The translations under genes were made by a program, and so were the position numbers. A DNA stretch of 63,940 nt, filler included, from Folioceros fuciformis (lineage: Eukaryota): the NCBI GenBank assembly GCA_049999805.1. It is 11 parts of 11 records of this genome, joined end to end, with 100 filler letters (N's around TTAATTAATTAA, not from the genome) between each part and the next. Parts side by side here need not be neighbours in the genome. Positions count along the whole stretch, not along the records: positions 11,758 to 32,702 come from JBNGIO010003304.1; 10 more parts are not named here. The stretch is one strand, 5' to 3'. Below, piece by piece: positions 1-63,940 of this stretch. The notes below the pieces were generated by a model. It had not been told where the DNA came from and did not search any database. It worked only from the letters and a program-made list of their open reading frames with translations. The first letter of the stretch is position 1. Each line of letters begins with the position of its first letter.

Positions 1-355
1 GCGCCACGCTGCCCGTGGGGGCGCCTACCATGACGCCAGGCTGTCTGGGGGGGTGCCTGTCCGAGCGTCAGGCCGCCCAGGTGACAGCCAGGGCGCCGGC
101 CAGGTGGTGCGGGCGCCACACGGCCGCCGATCAAGCCACATAGGCGCCCGCCTAACGTGGGCGCTGGCCAGGCCGCCCGGGCGCTAGCCGGACGCGCCAG
201 CAAGGCACGGGAGCGCCAGCAAGGCATGGGCGCCCGCCAGCTGAGCGTGGGCCTCGCCGGATCGCTGGGTGCAAGCCCCACTAGATCACAGGGCGCAACT
301 GGACACGAGCGTCGTGGACGCTAGCCGATAAAGTTGCTAGGAGTGAAACCCGTTA

Positions 356-2490
356 GCATGACTCAAGATGAGAGTGGCAGGATCTAGATGAGCTTGCTAG
401 GTCTACCATCATGCTGACATTGTTGAAGTCGGTCTACTTCAACGTGAAAGACAAGACCACAAGTACGAGCTGTGGCAAAAGTTGTGTGACCTGTATGAGA
501 AGCAAAGTGCGGCTTCTAAGGTGTACTGGTAGAAACAGCTAGTGGGATTGAAGATGAAGAAAGGGACGAGGATGTCCGATCATCTGAATGAGTTCAATAC
601 CATTTTCAGCCAACTCTCATCTCAAGGTATCTTGTTCCCAGATTTCGTGAGAACTATGTTTCTGTTGGTCACATTACCAGAGAGTTGGGACACTTTTCGT
701 ACAACTCTGAGTAATTCCGCTCCTGCCAGTGGTCTTATCATTGTAAACGTAGAAGGTAGCCTATTAATAGAGGAGGTGAACAGGAAGAATATGGAACCTT
801 CGAAAGGTTCCAATGCCCTCATGGTGAGAGGAAGGTCCACTTCAAAGGGGAAGTACAAAGAGCAAAGTCTTTCCCGTAGCAAATCTTGTAGTCGTAACCA
901 TGTTGAGTGTTACCATTGTCACAAGAAGGGTCACATCAGAAGGGACTGCGAGAAGTTCAAGAAGGACAAAGGCAAGGAGAAAAAGCAGAGCAACAACAAG
1001 GCAAGTCCGAATATCAAGCGTGATGAGGTGAACTCTGTTGATGATGGAGATGTTCTTATCTCTTCTTCGTTCGATTCTGCACAACTGATAGCCGTGGAGA
1101 GTCACTTATTCTCTAATTGGATAATTGACTCTGGAGCATCTTTCCATGTTACTTTGCATAGGGAGTGGTTTAGCACCTATGATGCCACTAGGAAAGGATG
1201 TGTTCGGCTTGGAAATAACTACGCATGCGAGATTGTAGGCGTTGGTGATGTGCAGCTGAAGTTTGACAACGGATCTTCATTCGTACTGAAGGATGTTAGG
1301 CATGTTCCGAAGTTGACAAAAAGCGTGATTAGCGCAGGGCAGTTGGATGACGTTGGCTACCACTGTTGGTTTGGAGATCATTGTTGGAAGATCTCTAAAG
1401 GTTCTCTTGTGTTAGCTCATGGATCGAAGTGTGGCACTTTGTACTCACTCCAGGTAACCACTATCAAGGATCATGTGATTTGTGTAACGGAACAACCAAG
1501 TGTTTCCTTGTGGCATTGTCGGTTAGGACATATGTCTCAAAAAGGAATGAAGATCTTATCTCATTTAGGTTACGTCCCTGCTTTTGACTTCTCTGATTTC
1601 TCCGTGTGTGAGCATTGTTTGTATGGGAAACAGACGAAGTCACCACATGGAGCAAGAGGTAAACACAAAAGTAAACCTTTTGAATTGGTTCACAATGACG
1701 TTTGTGGACCTATGCCCACTGTATCGTTAGGCGGTGCATCCTATTTTGTCACTTTCATTGATGATTTCTCACGCAAGGTGTGCGTTTATCCTTAGAGGAA
1801 AAAGAATGATGTTCTGATAGTGTTTCAGAAATTCGTCACCCTTCTGGAGAATCAGTCTGGCCTCCGACTGAAGTGTCTAAGGACAGACAATGGGGGAGAG
1901 TACTGTGTGTACTGTAGTAATGTGGCTTGCTCGTTTAGTGGGAGATTTTGGGATCAAGGTTGAGGTGCCAATGTTGCATTGTGATAGCCAGAGTGCTATC
2001 CAATTGGCGAAGAATCTAGTGTTTCATGCGAAGACCAAACATCTGGAAGTGAAGTATCACTTCATTCGAGAGGTGTTGGAAGACAAGAGGGTACAGCTTG
2101 TCAAAGTTCACACTAGTCAGAACCCCGTAGATGTTCTTACCAAGGGGCTCTCTACGGAGCCATTCGCACAAGCTCGGACACTCATGGGCATGACATAGAT
2201 CACTCTCCTATGAAGGTAAATTGGCCTTTAAGTGGGAGGTTGTTGGGTTATTAAAGCCCAATGTGCCTAGACTAATGTGTTTAGTCTACGATTAGTGTCT
2301 AGTTAAATATCATTAGTTTAGATTAGCTTAAGCTAATCTATAGGAAGCTTCTTGCGCAGCTTCCTAGGGAGCCCTTTTAGAGGATGTATAATCCCCCTTG
2401 AGCTCCCTTGCAATGTGAGACTCTATGTGTGAGAGTGTGACCTCTCTTTCTCCTCTCCTCCTTGCTTCCTCATCTCCTCCTTCACCATGT
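356..2490 (+). mobile_element. Ty1/copia element, internally deleted (gag-PR-INT joined directly to RNase H), with PPT and partial 3' LTR
   Basis: ORF 542-1795 has the zinc knuckle CYHCHKKGHIRRDC, protease DSGAS, WH.RLGH and integrase FIDDFSR. RTDNGGEY near 1881-1903 runs straight into RNase H (CDSQSAI..FHAKTKH, ending 2198). PPT agtgggagg at 2231, LTR TGTTGGG from 2241. Confidence 0.88.
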
Positions 2491-2494
2491 GGCT

Positions 2495-3085
2495 CCTATA
2501 GCGATCCTTCAAAATGAGTTTGACAGCCACCCATTGAACCTTTCCAAGGTTTTGAAGGAACTGAGACACCACACTAATATTGTGGCTAATGCCAAGTCTA
2601 GTCCAATTAGCAACAAAGATCAAGCAGCCAAATGCTTTAGCATAAGGGACGGAAGACATGCATTGCTCTTCGTCAAAAGATTGAGGACACAATTCTGAGG
2701 CCAACTTTTCTCCCACAGCTGAAGGAGTGGCCACAGGCTTAGCATCATCTAGGTGAAAGCACTTAAGGATTTCTTTGAGGTATTTTGTCTGGTGCAGAAA
2801 GATCATGCCATGCTTTTTGTCACGTAGGATGTGAATTCCAGCACAAATTGCAACTCACCCTGGTTTGTCATTTGAACTCTGAACGTGGCAAATCCTTAAC
2901 CCGACCTAGCTTGTGCATACTGCTGCTGAACAAAATCACATCATCCACATATAGTGCCAAGACCACACATAGGTCACCTTCAGCAAGGTAAAAAACATTG
3001 GTATCTGCTGGTGATAGAAGAAATCTAGCCTTCTTGAGGAATTGCATGATACACTTATAACACACACGTGGGCTTTGTTTAGCTA
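2495..3085 (-). mobile_element. Copia reverse transcriptase fragment
   Basis: KQSPR..., LALYVDDVIL, Q.KY..ILK.F....KP..TP and VPY...GCL....TR motifs in ORFs 2868-3119 and 2423-2806. Confidence 0.85.
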
Positions 3086-5759
3086 TGCATATGTTGGTTT
3101 CAGGTCTTGACGAAACCACCCTCCATCACACCGACAATGCAACCACCGCCGCTGAAGCTTGGAAGCAAATTAATGACATTTATCAATGCACAAATGTCAT
3201 GACACTTGTCACTGTTTGCCAAGAGTTCTACACTCTTTGCTTGCAACCAGGTGACAGTATCACCCAACATGTGAGCTAGTTCAGATACCTTCAGGCTCAA
3301 TTGGCTTCACTTGGGACTACAATGTCCGAGTTTGATGTTGCTGTCTAGATTCTAGCTAGGTTGCCGACTAGATATCAATCGTTTGTTTCTTCACAAAACC
3401 AGTCGGTCCAGACTTCTCAATGAGAAGTGACAGCTGGCGATCAGTCCACCTTGACTGTGTCCGAGCTTGCTGGTGCACTCCTCTAGGAGGAGGCCTCCCG
3501 CTACAACTTCGGCACATCTAAACACAGTGGCGACCGAGTGATGTTTATGGCTCGTGGTCGGTCCTAGCATCAGCAACAAAGGAGAGGGAACAACTGTAGG
3601 AGATCAGTAACCTCCAGCCCTTCTTAGCCTGCTCCTTTTGCCCCTTCCAGCTCCAAACCTCCTAAGCGTCAAGGGGTGTGTAATTGGAGTCAGACACATG
3701 ACCACTGAGAACAAGAGTGCAGGAAGAAGCAAGCTGGTGAGGTCAAGAGGGAGCTTAAGACAGCAAATACAGCTGTTGCCCCAAGGCCAAGAACCAGTCC
3801 AAGGCTGAAGTTGCTTTGACATTGTGCTTGGTTGCTGCGGAACTCCGGACCTCCTGGTTGCTAGATTCCGCAGCCACTACTCATATCTGCAGCTACAAGC
3901 ACATGTTTACATCTTACACGGTGACAATTAATACTCCTCGTTCTGTGTTGCTAGGCGATGACTCTGGCCTAGCCATTGCTGGGGTTGGTTCCATGACTTC
4001 CACTTTAGAGGATCACTCCTCCTTGGTACTAACTAATGTGCTTCACGTCCCGTAGATGGGTAAGAATTTGATTTCAGTTTGCCAACTTCTCCTTGACGGA
4101 ACTTTTTGACTAGAGTTTGGACAAGAGGATTGTCTTCTTTATCGATCCTCTAAGCCAAGGCAAGTTGTCACTAGAGGACAGCCTTGAAGTGATCTCTAAA
4201 TTTTCAGTGGCAACCTTGCGTATTCCAATAGCGCCTTCATTGTGGCTTCTACCAAGTTTGCTTCTCTTAGAGGGCGCCCTCTATCTGGGAATGCCCTCCA
4301 ATGGCACTGTTAACTCGGGCATCTGAATCCTGCCAAGCTCCTTGCCATGTCCTAGCAGGAATTTGTATCACGACAAAGCTGTCCTCCTTGGGCAAGGCAC
4401 CATCTTTTTGTGAAGCTTGTGTACTTGCCAAGCAACAGAGCTCTCCTTACCCTAGTCTTCCTGCTCATCGAGCTTCTCAGCCCTTGTAGTTAGTTCACGT
4501 TGACTTGTGTGGACCACTTCCTGTCACCTCTTTAGGTGGAGGCCGTCATTTTATGACCATAGTGGATGATTAGTCTTGTTACTCCTTTGCGTATCCGCTT
4601 CCTCTTAAGAGTGATTCTTTTGCTATGTTCCTACCTTTTGTTTCAATGGCCGAGTTGCACACTGGTTGCAAGTTGCGGTGCAATTGCACATATAATGCGG
4701 GGGAACTCAACAACCTTCAAGAAGCCTTCTATGAAGAGCATGGGATCTTGCGACAGTTTTTGGTTCCCTACACTTCTACTCATAATGGCATTGCGGAGAA
4801 GGCTAATGGCAATCTCATGGCCATGGCTCGGGCTACGTTAGCCTAGTCTCGCGTGCCTAAGTCATTTTGGGCTGAGGTCGTTTCTACTACCACCTACATC
4901 AAGAATCGACTCCTCACCAAGGAAGTTATTGGGCGTACTCCTTTCGAGTACTGGTATGGCTACAAGCCCTTGATCACACACTTGCGGGTCTTTGGCTCTC
5001 CTACCTATGCCTACGTCCACTCCCCGCTTTGCAACAAGCTTTCTTCATGGCTAGGAAGCTCGTGTTTGTGGGTTATGGGGAGGACCATAAGGCCTACAAG
5101 TTAACTGATATCCACTCGAAGACTCTAGTGTATGCCTGAACTGTTACCTTTGATGAAGCCAGTATTCTCTCCTCTTGTCCCCACTTGGCGGAGGATGAGG
5201 ACGACGGCTCTCTCCCTAGTAGTCCCCACTCATTTGATGTCACAGATATCTCTTTTGAACTTCATCCATCCTCTTTTTCTGTTGGTCCTGCACTTGTCCT
5301 TGCCATGGGTCCTTCACCTTAAGCAGTTCCGGACTCTCCATTTCATGCTCGATGGGGGGAGGCTGAACGGCCCATGGGTGTCGATCAACGACAATTGTTG
5401 ATTAAACTGGAATCCATCCATGATGTACCAACACCATATATTCCCTCACCGCCACAGTCACCTCAAAGATTTGATGCTAATGTTCCTAAGCAAAGGTACC
5501 CTTCACGTTTAAGAAAACCACGACATCTTTGGAGTGAGAAGCCTTTTGATTTAGAGTTCAATCAAGCTGGCTATACTGGTCTAGATCCTTCTTTCTATTC
5601 CTTTGCTCTGGGTTCTGTTGTCGTAGAGGGAGATCTGCTCACACTTAGAGAAGCATATGCTAGGCCTGATGCTAACAAGTGGAAATTAGCAGTTGACGAC
5701 GAGTATGATTCTCTAGTCAAGAATAACACTTGGGCGCTAGTTGATCTACCCCTATGCAG
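3086..5759 (+). mobile_element. Degenerate copia gag-PR-INT up to the start of RT, interrupted by an LTR
   Basis: WLLDSAATTHIC (protease), CEACVLAKQ, VPYT..HNGIAE, FWAE..T..YI.NR, W..A..DEYDSL..NNTWALVDLP, with many stops. Confidence 0.85.
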
Positions 5760-6037
5760 TGATGAAAATCTAGCCTTGCTCTTAAATGCAAATCCCAGAA
5801 TGTAATTGAATTATAATGAAGTAAAGTACAAACCTTTATATAGGCTAGGTGGTTGAGGTGGTTGGGCGGTTACAACTATAAGTAGTTGTAACCAAAAATG
5901 GTTGTAACCATAAGTACTTGTAACCGTAAGTGGTTGCAACTACTAACTACCTAGAATAACTACTAAGTAACTGCATTATATGGTAGCATCTAAAATGGCC
6001 CTAATGAATAGTGCCCTATACTACCTATATTTTATCA
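5760..6037 (-). mobile_element. LTR (278 bp) of a minus-strand element, with adjacent PPT
   Basis: Inverted termini TGATGAAAAT...ATTTTATCA. ctcccactc at 6038 is a PPT (gagtgggag) on the minus strand. It interrupts the copia RT. Confidence 0.7.
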
Positions 6038-7003
6038 CTCCCACTCACTATGAATGTAGGGGTGAAAAATAGCTTCAAAATGAGTCTACTTAGGCTAATA
6101 GACTCCTACTAGATCAAAAGATATTAGCTTAAAACTTGAGCTAGTTGAAAAATAACTTAACTCCAAGGAACCTGGAAAGAAATATATTCAAATCCTTGCA
6201 AATAAATTATGTGTGATATACTGGGATGGGGCCGGTGTGCAGAGCTCCATCAAAACTTTGCCATTAAGTACTCCACCCTCGAATCAGTACCGGGAAGGGG
6301 GGCCTGATGCAAAGCTCTCCTCTTTTGAAATCAATATTTAAAGTGGATGGTTAAGCTGCCTGCTCTTGGATCAGCACCGGGATGGGGGGCCTGTGAATGG
6401 ACCCCCCCCATTAAAAATAAATAAGACGTGGCCCGAAAAGTCCAAAGGGATAAGCCCAAAGCGGGCTGATCCACAGCATGTGTCGGCTGGGGCCACCTGA
6501 TTTGCGGCCATAGGGGGCCGGTACGGCCGTTGGCCGGCCGCACCATGCTGCCGCGCATGAGCTGCGGCCTACGGGGAGAAGTCGTCATTTACTATGCTCT
6601 CTCCTCATCTCGAGGCTCATTTCTTACTCCCTGCGGTGCGCCTCATGGCGCTCCTGTTTTCCACTACGCCGCGTCTTCCGCTGCACCTCGCTTCACCCAT
6701 TGCGCCACGCTCCTAGGGAATAGCCGCGCAATCTGATTTGTTGTGCTCACCGACAGAGACCCTTGCCGCGACGCCTGACGGCAGCTGTCGGGCTGCCAAC
6801 GGGGATGAGGTCGCAATTTGTTGAGGACCACAATCGCCGGCCTCAGAATACTAATTAATGTCTCTGTTGTAATATGTGCAAAATTGCCATCCTGCCAAGT
6901 TGAGGCTATGGTTGTGGCTGTGGTTTCATAAAATCTTGGTGTATTTTTGTAGATGGGAGGCACATTTGTGCACAATGGCATGTCTAAAGGGTGAGTGGCC
7001 GCC

Positions 7004-7103
7004 NNNNNNNNNNNNNNNNNNNNNNNNNNNNNNNNNNNNNNNNNNNNTTAATTAATTAANNNNNNNNNNNNNNNNNNNNNNNNNNNNNNNNNNNNNNNNN
7101 NNN
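7004..7103. other. Artificial 100-bp contig linker (first of ten)
   Basis: 44 N + TTAATTAATTAA (stops in six frames) + 44 N. Identical copies start at 11658, 32703, 40224, 42764, 49119, 51354, 55747, 59341 and 62683. Confidence 0.97.
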
Positions 7104-7314
7104 ACCTTGTGCAAGTTAGTGAAGCTTGGCGGTGCAAGTTAGTGAAGCTTTTGTTGTAAGACTGACCTTGTGCAAGTTAGTGAAGCTTGGCGGTGCAAGT
7201 TAGTGAAGCTTTTGTTGTAAGACTAACCTTGTGCAAGTTAGTGAAGCTTGGTGGTGCAAGTTAGTGAAGCTTTTGTTGTAAGATTGACCTTGTGCAAGTT
7301 AGTTAAGCTTGGCG
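7104..7314. repeat. 61-bp tandem repeat, about 3.5 copies
   Basis: Units start at 7104, 7165, 7226 and 7287. Each holds two gtgcaagttagtgaagctt sub-repeats. Truncated by the linker. Confidence 0.9.
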
Positions 7315-7391
7315 ATAGTGCAAGGAAGACATCTTATTCGGCCCCAAAGAAAGTCATTTGAATACATCCTATTCGGCCCCAAAGGACAGGA

Positions 7392-10300
7392 GTGTGGAAG
7401 TTCGCTGACAAGGGTCTCGATGTTGCACCCACAGAAAAAGACCTTGACAAAGATGGACGAGCGCTGGCAACAATCCTGTTGAATGTCTCAGATGAGGTTC
7501 TCTCTCAATTAAGCGAATGCGCAACGTCACAAGAAGCTTGGAGCTTGGATCACCCTCTACAATACATACGAAAAGAAAAATATGGTAAGTTCAATGCTAT
7601 TGGAACAACAACTTGTGAACTTCACGATGGCAACAGGCGACACCATCCAGCAACATGTCAACAAATTAAAGACCTTAGTGGACCAAATGAAGGCGATGGA
7701 CATCAAACCGGCCGACGAAAGGATCCTCGTGGTGTTATTGTGTAGCTTACCATCAACCGATAAGCCATTTGTGTCGGCCTTCAGGACAACGGTCGGGATG
7801 CGTTCAAGCGACAAACCGCCATTGTTGGATGAGGTGGTCGGATTGCTTTTGCAGGAAGAATTGGAGTTTTCAAACAAGAAAGAGCAGACTGATAACGCCG
7901 TCCATTTCGCCAAGAAAGGCAAAGCAAAGGTGATTTTCAAGTCTAAGGACGAGTCCAAGTCCAAGTATACAGACGAGATGAACAAGGATAGTACGAGCCG
8001 TACAATGAAAGGATCTTGCTATTATTGTAGGAAGCCAGGTCATCATGCCAACAAATGTAAAACCAGGTTGGCAGACGAGTCAAAGAAGGAGAAATCCTCT
8101 CAAGCCAATCAAGTGAGTAAGCAACCTCAACAGGAACAATCTTTCGTGGCTAGCGATGAAGCTACTTCATCGACGAAGGATGAGAGTCTTTATCTTGACT
8201 TTGGTGCATCTTAGCACTTCAGTTACAACCTTCCAGGGTTCATTGGCTACACTAGACTCCCGAAGGGCCACATAGGGCACTCGGTGACAATACGTCACAT
8301 GATATCAAGGGGAAAGGAGTCTTACACGTTTAGTTGCAGGGCGGTAACCCTGCACATATTGAGAATGTGCATCATGTACCTAATCTCACGAGGAATCTTC
8401 TTTCTATTGCGCAGATTGCAAATGCAGGTCATGAAATAATCTTCACTTCCGTAGGCTGTCGCAATCAACCTGTACAGCCTGAGCCGTCACATGTGGTTGC
8501 TCGCGATGTTCGTGTGGGAAATCTGTACAAACTTTGTGCTTCAATCAGAAAGCAAGCTTGTACGTTCCTGGCAGTTCACACAACCACATTGGGTCTATTG
8601 ATTTCTGGCATCAGCGTTTGGGCCACATCGGAGTGGACAAACTCAAGCTGATGATGACTCATGACATGGTGACAGGATTGGATTTGACGGAGATTACTGC
8701 AACACAGTTGTGTCCAAGATGTCAGATGGGGAAGCTAAATCGCACAAAGTTTCCTAAAGCTGCGACACATCGTGCGGAGAAGGCGCTGGAATTAGTCCAC
8801 ACTAATGTGAGCGGGCCCATGTGGAACCCTACCCAGGGTGGGAATCGCTACATGCTCATCTTTGTCGATGACAGCAACCTATGTGTTGAACAAAGTTCCG
8901 ACAAAGGCCGTACCCAGTATGACACCAGAGGAAGCTTGGTCTGGTATAAAACCTGATATCCGACATTTGAGGGTTTTCAGTTCCGTGGTCTACGCTCGTA
9001 CACGGAAGACATGGACTTACCTTTTGAAAGAGAAACCTCAGGTGTTCCAGACTTTTAAGGAGTGGAAGACTCTGGTTGAGACCGAACGTGGTGAACGCCT
9101 TAAGATGCTTTAGAGAAACAATGGAGGAGAATATGTTTCTTCTCAGTTCCAAAGCTTTTGTAAGGAGAACGGCATCAAACGGCAACTCACGATTCCACAC
9201 ACCCTGCAGCAAAATGCAGTCGCGGACCGGAAGATACGGAGCCTTGTGGAAGTAGCCAAGTGCATGTTGTTTCATAGCGGCTTGCTGGTCAACTTTTGGG
9301 GCAATCTTACTACGTTGAAGGTCTTTTTTAGTAGGGATGTTGTTTTTCAGGAAGCTGTCGAGATACTGCCTAGCGTGTGCCCTTTCAGATGTTCAATCTG
9401 CCGAGGACAGCGGTGTGCCTTCTCCAACTAGTTGTCACCTTGACCCGCTTGATCCGACTCTTCTAACCCTTGTGACATAAGGGAGGAAGGGGGAGACACT
9501 CCTAATGTCCCTATGGTTGAAGACGTTGTTGGAGCCTTACCCCAAGCCGCAGATGTAGATTGCGACATGTAGATTGGGGCAGTAGTGAAACTTCCGATGT
9601 TTCTGAAGAAGTAGCAGACTATCTTGTTATAGCACCGCAACTCGAATTACATAGATCCACCAGAATGTGTAAGCCTTCTCAGAGGCTTATCAACTCTATC
9701 AATGGATGTGAGGAGGCGTGTTTTGCACATGTTGGAGAACCCCACAGCCTGAAGGAGGCATTTGAAGGCCCAAAGGCAAAAGAATGGAGAGCAGTTGTGG
9801 ACAGTGAATACAACTCGCTCATCGCCAACAAAACGTGGATTATTACTCCCCTAACTCCTAGAAGAAAATTCATAGGATCAAGGTGGACTTTCAAGATGAA
9901 GCGAAAGGCTGACGGCAACATAGAGCGCTACAAGGCGAGGCTAGTAGGGAAAGGGTATACGCAGATTCCAGGCGTGGATTATACCGATACCTTCTCACCT
10001 GTTGCAAAGATAGCCTCTATCTGAGTGCTCCTTGCTATCGCCGCTGCCTTGGATATGGAGGTACATCATATAGATGTCCAAACTACCTTTTTGAATGGGG
10101 ATCCGAACGAGGAGATCTACGTGGAGCAACCCGAGGGCTATATGGTACTTGGACGTGAGGGCGAGGTATGTAAGTTACAAAAGACAATTTATGGTCTTAA
10201 GCAATCCGCCCTTACTTGGTATCGTAAAATTGATGATCATTTCCAGTCTAGAGGTTTCAAGAAGACTAATGCAGATTGGAATATTTATGTGAAGCAAGTG

Positions 10301-11657
10301 GGAGGTTTTGTTATTATCATTGCTGTGTATGTGCATGATTTAGTCATTGTCAGCGATGATCAGGAGCTTCTGGCCTATGCAAAGCGAGGGCTCAACGAAA
10401 GCTTTGTTGTACGAGACCTTGGGGAGCTACACCATTTTCTAGGTATAAAGGTTGACAGAGATAGGACCAATAGAGCAATCTCTCTAAGTCAGCAGACATA
10501 CGTGCAGACTAGAACAATTTGGGATGCTAGATTGCAAACTGACGCAGACGCCAATGATCCGCAATGAGAAGTTATCACTAGTGGCGGATCCCAATGTGAA
10601 GGAACAGGTAGATAAGCATCTCTACCACTGTGTTGTTGGTTGCCTTACTTATTTGGCGACAAGCACTAGGCCTGACATTGCAGAGGTAGTGGGAGTTGCG
10701 AGCCAATTCTTGGTCAAACCCTTGCCACAACATTATGAAGCCGTTAAGAGAATACTTAGATAACTGCCGGGCACAAAACATTGGATGTTCACTTATCGAA
10801 AGAAGGAGGACGAAGAAGCCAATATTGTGGGATTTTGCGACGCAGATTGGGCAGGAGATGTCGATACTTGCAGGTCTACTACAGGGTATGCCTTTGTGCT
10901 ATTTGGGGGAGCCATTTCATGGAGTAGAAGGCGTCAGCCTACAGTGGCATTATCCTCTACAGAGGCTGAGTATATGGCAGCCTCTGCTGCAACCGTGGAA
11001 GCTATATGGCTCAGGCGATTGCTCGAAGAAATGGGGTTCAAGCAGCAAGGTGCAACGCCCATCTTCAACGACAATCAGGGCTGTATTCATCTGGCTAAAA
11101 GTGCTATTTTCCATGCAAGGACTAAGCACATCGAAGTTAAGCATCACTTCATCAGCGAGAAAGTCGAGTCAAAGGAAATAGTTTTAGTTTATTGTCCTAC
11201 ACAGGACATATCCACCGATATTCTTACGAAAGGTTTAGCTATAGAGAAGTATATGAAGTTTAGCAACATGCTAGGGTTAACCGAGTAAGCCATGTATAGG
11301 ATAAGTGATAGATGAGTGGGAGTGTTAAAAACCCATATTGTTTTGAGTTTGTGTGCAGCGCATCTGGGACTATATAAGTAAGCATAGGCTAGAACTTTGT
11401 GTGTGGTGGACTAAAGTTCTTACTTGGGGCATGTTTGGGATACTTTGTTTTAACATATGAATCATCGGCTGCACGGATTGGATTTCAGCCACGCTCTTTG
11501 CGTCATTGTGTGGCTTATCATGTAATGCTACCTTTGCTGCTCTTTGCGTCATTGCGGGGCTTATCATGTAATGCTGCCTTTGCTGCTCTTTGCGTCATTG
11601 TGGGGCTTATCATGTAATGCTGCCTTTGCTGCTCTTTGCGTCATTGTGGGGCTTATC
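7392..11657 (+). mobile_element. Near-complete degenerate Ty1/copia element with partial 3' LTR
   Basis: gag CYYCRKPGHHANKC, PR LDFGAS, INT, RT (YKARLV.KGY, YGLKQS, YVHD) and RNase H (DADWAGD..HARTKHI, ending 11288). PPT gatgagtgggag, then LTR TGTTAA from 11323. Confidence 0.92.
11493..11657. repeat. 46-bp tandem repeat within the LTR, about 3.6 copies
   Basis: gctctttgcgtcattg..ggcttatcatgtaatgct.cctttgct units start at 11493, 11539, 11585 and 11631. Confidence 0.9.
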
Positions 11658-11757
11658 NNNNNNNNNNNNNNNNNNNNNNNNNNNNNNNNNNNNNNNNNNN
11701 NTTAATTAATTAANNNNNNNNNNNNNNNNNNNNNNNNNNNNNNNNNNNNNNNNNNNN

Positions 11758-12415
11758 CCTACAGTGGCTTTGTCTAGTACAGAAGCTGAATACAGAGGCG
11801 CAGCAATGGCAGCGTGTGAAGTGACTTGGATTTGTAAGTTACTCGGAGATTTTGGATTGCAGGTCAATGACAAGGTTGTTATCTACTGTGACAATCTTAG
11901 CAGCATACAGTTGGCGCGAAACCCAGTGTTTCATGCCAGGACAAAACACATTGAAATACATTATCATTTTCTTCGCGAAAGGATTTTATCTGGAGCTATT
12001 GATCTTGTGTATGTCAACACAGACGAGCAGATAGCCGATATATTTACTAAGCCAATGGGAGCAGAGAAGCTGAAGAAATTCCGAGCTATGTTAGGCGTAC
12101 ACATGCTATGTTGAGCTCGAGGGGGAGTGTTGAGTTATCGAGCTCTATATGAGCTAAACTCATGTGGTGTTAGTTATCCCAGTTGGGTTCATACTAGACT
12201 AGTTCTAGTTATTAGTGAACTTAGGATAGTGTAGATTATCCCATATTGAACCTGGAAGTTGTGTAGCCCTACATGTACTACTTAAATGGAGACCTCGGAC
12301 CTCCATAGTAAGACAGTGGTGATGTGTATTGTTTTCATGGTTGTGATCATCAATACCACCCTCTCTTCTCTCCTCTCCTACACTTGCACGTAGACTGGAG
12401 TCGATCCTATTGACA
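11758..12415 (+). mobile_element. Copia 3' end: RNase H, PPT and 3' LTR
   Basis: ALSSTEAEY..CDNLSSI..NPVFHARTKHIE (to 12114); PPT gagggggag; LTR 12128-12415, TGTTGA...TTGACA. Confidence 0.88.
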
Positions 12416-12599
12416 CTTGGTTCTAGTGCCTCATGACCTATCTTCTGCTGAGGATCATGACGAACATGCTCCCCCTGCAACCATCTTCGAAACGCTAAAA
12501 TTCTACAGTTTGACCGACCTTGTGTTGTGACTAAACATGACACACGCTCCAAATATTTATCAAAATAGTCGATTCCCTCTTCAATTTTTTTCTCCAACA

Positions 12600-14300
12600 A
12601 CATCTTGTGTCTTTAGAAACCATTAACAATTTGGATCAAAAGTTTGGAAACCAACTGCTCATCGACCTAACTCAGAGTTCAAGAGTGTGCAAGGCCAATT
12701 GGCTTGTCTCATCCTATTTTTTCGCTCCCTGTATGAGTCGTCATCCAAGCTCTACTATCAACACAGCCCGGCCATTAAGAGGGTCTTAGTTTTTTATTCA
12801 ACGAAGGGCACAAGGAAAGGGGATCCGCTCAAGTGCTCTTTCCATCATGGCGCATTTTCGAGAGTTGTCTTCTATTGCCTTAACATTTTGAGAATGCCTT
12901 TTCCCTTCTGTGGTCGATGACACTCAAATTCTTGGGCTAGGAGCCATAGTCAAAGCAACCTTTGGTCTCTTCTCCTCGAAGCTCTTTAAGGTGAGGAAGA
13001 GGTTTAAGCTATCTAAATGCAAGGTTTGGCTCTCGTTAGGCATTATTCCACCCTTCTGCTTCACTATTTGAGGTGTAAGAGGATATCACCTACTTACATG
13101 GACTGAGACTCTTAGGAGTTCTTGTGAAACCTTCTAATTTTGTTTACAAGTTTGTGGATGCGGCTTTCGATGAAGATTTGGCTCATATCAAGGACCTCTC
13201 ACACATTAGTGACCCTTATATTGTGTTTGGTATTTTTTCTTCCTCCTTTGCGTAGCGACTAGGTTATCTTACTAGAACTGTTACGCTTTCTCCAACTTTC
13301 TTATTAAGTCTTAGGATGTTGTATAATCAAGTTATGCAAGCACTTGGAGACATCATAGGTTCCGACACCTTTGACTTTGCCATTGGTGATTTGGCCTAGA
13401 AACAGGCTTCCTTGCTAGTTGCCTTTTGGGGGTGTTGGCCTTTTGGGTCATGGAGGCCTATGTCCCAACTGCCTTCCTCGGTAACAAGGCCCTCTCGACT
13501 CCAATTTTGGCCTCTCGTTTTCTACTTCAAGATATCAATGGGCTTTGTTCTTTAAAGTTGTATTTCAAGTGTTGAGAACAGGTTTTCCCTTTACAAGTGT
13601 CTCTTAGGCTAGAATCCACAGAAGGGTCCGTAACAACCACATCAGCAAAACAAACATGTTTCCTCGTGAAAAAAACATTGGTTGTAAGTGAAACCCTGTT
13701 GTGCAAAGTATATAAACACTCCTTATATGGAAGGAGTCCACATTCCTTAGCCATGGAGAATGTGACATCCCAAACTACATCATGGGTAGAAATGTATTGA
13801 TCTCGATAGCACAATTTGCCAGGTGGGATAGGTGTCAACAATGGCAACCCCAGAATTGCATGTAGAGAGAAGAAAAGCCAAGGGGTGGGCCAAACCTAAG
13901 GGGAATCTCATCATAGTGGCAAAAGCTGTTAGTGCAATTCGAAACTTTTGGATGTAAGATCAAACCAAAAGCCAAGAGCTTGCTTCTTTACTTGAACAAG
14001 AGTAACTAAAAGCTTAAGAAGACATGGGGATGGATGAGTTCATGACAAGGGCTCTTAATGCTTGGCCATATTGCTTTTCCAGGAGGGAGGCCTAAAAACC
14101 TCTAAACCCCTCTTTAGAAAAGAAGGTTTATCAAGGATTGTGCAAGGAGTATTGTTGTTATAGAAATGGGGTTCTTCCTCTTTCCTTAGTGCTAGCCTTC
14201 AAAATTTTGGGAGTAGTAGGTAGTTTCGAGAGTCATATTAGAAGGGGCCTAATCTTCATAGTGCATGCCTCCTTTAAATTTCTTACATCCACTTGATATT
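12600..14300. mobile_element. Decayed non-LTR retrotransposon with a restriction-like endonuclease (CRE-like), internally inverted
   Basis: Plus strand has RT motifs: FFRSLY, S.KGTRKGDPL, VDDTQILG, LGV, QASL...GG.G. Minus strand (about 13610-14100) has ASSWL...F....R..LGL.HP....C..G and HDVV.D.....A...G.....E...DVVVTDP. Boundaries are approximate. Confidence 0.6.
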
Positions 14301-14819
14301 TTTCTCTTAGTAGTGATGCGTACAATTTCGGCTATTCAGCACCCTCGTTTTTTATGATCATATGAATGGCATTCTTGTCACTTAGGTTCTAACCAAGGCT
14401 AGGGAAGGCAATGATATTGTAGCATGGTCACATGCACTAAAGGACAAATTGCAAGGGATTGACTGTATGTAGATGTTATGTGCTTTCTTGATTGATGATT
14501 GCAAAGGAGAGAGAACTATTATAAGGCAAGTGTTCGGGAAGGAGTGGCTTGTGTTTTTGTGTTTGTAGCATGTGAGAAGAGTTTGGTTACAAAATTTGCT
14601 AAAGATTCTCACATGCCACAAACACAAAAATAGCAAATATGTAACCAAGCTCTTTTAACATGCCACAACTGTAAGGAAAGCAAGGACACTCTTAGAGAGA
14701 GCAAGAGGACGACATGAAGAGAAGTAGGGACTGTTAATTCAATAGCCTATTGTAACAATTATAATTTGGTTTGGGTGTTCATCATGGGATCCTTAACTAA
14801 TCCAACTTGTTGGCCAAAT

Positions 14820-15187
14820 GCTACAACAGGACGGGGTAACAAGAGATCATGGTTCCCAATCCATAAGAGGAGTGAGAGTACTCCTATGTAACAACAAAAG
14901 CTGCACTGGGGTTGAGAAAATGGTGTGCTGCACAGGTAATGGCACTGTAGGAGGCCATGGATGTGCTCACCAACATGGGCGAACCCTATGCCAACATGTT
15001 GTTTTTCATGATCTCAGGATACACTAACCTTAGGAAACCTTGTAAGGCCATACAATTGTATGATGACATGCATAGGCTAGGAGTGAAGTTAGATGGTCAT
15101 GACTTTATAGCTGCCTTGTAGGCTTCCACATTTGTGGTCAACTTCGAAATGGAAAGAAAAGTTAATTGTGATGTGTTGCAAAATGGC
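14820..15187 (+). pseudogene. Decayed PPR paralog fragment
   Basis: About 14942-15187 reads AL*EAMDVLTNMGEPYANMLFFMISGYTNLRKPCKAIQLYDDMHRLGVKLDGHDFIAAL*ASTFVVNFEMERKVNCDVLQNG, matching LQEAMDVFTRVGKPD...GRKVHCDVLHTG of the 19651 gene. There is a weak PDF-like trace near 14820-14895. Confidence 0.7.
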
Positions 15188-15698
15188 AACTAATGAACCA
15201 TGCATGAGTACAATATCTAGGGGCACAATACAACACTCGCTAATGTTGCCAAACTTGCACTTGTAGTCAAGTTCCTATAAATCATGTTCACCAAGGCTCT
15301 TTATAGCGTGATGTCGAAAGAAGGTCATCACCTAAGAAAGAAAAAGAAACCCATTGGTGTGATTGTAGTAAGCTTTTGTACAAGACTTGATAAGTAGTGA
15401 GAATTCCTTACCCATGGCCCTATCGGCCTCTAGAGCAAGGGAAAAAAAAATGTGATCATCATGTAGAGTGAACCTAAGGGAAATAAAATTGTCAACCTGA
15501 GGGAAATAAAATTGTGATTGTCATGTAGAGTGAACCTTGCTTGTTGCACCTCTCAACCCAAAAATAGCCCCAAAGTATACATCAATAGCCTACAAGTTTA
15601 TTTGTTTTTAGTGAATGTGGAGACTCTATACAAATGCCAAAAGTGTAATACAGGTATAGCCTACATTGAAATATTGATATGAGTAGCTGAGTAGGCCA

Positions 15699-15832
15699 CT
15701 ACTTTGCATATAGAGTAACCATGTAGAACATACTACTTTGCATATAGAGTAACCATGTAGAACATACTACTTTGCATATAGAGTTACCATGTAGAATATA
15801 CTACTTTGCATATAGAGTAACTATGTAGAACA
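15699..15832. repeat. 34-bp tandem repeat, 4 copies
   Basis: ctactttgcatatagagtaaccatgtagaacata units start at 15699, 15733, 15767 and 15801. Confidence 0.92.
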
Positions 15833-16714
15833 TTGATTTGAAGTAAAACTCTTATATGGAATAATTTGTAGGACCTTTTATTTTGTACTAGTCAAGGAAT
15901 GATGGGGACTCCAATCCACATCAACATCTTTTTCTTTTGTATTTCATATGTTTTACATGAATATATATTAAACTTACCAAAAAAATATATATTATACTCT
16001 TCTATGTCACTAGCTCTACCTTAATACTATATAGAGTTTTTTTTTTTCTTGTAACATAAGCAAGGTTGTGGGCTGCCAATTGATCCGCATACCCCTTTAT
16101 TTTTAGGATCTTGTTTACATGGGATATTTCTTCAGTTTGTGGTCAATTTACATACACTTTTAATTTAGGGCTTTTGTTTTTAGGGTTCCTATATGTGGGA
16201 GAACTTTCTTCGTAGGAGCATACACCATTGAAAAATCACACGCACACTCATTGTGTTCATACCCTTTTATGTTTCACAAAAAGCACACTCTCCTATTGAA
16301 AAACGGGCACACTCGTATTAAAAAATGACTCTCATATGCAACCGGACACACTCGTATTAAAAAATGACACTCATATGCGATTGGTGCAATGAATTGTGTA
16401 TTCCACACGTCCCATTATTTTGAGGGCCCCTTGAACACCGTTTCTCTTGCTATGGAGCGACTGAGTTTCCACCAGCTCCTCAAATAAACTTTCGATCGGT
16501 GTCTCGGGGTAGACCCTTCCGGACAATGACGTTCGGTGGGTTGTCCATTTGTTTAACCTCTGGAAGATACATAGAAGGGTTCATCCGGGTTTCCCATTTT
16601 GTTGTTGTTTTTAGGTTAAAGGATGAAATTAAGCGACCGTATTTAGTCCGAACAGGACACAATTTAAATTCTGTGCGATGACACGCGTCCGGCCCCGGCT
16701 AGTACTCTGTAACC

Positions 16715-19651
16715 TCACGGTCGACCCTTACAACTGCAAGAACCAGCTGCGAATCGATGCACACGATACCCATCCCTTACAACAATGTGTCTCTGTTCAA
16801 GCCTTGACATGATCTCCGTGGAACTGTGACAGTCACTGCACATGCGAAGATTCTTTGTTACTACAAGAGGTGTCCCACTCGGCGTGTTCAACAGACCGAA
16901 CGCCAGAGCCAACTTCTCAGCATGCCCGCAAAGAGCATCTTCCTTTTGCCTCTCAGCAAGTGGCTTCAAAACCAACTTCGTGTGAGGTACGTGGCCTCCT
17001 TCCTGCTTCACACGGGCATTGATGCTCTTTACCTTAAGAGCAACCTCATCTGTCTTTTCTCCTACCACAAATGTATGTACCTGCTCCTTCACCTCAATAC
17101 CTGCCACTGCCGGTTTCTTGTTAGCTCCTGCGGCCTTTCTCTGTTTCTCGATCCTCTCCACATCGCTCCACCTACCTGCATCTGCGTAGGAATTGGCCAT
17201 GAGCACGTACGTGGGAGCCTGACCGGGATCCAATTCAACAAGCGTTTCGAAGCACAGGGTTGCCCTCTCTATATCCCCATGGCTTTTGCAGGCATTGAGC
17301 AAAGACGTCAATCCGACAACATTCTTTTCGCCATCACATGATGACAGCATATTCTCTGCCTCGTCTAAACGGCCTGCACGCCCCAGAAGGTCAACCATGC
17401 AATTGTAATGCTCGATACCAGGTTCGATGCCATGCTGTTCGGCCATGGAATCAAAGAGCTTGCACCCCTCATGCACCAGTCCCCCGTGACTGCATGCTAC
17501 TAAAAGGGAAGTAAAAGTAGCACCATCAGGCACAATCCCAGCCGCTAGCATCTCCTCAAAACAAGCTAGTGCGTTGTGGCCTTCGTCACAAGTGCCATAC
17601 CCAGATATCAGGGCATTCCAGGTCACCGCATCCTTTGAAACAAGGCTGTCAAACACCTGCCTCGCATCTTCGAGTTCGCCACATTTTGCATACATGTCCA
17701 CAAGGCAGGTGCCCACAAGTAAATTACCTAGCAGCTCTCTTTCCACAATCTGTGAGTGCAGCTGCCTGCCCTTCTGTAATGCACCAGCGCTCGCACAGGC
17801 CTTCAGAAGGCAAGCTAATGTGACGTGGTCAGCCACAATCAGGCCCTCCTGTTCCATTCGTCCGTGCACGACAAGCGCCTCTTGGCTGAGCCCTTGATTT
17901 GTATACCCCGTAATCAGGGCAGTCCATGTTTCCACGGTCTTTGAGGCCAAGTTGTCAAAAGCTCCACGAGCACTGTCCATATCGCCACATTTTCCGTACA
18001 TGTCCACCAGACAGGTGCCAATCAGTGGATTATGTAGCAGTCCTTGTTCCACGATCTGTGAGTGCAGCTCCTTGCCCTCCTGTAACGCACCAGTGGCTGC
18101 ACAAGCCTTCAGAAGGCAGGCAAAGGTAACATGGTTAGCCAAAAGCAGGCCCTCTTGCACCATTTGCCCATACAGAACAAGCGCTTCTTTACCAAGCCCT
18201 TGCTGTGTATAACCAGATATGAGGACTGTCCAAATAACCACATCCTTCGTGTCCAAACTGTCAAAAACTCTGCGAGCATCTTCCAGTTCGCCACATTTTG
18301 CATACATGTCCACCAGGCAGGTTCCAACCAGTAAATTATCCCGCAGTCCTCTTCCTACAATCTGCGAGTGCAGCTGTTTGCCCCTCTGTAACGCACCAGT
18401 GCTTGCACAGGCCCTCAGAAGACTCGCAAAAGTAACATCGTTAGCCAGATTCAAGCCCTCTTGCTCCATTTGTCCATAAACAACAAGCGCCTCTTCGGAG
18501 AGGCCTTGCTGTGCATATCCAGCAAGTAGGGCTGTCCACGTCACCACATCCTTCGTGACCATGCTGTCAAAAACCCGGCACGCATCCTCCAGTTGGCCAC
18601 ATTTTGCATACATGTCCACCAGGCAGGTGCCAAGAAACAAGTTCAGAGGAATGCCAGTGTGCAGCACATCACAGTGCACTTTTCTACCAGAATCCAAGTC
18701 GGCAGCAACTGCACAAGCCTGAAGGGCAGCGGAAAAGACATGGGCATCCGCCTTCACACCAGACCTGCGCATCTCATGGTACAGTTGTATGGCCTCGGCT
18801 GGTTTCCCACCTTTAACATGCGCGGAGATAATGGAAACCCACAAGAAGGCATCTGGTTTGCCAACCCTGGTGAAAACATCCATGGCCTCCTGAAGCCTGC
18901 CTGCACCCGCATACAAGCGCACGAGATGGTTTCCTAAGTATGCATTTGTGTGGTATCCAAGTTTGATGATGAGGTCATGAAGTCGTTGCCCCAGAACTAA
19001 GTCCTTGTTAGCTGTGCACATTTTCAGGACAGTATAAAAGAGAGAGTGAGGCATACTACAGCCCGTGTGCGCCATGGATTCCAGGGCTCCCACGGCCTCA
19101 GCAAGCTTCCCTTGCTGACATAAGGCGCGCACGGTTACAGCCGACACTTGGCCCGATTCTGATCCTGCATACCTGCAAGGCTCAGGCTTATCCCACGAGC
19201 TCGACTTGCAACATGGAGAGGCAGCATGAGCCATGTGCATATCCAAGGAAAGCAGCTGCTCATCCACCCATGCTGGCTTGAAAACATTGTTTAACCAGAG
19301 GACCTCGCCGCCGGACCCCTTACGCCGGAAGTCAGGCCAATGCGAGCTCTTTTTATGTCGCCTGTTATCCCACCACATGCCAGGGTCCAGGAAAAATTCC
19401 TGCCATAACATCTCCTGCTGCTGGTGCCGACCATCGATAGACAATCCTTTCACACCCACACCCATTCTCGAAAGTGGAAGTGGAAGTGGAAGTAATGGAT
19501 TGTTTAAACTGCTGCACCTGTATACGGAGGGGTGGTTTATTCCCGCCCCTTGACTCCATGAGGTGAGATGAGCGGGAGTTCTCCCTAGAATTCCTGTACG
19601 CTGAGCAGTTTCCTGGGTCCACAACGAATCTGGTTGCCATAGTGTGGCCAT
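16715..19651 (-). CDS. PLS-class PPR protein, PDF motif + 18 PPRs + E1/E2 + DYW:KP (GRP-type) domain; candidate U-to-C RNA editing factor (978 aa)
   Basis: The intronless ORF-track start at 19663 is TTG; the first ATG is 19651 (MATLWQPD, homologous to the paralog starts). P-L-S triplets, P2-L2-S2, E1, E2, then KKPAVAGIEV...CGHAEKLALAFGLL...RMCSDCH...CSCKGRP*. N-terminal LWQEFF..WWDNR..PDFRRK..LWL..PAWV at 19253-19408. Confidence 0.93.
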   Translation of the reverse strand: MATLWQPDSLWTQETAQRTGILGRTPAHLTSWSQGAGINHPSVYRCSSLNNPLLPLPLPLSRMGVGVKGLSIDGRHQQQEMLWQEFFLDPGMWWDNRRHKKSSHWPDFRRKGSGGEVLWLNNVFKPAWVDEQLLSLDMHMAHAASPCCKSSSWDKPEPCRYAGSESGQVSAVTVRALCQQGKLAEAVGALESMAHTGCSMPHSLFYTVLKMCTANKDLVLGQRLHDLIIKLGYHTNAYLGNHLVRLYAGAGRLQEAMDVFTRVGKPDAFLWVSIISAHVKGGKPAEAIQLYHEMRRSGVKADAHVFSAALQACAVAADLDSGRKVHCDVLHTGIPLNLFLGTCLVDMYAKCGQLEDACRVFDSMVTKDVVTWTALLAGYAQQGLSEEALVVYGQMEQEGLNLANDVTFASLLRACASTGALQRGKQLHSQIVGRGLRDNLLVGTCLVDMYAKCGELEDARRVFDSLDTKDVVIWTVLISGYTQQGLGKEALVLYGQMVQEGLLLANHVTFACLLKACAATGALQEGKELHSQIVEQGLLHNPLIGTCLVDMYGKCGDMDSARGAFDNLASKTVETWTALITGYTNQGLSQEALVVHGRMEQEGLIVADHVTLACLLKACASAGALQKGRQLHSQIVERELLGNLLVGTCLVDMYAKCGELEDARQVFDSLVSKDAVTWNALISGYGTCDEGHNALACFEEMLAAGIVPDGATFTSLLVACSHGGLVHEGCKLFDSMAEQHGIEPGIEHYNCMVDLLGRAGRLDEAENMLSSCDGEKNVVGLTSLLNACKSHGDIERATLCFETLVELDPGQAPTYVLMANSYADAGRWSDVERIEKQRKAAGANKKPAVAGIEVKEQVHTFVVGEKTDEVALKVKSINARVKQEGGHVPHTKLVLKPLAERQKEDALCGHAEKLALAFGLLNTPSGTPLVVTKNLRMCSDCHSSTEIMSRLEQRHIVVRDGYRVHRFAAGSCSCKGRP

Positions 19652-20054
19652 ATTACCAAGCAAAGCACCACTCTGGGAACACGAGACTGGGGAGGTTGAG
19701 GCAGGATTTCATGTGAATGGCTGGCATCAACCAGGGGGCATGAGCTCTTCTGCATCATGCACTCCTCCCCTTCCAAAACACAGACACTTGCAAGGCAGCC
19801 ATGGAACTACCTCTTATCGGTAACGTGACTCGGGAGCTGGTAGCCATGAGGAAGACCCTGTTGCGGGAATTAGGGGGCCGGGCCAGCCTTTCCAGCTAAA
19901 TCGTGAATGACATACAATACTACACAGTATGTACTTATTTTACCCTCACCTCACTGGAGCATTTCATGACCAACGAACGAGACGCTAAGGGGGCAACGCT
20001 ACCGAGATGCGCATCCTTCATGACCCAACGAACCGGCTGCTAACTGTATCATGG

Positions 20055-20355
20055 CAGCATGGGCACAGAGGATGTGGTGGGACGGAATGCCCTGCCCTGA
20101 TATCTTTGTATGCCCAGCGATAAGCACCCGGCCCGAACGTCCTTTCTCTGTTATTCGGAGACATGGAGAGAGACAAGTCTCACGTGTTTTCTTTATGCTC
20201 GGCTTCTCAAGGGGTGGTGGAAGCAGTGGTGCCTTACAGGCGGGCAGCTCGCTGAGGACTTGGGGAAGCCTGCTGGAGACCTTTCTGGTGGGAATCTGCG
20301 TGGACATGTCTGCCTCCAAAAGTGGTGATCTGAATGAAAGAAGATGCACGCTGGA
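20055..20355 (+). pseudogene. Decayed PPR (P-L-S) fragment between two intact genes
   Basis: Reads TEDVV..NAL, then RLLK..GSSGALQAG...LLETFLVGICVDM..KSGDL..DAR across frames, resembling the central PLS triplet. It is on the opposite strand to both neighbours. Confidence 0.55.
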
Positions 20356-20649
20356 CTTTTTTTTTTTTAACCAAGGCCACAAAGAACATGGTTACGTGAT
20401 CACATAGAGAAACGAAGTTTGCTAGAAATGCGCACCAAGGCCTCTGGTAGACGCGCTTGTTGTGTGTGAGCGCACATGGAGGGGCGAAAGGCCAAATTGT
20501 AGTTGAATTTGTTCAAGCACTTTTTCCAACGAAGTAACCACTGACTCCTGCACCTTTTACCTCCCACCCCCAACCCCACCCCAAAGAAAGAAAGGGCCTC
20601 AGCTTCCCCCCTTCAAATTTGAGAGCACATTGCTTCCCAATCTTAGTGT

Positions 20650-23600
20650 TCACGGTCTGCCTTTACAACTGCAACTGCCGGCTGCAAATCGATGCACACG
20701 GTACCCATCTCTCACAACAATGTCCCTCTGTTCCAGCCTTGACATGATCTGCGTGGAACTATGACAGTCACTGCACATGCGCAGATTCTTTGTTACCACC
20801 AGAGGTGTCCCATTCGGAGTGTTCAACAGACCAAACGCCAGAGCTAGCTTCTCAGCATGCCCGCAAAGGGCATCTTCCTTCTCCTTCTCGGACAGTGGCT
20901 TCAACACCAGCTTCGTGTCAGGTACGTGACCTCCTTCCTCCTTCAGACGTGCATTCGTGCTCTCTACCTTCAACGCAATATCATCTCTTCTTTGTCCCAC
21001 AGCAAATGTATGTACCTGCTCCTTCACCTCGATGGTCGCCACTGCAGGTTTCTTGTTAGCCCCTGCTGCAAGTCTCTGAGTTTCAACCCTGTCTACGTCG
21101 GCCCACATGCCTGCGTCTGCGTAGGCATTGGCCATAAGCACGTACGCAGGCGCCCATTGAGGGTCAAGCCTGACAATGCTTTCAAAACACCGGATAGCCC
21201 TCCTTATATCCCCATGACTTTTGCAGGCATTCAACAAAGACGTCAAGCCTACTACATTCCGTTGGCCCTCACACGACAATAGCATCCTCTCTGCCTCACC
21301 TAGACGGCCTGCACGCCCAAGTAGATCAATCATGCAATTGTAATGCTCAGTTGTGGGGCTGATGCCATACTGTTCAGCCATACAACCAAGGAGCTTGCGG
21401 CCTTCATCCACCAGCCCCTCATGACTGCACGCTACCAGAAGGCACGTAAAAGTAGCCTCATTAGGCTGAATGCCAGCGACTAACATCTCATCAAAACACG
21501 CGAGTGCCTTCTGACCTTCATCACAAGTACCATACCCAGATATCAGGGCGGTCCAAGTCACCACATCCTTCGTGGCCAAGCTGTCAAAGACCCGGCGTGC
21601 GCCTTCTAGACTGCCACACTTTGCATACATATCCACAAGGCAGTTGCCCAACACCACGTTGTCCAGAAGTCCTCTTTCAACAATCAGTGAGTGCAGCTGC
21701 CTGCCCTTCTGTAAAGCACCGCTGCTTGCACACGCCTTAACAAGGCAAGCAAATGTCACATCGTCCGCCACGACCAGGCCCTCCTGCTCTAATTGTCCAT
21801 ATAGAGCAAGCGCCTCTTGTCCCAGCCCTTGCTCAGTATACCCCGCAATCAGGGCATTCCATGTCACCACGTTCTTTGTGCCCATGCTTTCAAAAAGCTG
21901 GCGTGCATCTTCAAATTCACCAAATTTTGCATACCCAGATATCAGCGCAGTCCATGTCACCACATCCTTTTTGTTCATGCTGTCAAAAACCTGGCGTGCG
22001 TCTTCCAGTTCACCACATTTTGCATACATGTCTACTAAGCAGTTGCCTAACACTAGGTCATCCAGCAGTTCTCTTCCAACAATCTGCGAGTGCAGCTGCC
22101 TGCCCTTTTGTAAGGCGCCAGTGCTTCCACATGCGTTCAGAAGGCAAGAAAAAGTCATACCGTCAGCTAAAATGAGGCCCGCCTCCTCCATTTGTCCATG
22201 CACATCCAGAGCCTCCTGGCCCCGTCCTTGCTGTGAGTACCCAGCGATCAGAGCCGTCCACGTCACTACGTTCTTCGTGCCCAAGCGGTCAAAAACCTGG
22301 CGGGCATCCTCCAGCTCACCACATTTTGCATACATGTCGACCAAGCAGGTGCCCACCACTACGTTATCCAGCAGTCCCCTTTCGACGACCAGTGAATGCA
22401 GCTGCCTGCCCTTCTGTAAGGCACCAGTGCTTGCACACGCCGTCAGGAGGCAAGCAAAAGTGACATGATTCGCCAAAAGCAGCCCCTGGCGCTCCATTTG
22501 TCCATACAAAACGAGTGCCTCATGTCCAAGCCCTTGCTGGGAATACCCACATATCAGAGCATTCCATGTAATCACATCCTTCGTGGCCATGCTGTCGAAA
22601 ACCTGGCGTGCATCTTTCATTTCACCACACTTCGCATACATGTCCACCAGGCGGTTGCCCAACACTACATCATCCATTAGTCCTCTTTCCACAATCTGTG
22701 AGTGCAATTGCCTGCCCTTCTGTAAGGCGCCGGTGCTTGAACAGGCCTTCAGAAGGCAAGCAAAAGTAGCCCGGTCAGCCAAAACCAGCCCTTCCCGCTC
22801 CATTTGTTCATACACAACAAGTGCTTCATGTCTGGGCCCTTGGTCGGCAGTCCCAGAGATCAAGGCATTCCGTTTCACCACATCCGGCGTAGCAATACTG
22901 TCCAAATCCTGACGTGCATCTTTCAGTTCACGACAATTTGCATACCCAGCAATCAGAGCATTCCATGTCACCAGGTCCTTTGAGGCCATGTGGTCGAAAA
23001 CCTGGCGTGCATCTTGTAGTTGGCCACATCTTGCATACATATCCACCAGGCAGGTGCCCACCACTACGTTATCCAGCAGCCCTCTTTCGACAATCAGTGA
23101 GTGAAGCTGTCTGCCTTTGTGCAAGGCACCAATACTTCCACAGGCCTTCAGAAGGCAAGCAAAAGTAACATGGTCCGCCAGAACCAGCTCCCCCTGCTCC
23201 ATCTTTCCATACGTAACAAGTGCCTCGTGTCCGAGCCCTTGCTGGGCATACCCGGATATCAGGGCATTCCATGTAACTACATCCTTTGTGGTCATGCTGT
23301 CAAACACCTGGCGTGCGTCTTTCAGTTCGCCACATTTGGCATACATGTCCACCAAGCAGTTGCCAACGAACAAGTTGGTAGGAATGCCGCTGTTTAAAAC
23401 ATCACGGTGCACTCTCCTGCCAGATTCCAAGTCAGCAGCAAAAGCACAGGCTTGAAGGGCAGCTACATAGACGTGAGCATCCGCCTTCACGCCTGACCTA
23501 CACATGATATTGTATAGTCGTAAGGCCTCCTTGGGTTTCCCATGCTTGGCGTATGCAGAGATTATGGAAAACCAGACGAAGGCATCTGGTTTCCCCACCC

Positions 23601-24369
23601 TGGTGAACGCATCCATGGCCTCCTGCAGCCTACCTCCACGTGCATACATGCGCAAGATATGGTTTCCCATGTGTGCATTGGAATCGTAACCAAGCTTCGC
23701 AGTGAGATGGTGAACTCGTCGGCCCATAGCAAAATCCTTCTTAGCTGTACACAGTTTCAACACCGCATAAAACAGAGACGAAGGAAGTGCAGAGTCTGTC
23801 TGTGCCGCAAGAGATTCCAGGGCTCCAATGGCCTCAGAAAGCTTCCCCTGCTGACAAAACATGGTGACGGTCTCAGCCGTGAGGACACCCATTCCGGATC
23901 TTGCACGCTTTCCAGGTTCAGGCTTAAGCAAAGAGGCGGACGCTGAAGGCGTGGCAGCATGACCACCCATCTGCATATCCAAGGAAACGAGCTGCTCATC
24001 CACCCAAGCTGGCTTGGACCTGTCGTTCAGCCACAGGACCTCGCCGGACCCCTTACGCCGAAAGTCGGGCGAACGGGAGCTCCTCTTCTCTCGTCTGTTG
24101 TCCCACCACATGGTAGGCTCCAGAAAAAATTGTTGCCATAAGTGCTCCTGCTTCTGGCAACGAGCATCTGTTGACAAGGCGTCCCCACCCGAACATTTTG
24201 TGGGAAGTGGAAGTGCAAGTGCTGTGCTCCTTACGCTACTGCACCTGGAGGCTCTGCTTGCCAGAGGTTCACTCCCTAAGACATGGTGAGCGGCAGCTCC
24301 CGCTAGAATCGCAGTACATACACCAATTTGTTGAGTCCACTGCGGGTCCGGTTGCCATACCGTAGCCAT
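20650..24369 (-). CDS. PLS-class PPR protein, PDF motif + 26 PPRs + E1/E2 + DYW:KP (GRP-type) domain (1239 aa)
   Basis: The ORF-track start at 24492 is GTG; the first ATG is 24369 (MATVWQPD). Five central PLS triplets plus two SS motifs; KKPAVATIEV, HAEKLA, CSDCH, CSCKGRP*. PDF motif at 23989-24141. Confidence 0.93.
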   Translation of the reverse strand: MATVWQPDPQWTQQIGVCTAILAGAAAHHVLGSEPLASRASRCSSVRSTALALPLPTKCSGGDALSTDARCQKQEHLWQQFFLEPTMWWDNRREKRSSRSPDFRRKGSGEVLWLNDRSKPAWVDEQLVSLDMQMGGHAATPSASASLLKPEPGKRARSGMGVLTAETVTMFCQQGKLSEAIGALESLAAQTDSALPSSLFYAVLKLCTAKKDFAMGRRVHHLTAKLGYDSNAHMGNHILRMYARGGRLQEAMDAFTRVGKPDAFVWFSIISAYAKHGKPKEALRLYNIMCRSGVKADAHVYVAALQACAFAADLESGRRVHRDVLNSGIPTNLFVGNCLVDMYAKCGELKDARQVFDSMTTKDVVTWNALISGYAQQGLGHEALVTYGKMEQGELVLADHVTFACLLKACGSIGALHKGRQLHSLIVERGLLDNVVVGTCLVDMYARCGQLQDARQVFDHMASKDLVTWNALIAGYANCRELKDARQDLDSIATPDVVKRNALISGTADQGPRHEALVVYEQMEREGLVLADRATFACLLKACSSTGALQKGRQLHSQIVERGLMDDVVLGNRLVDMYAKCGEMKDARQVFDSMATKDVITWNALICGYSQQGLGHEALVLYGQMERQGLLLANHVTFACLLTACASTGALQKGRQLHSLVVERGLLDNVVVGTCLVDMYAKCGELEDARQVFDRLGTKNVVTWTALIAGYSQQGRGQEALDVHGQMEEAGLILADGMTFSCLLNACGSTGALQKGRQLHSQIVGRELLDDLVLGNCLVDMYAKCGELEDARQVFDSMNKKDVVTWTALISGYAKFGEFEDARQLFESMGTKNVVTWNALIAGYTEQGLGQEALALYGQLEQEGLVVADDVTFACLVKACASSGALQKGRQLHSLIVERGLLDNVVLGNCLVDMYAKCGSLEGARRVFDSLATKDVVTWTALISGYGTCDEGQKALACFDEMLVAGIQPNEATFTCLLVACSHEGLVDEGRKLLGCMAEQYGISPTTEHYNCMIDLLGRAGRLGEAERMLLSCEGQRNVVGLTSLLNACKSHGDIRRAIRCFESIVRLDPQWAPAYVLMANAYADAGMWADVDRVETQRLAAGANKKPAVATIEVKEQVHTFAVGQRRDDIALKVESTNARLKEEGGHVPDTKLVLKPLSEKEKEDALCGHAEKLALAFGLLNTPNGTPLVVTKNLRMCSDCHSSTQIMSRLEQRDIVVRDGYRVHRFAAGSCSCKGRP

Positions 24370-24789
24370 CGTCCAAGTTCCGTTATCGGAAGATGAGTCT
24401 AACGTCCACCAATGCAGGATGGCATAGTCAGGAAGTGAGGCATTTCGGCAAGGGACACGGCCAACGGCCACGGCCACAGCCGGACGATCCACACACTTAG
24501 ACGAACATCTCTTTATGTTTTTTCATTGCCATCGTGAACGATGCAGCGTGTCCCAAAGTGAAGTCTAAACTTCTCGATGTTGAAACAAGTCCATCTTTGG
24601 GGTCCGTGTCCGCGCGGGGTAGAGACGATGTCCGTGGCACGCCTGACCAGCGGGTGTTTGCGGTTATGTCCTTCACCGCCACTGCCTTCTGGTCAGGGCT
24701 CAACAACAATTGGTCCAGCGCTGGATCCCTCGTAGCCTCTCGACTGGCTCTGCCTTTTACGGCTGGAGCTTGCTCTTTCCGCCGTGACA

Positions 24790-27324
24790 CATGCACACAC
24801 ACAGGGATTCTATTACCAGCAGCTCCCGCCCAACGCATCTCAGGGACTCAAGCCCTGGCAAACAGAGCCTCCGGCTGTGGCAGTGTAAGGACTCGGAGCC
24901 TGAACTTCCACTTCCGAGATCGCGCGTGGGTAGGGACGACCTTTCCAGCGATGCCGGCCGTTGCCAGGGACAGCAGCTGCAGGAGCAGGAGAACTTGTGG
25001 CAACAGTTTCTTCTTCACCCTACTCTTTGTTGGGAAGACAGACGAGATAAGAAGAGCTCCCGTCTCCCTGACTTTCGGAGTAATGTGTCCGCCGAGGGGC
25101 TGTGGTTGAACGTGTTGAAGTCAGATTTGGTTGATGAGAAGCTGGCTTCCCTGGATATGCACAGGAGTCGCGGCGCCTCTCCTTTCAACTCCAACTCTCG
25201 AGATAATCCTGAACCTGGGAATCTCTCAGAACGGGAAATGGGTTCCTGGTCCAGCATTGTAAGGAGCCCAGCACTTCCACGTACCAGAAAATGTCTGAGT
25301 GGGGACGGGACTTCCACCCATGCTCGACGCCAGGAGCTGCAGGAGCAGGAACACTTCTGGCAACAATTCTTTGGGAGCCTGTCACGTGGGTGGGACAACA
25401 GATGAAGTACAGTAAGAAGAGCTCCAGTTCGCCTGACGTCCGGCGTTAGGGTTCCGGTGAGGTCCTGTGGTTACGCAACACGTTCAAGCCAGCTTGGGTT
25501 GATGACCAGCTCATGTCCATGGATATGCACGTGGTGCATGCCTCCCCCCTTCCAATTCCACGCGTCTGTGTAAGCCTCCTGAACCCCAGAGGCGCGCAGG
25601 ATCGGCAATCGGCATCCGTTCTTCTGTCACCCTGACCAAGTTGTGTCAGCAGGGCAATCTCTTCGAGGCCGTTGGTGCCCTGGAATCTCTGGCGCGCATG
25701 GACTCAGCGTTTAATCTGTCCCTGGTTTGCACTGGGATCAAACTGTGTACAGCTAAGAAGGATTTGGTTGCTGGTCGACGGGTTCATCATCACACTGTTA
25801 AACCTGGCTACGAGACGAATGCGTTCTTGGCCAGCCATTTCTTGCGCATGTATGTATGCATGTGGAGGCAGCCTAGAGGAGGCCGTTGATGTGTTCAGCA
25901 GGGTGCGGGAACCGGATGCCTACATGTGGTCTTCCATAATCTCTGCACACCCAAAGCATGGGAAACCCAATGAGGCAGTACAATTGTACTATGATATCCC
26001 TGGCTCAGCAGTGAAGGCAGATGCATATGTCTTCATGGCCGCCCTTCAAGCTTGTGCACTGGCTGCCGACTTGGTAGTTGGCAGAACAGTGCATCGCGAT
26101 GCGTTGCACAGTGGCATTCCGACTGACTTATTTGTGGACGACTGCCGGGTGGACATGTATGCAAAATGTGGCAAAATGAAAGACGCACGCCAGGTTTTTG
26201 ACAGCATGGCCATATAGGACGTGGTCACATGCAATGCCCTCATATCTGGGTATGCAAAATTGGAAGATGCGCACAAGGTTTTTGACAGCTTGAACACAAA
26301 GGATGTGGTGACCTGGAACGCCTTGATAGCTGGATATGCACAGCAAGGACTCGTACCTGAGGCTTCTTTTGTAAACGGACGAATGGAGTAAGATGGCCAG
26401 GTTTTGGCTGGCCGTGCTACTTTTTGGCTGCCTTCTCAAGGCCTGTGCCAGCACGGGAGCTTTGCAAAAGGGCAGGCAACTGCACTCACAGATTGTGGAA
26501 AGAGGACTGCTGGAGGACGTGGTTGTGGGCACCTGCCTTGTAGACGTATGCGAAATGGGGTGAACTGGAAGATGCACGCCAGGTTTTTGACAGCATGAAC
26601 TCAAAAAATGTTGGGACATGGACCGTTCTGATAGCTGACTATGGCACTTGTGATGAAGGTGTCAAGGCACTGGCTTGTTTTGAGAAGATGTTAGTTGCGG
26701 GTGTTCAGCCAAACGAAGCTACTTTCACTTGTCTCCTAGTGGCATGCAGTCACGCATGACTAGTCGAGGAGGGTCGCAAGCACTTCGATTCCATGTTCGA
26801 ACAGTATGACATCAAACCTACTATTGAGCAGTATACCTGCATGATAGATCTTCTCGGGCGTGCGGGCCATTTAGATGAGGCAGAGAAGATACTATCATCA
26901 TTTGAATGCAAAAGTCATGTTGTGGGCTTGATGACCTTGTTGAATGCCTGCAAAATTTATGGGGACCTAAAAAGAGCTGTTCGGTGTTTTGAAAGCCTTG
27001 TTAGGCTGGAACCGTTGCTGGCGCCCGCCTATGTGCTCATGGCCAGTGCCTATGCAGATGCAGGTCAGTGGAGCGATGTAGTCAGGATTGAAGCATTGAG
27101 AATGGTAGCAGGAGCTAATAAGAAACCTGCAGTGGCGACCATAGAGGTGAATATGGCGGTACACAGATTTCTGGTGGGAGAAAAGAGAGGATATTCCATT
27201 TAAGGTCGACAGCACGAATGCAAATGTGAAGCTGGGAGTAGGCCATGTACCTCACACGAAGTTGGTGTTGAAGCCAGTGTGTGAGAAGGAAAAGGAAGAT
27301 GTGCTCTGTGGGCATGCAGAGAAA
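24790..27324 (+). pseudogene. PPR-DYW:KP pseudogene, tandem paralog of the 28095 gene, with a duplicated PDF motif
   Basis: ORF pieces 24534/24791/25641/25672/26793/27226 align in order to the 28095 protein, broken by frameshifts and stops (e.g. TAG at 26215). Homology ends right after CGHAEK at 27324. The 5' boundary is approximate. Confidence 0.88.
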
Positions 27325-28094
27325 CCAATGGAAGCACGTGGAGCGAGTTCCAATATGGATGCCGATCGAATTGCCCCAGGTATGGATTCAAGCGCTTTGA
27401 AGTACTGAACTGCCAGAAACGTTGAGGTCAGGGTGAAACGTTCGGGGCCTGAATGGTACGGACGAATGGACGGGGCTCATTTTCAGTCACATCTGACGCG
27501 CCTGCCTTCACATTCGGCCAGCTCATCTCATGTCAGCCCCTGCTCCCTACAGCTGCCATCACAGCAGCACTGCATCGCTGATGTTTGCTGTGCTTGCTCA
27601 GAGGTCTGAGGGGGGGAGGTCTGGATTCAGTTTGGCAAAGCTAGAGGAACGTGATCCAGTCGGACTGAGTGACCAGCTCGATTAGTGACCAAGTTGATGC
27701 AGTCTCGGGGCCTCATTGTCGCAGCCCTCAGCCGCCTGTGCACGATGTGCCCGATGCCCACCTACTTCTCCATCAGCCGCGGATCGCGATGGGGCCGAAT
27801 CGGGCGATATGAGCCGGCCACAAGTGATTTGATGGAGCGAAGGTGGTTCACTCTTGCCCTCATCTCGGCTGGCCATGCAGCCCTGTATTTGGTGGCGCCC
27901 GCCCTGTGTCACCTGCACCTGCCCTATCGTGGAGGATGTCGGACTGCCCTCAACCAGCGCCATCTTCGAATTGGGAGGGCCTTCGGTAGTCCAATCCGCA
28001 CAGCGGCCGAGGGAACCTTGTACCTGTTATACGCCGTTGCTCCTGTGATGTGGTGGAACTGTGCATCCTGCCATACCCAGCTGATTCCGGCGCC

Positions 28095-30536
28095 ATGGTC
28101 ACAGTATGGCAACGGGACCCGTCGTGGACCACCCAACAAAATGCGCTCGGCGTTTGTACTCGTATCCCACTAGAACCTCCCGCTCGCTTCTTCATCTTGG
28201 GGAGTCGACCTCCCTTGGCAAACAAAGCCTCCAAGTGCAGCAGTGTCGAGTGTTGGAACCCAGAACTTTCTCTTCCGAGGAAATGTGTGGGTCGGGACGC
28301 CTTTCCAAGCAGGGATGGCTGTCGCCGGGAGCAGCAACAGGAGCAGGAGCAGGAGCAGGAGCAGTTGTGGCAACATCTTTTTCTGGAGCCTAGCATGTGG
28401 TGGGACAACAGACGAGTTAAGAGGAGCTCCTGTTCGCCGGACTTCCGACGTAAGAGGTCTGGCGAGGTATTGTGGTTGAACAACATGTTCAAGCCAGCTT
28501 GGGTGGACGAACGGCTCGTTTCCTTGGATATGCACGTGGGTGATCATGCTGCCTCGCCTTCAGCGTCCACCTCTTTGCATAAGCCTGAACCTGGAAAGCG
28601 TGCAAGGACGGGAGTGGGTGTGCTCACCGCTGGAACTGTCACCATGTTCTGCCAGCAGGGAAAGCTTTCTGAGGCCGTCGGATCCCTGGAATCACTGGCG
28701 GATACTGACTCTGCCATTTCTCAGTCCCTGCTGTACACTGTGCTCAAATTGTGCACAGCTAAGAAGGATATGGTCATGGGGCGTCGAGTTCATGTTCTCA
28801 TTGCCAAACTTGGATACGATTCCAGCTCATTCTTGGGGAACCATATCGTGCGCATGTATGCCAGTGGAGGTAGGCTGCAGGAGGCCATTCATGTGTTCAA
28901 CAGGGTGGAGAAACCAGATGCCTTCATGTGGTCTTCCATAATCTCAGCACACTCAAAACATGGGAAGCCTAAGGCAGCCATACGACTGTACCACGAGATG
29001 CGTTGGTCAGGAGTGCAGCCAGATGCCCACGTCTTTGTAGCTGCCCTTCAAGCTTGTGCATTTGCCGTTGACTTGGAATCTGGCAGAGCAGTGCACTCTG
29101 ATGTGGTGCATAGTGGCATTGCTGCAAACTTGTTTGTAGGCAACTGCCTGGTGGACATGTATGCAAAATGTGGCAACATGGAAGATGCACGCCAGGTTTT
29201 TGACAGCATGAACACGAAGGATGTGGTGACATGGAATGCCCTGATAGCTGGCTATGCCAAATGTGGTGACCTGAAAGATGCACGGCAGGTTTTTGACAGC
29301 ATGAAGACAAAGAACGTGGTGACGTGGAACACCTTGATAGCTGGGTATGCGCAACAAGGCCTTGGCCAAGAGGCGCTTCTTCTGTATGGACGAATGGAGC
29401 AGGAGGGCCTCATTCTGCCTGACCATTTTACGTTTGGTTGCCTTCTGAACGCCTGTGCGAGCACTGGTGCTTTGCAGAAGGGCAGACAGCTGCACTCTCA
29501 GATTGTGGAAAGAGGGCTCTTGGAGGACGTAGTCGTGGGCACCTGCCTGGTGGACATGTATGCAAAATGTGGTGAACTAGAAGATGCACGCCAGGTTTTC
29601 GATGGCATGAACACCAAGAATGTGGTGACATGGACCACCCTGATTGGTGGGTATGGTACGTGTGATGAAGGTCGCAAGGCACTGGCTTGTTTCGAGGAGA
29701 TGTTAGTTGCTGGCGTTCAGCCAGACGAGGCGACTTTTTGTCGCCTTTTAGTGGCTTGCAGTCATGAGGGACTGGTGGAGGAGGGGCGCAAGCACTTTCA
29801 TTCCATGGCTGAAGAGCATGGCATCAAACCCACTGTCGAGCATTACACCTGCATGATCGACCTTCTTGGGCGTGCTGGCCATTTAGATGAGGCAAATGCG
29901 ATTCTGTCATCCTTTTTGGGCGATAGGGATGTTGTGGGCTTGACTTCCTTGTTGAGTGCGTGCAAAAGCCATGGCGATCTAGAGAGGGCGATTTGGTGTT
30001 TTGAGAACATTGTGAGGCTGGACCCGCAGAGGGCGCCCGCCTATGTGCTCATGGCCAGTGCCTATGCAGATGCAGGTAGATGGAGCGATGTAGACAGGAT
30101 CGAAAGACAGAGAACGGAGGCAGGAGCGAACAAGAAAGCTGCAATGGCAACCATTGAGGTGAATAATAAGGTCCACAGTTTCCTGGTGGGAGAGAGGAGA
30201 GAGGATATTGCAATGAAGGTGAAGAGCACGAATGCACGTTTGAAGCAGGAAGGGGGCCATGTACCTCACACGAAGCTCGTGCTGAAGCCAGTGTGTGAGA
30301 AGGAAAAGGAAGATGCCCTTTGCGGGCATGCTGAGAAGCTAGCCCTAGCGTTTGGTCTGTTGAACACTCCGAGTGGGACACCTCTGGTGGTGACCAAGAA
30401 TCTACGCATGTGCAGCGACTGCCACGGTTCCACGCAGATCATGTCAAGGCTGGAACAGAGACACATTGTTGTGAGGGATGGATTTAGGGTGCATCGATTC
30501 GCAGCTGGTTGTTGCAGTTGCAAAGGGCGACCGTGA
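28095..30536 (+). CDS. PLS-class PPR protein, PDF motif + 13 PPRs + E1/E2 + DYW:KP-like (GRP-type) domain (813 aa)
   Basis: The ORF-track start at 28050 is GTG; the first ATG is 28095 (MVTVWQRD). KKAAMATIEV, HAEKLA, CSDCH, CSCKGRP*. PDF motif at 28365-28517. Confidence 0.93.
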   Translation: MVTVWQRDPSWTTQQNALGVCTRIPLEPPARFFILGSRPPLANKASKCSSVECWNPELSLPRKCVGRDAFPSRDGCRREQQQEQEQEQEQLWQHLFLEPSMWWDNRRVKRSSCSPDFRRKRSGEVLWLNNMFKPAWVDERLVSLDMHVGDHAASPSASTSLHKPEPGKRARTGVGVLTAGTVTMFCQQGKLSEAVGSLESLADTDSAISQSLLYTVLKLCTAKKDMVMGRRVHVLIAKLGYDSSSFLGNHIVRMYASGGRLQEAIHVFNRVEKPDAFMWSSIISAHSKHGKPKAAIRLYHEMRWSGVQPDAHVFVAALQACAFAVDLESGRAVHSDVVHSGIAANLFVGNCLVDMYAKCGNMEDARQVFDSMNTKDVVTWNALIAGYAKCGDLKDARQVFDSMKTKNVVTWNTLIAGYAQQGLGQEALLLYGRMEQEGLILPDHFTFGCLLNACASTGALQKGRQLHSQIVERGLLEDVVVGTCLVDMYAKCGELEDARQVFDGMNTKNVVTWTTLIGGYGTCDEGRKALACFEEMLVAGVQPDEATFCRLLVACSHEGLVEEGRKHFHSMAEEHGIKPTVEHYTCMIDLLGRAGHLDEANAILSSFLGDRDVVGLTSLLSACKSHGDLERAIWCFENIVRLDPQRAPAYVLMASAYADAGRWSDVDRIERQRTEAGANKKAAMATIEVNNKVHSFLVGERREDIAMKVKSTNARLKQEGGHVPHTKLVLKPVCEKEKEDALCGHAEKLALAFGLLNTPSGTPLVVTKNLRMCSDCHGSTQIMSRLEQRHIVVRDGFRVHRFAAGCCSCKGRP

Positions 30537-32495
30537 CAAAAACGATGGAACCAGCCAGAGCTCATGCCTGTGCTGAGAGGTCCATCCACGCCAAACTGGT
30601 ACATGCACATGGATGCCGGGTTGTGATTTACCTCGGACTACGGGTTTTTGGAATTGAAATGAAAGACTGTTTGTGGAGGGATGAAGTTCCATGCTGCTGT
30701 AGCTGTGGTACGGGATGAGTGTTTAACGAATGCTTGAACGGACGGTTGTGTTTTATGGTGGCGGGGAGGTGGTCTCTAAACATTTCGTGGATGTGGGTAG
30801 CTGCGCATCTTTGCTTGGCTCCCACACGAGTTACAAGAAATCTTGCAAATGGTATCCGATGGCCAATAAGGGTCGGCACGCGAGTCCGCTGGGCCCTCTG
30901 CATAAGTTTTGACACCAGGCGCTATTCGTCACTACAAAGTAATTGAACGCACGAAACCCGACGCGCCAGGTCGTCATGGTCATGTCTTTGTTTGCATCAT
31001 GCTAAGTGCAAAGTCACCGTAGTGTCCGTGATCTGAGCTCTAATAACAGAGTACCTGGCCGTAATGCATGCCGTTCCGGATCATTGTAATCTCACTGCAG
31101 CGTAACCGTAACTGTTTGTATTCCAGATGTATACAGCACAAATACCTTGCATGAGTTACTCGACAAACGGCCTTATACCTCACAACGCGTATCAAGTTTA
31201 CATTGCGTGGTTGCTTATGTTTTGAGAGGACAGCATAGCAGTGCGCACTGAAAGCAGGCTTCGTAGTTCACGCTCCATAGTGGACGATTGAGGATTGATC
31301 TCTCCAAGCGGTGATTGTTTGGTTGGAAGAAGATGAACCTGTGCAACTCGATTATGTGCTGCTGCGCATTGTTATTGGCGATTATGATGCAGGCTCACAT
31401 GTGTATCGAGGTGCTGCTTACTTGTTTCACAACGATCTCCCCAAATGGTTGGTGCAAAAGGTGTAAGGAAGTTGTAAGTGGCAAGCTGCATTATCATTTA
31501 CGACTGCTACTTGCTTATTCAAGTTCCAAGACATGGGCAACTGCTTTCGCAGCCGGAAGGGATTTTACGAGGTTGACTCGAGAGGAGTTCCGTATGAAAG
31601 AATTGAGAGGAGAAGCCTCAACTTTGCTTAGAAGGTTGCAAGGAAGGCATTTATTTTGCCTCTTCTCCATTAAGAGAGCCATTGCTCACCACCCTGCAAG
31701 CGTTATTATTTTACAAGGTGATGCAGTGTATGTGCAGGACTTGTTTCCAACCATTTCAGATCTAAACAGCACACTAGCTAGACCACACCTAGGAAAACCA
31801 TGTTGTGCTAACAAACCTAAGAACACCAAGCATTGAAGGTCTGTCCTTAGGTGTCTTGGACACGACCATACCCACATCTTCTCATGCAAACATGAATATA
31901 CAACTAGCAAACAAGCATTTGTCATTGTCTACTACTCTTGTCATTTGCTCGTGCTTATCCATAGTAGTGATAATGTCCCTCCCAACTACCACCCTTGCCA
32001 CTATTTCTCTCATACTTTGCCTTGCATGCATTGCACTGTGTTAGCTTTTGTAAGACTTCCCCACATTTTGTATTTGAAAAACGAAAGATGTGGCTTAAAG
32101 TGCAAGTGTCTTTTGTCCATACATGTAATCTCAAAAATGGGATATGCACATACAATCATGATTCAACTAAGCAATGATGAAAACTATCTAGTTCGATAAA
32201 CTAATACCAAATCTATGGCTTAAAGTAGAAGCATCTTTTTGTCCATCCATGTAATCACAAAATGGTATATGTACACAAATTCATGATTCCAGCAAGAAAT
32301 AATGAAAACTACTTACTACAATATACCAATGCCAAATCTAACAGAAACTATGCTTCAAGTCTTAGGGTTCCAATAGCTACAGCTACAGCTACGCCCTTCC
32401 TGCTTCAGGTGTGTCTATTCGAACAACTACACCATGGAGTTCACATGGTAAAGGGATTCCCTAGAAAAAAAAGTCTTCTTTGTTTGTTTGTTTTT

Positions 32496-32702
32496 TTTAG
32501 GGTTTAGGGTTTAGGGTGGGAGGGCTTAGAGTTTGGGTTAAAGGGTTTCGGGTTTTAGGGTTAACGCTTAAGGGTTACGGGTTACGGGTTTAGGGTTTAG
32601 GGTTAAGGGTTAAGGGTTTAGGGCTAAGGGTTCAGGGTTTAGGGTTAAGGGTTAAGGGTTAAGGGTTAAGGGTTAAGGGTTAAGGGTTAAGGGTTAAGGG
32701 TT
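32496..32702 (+). repeat. Telomere-like G-rich tract at contig end (TTTAGGG, variants, then (TTAAGGG)8)
   Basis: Three TTTAGGG at 32496-32516, then mixed TTTCGGG/TTACGGG/CTAAGGG/TTCAGGG/TTTAGGG, then 8 perfect TTAAGGG at 32645-32700 running into the linker. Confidence 0.9.
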
Positions 32703-32879
32703 NNNNNNNNNNNNNNNNNNNNNNNNNNNNNNNNNNNNNNNNNNNNTTAATTAATTAANNNNNNNNNNNNNNNNNNNNNNNNNNNNNNNNNNNNNNNNNN
32801 NNGACTCTTGATATATTGTATATAAGACACATCAGGTTCTAAAATTATAAACTTTGCTTTTGGCAATTGTGTGTATATG

Positions 32880-33295
32880 TGGTAATACACGCAATTCAAT
32901 TTATCAACACCTCTGCAGCTCAAGAGATAATGCACATGAGATCTTTGTTGGGCACACTTGGATATGAGCAGAAAGGGCCCTCATGCATTTGGTGCGACAA
33001 CCAGTCAGCGATAGCCATCGCTAAGAATCCTGTGGCACATTCACGCACAAGACATATAGACGTTAAACAGCACTTCATTCGTAAGGCAATAGAAGACAAA
33101 ATTTTTGATTTGAAGTACATCAGTACAAGCGACAACAAGGCAGATCTGTTGACGAAGTCACTGGCCAAAGAAGTACACTGGAAACATACAAAGGCATTAG
33201 TTATCGAAGCAGTTGAAGTTAACAATCAGAAAGCTGATCATTCAACATGAAGCTTGAAGACAACACATGTATGCTGCAACTAGCCTAAGTGGGAG
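32880..33295 (+). mobile_element. Copia RNase H fragment and PPT
   Basis: CDNQSAIAIAKNPVAHSRTRHIDVK..ADLLTKSL, followed by aagtgggag. Confidence 0.85.
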
Positions 33296-34065
33296 TAGAA
33301 AGATTCAGATAGAAATAGTCTAGTCTAGCAGCAGCATATATATAATAGACCTGTAAATAAAACCATACGTAAATAACTACAAACAATATATCCAAAGACT
33401 TGAAACCCTAACTGCTGGGTGTACATAAGGTGCCCGTGCATCTAATGAAATGCTTTTTCTCTCTCCTTTCAAAGATTTCTCTTCCAAGGTGGTCAGGATA
33501 TGCTGCGTTTTACACAAGGCCGTGCTGTTAATATTATCAAGTCTTTGTGTGAGATGCTGAACAGCCACGGTGAGTGACTCCTCTGACTCTCTTGAAAGAG
33601 ACACAGCGTTGTGATGTGCTTCTGACGATCTCTGTTGATGGGACTGTGGTCTGCGGTGGACGTGAATACTAGGGCCTACAGGTGCTTAGGCAGGGATGCT
33701 ATTCAAGACACTGCGCCAATCTGGACGACTTCATCTGCTAGGGGAAATGTTTGTCACTTCATAAGGTGGGACAACCTGGACAACTCGCCTCTGATTTCCT
33801 CCCTGATTTCCACGATTGCATCGATGGCGTTGTGCCATATCAAGGAACCGATCAGGCTCAACCTCACGCGCATCTCCTCGATCGACGCATTTGGATTTTA
33901 ACACTCTTCCTGCAAATGTGTAGACCCTGGCGCCTTTCTTGAGCTGCAACACGTTGAGAAATCTAATTCACTAGTTTGTAGATCAACGACTGCAACTCGG
34001 GTCCCACCAAGTCTGCAAGATACATTAGCCAGCAGCATTTGGCAGCAAGAGTGTCCATCCTAACA

Positions 34066-34300
34066 TGGCTCTGATACCATGTCGTTGATTAGACTAACAC
34101 ACACCGGATCGCATTAGCGTTAGCACCAAAGATGTGCTTGAGGGGAAACACGCGAGAGCGCGTGAAGTGTTCACGCGAATGGCAGTTACATACCGGTCAT
34201 ACACACATACACCTATATATATATATAATAAAGTATCAAGTAACCTGACCCTAACTACATAGGCTAGCAAACTAGGGTGAACGCGAACCATACGCCAACA
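34066..34300 (-). mobile_element. 5' LTR (34080-34300) and tRNAi-Met PBS of a minus-strand element
   Basis: tggctctgatacca (34066-34079) is TGGTATCAGAGCCA on the minus strand and abuts a TGTCG...CCAACA segment with a TATA-rich core. Confidence 0.72.
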
Positions 34301-36520
34301 GACACGTCCCCATGGCATTTCTAACTTGGTATCAGAGCAATGATCTGCCATGGACTTGCTTGCTATCTCTTCTTTGCTTCTGTTGATAAAGAGCAAACTA
34401 GATAGCATATCATATTAGATTTGTAGTGTTTTTGAAGAGTATGATGGGCTCCAATGGTCCTAGACTACATTCTTAGAAACCATTAGAAAATATGGAAGAA
34501 AATTCACTTCACAAGATCATTGAGGGTTTAAGAATTCAAGATATGAGTCTTAGGTGGTTGTGAATATTCTACATTTAGAAAGAAGAGTTTGTGGAGAGCA
34601 CGATGGGCTGCAAGAGCTCTAGATGTGTGTCTCAGTTTTTAAAAGAACAAAAAAAAAACACAAACAAACAAAGAATAAAATAGTAAATCATGAGAATCCT
34701 CTGTCCAGCTCCCCATCCGGATAATGGTCCATGGGTAGTACGCTCAACCATGGGGTTTCAATGGAGATTAGTGCATTGGCCCTTGCATCCTTTACTTTAT
34801 AGATAAAGTGCATTGTTTTATGATATACCTTTTCATGGAGAAGAAGAAGAAGGAGGAGGATCTTTGGGCACAGCGATCGAAGGCGCCGATGCCCCGTTCA
34901 CAGCGATTTTAGGCCAGGGTTGGTCGCGCCTGCAGGGCGCCCTTCCTCTGCTAAGATCTAGGCGCCTCAACTCACGAGAAATTGCTAATTGGAGCCTAAT
35001 TGGGGAAGATGGGGAGGGGGATTGGAGCTCAGTTGATCTTAGAATCTCTAAACTGGCTCAATTTCCCCCAATCTGCAGGCGTGTAGGGGGAGAAGGTATT
35101 CCCACAAAGGATCTGCCCCCTATTACTCAACTTCTGCCAAATGATGCTAGAATCAAGCAAAATCCGTCGAGAATTGAGGCAGATCTAAGGGGGTGTGGAA
35201 GATTGCAGGATGAGACGCAATTCTTGACTGATCCTAACCTGAAATCCACCAAATTCAGACATAGGGCTCAGCAAGACGAGGCGCCCTAGCTCACTGATCT
35301 AGTGCTCGCAGCCGATCGCACCTGTTGCAAGTGCTGGAGGTGGAGTGCCGTGATGCAGCAGCGCCCCATGGGCAGGCAGAGCCCAACGCTCTCGCGAAGC
35401 GGTGCCCAGGCCGAAACGACAACTTAAGTTGTCGTTTCGCAGGCGAAACGCTGCCCTGCTCGCGAAACGGCAATTTAAGTTGCAGTTTCGGCGTTGAACC
35501 AGCTTGGGCCGCTCCAATTGGTGTCAACGCGGCTTTTTTGGACACCGGTTCTGAAATGACGCCATTTCTTGTGAGTAGGTCTAAGTCTACAAGACCAAGA
35601 TTGGGTTGAGGAGCAACATCGGTTTTGCGAGCAGGTCCAAGCTTGCAAGATCAAAGTCCTGGTACTTGCAAATTGTTTTTGCTACCCTTTAAAGACGTAT
35701 TTTTCTCTAACGAGTGATCTAGTCAAAGTATCATAATATTTCGACTTCTCGCTCTTCCGTGAAAGTCCTTAAGGATGGCTGCTCAACCACCACCAACACC
35801 AACAATCTTCAACATGATGAACGTCAATGTTGACTTCAAGGAGAAGGATCGCTTCAAGGGCACAAAATTTGAAGTATGGTCTCGTCGAATGAAGACTGCT
35901 TTGAATACTCAGGAACTGCTCCCAATTGTCGAAGGTACCTTCCCCAATCCGTCTGGTCCCCAGTCCGCTATTGACAATCGGTGATGAATATGATTATTTG
36001 GCTTGCTCAGAAAAGTGGTCATTGGAATGGTGGATTGTAGATACTATACGATTTAGGTCGCTCATTTGGTGGGGCTATCTGTTTTCCGTCACTAGGAGTT
36101 GTAATTTGTTGCAGAAAGCTTACTCTTTTCTGGTCACAAGAGTGGTGTTCTCCACAAGTTGCTGTACACTATAGGCTCAACGCGAGGCAGTTCGATCGAC
36201 TCTAGGTGATAGCCGAATTGAGCAAGGCTGGAAACTTAACTGCAACAAGAGTGATCTCCTTATGTTTAATGGAGCTCTTAGATAACAGCAACCCGCAATG
36301 TGTCTGAGAGGGAGAGTTAGAAGAAAAAGCAGACCACATTGGTTAGTTTAACTAGGCCTTAGCTCTAAATGTAGTTAGTTAACTAGCAAGCTAGCAAAAG
36401 GACAAAACCCTTCGTAACCCTTTAAAAGCCCACCTATGAACCTAAACCTTAGTTGATTGTTTATCATTCTTAGTAAAGCATCTCCTTGATGCAAGATGCT
36501 TCCGCATGGCATTTCTAACT
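34301..36520 (+). mobile_element. Non-autonomous copia-derived LTR element with AG...CT LTR termini
   Basis: A 26-nt LTR stub (34301-34326) matches 36495-36520 at 22/26. PBS TGGTATCAGAGC at 34327; gag N-terminus only (35775-35984); PPT gagagggag at 36306-36314; LTR 36315-36520. Confidence 0.75.
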
Positions 36521-36759
36521 GTTCTTGCCCGGACCTCTTACCAAACCTACTCGTTCGGTACCAAACCACTTTTGCCCCCTTGACAGATCCATAAGACTCC
36601 TATCCCTCGGACAGATTCTTCTCCTTACCATGTGTGAACACCCCACTTACATATATAGCCGCTGAAAAAATAAAAATAGAAAATAAAACCAAAACCAACT
36701 AGGAAGGAACCAACCTTCCCTATACTAGCCACATTTTTACAAGTTGTACCAAAATTGGA

Positions 36760-39364
36760 ACACTGGCCCGAAATTCTATGTTCCACATACCAGAGTACCT
36801 CAACCATGATTTTCAGTCCTTCTGTTAGGAGAAAGGAATCATCCACCAACTTACTGTGCCATACCACCCTGCACAAAACTCTTTCGCAAAACGTTACAAC
36901 TGCACGTTACAGGAAAGATGCAGGGCTACACTCTCATTGGCAAGCCTGACTAGAGGACACTGGGCCGAACCTATTGCAGTTGTAAACTATGTTCATAACA
37001 AACTGCCAACAAAGCCCTTATTTGATCACACACCTTTTGAGAGATGGCATACTTCTAAACCTCAAATCAGCCATCTTTGTATTTTCGGTTTTGCAGCATA
37101 TGCTTTATGTACCTGCTGACAAGAGAGGAAAGATGGATAATTAGGCAACCAAGCACATTATTGTCGGCTATTCTGACACTTCCAAAGGTTATAGGCTCTA
37201 CAACCCTTACACTAAGCAACGTACCTTGGCCCGTGGTGTTAGGTTCAATGAGAGTTTTATTCTGAATGCACATCTCTAGTCCTCCACTAGCCATGACCCT
37301 CTTCCACAACCTTCCTTGTATTGCAACCTTCCATTAGATCAGTCCATTGATAATACAAATGTTTTCGATACTGATATGGTTGAATTCTTACCTGATCTTA
37401 CAACCCAAACCACACCAGTAGCAGCTGTCCCCATTCCAGCACCTATCAATGATAAGTTGTTAGATGCGCCTAAACAGCATAATTTAGTGGATGAATTAGA
37501 CCAACCTCACAATATTTTAGTGGACGATTTAGACCAACCTGCAGACTTACCAGATCCACCTGCTGACGTACCATTAGAGGCTCCAGCTGTGACACCTTTG
37601 AGAAGATCAGCCATGTCACATCGCCCTCATGAAGAGTGGCTTAATCCACCTTATTCACCTGGTAATACTTTTACCTATCAATTACAGCCAGATCATGTAG
37701 CACAACCTCGTGCGAGTTTCTCAGCTTTTGCTTATGCAACAACATCTTCTGTCCTAGATCCCCCTGACACACCACTCACCTATCAAGAGGCATTGTCTGG
37801 TCCTCAAAAGGCAAAATGGCAGAAAGCTATTGATTCAGAATATAACAGTCTTATATCAAACAAGACATGGGAGATGGTAACCTTACCACTAGATCAAAAA
37901 CTCATCACATCCAAATGGGTTTTCAAATTGAAGCTCCATCCAAAACGGTCAGTAGCCCGCTATAAGGCCAGGTTGGTGGCGAGGGGCTACACTCAGGTCC
38001 ATGGTCTGGATTACATAGAGACCTTTAGCCTAGTTGTAAAGCCAACATCTGTGCGTATGTTACTCTGCTATGCTGTCAAACATAAGTTAATTGTCCATCA
38101 AATGGACGTGAAGACCGCATTTTTCAATGGAGATCTTACTGAGGTGATTTTTATGAACCAGCTTGAGGGCTATATTGTTGATCACACCAAGGTATGTAGA
38201 CTCATGAAATCCCTGTATGGATTAAAACAGTCAGCACGCCTATGGAATTCACGTGCTGATAAGAAACTACGCAAGCTGGGTTTTGTACCTCTAGCTGCTG
38301 ATTGCAGCGTCTATGTCCTCAAGAAGACCAATCAGATATGCATCATTGCTTTGTATGTTGATGATAATTTCATCTTCGCAAGTGACGACCAGATCCTGAC
38401 CTACATCAAGCGAGAACTCTCCCAGGAGTGGGACATGACTGATGTTGGACCTTTAAAGTTTGCACTTGGAATTCAGTTTGCTTTTGATATGGGCTGGACT
38501 TGTGTATGTATTCATCTATCACATTTTATACGTCAGCTTCTCACTAAATTGAATCTGTTGGATGTAAACCCAGTCTCTACTCTAGTTTCCACTAGTGACA
38601 AGCTATCTATTGAGGACAGCCCAAATACTGATAATGAATGAGCTATACCTTACAGAGAGGCAGTTGGGAGCCTTTTATATTTAGTTGGCTGGACTCGTCC
38701 AGATATTTCCCAAGCTGTCGGTATAGTCTCACGCTTCCTCAACAACCCTAGACAAAAGCATTGGGTCGCTGTGAAATGTATCCTTCGTTATTTCAAAAGG
38801 GACCCAACACATATATCTGCAGTATTCACAACATGGAAGCAGTATTCTTATCTCGTTTTCTGATGCTGACTGGGCAGGGGACATTGATTCTCGAAGTCCA
38901 TAGCAGCTTATTGTGTCATGCTGCAAGGTTCAGCAATCAGTTGGCAATCAAAAAGGTAATCCACTGTCAGTCTCTCCTCAACCGAGGCAGAGTATGGTGC
39001 CCTTTCACTTGCTGCCCGTGAGATCACTTGGGTCAGACAATTTCTTGATGGTATTCACTGGGAGCAACCTGGAGCAACCCTGTTGCAGTGCAACAACCAG
39101 TCAGCTATCGTGCTAACAGCCAACCCCATCTTGCACACGCGATCAAAGCATATTGAAATTCAATTTCATTTTATCCGTCAAGCAGTGGAAATGGGAATCA
39201 CACAGCTCCAATATGTTCACACCTCAACCAACATTGCTGACATTCTTACTAAGAGACTCCCTAAGATGTCACATGATCAGCATAGATGCTCCCTTTGGCT
39301 TAATGATTCCACCAACACTTATCTTAAAGCAGCGAGTCGGGCTCCTCCTCTGGATTCAGCTTGA
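36760..39364 (+). mobile_element. Degenerate copia INT-RT-RNase H
   Basis: PYHPAQN..A.R.N; ORF 37316-38641 with YKARLVARGY, QMDVKTAF, YGLKQS and YVDD; HTRSKHIE. Confidence 0.92.
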
Positions 39365-40323
39365 TTTTAAGCCCTACGATGCAGCATTGGGCCATCCCCT
39401 CCATTTTCAGTTCCTATGTGTGATGCACAGGATCATTCCAGGAGCCCTAGCTGCAAATCACTACACCCTTGTTAATCCTAGATGAATCAACACTCTCAGC
39501 TAAGCAGGTTAGCAAGACTGGTGATCACTTACCTTCAATAGCAGAGGTAAGCAGCTTGGAAGTTCGCGAGTTACCTCCTCTCTCGCCATTCTTAAGCCGG
39601 CGACAATAGCAGGCGTCTTCGTGCATTTCCTTCCTTACACAAAGGAAAAGAGAACAAAAAGATTGTCCATGCCTTCCAAGATGTTAGGCTGCTCACATGT
39701 GCCATAGCTCACTCCGTGTCATAAAGTTGCAAAAAGGGGGCTGCCCTCGTCGGGCTGCCCAGAGTTGGTAAGTCACTAGCAGGATGCCACCATCTCCCTT
39801 ACACCCACAATCTGCACCAAATAGCTCTTTCTTTCATAGACGGCTAGTGAACAACCAAAAAAAGGGTTTAGGTCTTCCGGTGGTTCCTCTAATGAGCAAC
39901 TTCGACAACTGCCTTTCTCCTCACCGTGTTTGATCTCTTTGTTTGGTGCCCTTCCAAGCCGTTTCCCATGGGCTGTATGAGCCCACGCGCTTCTAGTGGG
40001 CAAGTAGCCCTGGCTAGTATTTCAGCCATTTACGTAAATTAGGTTGAGACAGTTCTTTTACCTATTACTTATCTTATTTCCTATTATTAAATCAGCTAAT
40101 TTAGGTAGAGTTAGTTTAATCACCTGTTATCTAATCAGCTAAATTCCACTAAACTATCACGTTCACCATGACGGTCTACTATAAGTCCATTTTTGCCACA
40201 ATTTCACGACAGCTGTCGTGCTCNNNNNNNNNNNNNNNNNNNNNNNNNNNNNNNNNNNNNNNNNNNNTTAATTAATTAANNNNNNNNNNNNNNNNNNNNN
40301 NNNNNNNNNNNNNNNNNNNNNNN

Positions 40324-42763
40324 GCCACACACCTTAATACAATATGCAGATATGGACCTACGTGAGTCCTTATCACCAGCCCAATCAGAGTCCGTCTTGC
40401 ACTCCATCCAGGTCCTTCCATCAGCCCCTTTCTTGCTATACAAAAGTCCTAGGTCAGATGTGCCTTTCAAGTACCTAAGGACACGCTTAGCGGCTATCCA
40501 ATGCTGCTGTCCAGGGTTAGCTAAGAATTGTGAGGCAATTGATGTTGCATGGGCAATATCTAGTCTGGTCCAGCCACTCAGCCATAGCAGACACCCTACA
40601 AGAACTCTGTATGGTATATTCTCCATCTCCTTCTGCTCAGCAATTGTCTTGGGACATTGATCTTGTGTCAAGGTAGCCCCCACTGCAGCTGGAGTTGCTG
40701 CTGGCTTCGCATTTTGCATGTTGAACTTCTCAAGTAATCTGTTCACATAATGCTGCTAGTGGAGAAATATGCTTCCCGTCACTGGGTTCATGAATGCTTG
40801 GACACCTAGGAAGAATTTGCAAGGGCCCAAATTTGTCATTTTGAATTCCGATGACAGGATGCCTTTTACCTCTTTTATCATGCCATCATCGGATCCAAAA
40901 ATGATTGTGTCATCAACGTACACCGCTAGGTAGGCAGTCTGCCCTTGCTTCTTGTATACATAGACACTGCCATCAGCATCTGATTGCTTAAACCCTCTCC
41001 TTACAAGGTATGTGTGCAACCTCAAGTTCCACCCACGATTTGATTGTTTGAGGCCATACTGGGTTTTCTTCAGCCTACAAACCTTGCTTGGGTGCTTGGC
41101 ATCAATATAGCCTTCAGGCTGCATCATGTATACCTCTTCTTCAAGGAGGCCATTAAGGAAAGCTGTTTGTACATCCATCTGGTGGATGTGGTAACCTTCG
41201 TGAGCAGCAACAGCCATGAGTGTCCTTAATGATGACGCACGTACAACAGGAGAGAAAGTCTCATTGTAGTCTATCCCTTCTCTTTGTGAGAATCCACACA
41301 CCACTAGTCTAGCTTTGAACCTAGTTGTGCTGCCATCAGGGTTGAGTTTCCTCTTGAACACCCATTTGTTTGAAATCGGCCTCCTTCCTTGGGGTAAATC
41401 AACTAATTCCCAAGTCTCGTTCTCAATGAGGGAATCAAATTCTGATTTGATCGCTGCTTGCCATTGCTCCTTCTCCGGTGAGTTTATGGCTTCTTTGTAG
41501 GATGTTGGTTCACCTAGGTCTTGGGCTGCTATGAGTATTTGAGCCAACATGGCATTCATATTTGCATTCGGCCGTATGTGCCCTTCCATGGCAAGCGGCA
41601 CTTGACTCCATTCCAGGGGAGAGCTTGTATGGTGTCTCGCTGACCTCCTAGGCATAGCAGGCTGACCAGGTTCAAACTGTGTTGGCACATTGGTTTCAGC
41701 TTCACCCTCACTTGCATGGGCCGCAAATGTGTCACCAGGATCAATGTCAACTTGTGGTAGTGGGTTGAGGCCTGGAGCTGAGGTAAGGCTTGGGGCTTGT
41801 GGTGGAGTTACTTGTGGCTGACTTGTACGTGGGATGGTTTGCTCAAGTTCAGAATCACTATCGCTTTGGAGTTCAGTAGCTAGAGGGTCAGACATTACAT
41901 CCTGTGGGCCCCCCTCTCTAGCACAAGCTGCAACCAACAAACTGTTCTCATAAAAAATGCCAACACGGGTATGAGTAACATGGCCAGAACTAGGGTCATA
42001 AACCTTATACCCTTTGATACCCTCAGTGTATCCAATGAAGGTCATAGTACGGGCTTGATAATCCAGCTTCCTCCGTTGGGTCTTGGGGATGTGCATGTAC
42101 ACACGGCTGCCAAAAATTTTCAGATGTGAAATGGATGGCTTACGACCAGTCCACCGCTCATATGGGGTAGCACCTATGAAGGAAGAAGTGGGCAAACGGT
42201 TTTGCAGATATGTGGCAGTTTGTACTGCATCAGCCCAAAATGGCTTGGATAAACCGGACTGATAAAGCATAGCCTTGGCTGCTTCTTGGAGGTATCTGTT
42301 CTTTGCCTCTGCCAATGGATTTTGGCTGGATGTGTGTGGGGAGGTCAGCTGGCGGGCAATGCCAAGAGAACGACAATATGACTAGAAATCACCACTAATA
42401 AATTCGCCCCCATTATCAGTCCTGAGCACTTTGAGAATTTTCCCAGTTTGTCGTTGAGAGAAGTCAACATACTGTTGAAACTTCTGTAAGGCCTCATTCT
42501 TCTGCCGCAAGAAGTATGTAACAGTGTATCTACTGTAATCATCAATGACAGCCATGAAGTAAAGGGAACCACCAAGTGATGGTGTTGACATCGGTCCACA
42601 GAGATCCGTATGGACCATTTCCAATAAGTCAGATGCACGGTCATGTTCACTCTTCTTAGGCTTCTTCTTGACCATCTTACTGTGGATGCAAGCGCCACAT
42701 AATACATGTGTGTCAGTAACCTTCCAGTCAAGTTTCTCACGGTACAACTCCTGCTCTGTCATC
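40324..42763 (-). mobile_element. Copia INT-RT region, whole contig
   Basis: VHTDLCGP, IDDYSR, RTDNGGEF, FKARLV, QMDVQTAFLNG, YVDD and DSDWAGD, with a few disruptions. Confidence 0.93.
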
Positions 42764-43149
42764 NNNNNNNNNNNNNNNNNNNNNNNNNNNNNNNNNNNNN
42801 NNNNNNNTTAATTAATTAANNNNNNNNNNNNNNNNNNNNNNNNNNNNNNNNNNNNNNNNNNNNGAAGTGAAGAGTGAGCTGCTGAAGTGCAGGAGTGTGT
42901 GTTGAAGTGGAGGGTGGAGGACTGAAGTGAAGAGGAAGGGACTGAAGTGGGAAGTTTGCAGAGCTGAGGTGAAGGAGAAAGTGGCTGAAGTGGAAATCAA
43001 GAAGAGCTGAAGGACTGAAGAACTGGAGTGTGAGTTGGGCGAGCTGACTTCGGGGGTAGGCTAGGCTTCTAGCCTTTTTGTTGTGAGTGTATGGACAGAC
43101 CTATAGACCGGCTGATAGGTAGAAGTGTGATAGGTAGTGTTCCTTGGCA

Positions 43150-43675
43150 CTAGTTCACTCCCTTGGGAGCGAATCATAGGACTGCAACGACAATAGGGGA
43201 ATGTGTGGCCCCTTGGGTGGTTCTTGGGTGCAAGAAATCATTCCACAGTAGGCCTCTTCTATTAGGGTAGAAGAGAATAGCCATTGATTCTTCCAGGAAG
43301 CCGTTGATATAATGTTTGTCTTCAAGTAGTGTGGCATATTGTGGGCGCGGGATGCAGTGGCCATCAGGATGATGAGCACTGGATCTTGTGCCCAGTTATA
43401 TATTTCACTAGATGCTTCCAGACATTAGAAATAGAGCTCTGATACCATAAACGAAATCAGCGAGACCAGATGTGCATCGCTGAGTGCGACGGGAAGAGCA
43501 AGAAGAAAACATCGATTAAGGAATAACGTTTCGTATCAGTGTGTGTGCATATGAGCAAGAGATGCATAACCGTTTCATAACCCTAATAAATATAATAAAT
43601 AATTAACCAATCTACGAACTAGGTTTAAAGCTAGTAAAGGCTGTTTAATGAACCGAAAATAATTATTTCTTAATA
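43150..43675 (-). mobile_element. 5' end of a copia-like element: LTR, tRNAi-Met PBS and gag remnant
   Basis: gctctgatacca at 43436-43447 (minus-strand PBS), with an AT-rich LTR-like segment to its right. The LTR ends are uncertain. Confidence 0.55.
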
Positions 43676-43676
43676 C

Positions 43677-45404
43677 CTTGCCTGGCTACCTGGCCATGCT
43701 CCAGCCAGCGCTCCAGCAGCCTGTTTGGCTGTCTGCCTTCCAGATCCGACTAGCCAGCCAGCCTGCCCGGCTTGGCTGCCTGGCCATGCTCCAGCTACTG
43801 CTCCAGCAGCTTGTCTGGCTATCTGCCTTCTAGATCCGGCTAGCCAGCTAGCCTGCCCGGCCTGGCTGTCTGGCGCAGCTAACGCTGCTGGGCTGCCTAG
43901 AACGCTAGGCTGTTGGCTAGGCTCCTTAGAAGCCCGCTAGACCACCAGCTGGCCACCGGTCTGCCATAGACTACCTCGGATACCTGCCACAGGCCACCAG
44001 GATTCGGCGCCGCCCCTGGCTTGCCTGCGCTGCCGGCCTGCCTAGTAACCTCCGAATCCAGCCCCAGTCCCGACCAACATGGATCTAACCCGGCTGCCAG
44101 CCAGGCCGCTACCTGGCTTCGGGATTCGTCCATCCTGCCAAGTTTGCCTGCTAGCCAGCATGTCTCCCACCGACTGCTGCCGCCGGCTGCCCACCTGCAG
44201 CCGCGTCGCTGCTGGCCCGGCCGTCCTCCAAGGCCTTGCCAGGCCGCCACCATCCGCAACCAATCAGCCAACCCAGCTAGCCTCCTAGCCTCCTGGTGGC
44301 CACCTCGGTGCCTGCTAGACCCCGCCGGGTCCTCAGCCGGGCCCCGGCCTGCTACACAGCGCCGCCGCTTGCCTGACCTGCCGCCCACTCGCCATGACCC
44401 AGGCCAGCAGCCCTGATCGCGGCCACTGGAGCTGACCTTGCCTTCAGACATCCGACGGGGTCCACACCGCCCCCTCTTTTAGCTTTAGCCAGCCGTACAG
44501 CATGGCTAGCCGAACAGCATGGCTAGCCGAACAGCTGGCCCATCGCTAGTCCGACTACCCTCATGGCTGCCTGCCAGCATCCTGGCCGGTCCCCATGTTG
44601 CCGACAGGCAGCCGGCTGACCATAGTCTAGCTAGCCGGCCAGACTGCTCAAGCCCTCGCTTCCCGCCTCCGCCTCCAGCCTTAAGCCTTGACCAGCCAAC
44701 TAGCCTAGCTGGCCGAACAGCCAGCCATTGCTGGCTCCAAGCCTTGGCCAGGTAGCCAGCCTGCTAGTCGCCTGCTGCTTGGCCGCGGCCTAGCCAGCCT
44801 TCCCACGAGACACAGCCTGCCTAGCCTGACAGCTTGCCTAGCTACCCGCCGCCGGCCTCCCTCCTATTCCTTGCCTCAAGCCACCTTGTAATCACCCAGG
44901 CTGTTGGATCCAGCCGAGGCTTGCAACCGCTGATCAGCCGACCTATCGGAATCCACCATAGCAGCAGGTCGACCCACCTGCCAACCAGGATCCGGCCAAG
45001 CCTGGTCTTGATCCTGGCCTGTCCAGTTGCCTGCTCTCAGGATCCTCAACCCTCAGCGCACCTGGGCAAGGCCATGGCAAGTCTAAGCACCCCACCCCCA
45101 TGTCTATGCCCAACCCCTTGCGCACGCTCCCGGGGCCATAACTTGCCCTCACATGCCCGACTTAGGGCTCCACACACGCCGGCGTCCCTCTCCACGAGCA
45201 CACCCTACCCCCTACTTCACATTTTCCATGGCCACGGGTTAGCTAGACGATTGTTGTCTTTCTAAACTACACCACCACTATCTCCTGATCATCCTATTTA
45301 ATCTAGCCTTATCTAACATAGTTTCCTAATTACCTCTCCAAGGAATTCTATCAAAACTCCAAAAAAAAACAAATACCACCCATTTTCTAAGAGGCCTATC
45401 TACC
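43677..45404. mobile_element. GC-rich non-coding element ending in the terminus ...GAGGCCTATCTACC (putative long-TIR DNA transposon)
   Basis: About 45040-45404 is the reverse complement of about 48617-48970. The interior is rich in gctagc/gccagc motifs. It truncates the gypsy integrase at 45404. Confidence 0.55.
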
Positions 45405-48400
45405 ATGTGGTCTCCGCAGCTTCCCCACCCTTTGGCACGCATCACACCTCTTGATGAACTCCCCAACATCAGCATGCATTGTTGGCCACCAATACCGTGC
45501 TGCCAGAATTTTTCTGTAGGTTACATGGGCTGCATAATGACCTCCAGCCTCTCCCTCATGCAAGGAGCTGATAACCTGCTCCACTTGGTCATGGTTGACC
45601 CACAAACGCTCCACTCCATTAGCTCCTGTGCGATACAGCTCGCCCTTATGCTTAACTACCAGCCTCATGAAATAAAGGAACAGCCGTTGCTGCTGCCGTG
45701 AGAGATGAGGTGGAAATTCCCCCGTGCCTAAAAAATCAGATACCTCTTGGTAAGACGGTTTGCGGACCCCTCTTCTCCCCTTCTCATTCGGCGCCACACC
45801 TCCATCTCTTAGCAGCTTAGCATTTGGTTTGGCCCTTTCCTTCCCAACTAGCTCTGCTGAAAACGCCTCATCCGGAAAGTCATCTTCCTGGTCCTGAACT
45901 ACTTTCCCTGTCTTCAGCCTTGACAGGAAATCAGCATTCACATGTCTGCGCCCTTCTCTTGTTTCCACGGTGAATGTGAACTCCTGTAGGAGCAAAATCC
46001 AGCGGGCTATCCGGCCCGATATATCTGCCTTGTTGACCAAGTGCTTGAGAGCAAAATGATCACCATGGAAGACAACCTCATAGGAGAGGAGGTAGTGGCG
46101 GAATTTACGACAGGAGTAGACCATGCCAAGTGCCTCCCTCTCGGTTGTGGTGTACTTGCGCTCAGTCTCTGTGAGTTGGCGTCCAGCATAATAGATTGGG
46201 TAGTCCCTCCCCTTCTCATCCCGCTAGCTTAGGACTGTCCCAATGGCAAATGCTGACACATCCACGTACACATGGAATTTCCTGTCCCAATCAGGCCCCT
46301 TGAGGATTGGTGCTGTCACCAGAGTGGTCCTCAAGTCCTAAAACACAACCTCTCTCTCCGCTGTCCATTCCTAAGATTGTTCCTTCCTCAATAGGCCTGT
46401 TAAAGGAGCAGCGCGTCTAGCAAAATTGGGCACAAAACGGCGATAGTAACCCACCATTCCAAGGAAACCACGCAGCTCTTTAAGTGTGGTTGGGGCCCTC
46501 AAAGCAGCAATCACCTTCACCTTATCCGGGTCCACTTCAATGCCTCATGCTGAAATTCTGTGACCCAGCAAGATCCCTTCAGCCATGCCAAAATAGCACT
46601 TCTCCGGATGCAAACAAAGTCGCGTCTCACAACACCTAGCCAAGCATAGCCTTAGGTGCTCCAGATGTTGCTCCACTCCTCCAGACACGTAAAAGTCATC
46701 TATGAACACCTCCGAGAAGTTGTGGAGGAAATCTTTGAAGATCTTGTACATGCTGCGCATAAAGGACCCCGGTGCTCCTGTCAGCCCAAATGCACTCCTC
46801 TTGTAGGCAAATGTTCCCAATCAGTTGTGAAGGTTGTCAATGGCCAATCACTTTCCCTTAGGGACAGTTGATTGTAACCGGAGTAGCCATCCAAAAAGGA
46901 GTACATCATGCGGCCAGCCACCAAATCCAGGATGTTGTCAATAAATGGTAAGGGGAAATGATCCTTCTTGGTGGCCTTGTTCAGCCTCCTCTAGTACTGG
47001 CACACCCGAATCTTACCAGGCTGTTTCTTGGGCACCACCACGATTGGGGCCACCCACTCTGAATTCACAATGGGAAAAATCACATCTGCCTTCAAGTATT
47101 GCTCCAGCTGTTCCTTTACCTTCATGGAGTACTTTGGATTCAGCTTGTATTGTGGAATTCGGATGGGGACAACTCATGGTTCCAAGTCAATCTTGTGCTC
47201 CCCCCATTCTTTGGGAATTCCCTTCATGTCCGTCACCTCAACGGCAAAACACATCGATGAACTCAGCCAAGAGTTGCTTCATCCCCTCCTCCAATGTGGC
47301 ATCTAGCTGTTTTGCAAACTTCAGCACTTTGCCTGGCAGTACCTCCACATCCTTGATTTCATCAGCCTGCACCCATTCACGCTCCACCGATGCTGAGCAG
47401 ACTCCAAACCCCTCCTCCGACTCCCAGGGATCTTCCTCCCTCATTCCCCATTCTTTGAATAGGTCCTCGGAGTTGAACCTTGTGACCCCCGGATCATCAC
47501 CATCAGGTCCATCAGCTCTTGGGTCACAGTCCCCTTCCATCAGCTCCCCTTCTTTCACACCCTCCTTGGCACGTGAACCCCCTCATGGACCTTCCCTTCA
47601 ATGACCTCACCAGCTTGCTCATCCATGGTTGCTCCTTTAGCCTCTACATGGCGCAGTCCAAGGTGATTCCAAAACACTCCACCTGGTTCAAGGAATAAGG
47701 AATGTCCCTCCGGTAGTCCTCCTCTTCATCTGACCATGAGATGTGAGAAAAGGGGAACTTGTCCTCCCCTTCCCCCTCCTCCAATTCAGATGTGTCTCCT
47801 ACGGACGTATACCCCTCCGTTTCCGTGGGGGTCTCACCAAGATAGACGTCCCGGCTCCAACTCAAGCAAATCCTGCCCTCCTTTGTCTTGGGGTCCCATT
47901 CCATTGGTTTGAAGGCCACTTCCTTCTTCCCCCATGATAGCCTGCACCTTGAGCCACACAACCAAGTCCAGCCTAGCAAGATGTCATAGCCTGATGCCTT
48001 GTGCTGAATAACCACAAAATCGAGGAGGTAGGGAATGGTCCCTATGGTTGTGGTCACCCCAGCTCCCCCACTTTCTGCATCCTGGACATATCAGCCAGCC
48101 TCAAGACCTTGGTTGTGGGCTCCACCCCCAACCCGAGCTTCTTGGCAGTGTCCTCCGTCATGATATTCACCCTTGAACTTGTGTCCAGCGGAACCCTCTT
48201 AATCACGTAGCCCGCAATCTCCACCTGCAACTCGGCCGGCCCTTGGTCCACCATGGACACCATGTTGACCATAGGGGCTGACACTCTTGGCCTTGATTTA
48301 GGCAGCCTCTTCTTCTTCTTGGGTTGGGCTTCCTGCAAGGCCTTCCGGACTTGCTGCCGGTATTTGGGGGTGTCCTTCAAGAGCTGGCCAAAGGTGACAA

Positions 48401-48616
48401 CGAATTGCTAATCCATGATGGCCCCAGCCAAGTCGAATGGCTTCTGGACAGCCCCGGCTGTGCTTTTAGTCACTGCTGCCACCTCCCTAGGTGGCTCACT
48501 TGCAGCCACAGGTCCTACCACCTTTGCTGCCTTATCCAGCTCCTCCTGGATCATGTCCATGACCTCTCCCCGCACATCAGGTGGAATTCCAGGTTCCCCT
48601 CCTGTGGAGACAACAG
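45405..48616 (-). mobile_element. Degenerate Ty3/gypsy pol fragment (PR-RT-RH-INT zinc finger)
   Basis: PLDTSSRVNIM (protease), FGL.GAP..F, FIDDF, KFRHYL, RIARWILLLQEF and H..EAGGH..C..CQR, in gypsy domain order. Confidence 0.9.
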
Positions 48617-49118
48617 GGTAGATAGGCCTCTTAGAAAATAGGTGGTATTTGTTTTTTTGGAGTTTTGATAGGATTCCTTGGAGAGGTAATTAGGAAACTA
48701 TGTTAGATAAGGCTAGATTAAATAGGATGATCAAGAGATAGTGGTGGTGCAGTTTAGAAATTCAACAATCGTCTAGCTAACCCGTGGCCGTGGAAAATGT
48801 GAAGTGGGGGTAGGGTGTGCCCGTGGAGAGGGGCACCGGCGTGTGTGGAACCCTAAGTCGGGCGTGTGAGGGTGAGTTGGGGCCTTGGGAGCGTGCGGAA
48901 GGTGGTTGGGCATAGGTAGGGTGCCTAGGCCTGCCCTGGCCTCCGGCTAGGTGGCCGGGCTGAGGATCCTGTTCGGTAGGCGGGCCGGCCTGCTGCTGGG
49001 ATGGATCGAGGCAGGCCGGAGCGGAGCGGATCGGGCAAGGCAAGCAGCCCGGCAGGTGTCTAGTTGTGTCTGGCCGGAACGCCAGACAGCCCAGCTAGCA
49101 GCAAGCACAGGCCGGCTG
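48617..49118. mobile_element. Second copy of the GGTAGATAGGCCTC terminus, in inverted orientation
   Basis: Starts GGTAGATAGGCCTCTTAGAAAA and matches the reverse complement of 45404 leftwards for about 350 bp. It truncates the gypsy element at its gag side. Confidence 0.6.
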
Positions 49119-49218
49119 NNNNNNNNNNNNNNNNNNNNNNNNNNNNNNNNNNNNNNNNNNNNTTAATTAATTAANNNNNNNNNNNNNNNNNNNNNNNNNN
49201 NNNNNNNNNNNNNNNNNN

Positions 49219-51267
49219 TTCCTCAACCTACCATCGTGGCGGGTTTTCCTTTGCTCTTGTATCCTGTGAGTCTCCTCCAAGGCTTCTTCTCGGTCCTCCT
49301 CGTAGGTGATGAAAGCTTCCAACCTAGCTTCTTGGCTCTCCCTCACCGGTAGCCTAGCCTCCTCCATGACACGGTGAGTGGGAATCTCAAACTCAATGGG
49401 AAGAACAGGCGACATACCATAGGTCAAGTAGTATGGAGTCCTTTTCGTGGTGATCTTCTTTGCTGTCCTGTAAGCCCAAAGTGCTGAATGCAACTTGGTA
49501 TCCCAATCGTACATGTGAGTCACAGTCACCTTGGTCAAGATGGTCCCCAAAAGACCATTGGTCTTCTCCGTTAACCCATTCGCCTTCGGATTGTAAGGAG
49601 TGGTCTTCCTATGACGAATGTTGAAGTAGGTGGTCAAGGCGGTGATGACTTCATTGAGGAAATGTGTGCCTCTGTCGCTGACCAACTCCAACGGACACCC
49701 ATAGCGTGTGATGATGTTCTCAAACAGAAATTTGGCCACTGTTGGTGCATCGTCCCGTCGGGTAGCCTCTGCCTCCACCATCTTGGTACAGTAGTCCGTC
49801 GCCACTAAGATGTATTGCTTCCTTGTTGAGCGAGTAGGTGGACGAATCGGCCCTACAAAGTCGATCCCCCACTTCTCGAACGGAGCCAACGGCAAAATGT
49901 AGGTCAACGGCCACCTGGTTGTCAATGTGGGTCTCCCTACCCTTTCACAAGCATCACACCTTCTTACAAACTCCCACACATCCCTTTGCATGGTAGCCCA
50001 CCAAAACCCAGTATCCAAGATCTTCTTGATGGTAATGGGGACTGAATAGTGGCCTCCTGCCTCTTCCGCATGCAAAGCTTCGGTCACCACAACACCTTCA
50101 TTCACTTCCAAACAACGCCTCACCTTACCATCTGGGCCTAGTTTGTACAAGACCCCTTGCTTCAAACAATATGGGCCTGTCTTGTGCAAGAACACTGCCC
50201 TACCCTCGCGGCTCAATCCAGTTGGCATGATTCCAAACTCCAAAAATCTCCTCACCTCAACTGGTAGCAACTGCCTAGCACAAGGTCTTCCCAACCTGTC
50301 GCTACGGCGGTTCCTCTTCCTTCGAGCCTGGCTGACCTTCTGGCTACTCTCAACCCTTGTAGAGGTTCCTCCTCCCTCACCGGTAACCTGTTCATCGAAC
50401 TCTCCCTCTTCTACTATATGTACAGCAGCAATCAACTCCTCATCAGGAAACCTGTCATCCGTTTCTCTAACCTTCCCTTTGGTTTTGAGTCTAGAAACAA
50501 AGTCAGCGTTAACATGGCTCTTCCCTGCTCTTGTTTCCACCTCAAAATCAAACTCCTGCAGCAAGAGAATCCACCTAGCGATCCTCCTCGATAGGTCAGG
50601 CTTGTTCACAAGATACTTCAGAGCAAAGTGGTCCACATGAAATACTACCTTGCAAGCTAGAAGGTAGTGACGAAACTTCTTACAAGCGTAGATGATGCCC
50701 AAAGCCTCTCTCTCCGTTGTGGAGTAGTTCCTCTCCGCATCCGTGAGTTGCCTTCCAGCATAGAAGATAGGGTGATCCCTCTTCTTATCATCTTGTTGGC
50801 TGAGGATGGCCCCTATAGCATAGGCTGACACATCCACATACACATGAAAGGTCTTCTCCCAATTTGGTGGGCTCAATGTGGGTGCTGCCACCAAACTCCT
50901 CTTCAAGTCCTGAAACGCTTCCTCCCTCTCCGGGGTCCACTCATACAGCACATCCTTCTTCGTTAGCTGGGTCAAAGCTGCCGCCTTCTTAGCGAAGTCC
51001 TTGATGAATCTCCTGTAGTAACCCACCAACCCAATGAAGGCTCTAACCTGTCTCACGCTCTGGGGTGCATCCATCTCCGAGATGATCTTCACCTTTTCCA
51101 TGTCGACTTGCAACCCCCTGGCTGAAACTCTATGGGCTAGCAAGATACCCTCTGTCATGCAAAAGAAACACTTCCCCGGATGCAACTTGAGGTTAGTCTC
51201 CCTACACCTCTGCAAGCACTTCCTCAGCTGTTCCAAGTGTAGGTACCTCCTTCCAAAGACACAAAAG
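49219..51267 (-). mobile_element. Ty3/gypsy pol (RT C-terminus, RNase H, integrase), open frame
   Basis: About 680 open codons with GYYRRFI, NYSTTERE, WGIDFVGP, SDRGTHF and PKANGLTE. Confidence 0.93.
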
Positions 51268-51353
51268 TGTGGAGGCAAAACCCCGGGCACTGATTGCCGA
51301 CGGATTCCACCTTTAGTGGCCACACTTATCCCACTGTCGTTGAGACATTGGGT
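51268..51353. mobile_element. LTR terminus inserted at the gypsy RT active-site codons
   Basis: TGTGGAGGCAAAACC... is the reverse complement of 56610-56695 (ending ...GCCTCCACA). The junction lies immediately before FCVFG, which normally follows the xxDD motif. Confidence 0.75.
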
Positions 51354-54300
51354 NNNNNNNNNNNNNNNNNNNNNNNNNNNNNNNNNNNNNNNNNNNNTTA
51401 ATTAATTAANNNNNNNNNNNNNNNNNNNNNNNNNNNNNNNNNNNNNNNNNNNNAGTACATGCGACACGAGAAAACGCGGGATTTGTGCTGTGCTGTATGC
51501 CCCCCGATCTGCCACTCCTGTCCGCACTTGGCATACCATTCCCGATACAGACCTGGAATACGTATAAATAAATGCCCTACGTATCAAGTGAATTATTTGT
51601 GTTCACCTGTCACTCTCGGTAATAGTGACCGGACAGGCGCTGGTGTCGTGACGCCATGCTTCCTTCCATGCTCACCAATGATGGCTCCACGGGGGGTGCC
51701 ACATGCATGAGTGAATATGATGACCCACTACGCACAACATGACATTCAGTCGTGAGTCGTGACGCTTGCGCTTGGGACATGTCATGAGCTATCTATCGCA
51801 CCTCGCAATCACGGTGGGTGAGGGGGAAATGAGGCAAGCATGGGACGCGTCGTGAAGCGGACGGGGGACCCCTCCCCTGCCTGTCGCATCACCTGATGGG
51901 GCAGAGAGCAAATCCCGGGCCGGCCGGGGACCGGGGACCGGTCACCGGGCCGGGCCGCGCAGAGGCGGGGGAAAACGAATCGCGATGCGCAATCGTGACG
52001 GGTGTTTTCTTTGCAAACAAATCATTGTGACCCAGGCAGGCAGGCAGCAAGTAGGGGAAGGTGGGATCCGGCGAAATGTTGTAGCATGGCTTCACGTGTC
52101 GCTGGCCCACAAGCCTTGAAGCCTGGAGGAATCAATCGAGATCCACCTGCACCAGCGGCGGAGTTGGGATTTGGGAAATCGAATTGGGGCAACGTTAACG
52201 TCGCCCCAAGTGGGGTTTAACGGTGCCCCAAGTGGCCTCCCCCCCTCCCTCTTCCTCTCCCTCTCCCTCTCCCTCTTCTCTCGCTTTACTATGTGCATAC
52301 TTAACGTACGTATGTAGTCTATATTACACATGTCCAAGTGTGACCTAGTCCATGCATGCAAAGTACATACACTAAAACATCTTGGACGTTACGATGGCAT
52401 CCGATCGTGTGGGGCGTCATGCTGACACGCCATCATCATCGCGCGCTCGGGAGACGGGCTGCTTACAGCACCGCTCCACCGGGGCCGCCTCCTCTTCCAC
52501 GCTCCGCCCCTTGCCTCAACGCACGCTACATGATGGACTGACGTCAAATATGAGGCAGATTCCGTTCATGAGAGGCGGCAGGCCTTTCCCTTTTCTCGCC
52601 CCTTGCTTTGCTTTTGTATGCATGTACATCCATACATATATTGCTCGCCAACGGAAAGGAATCCCTGCTCGCTGTCTTCGGCCTTGGAGGAAGATCACAA
52701 GCGCCAGAGAGCCACACATGGCCGGGCATCTTGCCGGCCATCGTCCCAGGCGAGTCCACCGCCACCCAGGGGTTTCGCATTCAATGCCTGCACAATGCCA
52801 CGAGCTGTATACAGCCTAGGTCTCGTTGCCCCGTACTCGCCTCCTCAAATATCTCCTCCAGTATATATATCTCGCCCGCACCCTGGCGCGCAAACCCCCC
52901 CCCCCTTCCCTTCCACCATCCAACACGCAACATGTACGACCCTACGGTAGTCACATGTAACCCTAAAAAGTTGCAACGGGGTGTTTGTGCACTAGCACTA
53001 GCACTAGCCAAGTTGCAGGCACGCATGCAGTCCATATCTAGTCAGTGCTATACCAACACCCAGACATCGACTGGCAAACGACAGTGGCAGAAAAGTGGCG
53101 GTAGGTTGTTGCGTGTAGCCAGACTAGTTGCATAGCACCGTCCACGGTCTACGGACGTATGGGCCCAAGTTTCCAAGACGCTCCAGCCAGCCAGACATAT
53201 TATGTACAGTATGTCAAGGCGCCTGCACTAGTTGGTGTGTTATTCGCCCAGGCAGCAAGCGAGATCTCCAATATTTGCTTAAAAAACCTCGCCCGATCTC
53301 CGCTCTGCGTGCATTTCGGGGTCCAGGTTGACATTCACACAGCCAGGGCCAGCTCGCAGCCGCAGGCGACCGACCAACTTGCAACATACATGTATATAAT
53401 AACGCTACCATGCCGCAACAAAGGCCGGAGTGCGGCCGGGCCCCACCTTAATAAACAAAGCCGAGAGGAGATGGATTCCCAGCTAGTTGATGTGCCTTCT
53501 TCAAACCTGCTAGAATTGTCAAAGACAAAGCCATGGGAAGGAAGTCAAGCAGTGTCAACAAACAAATGTAGAAAAAACAAAGCGCACACCAATACACCCG
53601 CACTCCATACCCTGCATTGCCACAAGTGGCCAACATCACACAAGTTGCTGATCCGATTTCATTCTGATAGCAGCACGTACAGCATGATCAACAATTTGCT
53701 CTACATAATTGACGCCACCACAGGTCCAAATTCGGCTCCACAACGATTCTGCACACAGCTGCTTCCTCTCAACGCTAAACTGCCGTGTCCAGCTCGGAAT
53801 CACAAGTTGCACACACAACCGGGGCGTCATTTGGAGCCCGAGGAGCGAGCGTGCACGCACAGGCATCGGCCACCTGTGTGCGTCAACTTGTCTTAGTGCG
53901 CATGCACTGCATCAGCCAGAAGCTTCTACAGCTCTTCTGTTTCACCACGCAACTGATTCCAGGATCAACCGCCAAGTCCTACGTTGTCTACATGCACACC
54001 GACAAGGCAGAGGCCAACACCCGGGGCTTGGCTTTAGCTGTCAACTCAAAATACGAATGAAAGAATAAAATAAGACTCAACGTGGAAGAGCTCGGCATCA
54101 GGATCGGCCTCCGATCCGGAGGCACAGTCCTACAGTCCTGCAACGGCTTCAAGCAACCGAGGTGAGTGCCAAAGGTCAGTCCGTGGTGGCATAGCACGGC
54201 GCACAGTGATGCTCCCTCCTCCTTGTCCTCTTACCTGTAGCGGCAAACATATAAAATCATCGCCATCGCCATGCAACTTACTTTGCCTACTTGCTTCTAT

Positions 54301-55846
54301 CATACAGCGTGTGGATTGGGCCATCAAAGCCTTTGAGCTTAGTAATTTTTATTATAAAAAGAAAGATGGAATTCTTTGAACCTACCTTGTTTTTCTCATT
54401 GTAATGTAAAGGACCCACTCAACAGCTCAACCTCATAATTATGACAGTTATGAGATATTTTCAAAGAATAATATACAAAATATTTATTTCATAACATATT
54501 AATTTTTTTAAAATTAAAAAATACGAAAAAACCCATCTTCTCTTAGAGAGAGATAAACCATGGGAAACTAGGGGCTAAGCTAGGGGCTAAGCCACTGAAG
54601 CCTAATGACTATCAATAGCACATGTAAACCATCATGGTCTGGATGAAGCCATCATGGTCTTAAAAAAAAAAAAAAAAAGTCTACCAATAGCACCTAAGAC
54701 ATCATGGTCTAGGATGGGAGAAAAAGGGTCTACCTACCACTAGAGTTAGGATGCCACCTACCACTAGAATTTGCCATACCGTCTCTCTCCTACCAACTAG
54801 AATGGAAAGTTTATTTGAACACTAATAATAAATTATTGTTATTCAAATATATGTTTCCGTATAAACGAGAGTGTCATATATATTCTAATGAAAAAAAGAT
54901 ACTATGAGGTCTGCACGATTAAGATCTTGTGTTGAGATGGATACTTAGGTAGGATGTTTGTACTTAAGATGGATACTTAGATGGGGTGTCTCTACTTAAG
55001 ATAGTACTTCAAATGGCGTTGCTACAAAGAAGGATGCCCTTTGTAGCATGTAGTGCCCAAATGGGAAGGATGCTTTTTGAACCAAGTTATGCCTTAAGAG
55101 AAGGACGGGCTTTACAGTAAGTAGTGCCTAATGAGAAGGATGCTCTAAAGAAAGATACCCTCTAGAGCTAGTAGCTAGGTATATCATGGTACAAGTTGGT
55201 AAGTACCTAATCTCACCAGTCCTTTAAGAAGTGGACTCTTGCAAAATTCTTCTTAGTTTCTCTCTCTTACACTCACCATTGGGCTCCTTTACATTTAGGC
55301 TTTGTGGTCCCATCATAGTTTGTTTGATCTCTTTCTAGGGTAGATGGGTTTCCATTTTGGTTTTTTTTAAGTAAAAAAAAAACCTTGTTCTATTATATTG
55401 GTAATTCAAAGATAGATCCATTGCTTTGCAAAGAGCATTGGCCAAAGCAGTTCTAAAAACTTAAGTCAAAGGACAAGCAGCTTCTTTTGCATTGGTGGAG
55501 ATAAACCTTTTGTTATTTCACATCATAACATTTTGGTAGGTACATCTTTTGTTATCTCACCATGACATTTTGGTAGATATTTCTTTTATTATTCCACATC
55601 ATAACATTTTGGGAGCAATAAGTAGTTTTTGAATAGCTTTTGGCGTGCTTGGGTTATTTTTCCAATCTTTACAATAGATCTTTAGACTTTCCTTCCTCAA
55701 CAAAAACTCACTCTTATATGTATTATTACAAATCAACCTTTAACATNNNNNNNNNNNNNNNNNNNNNNNNNNNNNNNNNNNNNNNNNNNNTTAATTAATT
55801 AANNNNNNNNNNNNNNNNNNNNNNNNNNNNNNNNNNNNNNNNNNNN

Positions 55847-56695
55847 GTCTATCTCTTTGTGAGCTCTTGGAGGTCCTCTCTTCATGAGCTCTTGTGGTCT
55901 ATCCCTGCTTGGTTTAGGACCTGCAGTGTGTTGCCGGCTGTGCAACGTCTGGTAGGATCGCAAGCCGTGTGTTGCCGGCTGTACAGTGTCTGGTAGGATC
56001 GCAGGTAGCGTGTTGCTGGCTGTACAATGTCTGGAAGGATCGCGGGCAGCATGTTGCCGGTTGTATAGTGTCTGGTAGGATCACAAGGTGTAATGACCAG
56101 GGTGTAGGGGCTTGCCCCTAGCTCTTGATTGTAAAGGATGTGTCTTTCTCTCGACCTGTCCACTCCTGTTCCTTGCTCGGAGAAGTGTTGTAGGCCGGCC
56201 ATGTTTCATGGCGTCTGGTAAGGTTGTAAGGGGGGAGATATCCAAGAGGGGAGTGTGTTCCCTTCTTCCTTTCGTTTGGGGTTAGTCTAGTGACTCTTGC
56301 TAGGTAGGAGGAGTCAGTAGGGAAGTGTAGAAGGTAGTGGTGTCATTGTTTGTTGCTGGTGTTGGTGCTGGAGTGAGAGAGTAAGTGAAGTGTGTGAGGG
56401 AAGTCGCAGATCTGAGAGGTTAGAGTCGTTGTAGTGACTGGAGTGAGTTTGTGGGCACCGAGAGAGGTGCAGCTGACCGCTGGACAGCAAGGCTTGTTCT
56501 ACGCATGATCGTAGCTGGAGGGGAGCCCTCGAATCCATCATCGAGTCGATCAAGTCCGACCCTCCATCCACAGCAGCAAGGAACCCCATCGCTCCTTCGT
56601 GGGAACGAAACCCAATGTCTCAACGACAGTGGGATAAGTGTGGCCACTAGAGGTGGAACCCGTTGGCAATCAGTGCCCGCGGTTTTGCCTCCACA
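55847..56695. mobile_element. LTR-like segment containing a 41-bp tandem repeat (55928-56090, 4 copies)
   Basis: Shares its terminus with 51268-51353. Repeat unit gtgttgccggctgt.ca..gtctggtaggatcgc. Confidence 0.6.
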
Positions 56696-59600
56696 CAAAC
56701 CCTCTTTGTCGTTATAGCACTGGGATTCGATCCCAAGGGAATGATTTGTGTCAAATAACACAGGTTTCTTCTAAAAGTCAGTTACTACCGAGGTTGGACT
56801 TCAACTACCCCAGCTCCAGTACGTACAGGTTCAACTACCCCTACCTCTATCCCTGGACTACCTGATAGACCTACTTGGCTACTGGGGTGAGGGTCTCTAC
56901 AACTACCAACCCTTCAACTACCGAGGTAGGGGCTCAACTACTGGTAGCCGCTTCGACTACCTCCGTCGTCTTTCGACTACCGGTAGTCGCTTCGGCTACC
57001 TCTGTGGTGGGTCCCACTTTCTCTCTCCTTCTCTTTCTCTCTCTAATTCGCTCCTGCTCTCTCCTCTACCTCGGGGTTACCCTCTAATACTTACTTTACC
57101 AGTCCTTGCCTTTCAAACCGCCAGCAACTTACCTCCAGTCGCGCTCACCTACATACCCACAGATCTTTGCCCTTACTCGTCAACCCTCCAGTGCCTGGAC
57201 CGAAACGCACCAGCGTGCGTCATACACACATCGGTCCTCAGAGAGTTGCGAGGGCCTTCTGGTAGTACAGTTCCCAATCTATTCACGTAACTCCCAAGCC
57301 CGAACTCAAGTCATTTTGCTCTTGATTGCCTTTCAGCTACACACGCGCCAGGGTCTTGTTGGCGTTCGATCTTTCCAACTCGGCTACTCCTCTTTCATGG
57401 TTCCTCTTTCTCTCACACTTCCGGCACACGCCCTTGGTTGGCAGCGCCTCCCCGCAACGCCTCCCAACATTTCCTTTTTTTTTTTATTATAGTCTCCAAT
57501 CTCTTTCACCCTCACAAGGATCTCAGCAGCTTCCACCATGCAGCCATCTCGTGTTTCTGCCACCACTCTTTACCTCTCACATACACACTCAAGTTGCGTA
57601 GTCCTGTCCTGACAACCGTTCAACTTCTCGCACTCACACTAACTACCTCTCTTGATCCCGCTTCATCGCTTGTTCACATTTTCTCGACTCCATACTTAGT
57701 CCTTCCTCTTCAGGCCTTCTCCTATGGAATTAAGGAATGCTGAAACACCGGGCTAAGGGAAGGGATACCCACTTCCACTCCGAACTTGCGGATTCGGCCC
57801 CGACATCCTCACCACTCCACGTGATCGCCCTTGGGATAGCTAGGGAGCTCGTCTCCCACTCGACGAGGTTCCACCTCCCGATTCGTCCCTTGGCTCGATT
57901 GCGGAGCGTGCACCCACACCCCCAGGTTGCTACATGCGCACTTGCCTGGACCTCCTGTCCGGCAACGGCCATTGCTAGACTCCTGCAAGGTTGGGTGGTT
58001 GGGCTTTTTTTTGCTAATTTCCCAGGCCTCAAATTGGCCTCTTATACACGGTGGTGGCGGTGTTTCCGCTATAAAGTTTGTCAACGGTCAGTCGGCGCTC
58101 TTAAATTCCAAGCGGCTTCGGTCCAAGTAAAAGCATTCCAAAAAAAATGCTATCCTAGCCTACAATTACTATCGCCACTCTCCACGCCGCTGGCGCCTTC
58201 CCCCCGGTCTGCGCGCGTCTCCTCTCACTGGTCCCCCTCAAGCTCTCCTACCCCTCCGCTTATCGGGTAGATCTTCCCACAAGATCTTTACGTCACTACT
58301 ACTGCTGGACCTTTCCGACGGCGGCACAGGTGGGCCCCGCCGCTGAGAACCAATGTTTCCCCTCCTCCTCTGGTTAATGAGGATGGCAACAAGCTCCCGT
58401 TCTACCCATCGTTGGGCCTCTTCTTCCGTCAACTCCTCCATAATTGCCTCCGCGTAGCAATGGGGCAGGCCTGTCATCCACCAGCTGTAGCGGTAGAGTC
58501 CCTTGCGGGTCCTCAGATGCAGGCCGTAGCCCCGTGTCCCTCCTTCTTTCATAAAGGAGGTGCTTACCCGTTCCTCCCTTGGGCTACCGTGGGCTATCTG
58601 TTCCCCATCTTTCTGGGGTACCTGAAGGTCCTTCACCTGTCCAGCTATTGCTTCCTCCGGCTCTGTCCTTCTGGTGCGGACCAATCTCCTGGAGCGCCTA
58701 AGCTCAGTCGCCTTCGCTGTTTCTTCCTTGGTTCCCAGGGCTACTCTAGGCTCAGCCGGACTACTTGAAGCCCTGGCAACTACTCGGCTACCGGTAGTCC
58801 ACTCGATTACCGGTTCCCCTGCTAGACTACCGGTAGCCTGTTTAGCTACCGGGGTCGCCGTTTGACTTGGGCGCCGAACCTTACCCTTCCCCCTCACTCT
58901 CTCTCTGGCTTCGTCTCGCTCCCACTTGTACCTATCACCCAGCTTCTAGGCCTGTTCCACGGCTGCTATTTCCAGCTCTTGCGCCTTGGCCATCTCCTGC
59001 TGTATCTCTAGGTTAGTCTCATGGGCCTCCCTCACCTGAGATAGTAGGATCCCTTGTAGCTCCCTTAGCGCTTGGACCTCGGGCTTCGCCTGGCGTACCT
59101 CTTCCTCCGCCTGTGCCCTCTCTTTATCCAAGACTCGCTGTCTCTCCTCCAGCTGTTGCCACGCCGCCTCCGATTCTGCCAGTAGCCTCCGGGCTTCAGC
59201 CTCCTTCTAGCATGCCTCTGCTTCCTTTCCTCGGGCCTCGGCTTCCCGTTCCGCCTGCACACTCAGGCAGGTCAATGCCCTAGTAGCCTGGTCCAGGAGA
59301 TCTGCTTGGGCCTGTACCATCGCGGCAGTCAGCCCTGGAANNNNNNNNNNNNNNNNNNNNNNNNNNNNNNNNNNNNNNNNNNNNTTAATTAATTAANNNN
59401 NNNNNNNNNNNNNNNNNNNNNNNNNNNNNNNNNNNNNNNNACCCATTGCTTCTTATTTCGGATATGCAGCCTACAGCAACCCATTGCAGTGCAAGTTTGG
59501 AGAAGTGACTTCATGAGCTTCCCGGACACATGAGAGGCATCACTCTAGTGGCCATGGAAATTGAACCAGAAGACCACATCTTGCACTCATCAGCATTTGG

Positions 59601-62227
59601 CATCCTAGGTCACAACTCCACCACATCACCCAAACACCAAGTAATGGCCGTATGTTGTGGTTACATTCAACAATTAATGGCTGCGCAGCTCAGCCAGCAA
59701 CATTCATTCCTATAAGCTTGAGGCAAAAAGTGCTGCTTGCCCTTCTTTTGGCTGGCCATTCCCACAAAATGGGGCCCCCAGTGGAATCACAAAGACTGGT
59801 GTAGCCCCGTCAAATGGCTGCTCGTCCCGCAAGCTTGAGTTTGCTCCTACGTGATCTTCCCACAATCTTCAGCTTCCTACTCCTTGATCTTCCCAAAAGG
59901 TTCAATCTCGTACTTTGTGACCTTTTTCGCTTGGTCCTCTCGTGGAGTTACAAAAACCATTGCAGCCCCTTCTTTTGGTTGGTTAACATTGTTGCAGAAC
60001 AGATTCAGGATTGCATTGCTTGTCCTATAGTATTGCTAGGAAATACGTGTCATGTAGTTGCGTCCATGTGACAACCATGGCTAGTAAAACCCCAGCCAGC
60101 TACAAAATCATGGCTACTGAATACAAGGCTACAAGATACGAAGTAGGGAATACATGGTGCTTCGACGGCATGGAATACATCATACGATATATGTGGTCTG
60201 AAATACACCGTGCACGATTGGACACTTGTGTCCACATGGCATGGAGTATGGCATGTTAATAACCCCTACCGGACATCATTTGGAAGGTGTGACCATGTTC
60301 TAAACATTGTGTATTTTCATTTTCCGATAAATGTGTACATATATGCCCAACTATCCTTATTTAATAACAGAAACAACTATATTTAAGGCCCCGAAATGCC
60401 GTACAGCTTTCTAGGTACCTAGCAAGTGTGGCCTTGGCCAGAAACACTCCTTTACGCTATATTCAACCAGGAAAATTATTTTATAATTTCAACAGCTCAT
60501 GCCTTCATATAGTGTGTTGTATAAAAATTTATATAGCCAAGCATAGTACCATAAGAAACAAAATGCAAAGATGGTATCTCCAAGCAACAAGAAGCACCTC
60601 GAACCTTACACCACGAAGGCAAATGCAAGGCAAGGCATTTTGTTGCAAATATGTATCACAATTGCAACATACTTGTAACAAAAGACACTAATGTTATTGC
60701 ATGCATAAAGCACCTTCGTAACATGCTTGTAACACAACAATCCCAAACCAATTCCCAACGCAAAGAATGTAACAACGCTCTCCCCCATAACATGGGAATG
60801 TAACATAAAATGTAATATGAGGCTGGAAGAACTAATAGTGATGTAAGGGACATAACCTTTTTTTATATGAGTGTGGAAACCACAAAGACTACACCTTAGC
60901 CATAGGTCAAGATAATTGAGTAGCTGAGTAAAACATTTAGACGAATCTTCAGTGTCTCTGATAATCATTCTTGCAAGCAAAGCTAAGAGGCTATCCACTC
61001 AAACCCCAAATTTTGGCGATTTCGATACATAAAAAAACTCTAGGTTTACCTGAGGGAGAACCACTACTTTTCCTACATCTTCCAAAATCTTCTTGATTAA
61101 GGGCACTAGTTGAATTGGTAAAGCTAGGACTCTCACCTAGAGGAAGTGTTGCTTAATACGAGACTGCTTGAGGGTGTTCTCAAAAGTACACTTCCACCAA
61201 CATCGGGGTTGATTCACTAAGGTGCTCTTGAGAGTCTGAGTTGTAGTTGCTTATTGACCGCTTGGATCTTTTGCACATTGATTTTATAGTGAACTGCATA
61301 CATCTTCACAATGATCCTCATATTTTCATAATCTTAGAACAATCTATTTCACCTAATATTAGAAATCTGGAAGCAAGACAACATGTTGCACTGAATATTT
61401 GAATATCTAATTTATAATAGTTGTTAATATGGCTATGAATGTAGATGAACATGATAAATGAAAATGAATCTTTACATGAAGTAGACTGCAAATTCAAATT
61501 TGTCGTACATGTTATGATTTAAGAGTTTGTAAAAACAAATTTGTGTGAGAAAATAGTTTTTTTTCCCCATTGTACATTGGTATGCAAATATATATAAGTA
61601 AAAAAAAAAAAAAAAAAAAAAAGATCTTCGACATTCAACTTGAAGAGAATAACATAGTAGATAGATTAAGTAAGTTTTGGTTAATGTATGTATAATCATA
61701 GGAATGGTGCTTAGAAATGAAATATCATTTATGTTTGTGCTCCATATTTTGGTTATGCTCCGCAATAGATGGGAGAGTCAAGTTTGAATCATTAGTTTGA
61801 TAACTACTTCTAACATGCAACTTAGCATGGAGGGGCTTCAACATTGAAGAAATATGTTGTTTTAAATGCTTGGATGATCGTTGGAATGTCTCTGAAGGTT
61901 TAATTGATCTGGGGACATAAAATATAAATGAAGAAAAAGGGATTACACTCTTTAATATCACATATCCAAAAACATGGATAAGAAAATTATAAGTGGTATT
62001 TATATATATATACCTTTTATGATTTTCTTGTATTGGAGAAGAGAGCGGGAAATTCTCAAGAAATTTTGACGAGCCCTACTTTATATAAGAGATAATTATC
62101 TATTAGAACATATGTTAACCAAATAAATAAATATTTATGAGCACAAATGATATATAGATATAATTTAATGATACATGATAGGATATTTTTCATATTGAAC
62201 TACTTAACTTAACTTAGCTTAACTTAC

Positions 62228-62418
62228 ATGCGTAAGCCAAGTGTGCTGTAAAAGCTGTTCCGGAGTCATTCTTTGAGTCATATCCCAACAGAGACAACAT
62301 TTCAAAAAGTTAATGAACAAGGTATCTTTACAACCAATTGCCACACCAAGATCCTTAGTCCCTGGCCAATGCTTCTTGCCCCATGAATTAGAAACTATTC
62401 TTGGATTATCGTTGCAAT
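62228..62418 (-). CDS. Exon of a DYRK-family (DYRK2-like) protein kinase, C-terminal kinase subdomains X-XI
   Basis: DCNDNPRIVSNSWGKKHWPGTKDLGVAIGCKDTLFINFLKCCLCWDMTQRMTPEQLLQHTWLTH matches the class-2 DYRK pattern PR..NS.GK.R.PG.K.L..A..C.D..F..FL..CL.WD...R.TP...L.H.W. Flanked by a tttacag acceptor and a gtaagt donor. Upstream exons are not in this contig. Confidence 0.75.
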
Positions 62419-63564
62419 CTGTAAAGCAATAGGATATCATATTTTCATGACATTCATTAGGAAACCACCTTATGTGTTGTGAACTTTTTTGAGATTGATA
62501 GATAGATTGTTAGCTTCATGATAGTTTGATCTCTCCTTCAAGGGCCTTGAATAAAAACACTCATCTGTCTGTCTGTCTGTCTATCTGTCTATCTGTCACT
62601 TGTAGTTTATGACTAATGTCTATCATGGTTTTTTTGAATAAAATCTCTACAATTTGTGAGACAGTGCACTATATAACATAACNNNNNNNNNNNNNNNNNN
62701 NNNNNNNNNNNNNNNNNNNNNNNNNNTTAATTAATTAANNNNNNNNNNNNNNNNNNNNNNNNNNNNNNNNNNNNNNNNNNNNTTGCATGAAAAACTAATA
62801 TTTGTGGATGCAGATAAGCCGATGAAGCCACCACCTTCAGTAGTATCCTCAGAGTATGATAACTTCGCAATAAATGAAGACTCAGAAGAGGTTGAAGACT
62901 CCATGAAGCAGGAAGAAACCCCTCAACGAGCTGTTTGTGAGGGTAGCCCCAGCTGGAGGGCGCATCCTTGTGCAGACGACAGGATAGAGGATGTGGTGAC
63001 AGCAATAACAGGAGAGGAGAAAGGTGAATAAAGAAGAATGATACCAATAAAACAGGTAAAGTGAACTAACATTTTCCTAAGGATATTTTCTTCTATTGTG
63101 CAAGTGTAGATAAGAGTGTGGGCACAAGCCATGTGAGATTTGCCATATCCGTACGACCTACTCAAGAGAGACAAAGGAAAATTCCTAGTTCCTACCTACC
63201 AGCTGGAAATTTGTATAAGGCAACCTACTTGGTGTTGCCTGGAGGAAAGGATGACCATGAAGTTCCTACAGAGTATATACGTGAAAAAAGAGGAATCAAG
63301 ATGATGTGGTTAGGTGCTTTCCCATGTGAGAAATATGATGGACACACCAAACACTTGTACAGTAAGTAACCTAACCACTTAAGTACTATCTTTTCATCAT
63401 TTTCACTTTATAACCCATGGAGAGTCGCAGGATCCTTTTGGGCATTAGAGAGAGAAGATAAGGAGTATAGTGAAGACTACATAGAGTTAGGGGAGGAAAT
63501 TACTATGCTAGACCAGATGTGTGGACTGTAGGAAAAATACAATTACACAGACTAGCTAGTTGTC

Positions 63565-63940
63565 TTAAACCTCTTGAATTCCTAACATTTTCATGTGTTT
63601 TAAATGTAGATCTCTCCCTAATGACTTTGTTAATAAATCAGCTGGATTGTTTTGTGTTGGTATATAAGTGATATCTATAGTGTTATCTTCCAACTTTTCT
63701 CTGATATAGTGATATTCAACAGCTATGTGTTTAGTTCTAGAATGGAAAACAGGGTTTCTAGCAAGTGCTATGGCGCCCTGACTATCACTAAAGAGAGGTG
63801 TTGGTTTTTGCTGAAGGTGATTAAGTTCACTTAAGACTAGCCTAGACCATACAATATCCTTGGAAACAGAGGTTAGTACTCGATATTCAGATGCAGTACT
63901 AGACAAGGCAATGGTAGGCTGTTTCTTACTGGACCATGAT
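63565..63940 (-). mobile_element. Copia RNase H fragment
   Basis: SSTASEY..SDSQGAIALARNPVFHSRTKHI..ADLLTKSL. Confidence 0.9.

Follow-up and report, generated by a model that had tools for sequence, protein, structure and literature searches.

Descriptions of PPR editing factors generally distinguish a targeting peptide, the PPR array and a set of C-terminal domains. According to the relevant passages of PMC9478123, factors of the KP type and their GRP subgroup are recognized by a KPA box that replaces the PG box, by HAE in place of HSE and by a C-terminal GRP in place of DYW, and the GRP-based designer editors KP2 and KP3, which lack a native N-terminus, carry out U-to-C editing at 11-26%. 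A second group of relevance here, the plant organellar OSB proteins, carries the PDF motif, defined as a segment of some 50 residues marked by a conserved Pro-Asp-Phe; insofar as they treat the motif, two reviews ascribe the ssDNA binding of OSBs to it and give the PDF of AtOSB1 as sufficient (PMC6963530, PMC4166229), and one of them describes AtOSB1 and AtOSB2 as preferring ssDNA over dsDNA or RNA (PMC4166229). Fusions of RRM domains to P-type and, rarely, DYW-type PPR proteins are reported in the sections of PMC13386178 used here. Our literature search, which covered neither Zaegel 2006, Gerke 2020 and Gutmann 2020 nor the supplements of PMC13393729 and PMC13386178, found no published report of a PDF-PPR fusion.

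The gene array and its N-terminal motif

The window, by which we mean the whole stretch of 63,940 nucleotides of Folioceros fuciformis DNA that was analyzed (assembly GCA_049999805.1, filler between its parts included), holds three intact, intronless PPR-DYW genes: g1 (16715-19651, minus strand, 978 aa), g2 (20650-24369, minus strand, 1239 aa) and g3 (28095-30536, plus strand, 813 aa). In each, the coding sequence opens with the ORF's first ATG, within the conserved start M[AV]T[LV]WQ. In all three proteins Pfam detected PPR families, the E_motif (E-values of 1e-9 to 4e-16) and DYW_deaminase (3e-33 to 4e-31), in the order PLS-type PPR array, E motif, DYW deaminase domain, and their translations contain KKPAVA..IEV, CGHAEK, CSDCH and the ending CSCKGRP. 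These are the features of the GRP subgroup of PPR-DYW:KP proteins, and on sequence grounds the three genes encode putative U-to-C editing factors.

Between g2 and g3 lies a pseudogene of the same family (24791-27342, plus strand; sequence, profile and phmmer), with a duplicated N-terminal module, a PPR array interrupted by stops and frameshifts, and a DYW domain truncated after the HAE box. Apart from the domains of these four genes, phmmer found no DYW domain in the whole window. Sequencing run X1 gave letter-perfect matches on intergenic stretches of the window as well; it therefore behaves like DNA from this same organism, and is silent on transcription.

In all three intact genes a motif of about 60 aa follows a disordered leader and precedes the PPR array. 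In a six-frame scan with an OSB-derived profile it was found at 19238-19423 in g1 (minus strand, core 19253-19408, 58.0 bits), at 23974-24156 in g2 (minus strand, core 23989-24141, 71.2 bits) and at 28350-28532 in g3 (plus strand, core 28365-28517, 65.6 bits). The three cores are the intervals to which the sequence-only reading had assigned the motif, and their translations bear this out, with the minus strand of the first two, unstated in that reading, now supplied. These are exactly three full copies in the whole window (58-71 bits). In an alignment of the three, the copies are 74-76% identical to that of g2 and 45 of 66 positions are invariant. The pseudogene carries two further, degenerate copies, both on the plus strand: the first (24983-25159) has an open frame and is decayed, matching model positions 3-61 with 34.1 bits, and the second (25343-25527) is broken by a stop codon and a frameshift, leaving two partial matches in frames +1 and +0. 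Pfam gave no match over the motif region of g1, g2 or g3; because it contains no PDF model, domain surveys would overlook an N-terminal PDF.

Homology, constraint and predicted fold

A profile of the three window copies retrieved 722 matches at E<=1e-3 and 217 at E<=1e-10 among 1.84 billion representatives (hmmsearch). Among the 150 matches listed, 55 had the Pfam SSB (OB-fold) domain (49 of the 79 with OSB architecture and 6 of 62 others) and 13 had PPR repeats. Our OSB set was defined by architecture, namely an SSB-like domain followed by C-terminal motif copies, and not by protein names. A reciprocal profile built from 162 motif instances in the 79 OSB-architecture proteins scored 75.5 bits on the g2 protein, 70.7 on g3 and 62.7 on g1, covering model positions 2-61 of 62, so that the match to the OSB motif, previously claimed from the look of the residues, proved significant in the reverse direction also. 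Across 34 aligned proteins, the three window copies included, P, D, F, two W, R and K are invariant, and the motifs of g1-g3 have the Pro-Asp-Phe signature of the OSB definition. Judged by its residues and profile scores, the motif in g1-g3 is a true OSB-type PDF motif. The genes themselves are not OSB genes, because the motif follows a disordered leader and Pfam found no SSB or OB-fold in the three proteins at E<=1. Outside OSBs, PDF motifs were seen in PPR proteins, one kinesin and long proteins made up entirely of PDF repeats. The ESM Atlas, queried with the motif part, gave no usable match, and a sequence search of the PDB returned nothing significant, its best match being the CP29 N-terminus (E 0.045). 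A word-index search with the motif region gave seven candidates, none of which scored, and is uninformative given the carriers that other searches found.

The motif is under purifying selection. By the Nei-Gojobori method, applied by region to the three intact paralogues, its dN/dS is 0.10-0.20 (dS 0.45-1.36), against 0.34-0.67 for the leader and 0.44-0.62 for the linker, which upholds the earlier claim that it is better conserved than the sequence flanking it. The first PPRs gave 0.26-0.31 and the C-terminal 330 aa 0.17-0.20; constraint on the motif thus equals that on the catalytic end. Such values, together with the retention of the PDF across hornwort-type, fern and lycophyte proteins, make it scarcely credible that the motif is left over from an old fusion and drifts neutrally without function, for all that it is decayed or a remnant in the pseudogene and in two relatives, P0119 (45.8 bits) and P0163 (E 0.26).

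AlphaFold2 (AF2) modeled the g2 motif with a pLDDT of 88.8, as a helix, two short strands and a helix in that order. In a 330-aa AF2 model of g3 the leader was below 50, the PDF at 93-97, the linker at 48-51 and the PPRs above 90, with a pTM of 0.51. The models thus depict the PDF as a compact folded module, flexibly linked to the PPR array, and the pTM together with the low-pLDDT linker makes the modules look independent. The g3 linker from PDF to first PPR (28533-28634, plus strand) is predicted to be flexible in part, at residues of about 151-170, and the g1 leader (19424-19651, minus strand) comprises about 76 aa that are poorly conserved in alignment and transit-peptide-like, with a net charge of +2. 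The best Foldseek match in the PDB had an E-value of 5.5, and the best in VIA-align wide a Z of 4.8; neither is informative, nor do they establish the fold as new.

Distribution of the PDF among PPR proteins

The sequence-only reading had treated the PDF as an attribute of every PPR-DYW:KP factor. Within the window this holds, and the union of PDF, PPR array and DYW:KP domain in one protein stands; as a general or exclusive property of DYW:KP proteins it does not. From a sample of 120 DYW proteins retrieved with the g3 C-terminal domain (35 HAE-type, that is KP-like, 78 HSE-type and 7 others), a PDF was found on only three of the 35 KP-like proteins, two of the four ending in GRP and one of the ten ending in DRH, and was absent from the other 32, several of which are N-terminally short gene calls. 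It was found on none of the 78 HSE-type proteins, a set consisting mostly of seed-plant proteins and therefore a poor control for any association with editing direction, and on none of the seven others. Among 120 PLS-E PPR proteins of ferns and lycophytes, all lacking a DYW domain, 14 bore the same motif. From these sequences, the PDF shows no exclusive link to one direction of editing.

All named PPR-linked carriers are from ferns and a lycophyte (a clubmoss), for instance Adiantum capillus-veneris GOP47_0009037, Ceratopteris richardii KP509_14G038700 and two Diphasiastrum complanatum proteins, and those without a name look like hornwort types. The fern and lycophyte PDF-PLS-E proteins are annotated at source merely as hypothetical or PPR proteins. 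Of the 33 PPR-linked copies in the motif tree, 26 fell into one group (SH-aLRT 81), and a single clade of all 33 was not rejected (AU p=0.91); the PPR-linked copies may therefore share one origin.

Possible roles of the PDF and comparison with known systems

What might an OSB-type motif do on a PPR protein? The likeliest reading, to which we give about an even chance (probability roughly 0.5) and which is drawn from homology, selection, fold and distribution, is that the PDF serves as a tethered anchor to single-stranded nucleic acid or to nucleoids and so aids PPR action in general. The factor would then be a four-part organellar protein, consisting of a leader, the PDF, a linker, and a PLS array with E1/E2 and the GRP-type DYW:KP domain. 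Its disordered, fast-evolving leader is probably a targeting peptide; the folded PDF domain of about 60-70 aa, followed by some 25-40 aa of flexible linker, would be kept in the mature protein and act as a sequence-unspecific single-strand anchor. It could keep the factor close to organellar nucleoids or sites of transcription through ssDNA, or add general affinity for ssRNA, and the PPR array would thereby reach its target more efficiently. The melting of structured RNA, also raised in the sequence-only reading, is likewise conjectural. By analogy with AtOSB1 and AtOSB2, which favor ssDNA over RNA, a tether to DNA or nucleoids is more likely than an RNA-helper role.

Alternatively, the PDF could be a protein-protein or oligomerization module that docks the PPR factor to OSB, nucleoid proteins or editosome components and does not itself bind nucleic acid. 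The small predicted fold, with its conserved aromatic residues and no solved nucleic-acid-binding counterpart, would suit such a module, and another partner interface is conceivable because MORF helpers are reported as absent in hornworts in the portion of PMC13386178 concerned. We nonetheless regard this as unlikely, since the cited part of PMC6963530 credits ssDNA binding directly to the PDF, sufficient in AtOSB1, and no partner protein for the PDF is known.

A bolder proposal, and a rather improbable one, would make PDF-PPR proteins an ancient class of ssDNA- or nucleoid-tethered editing factors that predates the hornwort-vascular split and survives only in the U-to-C lineages (hornworts, lycophytes and ferns), with the anchor, in cis on DYW:KP proteins or on PLS-E proteins recruiting DYW:KP in trans, helping as a co-factor to make co-transcriptional reverse editing efficient.

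Could the motif instead be part of the import or sorting region, cleaved off with the presequence or irrelevant to the mature factor? It does lie directly downstream of a disordered, weakly basic leader, and in some fern proteins the PDF begins just 6-22 residues past the annotated Met. We think this very unlikely, however, given a constraint as strong as that on the catalytic domain, a confidently predicted fold, the up to three tandem PDF copies on PPR proteins P0010, P0278 and P0279, and the place of the PDF in OSBs as a functional part of the mature protein in the passages of PMC4166229 that treat it.

Highly improbable, finally, is a PDF dedicated as a cis-helper to reverse (U-to-C) editing, or one that enables the enzyme to act on ssDNA. 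All window copies are indeed on DYW:KP genes, the named PPR-linked carriers, and by resemblance the unnamed ones, belong to lineages with U-to-C editing (lineages as given in part in PMC9478123), and the HSE-type count of zero points the same way, although its seed-plant bias weakens it as a control. Against this stand the scarcity of the motif on KP-like proteins and the 14 fern and lycophyte carriers wholly without a DYW domain, which argue against a role specific to U-to-C catalysis; the PDF most likely serves PPR targeting in general. Moreover, KP2 and KP3 edit without it, so that the PDF is dispensable for catalysis.

If the PDF is indeed an anchor, PPR editors would gain a fourth functional part, an N-terminal domain that is conserved and folded and comes from the ssDNA-binding proteins of organelles. 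The known range of the motif is in any case widened past OSBs. The PDF offers a testable handle on where editing takes place, at the nucleoid and co-transcriptionally or on free RNA, and on why designer U-to-C editors without native N-termini reach only the efficiencies quoted above from PMC9478123. Should it prove a co-factor of reverse editing, adding it to such designs could lift their low efficiency.

With the OSB proteins AtOSB1-4, g1-g3 share a motif of about 50-60 aa that aligns end to end with the profile (63-76 bits) and has the invariant P-D-F, W, R and K. They differ in that the OSB PDF is C-terminal, follows an SSB-like OB fold and occurs in one to five copies, whereas g1-g3 have a single copy before the PPR array and no OB fold. 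With the hornwort GRP subgroup, the source of KP2 and KP3, they share the PLS array, E motif, DYW_deaminase, KKPA box, HAE, CSDCH and C-terminal GRP; the accounts and designs in the parts of PMC9478123 on which we draw cover C-terminal domains and consensus PPRs and do not mention an N-terminal PDF. The fern and lycophyte PLS-E proteins have the same short leader, PDF, linker and PLS array, with PDF copies that group with those of the window in the motif tree, but end after E1/E2 without a DYW domain, some having three tandem PDFs. If the anchor reading is right, g1-g3 would also resemble the RRM-PPR fusions, ORRM and MORF of angiosperm editosomes, in which an auxiliary nucleic-acid- or PPR-binding module boosts a PLS factor. 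Their folds and families are unrelated to the PDF, however, and ORRM and MORF act mostly in trans, whereas the PDF of g1-g3 is present in cis.

The gene cluster and its shared motif

The window holds one gene family in a small cluster at 16.7-30.5 kb, consisting of three intact genes, g1 (16715-19651, minus strand, 978 aa), g2 (20650-24369, minus strand, 1239 aa) and g3 (28095-30536, plus strand, 813 aa), and a pseudogene, the fourth family member, at about 24791-27342 on the plus strand. The intact genes are uninterrupted reading frames, each starting at its first ATG, within a conserved M[AV]T[LV]WQ. In each of the three proteins Pfam recognized PPR repeats, an E motif and a DYW_deaminase domain, but it gave no match in the N-terminal 170 residues. 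They carry the C-terminal signatures KKPAVA..IEV, CGHAEK, CSDCH and ...CSCKGRP and, by the criteria in the available text of PMC9478123, belong to the GRP subgroup of hornwort DYW:KP proteins. The pseudogene has stops and frameshifts in its PPR array, and its DYW domain ends shortly after the HAE box. No further DYW domain was found anywhere in the window, the remainder of which is Copia- and Gypsy-type retroelement sequence; the long LTR-retroelement ORFs (542-1795, 37316-38641, 40756-42315 and 49167-51323) encode Copia gag/pre-integrase, two RVT_2 reverse transcriptases and one Gypsy-type RT-RNaseH-integrase. An isolated short PPR-like fragment (14942-15196, plus strand; 31.9 bits to the g3 array) lies upstream of the cluster, and ten pairs of 44-N runs mask portions of the window. 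No RNA run was found that matches the window, and the one run with a strong match behaves as DNA.

The sequence-only reading had placed a motif ahead of each PPR array, at 19253-19408, 23989-24141 and 28365-28517, with strand unstated, and it is indeed encoded at all three intervals, the first two on the minus strand. When the whole window was scanned with the profile in six frames, exactly three full copies emerged (58-71 bits), together with two in the pseudogene, one decayed (24983-25159, plus strand, 34 bits) and one disrupted by both a stop codon and a frameshift (25343-25527, plus strand); the pseudogene's N-terminal module, motif included, is tandemly duplicated. Among the three full copies 45 of 66 positions are invariant. 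That the motif is better conserved than its flanks and under purifying selection, as had been proposed, was borne out by Nei-Gojobori estimates among the three paralogues: dN/dS is 0.10-0.20 in the motif, as opposed to 0.34-0.67 in the leader and 0.44-0.62 in the linker, with 0.26-0.31 in the first PPRs and 0.17-0.20 in the C-terminal 330 residues. These values, together with a motif dS of 0.45-1.36, indicate that the motif is translated and as constrained as the catalytic end. The g1 motif has an extra Gly codon (about 19306) that is absent from some contigs of related organisms' runs, and in g3 a short Gln/Glu-rich run (28325-28372) lies immediately N-terminal to the motif.

Identity and predicted fold of the motif

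A profile of the three window copies, scored against 1.84 billion representative proteins, gave 722 matches at E<=1e-3, 217 at E<=1e-10 and 26 at E<=1e-30. Among the best 150 of the 722, 79 have an OSB layout, in which at least 120 residues are followed by 1-5 motif copies towards the C-terminus; Pfam SSB was found in 49 of these 79 (best E 2.6e-24) and in 6 of 62 further matches. Their repeated consensus is W..L..NP..WWDNR..K.....PDFKHK..GEALWL....P.WV...L, and an alignment of 34 proteins shows no variation at P, D, F, two W, R and K. The available text of two reviews describes the PDF motif as about 50 aa long, named for its conserved Pro, Asp and Phe, positioned C-terminal to an SSB-like domain in OSBs and responsible for ssDNA binding (PMC6963530, PMC4166229). 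A reciprocal profile, built from 162 motif instances solely from the 79 OSB-architecture proteins, scored 75.5 bits on g2, 70.7 on g3 and 62.7 on g1, over positions 2-61 of 62, which upholds the earlier assignment of the motif to the OSB-type PDF. The identification draws on protein architecture, the presence of an SSB domain and the way the motif is defined.

An AlphaFold2 model of g2 residues 66-140 (34-row alignment; mean pLDDT 88.8, pTM 0.75) has, in sequence, a helix (2-18), two strands (23-25 and 38-40) and a second helix (57-70). In a second model, of g3 residues 1-330 (22 PDF-PPR rows; overall pTM 0.51), pLDDT is below 50 in the leader (residues 1-70), 93-97 in the PDF, 48-51 around residues 151-170 and above 90 in the PPR helices. 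The models suggest that the PDF is a folded module on a flexible linker, without confident packing against the PPR array. Neither fold search yielded an informative hit (best E 5.5 with Foldseek, best Z 4.8 with VIA-align), and no relative turned up in a sequence search of the PDB. The C-terminal half of the g2 motif (about 23989-24060, minus strand) resembles the N-terminus of CP29, a chlorophyll a/b-binding protein in the PDB (E 0.045 over 23 aligned residues), which may be chance.

Distribution and origin of PPR-linked copies

Pfam identifies thirteen of the best 150 of the 722 matches as PPR proteins (8 of 10 in one scan and 5 of 62 in another), 12 of which phmmer recovers, and only one, P0119, which ends GRP, has a DYW domain. 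A search with the C-terminal 174 residues of g3 gave 120 DYW proteins, of which 35 have HAE (KP-like), 78 HSE and 7 neither. The motif (E<=1e-3) was found in 3 of the 35 HAE proteins and in no protein of the remaining 85; the claim that every DYW:KP factor carries a PDF is therefore not sustained in this sample. Because each protein is an individual gene call from a short contig, the count of 3 in 35 is a minimum. Two of the three carriers, P0119 and P0156, end GRP and the third, P0164, ends DRH. Two of four GRP-ending proteins have the motif; of the others, P0157 starts at the PPR array, where the gene call is possibly short, and P0159 has a 70-aa leader without it. Among ten DRH-ending proteins one has the motif, and P0163 has only a remnant (E 0.26).

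A search with P0093, a protein of Adiantum capillus-veneris, gave 120 fern and lycophyte-type PLS-E PPR proteins. Fourteen have the motif, three of them in three tandem copies, and none of the fourteen has a DYW domain; the named carriers are from A. capillus-veneris, A. nelumboides, Ceratopteris richardii and Diphasiastrum complanatum. Nor is the PDF confined to DYW:KP factors: no HSE protein in the search above carries it (0 of 78, a weak control in that the set is mostly from seed plants), but the fourteen PLS-E carriers lack DYW altogether. Contigs from runs of two related organisms accumulate over the motif regions, and 35-41 of them per run diverge at 23965, just downstream of the motif, a weak hint of many paralogues with a common motif but differing linkers. 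Elsewhere, P0063 (1526 aa) combines three N-terminal PDF copies with a kinesin motor (Pfam Kinesin, E 1.8e-86), and P0006, P0007 and P0008 (719-1160 aa) consist almost wholly of 9-12 tandem copies.

When 33 PPR-linked motif instances and 70 sampled from 174 OSB-type ones were placed in a quick maximum-likelihood tree (63 columns), one group (SH-aLRT 81) united 26 of the 33, with window, hornwort-type and fern copies. The PPR-linked label requires 6 changes as opposed to 28 for shuffled labels, and the AU test does not reject a tree constrained to keep all 33 in one clade (p=0.91). A single old PDF-PPR fusion is therefore possible.

Possible role and relation to OSB proteins

What might a PDF do in these factors? 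We infer that the module would be kept in the mature factor and act as an unspecific single-strand anchor, most plausibly holding the factor at nucleoids or transcription sites, or else adding general affinity for RNA. AtOSB1 and AtOSB2 favour ssDNA over either dsDNA or RNA, according to the available text of PMC6963530 and PMC4166229. Of the alternatives to an anchor, a protein-interaction module is the least improbable, though we consider it unlikely, and a part of the import signal is less likely again. A dedicated reverse-editing helper is slightly more doubtful still: DYW-less carriers exist, and KP2 and KP3, designer GRP-based U-to-C editing proteins, edit without any native N-terminus, albeit at only 11-26% (PMC9478123, available text), both of which argue that the PDF contributes to PPR targeting and not to U-to-C chemistry. 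That so constrained a motif is a relic is scarcely credible.

Our full-text literature searches found no report of a PDF motif or domain joined to pentatricopeptide proteins, although an earlier mention is possible, and those linking OSB with DYW PPR proteins, or using the string WWDNR, gave only unrelated papers. A 2026 kingdom-wide editing-factor survey describes RRM-PPR and other fusions, with no PDF fusion in its available text (PMC13386178). A 2026 survey of the OSB family, the available text of which does not mention PPR, demanded both OB fold and PDF (PMC13393729), and PPR carriers would therefore fall outside it. Pfam found no OB fold in the g1, g2 and g3 proteins, which are PDF carriers but stand outside the OSB family: whereas in OSBs an SSB-like domain precedes the PDF, in the window proteins the PDF occurs without an OB fold.

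Follow-up and report, generated by a model that had tools for sequence, protein, structure and literature searches.

A cluster of four PPR gene copies in the window (the whole stretch of Folioceros fuciformis DNA analysed here, 63,940 nucleotides) probably consists of old nuclear paralogues, three live and one dead, for predicted organelle RNA-editing factors of the hornwort GRP-type PPR-DYW:KP kind. The three intact genes, referred to as g1, g2 and g3, are candidate U-to-C editors, a direction assigned to them by analogy with the designer proteins KP2 and KP3. Because the GRP-type class is already in print, they are ordinary new members of it, and taken alone they add three more to a family already counted in thousands; one catalogue lists 3,761 DYW:KP domains from 68 land plants (PMC13386178). 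The added value of the cluster lies in a conserved N-terminal PDF motif, on which purifying selection is as strong as on the deaminase.

Organization of the gene cluster

An earlier note on this DNA had placed a cluster of GRP-type DYW:KP genes at 16715-30536, and three long ORFs were found exactly at these limits: g1 at 16715-19663 and g2 at 20650-24492 on the minus strand, and g3 at 28050-30536 on the plus strand. All are intact, intronless PLS-class PPR genes, whose probable ATG starts (19651, 24369 and 28095, respectively) share a conserved MATVWQ-like beginning. The count of three given in that note stands for the intact copies, but it missed a fourth, degenerate copy located between g2 and g3 (Table 1). 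Several frameshifts and stops interrupt this pseudogene, which still contains remnants of PPR, E1 and E2 sequences, while its frame read-out showed a DYW domain broken directly after HAEK and, hence, without CxDCH and without GRP.

Table 1. Coordinates of genes, pseudogene and annotated parts, counted along the window
Feature	Position	Strand	Remarks
g1	16715..19651	-	Intact, intronless, 978 codons from conserved ATG; ORF, Pfam, motif table
g1 order			Presequence, PDF motif, PLS PPR array, E1, E2, DYW:KP(GRP)
g1 PDF motif	19259..19414	-	HMM i-E 7e-17, model positions 2-51 of 52
g1 DYW:KP domain, GRP subtype	16718..17116	-	133 codons; Pfam, motifs, tree
g2	20650..24369	-	Intact, intronless, 1239 codons from conserved ATG
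g2 PLS array			Longest of three; ~7 P1-L1-S1 triplets plus SS motifs
g2 PDF motif	23995..24150	-	HMM i-E 7e-20; phmmer, BLASTP; model pLDDT 84
g2 DYW:KP domain, GRP subtype	20653..21051	-	Motifs, PDB sequence matches, model
Pseudogene copy	24809..27405 (approx.)	+	Head-to-head with g2; tblastn pieces, three frames
Pseudogene, whole PDF motif	24986-25123		PDF HMM 4e-11
Pseudogene, split PDF motif, halves	25349-25402, 25453-25506		PDF HMM
g3	28095..30536	+	Intact, intronless, 813 codons from conserved ATG; KP box = KKAAMA
g3 PLS array			Shortest of three paralogues
g3 PDF motif	28356..28511	+	HMM i-E 8.5e-19, model positions 1-51 of 52
g3 DYW:KP domain, GRP subtype	30135..30533	+	Pfam, motifs, tree

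Retrotransposon debris surrounds the cluster. A read set, X1 (0.75 of words; kind guessed, DNA or RNA), was compared with positions 14500-32600, and its contigs covered the genes, the pseudogene and the spacers 19369-20557, 24101-25694 and 27296-28324 at similar depth, without covering 14500-16311 or 31412-32600. Runs of organisms B and C yielded only pieces of ~60 letters, on the PPR repeats.

With one of the four copies already dead and transposon debris around the cluster, the remaining genes might themselves be silent or decaying relics of a PPR expansion, capable of RNA binding at most. This is very improbable, as the ORFs of 813-1239 codons have stayed intact although dS between the paralogues is about 0.5-1.3 (Nei-Gojobori, three pairs among g1-g3), dN/dS amounts to 0.14-0.17 for the DYW domain and 0.17-0.27 for the PPR and E parts, and the catalytic residues are all invariant.

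A DYW:KP deaminase domain of the GRP subtype

Pfam identified PPR repeats, the E motif and the DYW_deaminase domain (PF14432; E-values of 4e-31, 3e-33 and 2e-31 for g1, g2 and g3, respectively) in each of the three genes, and domains at these E-values in three of three genes are far beyond chance. The motif table revealed units of 35/36, 35 and 31 residues that alternate as P, L and S and lead into P2-L2-S2, E1 and E2, within PPR arrays built of 306-bp (102-codon) tandem units. This (P1-L1-S1)n-P2-L2-S2-E1-E2-DYW layout is common to hornwort GRP-type DYW:KP proteins and to KP2 and KP3, from which the window proteins differ in that both genes and arrays are native, the arrays varying in length.

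The DYW domain of g2 comprises 133 residues, numbered from KPAVAT, and includes H65/E67, K88 (the Lys of KNLRMC), M92, C93/C96/H97, H120/C127/C129 and a terminal GRP at residues 131-133, so that a second zinc site (H120/C127/C129) is present beside the HxE...CxxCH elements of the deaminase. These catalytic and signature columns, K88 among them, are invariant across the three paralogues, in agreement with the claim of the earlier note that the zinc ligands and the catalytic Glu are intact. Other features described there were recovered as well: HAEKLA, CSDCH (an intact CxDCH) and the terminal GRP are present in all three translations, and the missing SHP segment corresponds to a 4-residue gap relative to the PG-type domain of 9kfx (displayed for g2). 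The replacement of the PG box by KKPAVA.IEV, which the note had ascribed to the domains generally, applies to g1 and g2; the corresponding sequence of g3 is KKAAMATIEV and, thus, contains no literal KP, leaving Lys-Pro in two of the three. At a position where Glu has been reported for GRP proteins, g1 has Glu and the other two carry Gln.

Hornworts have two variants of DYW:KP, GRP and DRH, which were described in 2020 (Gerke et al., as cited in PMC9478123). The window domains share with hornwort GRP-type proteins and with KP2 and KP3 the length of 133 residues, the KP box (KA in g3), HAE, Lys88, Met92, the absence of xHP and the GRP terminus. Phylogeny had been suggested as a check on the class, and a quick IQ-TREE analysis of 123 DYW domains (140 columns; reference rows labelled by their own motifs only) grouped the window trio with SH-aLRT support of 100 and placed it, together with other GRP-ending proteins, in a GRP clade of 7 rows (SH-aLRT 98). 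GRP and DRH rows formed a group of 19 (support 90), and the GRP clade, adjoining DRH-type domains, lay inside a KP-type clade of 39 rows (support 99), opposite 84 W-ending HSE-type domains (support 99) rather than among canonical DYW domains. The closest database relatives were likewise of GRP or DRH type, which makes the hornwort host suggested in the earlier note plausible. Tree placement and motifs rule out a canonical DYW:PG identity for the three proteins, and the assignment to the GRP-type DYW:KP class made in the earlier note is borne out by both.

In its predicted fold the domain agrees with DYW domains of solved structure. At the sequence level the g2 domain matched 9kfx (2e-47), 7w86 (4e-30) and 7o4e (2e-28) in the PDB, and its structural model (pLDDT 94.2) gave 9kfx_A as the best PDB match (TMq 0.87, rmsd 2.1, E 1e-17), along with the DYW domains of OTP86 (7o4e/7o4f) and DYW1 (7w86). 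The fold is therefore common to the window proteins and to DYW:PG factors for C-to-U editing (OTP86, DYW1 and the synthetic PPR-DYW protein 9kfx), as are the zinc ligands, the catalytic Glu and a conserved active-site Lys. In contrast, the window proteins have KP(A) for PG, HAE for HSE, GRP for DYW, a 4-residue deletion at SHP and Met for Val before the CxDC motif, and they occupy a separate clade (support 99).

Direction of editing and proposed mechanism

U-to-C editing is the one transition without a characterised natural enzyme, and the only editors that work in this direction are proteins designed from consensus sequences, which have modest efficiency and remain crosslinked to their RNA (PMC9478123, PMC11332814, PMC11845758). 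KP2 and KP3 were designed from the GRP consensus and in E. coli gave 26% and 22% U-to-C editing, respectively (PMC9478123), a source with which the background offered in the earlier note, on KP/GRP variants and on designed KP domains with U-to-C activity, agrees. Lys88 is essential for U-to-C editing (PMC11845758), for which a lysine Schiff-base model has been proposed (PMC11332814).

Nevertheless, the window genes might encode active editors that work C-to-U or in both directions instead of being dedicated U-to-C enzymes. The designer KP6 edits in both directions in human cells, and the K88A substitution switches both KP2 and KP3 to C-to-U editing (~81% and 76%; PMC11845758, PMC9478123), which together indicate that the direction of editing hangs on subtle features. 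Furthermore, the window domains have the full set of deaminase zinc ligands together with the catalytic Glu, and none of the native KP proteins has been assayed so far (PMC11845758). We consider a C-to-U or bidirectional activity distinctly unlikely, because Lys88 is kept in all three proteins, KP2 and KP3 exhibited no detectable C-to-U editing in E. coli (PMC9478123) and the domains lie deep within the GRP clade.

The poorly conserved leader of the proteins is probably a transit peptide. In the proposed mechanism, the PPR array would recognise organelle RNA in single-stranded form, upstream of the target, according to the canonical PPR code. Because the PLS arrays differ between the paralogues, each should choose a different RNA site. 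By analogy with KP2 and KP3, the zinc/Glu67/Lys88 site may convert the target U to C via a lysine-uridine Schiff-base intermediate. Being native GRP genes that are full-length, intact and under selection, and that differ in their PPR arrays, g1-g3 are ready-made test cases for such activity.

The N-terminal PDF motif

The earlier note overlooked a PDF motif, the element by which plant OSB proteins bind single strands, that is present N-terminally in every copy of the cluster. When the N-terminal 150 residues of g2 were compared by phmmer with 1.84e9 proteins, 629 matches at E<=1e-3 were obtained, 178 of them with E<=1e-10, and all had their centre at query residues ~70-135. An SSB/OB domain, constituting the OSB architecture, was detected at E<=1e-3 in 10 of 17 matches scanned, and five of these ten cleared the Pfam cut-off of 26 bits. 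BLASTP aligned the g2 motif with every one of the four repeats in a protein that NCBI names OSB1, with E-values of 1e-17 to 7e-15 and 43-48% identity. A profile HMM of 52 positions, built from 274 motif instances, was used to delimit the motif, which lies within the first 130 residues of all three proteins; seven of 20 profile matches carry the NCBI names OSB1-4 or PriB/SSB.

OSB proteins and the window proteins have in common this motif of ~50 residues, including invariant Trp, Asp, Arg, Pro and Leu positions. In OSB proteins it is C-terminal, often repeated and partnered by an OB/SSB domain, whereas in g1-g3 it is N-terminal, single and partnered by a PPR array and a deaminase. Pfam found no PF00436 domain in g1-g3 at E<=0.01, and the 190 N-terminal residues contained no OB/SSB domain even at E<=10. 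Because this domain is absent, membership in the OSB family was ruled out, the motif alone being in common.

Searches from other directions were less productive. A word-indexed search that took the g3 N-terminal region as query and covered proteins of comparable length gave 205 candidates, none with E<=1e-3, and the ESM Atlas held no usable match to the PDF region. Comparisons of the PDF fold with the PDB by Foldseek (best E 6) and with 48,161 chains by VIA-align (best Z 4.7) returned no solved relative, an absence that proves nothing. A link between the PDF motif and PPR proteins was not found in the literature searched, Gerke et al. (2020) and Gutmann et al. (2020) with their supplements lying outside the search, and neither PDF nor OSB occurs in the available text of the DYW:KP catalogue (PMC13386178).

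In AtOSB1 the PDF motif alone is enough to bind single-stranded DNA (PMC6963530), and in the window proteins it may likewise give the editing factor an additional point of contact with single-stranded nucleic acid. We further propose tentatively, while regarding it as doubtful, that PDF-PLS-E-DYW:KP is a previously unrecognised native architecture of hornwort KP proteins, with the PDF motif as a functional second module for binding nucleic acids. Such a module could keep hold of single-stranded RNA, or anchor the factor at single-stranded DNA or transcribing nucleoids, and the lysine-crosslinked intermediate might then depend on it to turn over efficiently. Unlike g1-g3, KP2 and KP3 have no PDF motif, because the published design consists of PLS triplets and C-terminal domains. 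A role of this kind, if true, would help to explain why motif-less consensus designers edit poorly and remain crosslinked to RNA. As part of the mature enzyme, the motif would also provide a cheap variable, with constructs made with and without it, and would connect the OSB family of organellar single-strand-binding proteins with editing factors.

Alternatively, the PDF-like stretch may not be a working part of the mature factor, but the remains, within a leader or transit peptide, of an exon captured long ago, which are lost on import or bypassed by a downstream start codon. The location of the stretch ahead of residue 130, in the region typical of organelle presequences, would fit such an origin, as would the Met residues that follow the motif in g2 and its presence in only 3 of 35 KP-type database relatives, many of which are cut at the N-terminus. 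This origin appears unlikely, since dN/dS for the motif (0.12-0.22; Nei-Gojobori, three pairs) is as low as for the deaminase, in contrast to 0.33-0.71 for the flanking leader and linker, and since all 52 model positions are matched in the three old paralogues. Furthermore, a confident model of the motif, in which blocks reach pLDDT 90-96, shows a small folded domain, and the motif is also present in further proteins of GRP and DRH type as well as in four PPR proteins found by the motif alone. The pseudogene contains one whole and one split PDF motif (Table 1).

The deaminase domain and its class

The three GRP-type DYW:KP genes that the earlier note had placed at 16715-30536 were borne out by their ORFs, Pfam domains and signature residues. 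In all three (g1, g2 and g3), Pfam recognized PPR repeats, an E motif and the DYW deaminase PF14432 (E = 4e-31, 3e-33 and 2e-31, respectively). The C-terminal domain of g2 has 133 residues, numbered from KPAVAT, which include H65-A66-E67, K88, M92, C93/C96/H97, H120/C127/C129 and GRP at 131-133; the H65-E67, K88, M92, zinc and GRP columns are invariant across g1-g3. This agrees with the reported HAE, CxDCH and terminal GRP and with the intact zinc ligands and catalytic Glu (H65/E67, C93/C96 and H120/C127/C129 in g2), and the absence of the SHP segment was confirmed as a 4-residue gap relative to the solved PG-type domain of 9kfx. The described replacement of the PG box by KKPAVA.IEV holds for g1 and g2 but not for g3, which reads KKAAMATIEV and thus has no Pro in its "KP" box. 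Where PG domains have their structural Lys, the aligned residue is Glu in g1, as reported for GRP proteins (PMC9478123), and Gln in g2 and g3. When superposed, a model of the g2 E2 and DYW region (pLDDT 94.2) matches 9kfx_A (TMq 0.87, rmsd 2.1, E 1e-17) as well as the DYW domains of OTP86 and DYW1.

When relatives were sought with the C-terminal 169 residues of g3, 136 of 419 candidate proteins matched at E ≤ 1e-5. Among the matches listed, the best (59-71% identity) have GRP or DRH ends, HAEKLA and KNLRMC, followed by fern proteins (Adiantum) with HAE and then by angiosperm HSE...DYW proteins. The best 120 of the 136 and the three window domains, none dropped, were used for a quick IQ-TREE phylogeny of 140 columns. 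In this tree, which has few columns for many rows and whose reference labels are the proteins' own motifs only, the g1-g3 domains group together (SH-aLRT 100) inside a clade of seven GRP-ending rows (98), which adjoins a DRH group (19 rows jointly, 90); both lie within a 39-row non-W clade (99), opposite 84 W-ending rows (99). Because the trio falls inside the GRP and non-W clades, the grouping with canonical DYW domains that the earlier note had named as evidence against its reading was not found.

Two DYW:KP variants, DRH and GRP, are described from hornworts (attributed to Gerke et al., 2020; PMC9478123), and the designer editors KP2 and KP3, built on GRP sequences, gave 26% and 22% U-to-C conversion and zero C-to-U in E. 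coli (PMC9478123). Lys88 is reported to be essential (PMC11845758), and a lysine-uridine Schiff base has been proposed as the intermediate (PMC11332814). A survey of 364 genomes, including 22 from hornworts, extracted 3,761 DYW:KP domains from 68 land plants (PMC13386178). Given these variants, designers and domain catalogue, the class is well known and the window genes are further members of it. They remain candidate natural U-to-C editors; on the analogy of the designers only, their editing direction would be U to C. In 13 of 15 papers since 2024 on U-to-C, Anthoceros, DYW and editing factor, no title or opening of an abstract mentions that a native KP protein from a hornwort was assayed.

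An N-terminal PDF motif

The cluster is of most interest for the conserved PDF motif that its editors carry. In g1-g3 and a pseudogene copy, a motif of ~50 residues with WWDNR and PDFRRK lies about 75 residues in from the N-terminus; Pfam did not recognize it at the g1-g3 N-termini. A phmmer search of 1.84 billion representatives with the N-terminal 150 residues of g2 returned 629 matches at E ≤ 1e-3 (178 at E ≤ 1e-10 and 16 at E ≤ 1e-30), with the best stretches all on query residues ~70-135, often several per protein. Pfam scans of 17 matches revealed an SSB/OB domain at E ≤ 1e-3 in 10 (five above the Pfam cut-off), four PPR proteins with the motif N-terminal and one kinesin. A motif profile led to 20 longer proteins, seven of them named OSB1, OSB2, Osb3, OSB4 or PriB/SSB by NCBI. 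By BLASTP, the g2 segment matched all four repeats of an NCBI-named OSB1 (43-48% identity, E 1e-17 to 7e-15) and a liverwort SSB-domain protein (E 9e-18). An HMM of 274 motif instances was matched over the whole model by g2 (7e-20), g3 (8.5e-19) and g1 (7e-17). The pseudogene has two tandem motifs, one whole (4e-11) and one split by a frameshift, versus one in each live copy. Judged from these comparisons, it is the PDF motif known from OSB proteins, which is ~50 residues long, is named for Pro-Asp-Phe and is reported to be sufficient for ssDNA binding in AtOSB1 (PMC6963530). It is modeled as a helix, three short strands and a helix (pLDDT 84, core 90-96). Identification of g1-g3 as OSB proteins themselves was ruled out, because Pfam found no OB domain in them.

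Pairwise Nei-Gojobori dN/dS among g1-g3 was 0.12-0.22 for the PDF motif, 0.14-0.17 for the DYW domain, 0.17-0.27 for PPR and E motifs, 0.33-0.68 for the leader and 0.36-0.71 for the linker; by these ratios, the constraint on the PDF motif is that on the enzyme. With dS mostly 0.5-1.3, the paralogues are evidently old, and all three have been retained.

The PDF motif was present in 3 of 35 KP-type database relatives (two GRP, one DRH), many others being N-terminally truncated. Further PPR proteins among the phmmer matches (P0125, P0179, P0202, P0239, P0219 and P0233) start with one to three PDF motifs, and in two short fragments of this set the motif runs straight into a PPR-like helix. Since these are other PPR proteins, PDF-PPR fusions may extend beyond the GRP class. 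The literature searched, a scope outside which Gerke et al. (2020) and Gutmann et al. (2020) fall, held nothing on a PDF motif in such editors. Other matches (P0122, P0123 and P0165) include multi-copy PDF proteins with 9 or more copies (HMMER stretches: 9 and 13) and a 1526-residue kinesin-motor protein with the motif twice.

PPR arrays and predicted targets

The layout of g1-g3 is canonical PLS, with P1 (36 residues)-L1 (35)-S1 (31) triplets (~4 in g1, ~7 in g2 and ~3 in g3) and some additional 31-residue S-type motifs, followed by P2-L2-S2, E1, E2 and the deaminase. The repeated P1 motifs have 36 residues versus the usual 35 (e.g. g2 residues 364-399), the extra residue sitting before the last position (...EGLVLAD). 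The arrays are tandem repeats at the DNA level, with a 306-bp unit (102 codons, one P1-L1-S1 triplet, 77% matches), a 399-bp unit (one such triplet with an added 31-residue S motif) and 93-bp duplications, and therefore grew or shrank by duplication of units within the genes.

The PPR code pair NN denotes C or U (Y). The pairs TD, TN, ND and NS are reported to specify G, A, U and C, respectively (PMC12733224). Reading P and S motifs only, 5' to 3' down to S2 (dots, L motifs; ?, unknown pair), with the S2 pair in a 32-residue register according to our own reading of the motif table, the predicted strings are U?.GA.GA.?G.GU.Y for g1, U?.UU.GUU.UY.AG.UAU.UA.Y for g2 and UG.UYU.AG.G for g3. Because these strings differ, the arrays should address different sites.

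The cluster and its surroundings

The window DNA is plant-like and nuclear, and a hornwort is a plausible host. The mechanical ORFs of g1-g3 start with TTG or GTG, and a MATVWQ-like Met start is common to all three. The cluster includes a dead copy, absent from the earlier note, which stands head-to-head with g2 and whose deaminase domain ends right after HAEK, with CxDCH and the C-terminus missing. Copia and gypsy retrotransposon pieces lie around the cluster, on both sides along the joined window.

Coordinates of features in the window
Feature	Position	Strand	Remark
g1 ORF	16715-19663	minus	long, uninterrupted
g1 conserved Met start	19651	minus	978 codons
g2 ORF	20650-24492	minus	long, uninterrupted
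g2 conserved Met start	24369	minus	1239 codons
g3 ORF	28050-30536	plus	long, uninterrupted
g3 conserved Met start	28095	plus	813 codons
Fourth gene copy (pseudogene)	~24809-27405	plus	between g2 and g3; tblastn, pieces in three frames
PPR-array tandem repeats	17597-18633, 21531-23344, 29160-29350
Lone PPR fragment	14951-15187	plus	internal stop
g3 leader insert	28300-28372		low complexity
Ty1/copia (gag, pre-integrase, RVT_2) and Ty3/gypsy (RNase H, integrase) fragments	542-1795, 7582-8214, 37316-38641
More Ty1/copia and Ty3/gypsy fragments	40756-42315, 45396-46124, 49219-51323	all minus
Filler joints	7004-7103, 11658-11757, 32703-32802, 40224-40323, 42764-42863
Filler joints	49119-49218, 51354-51453, 55747-55846, 59341-59440, 62683-62782

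The lone PPR fragment, found by tblastn (46% identity to g2 residues 291-369), lies upstream of the cluster, where the DNA is AT-rich. The Glu/Gln-rich insert of the g3 leader (QQQEQEQEQEQ), just ahead of the PDF motif, is not in g1 or g2, and contigs of X1, a sequencing run whose DNA or RNA kind was guessed, seem to be cut there. Each of the ten filler joints, which are not genome, consists of two runs of 44 N with 12 bases between (880 N in total), and one of these N pairs breaks a gypsy pol ORF.
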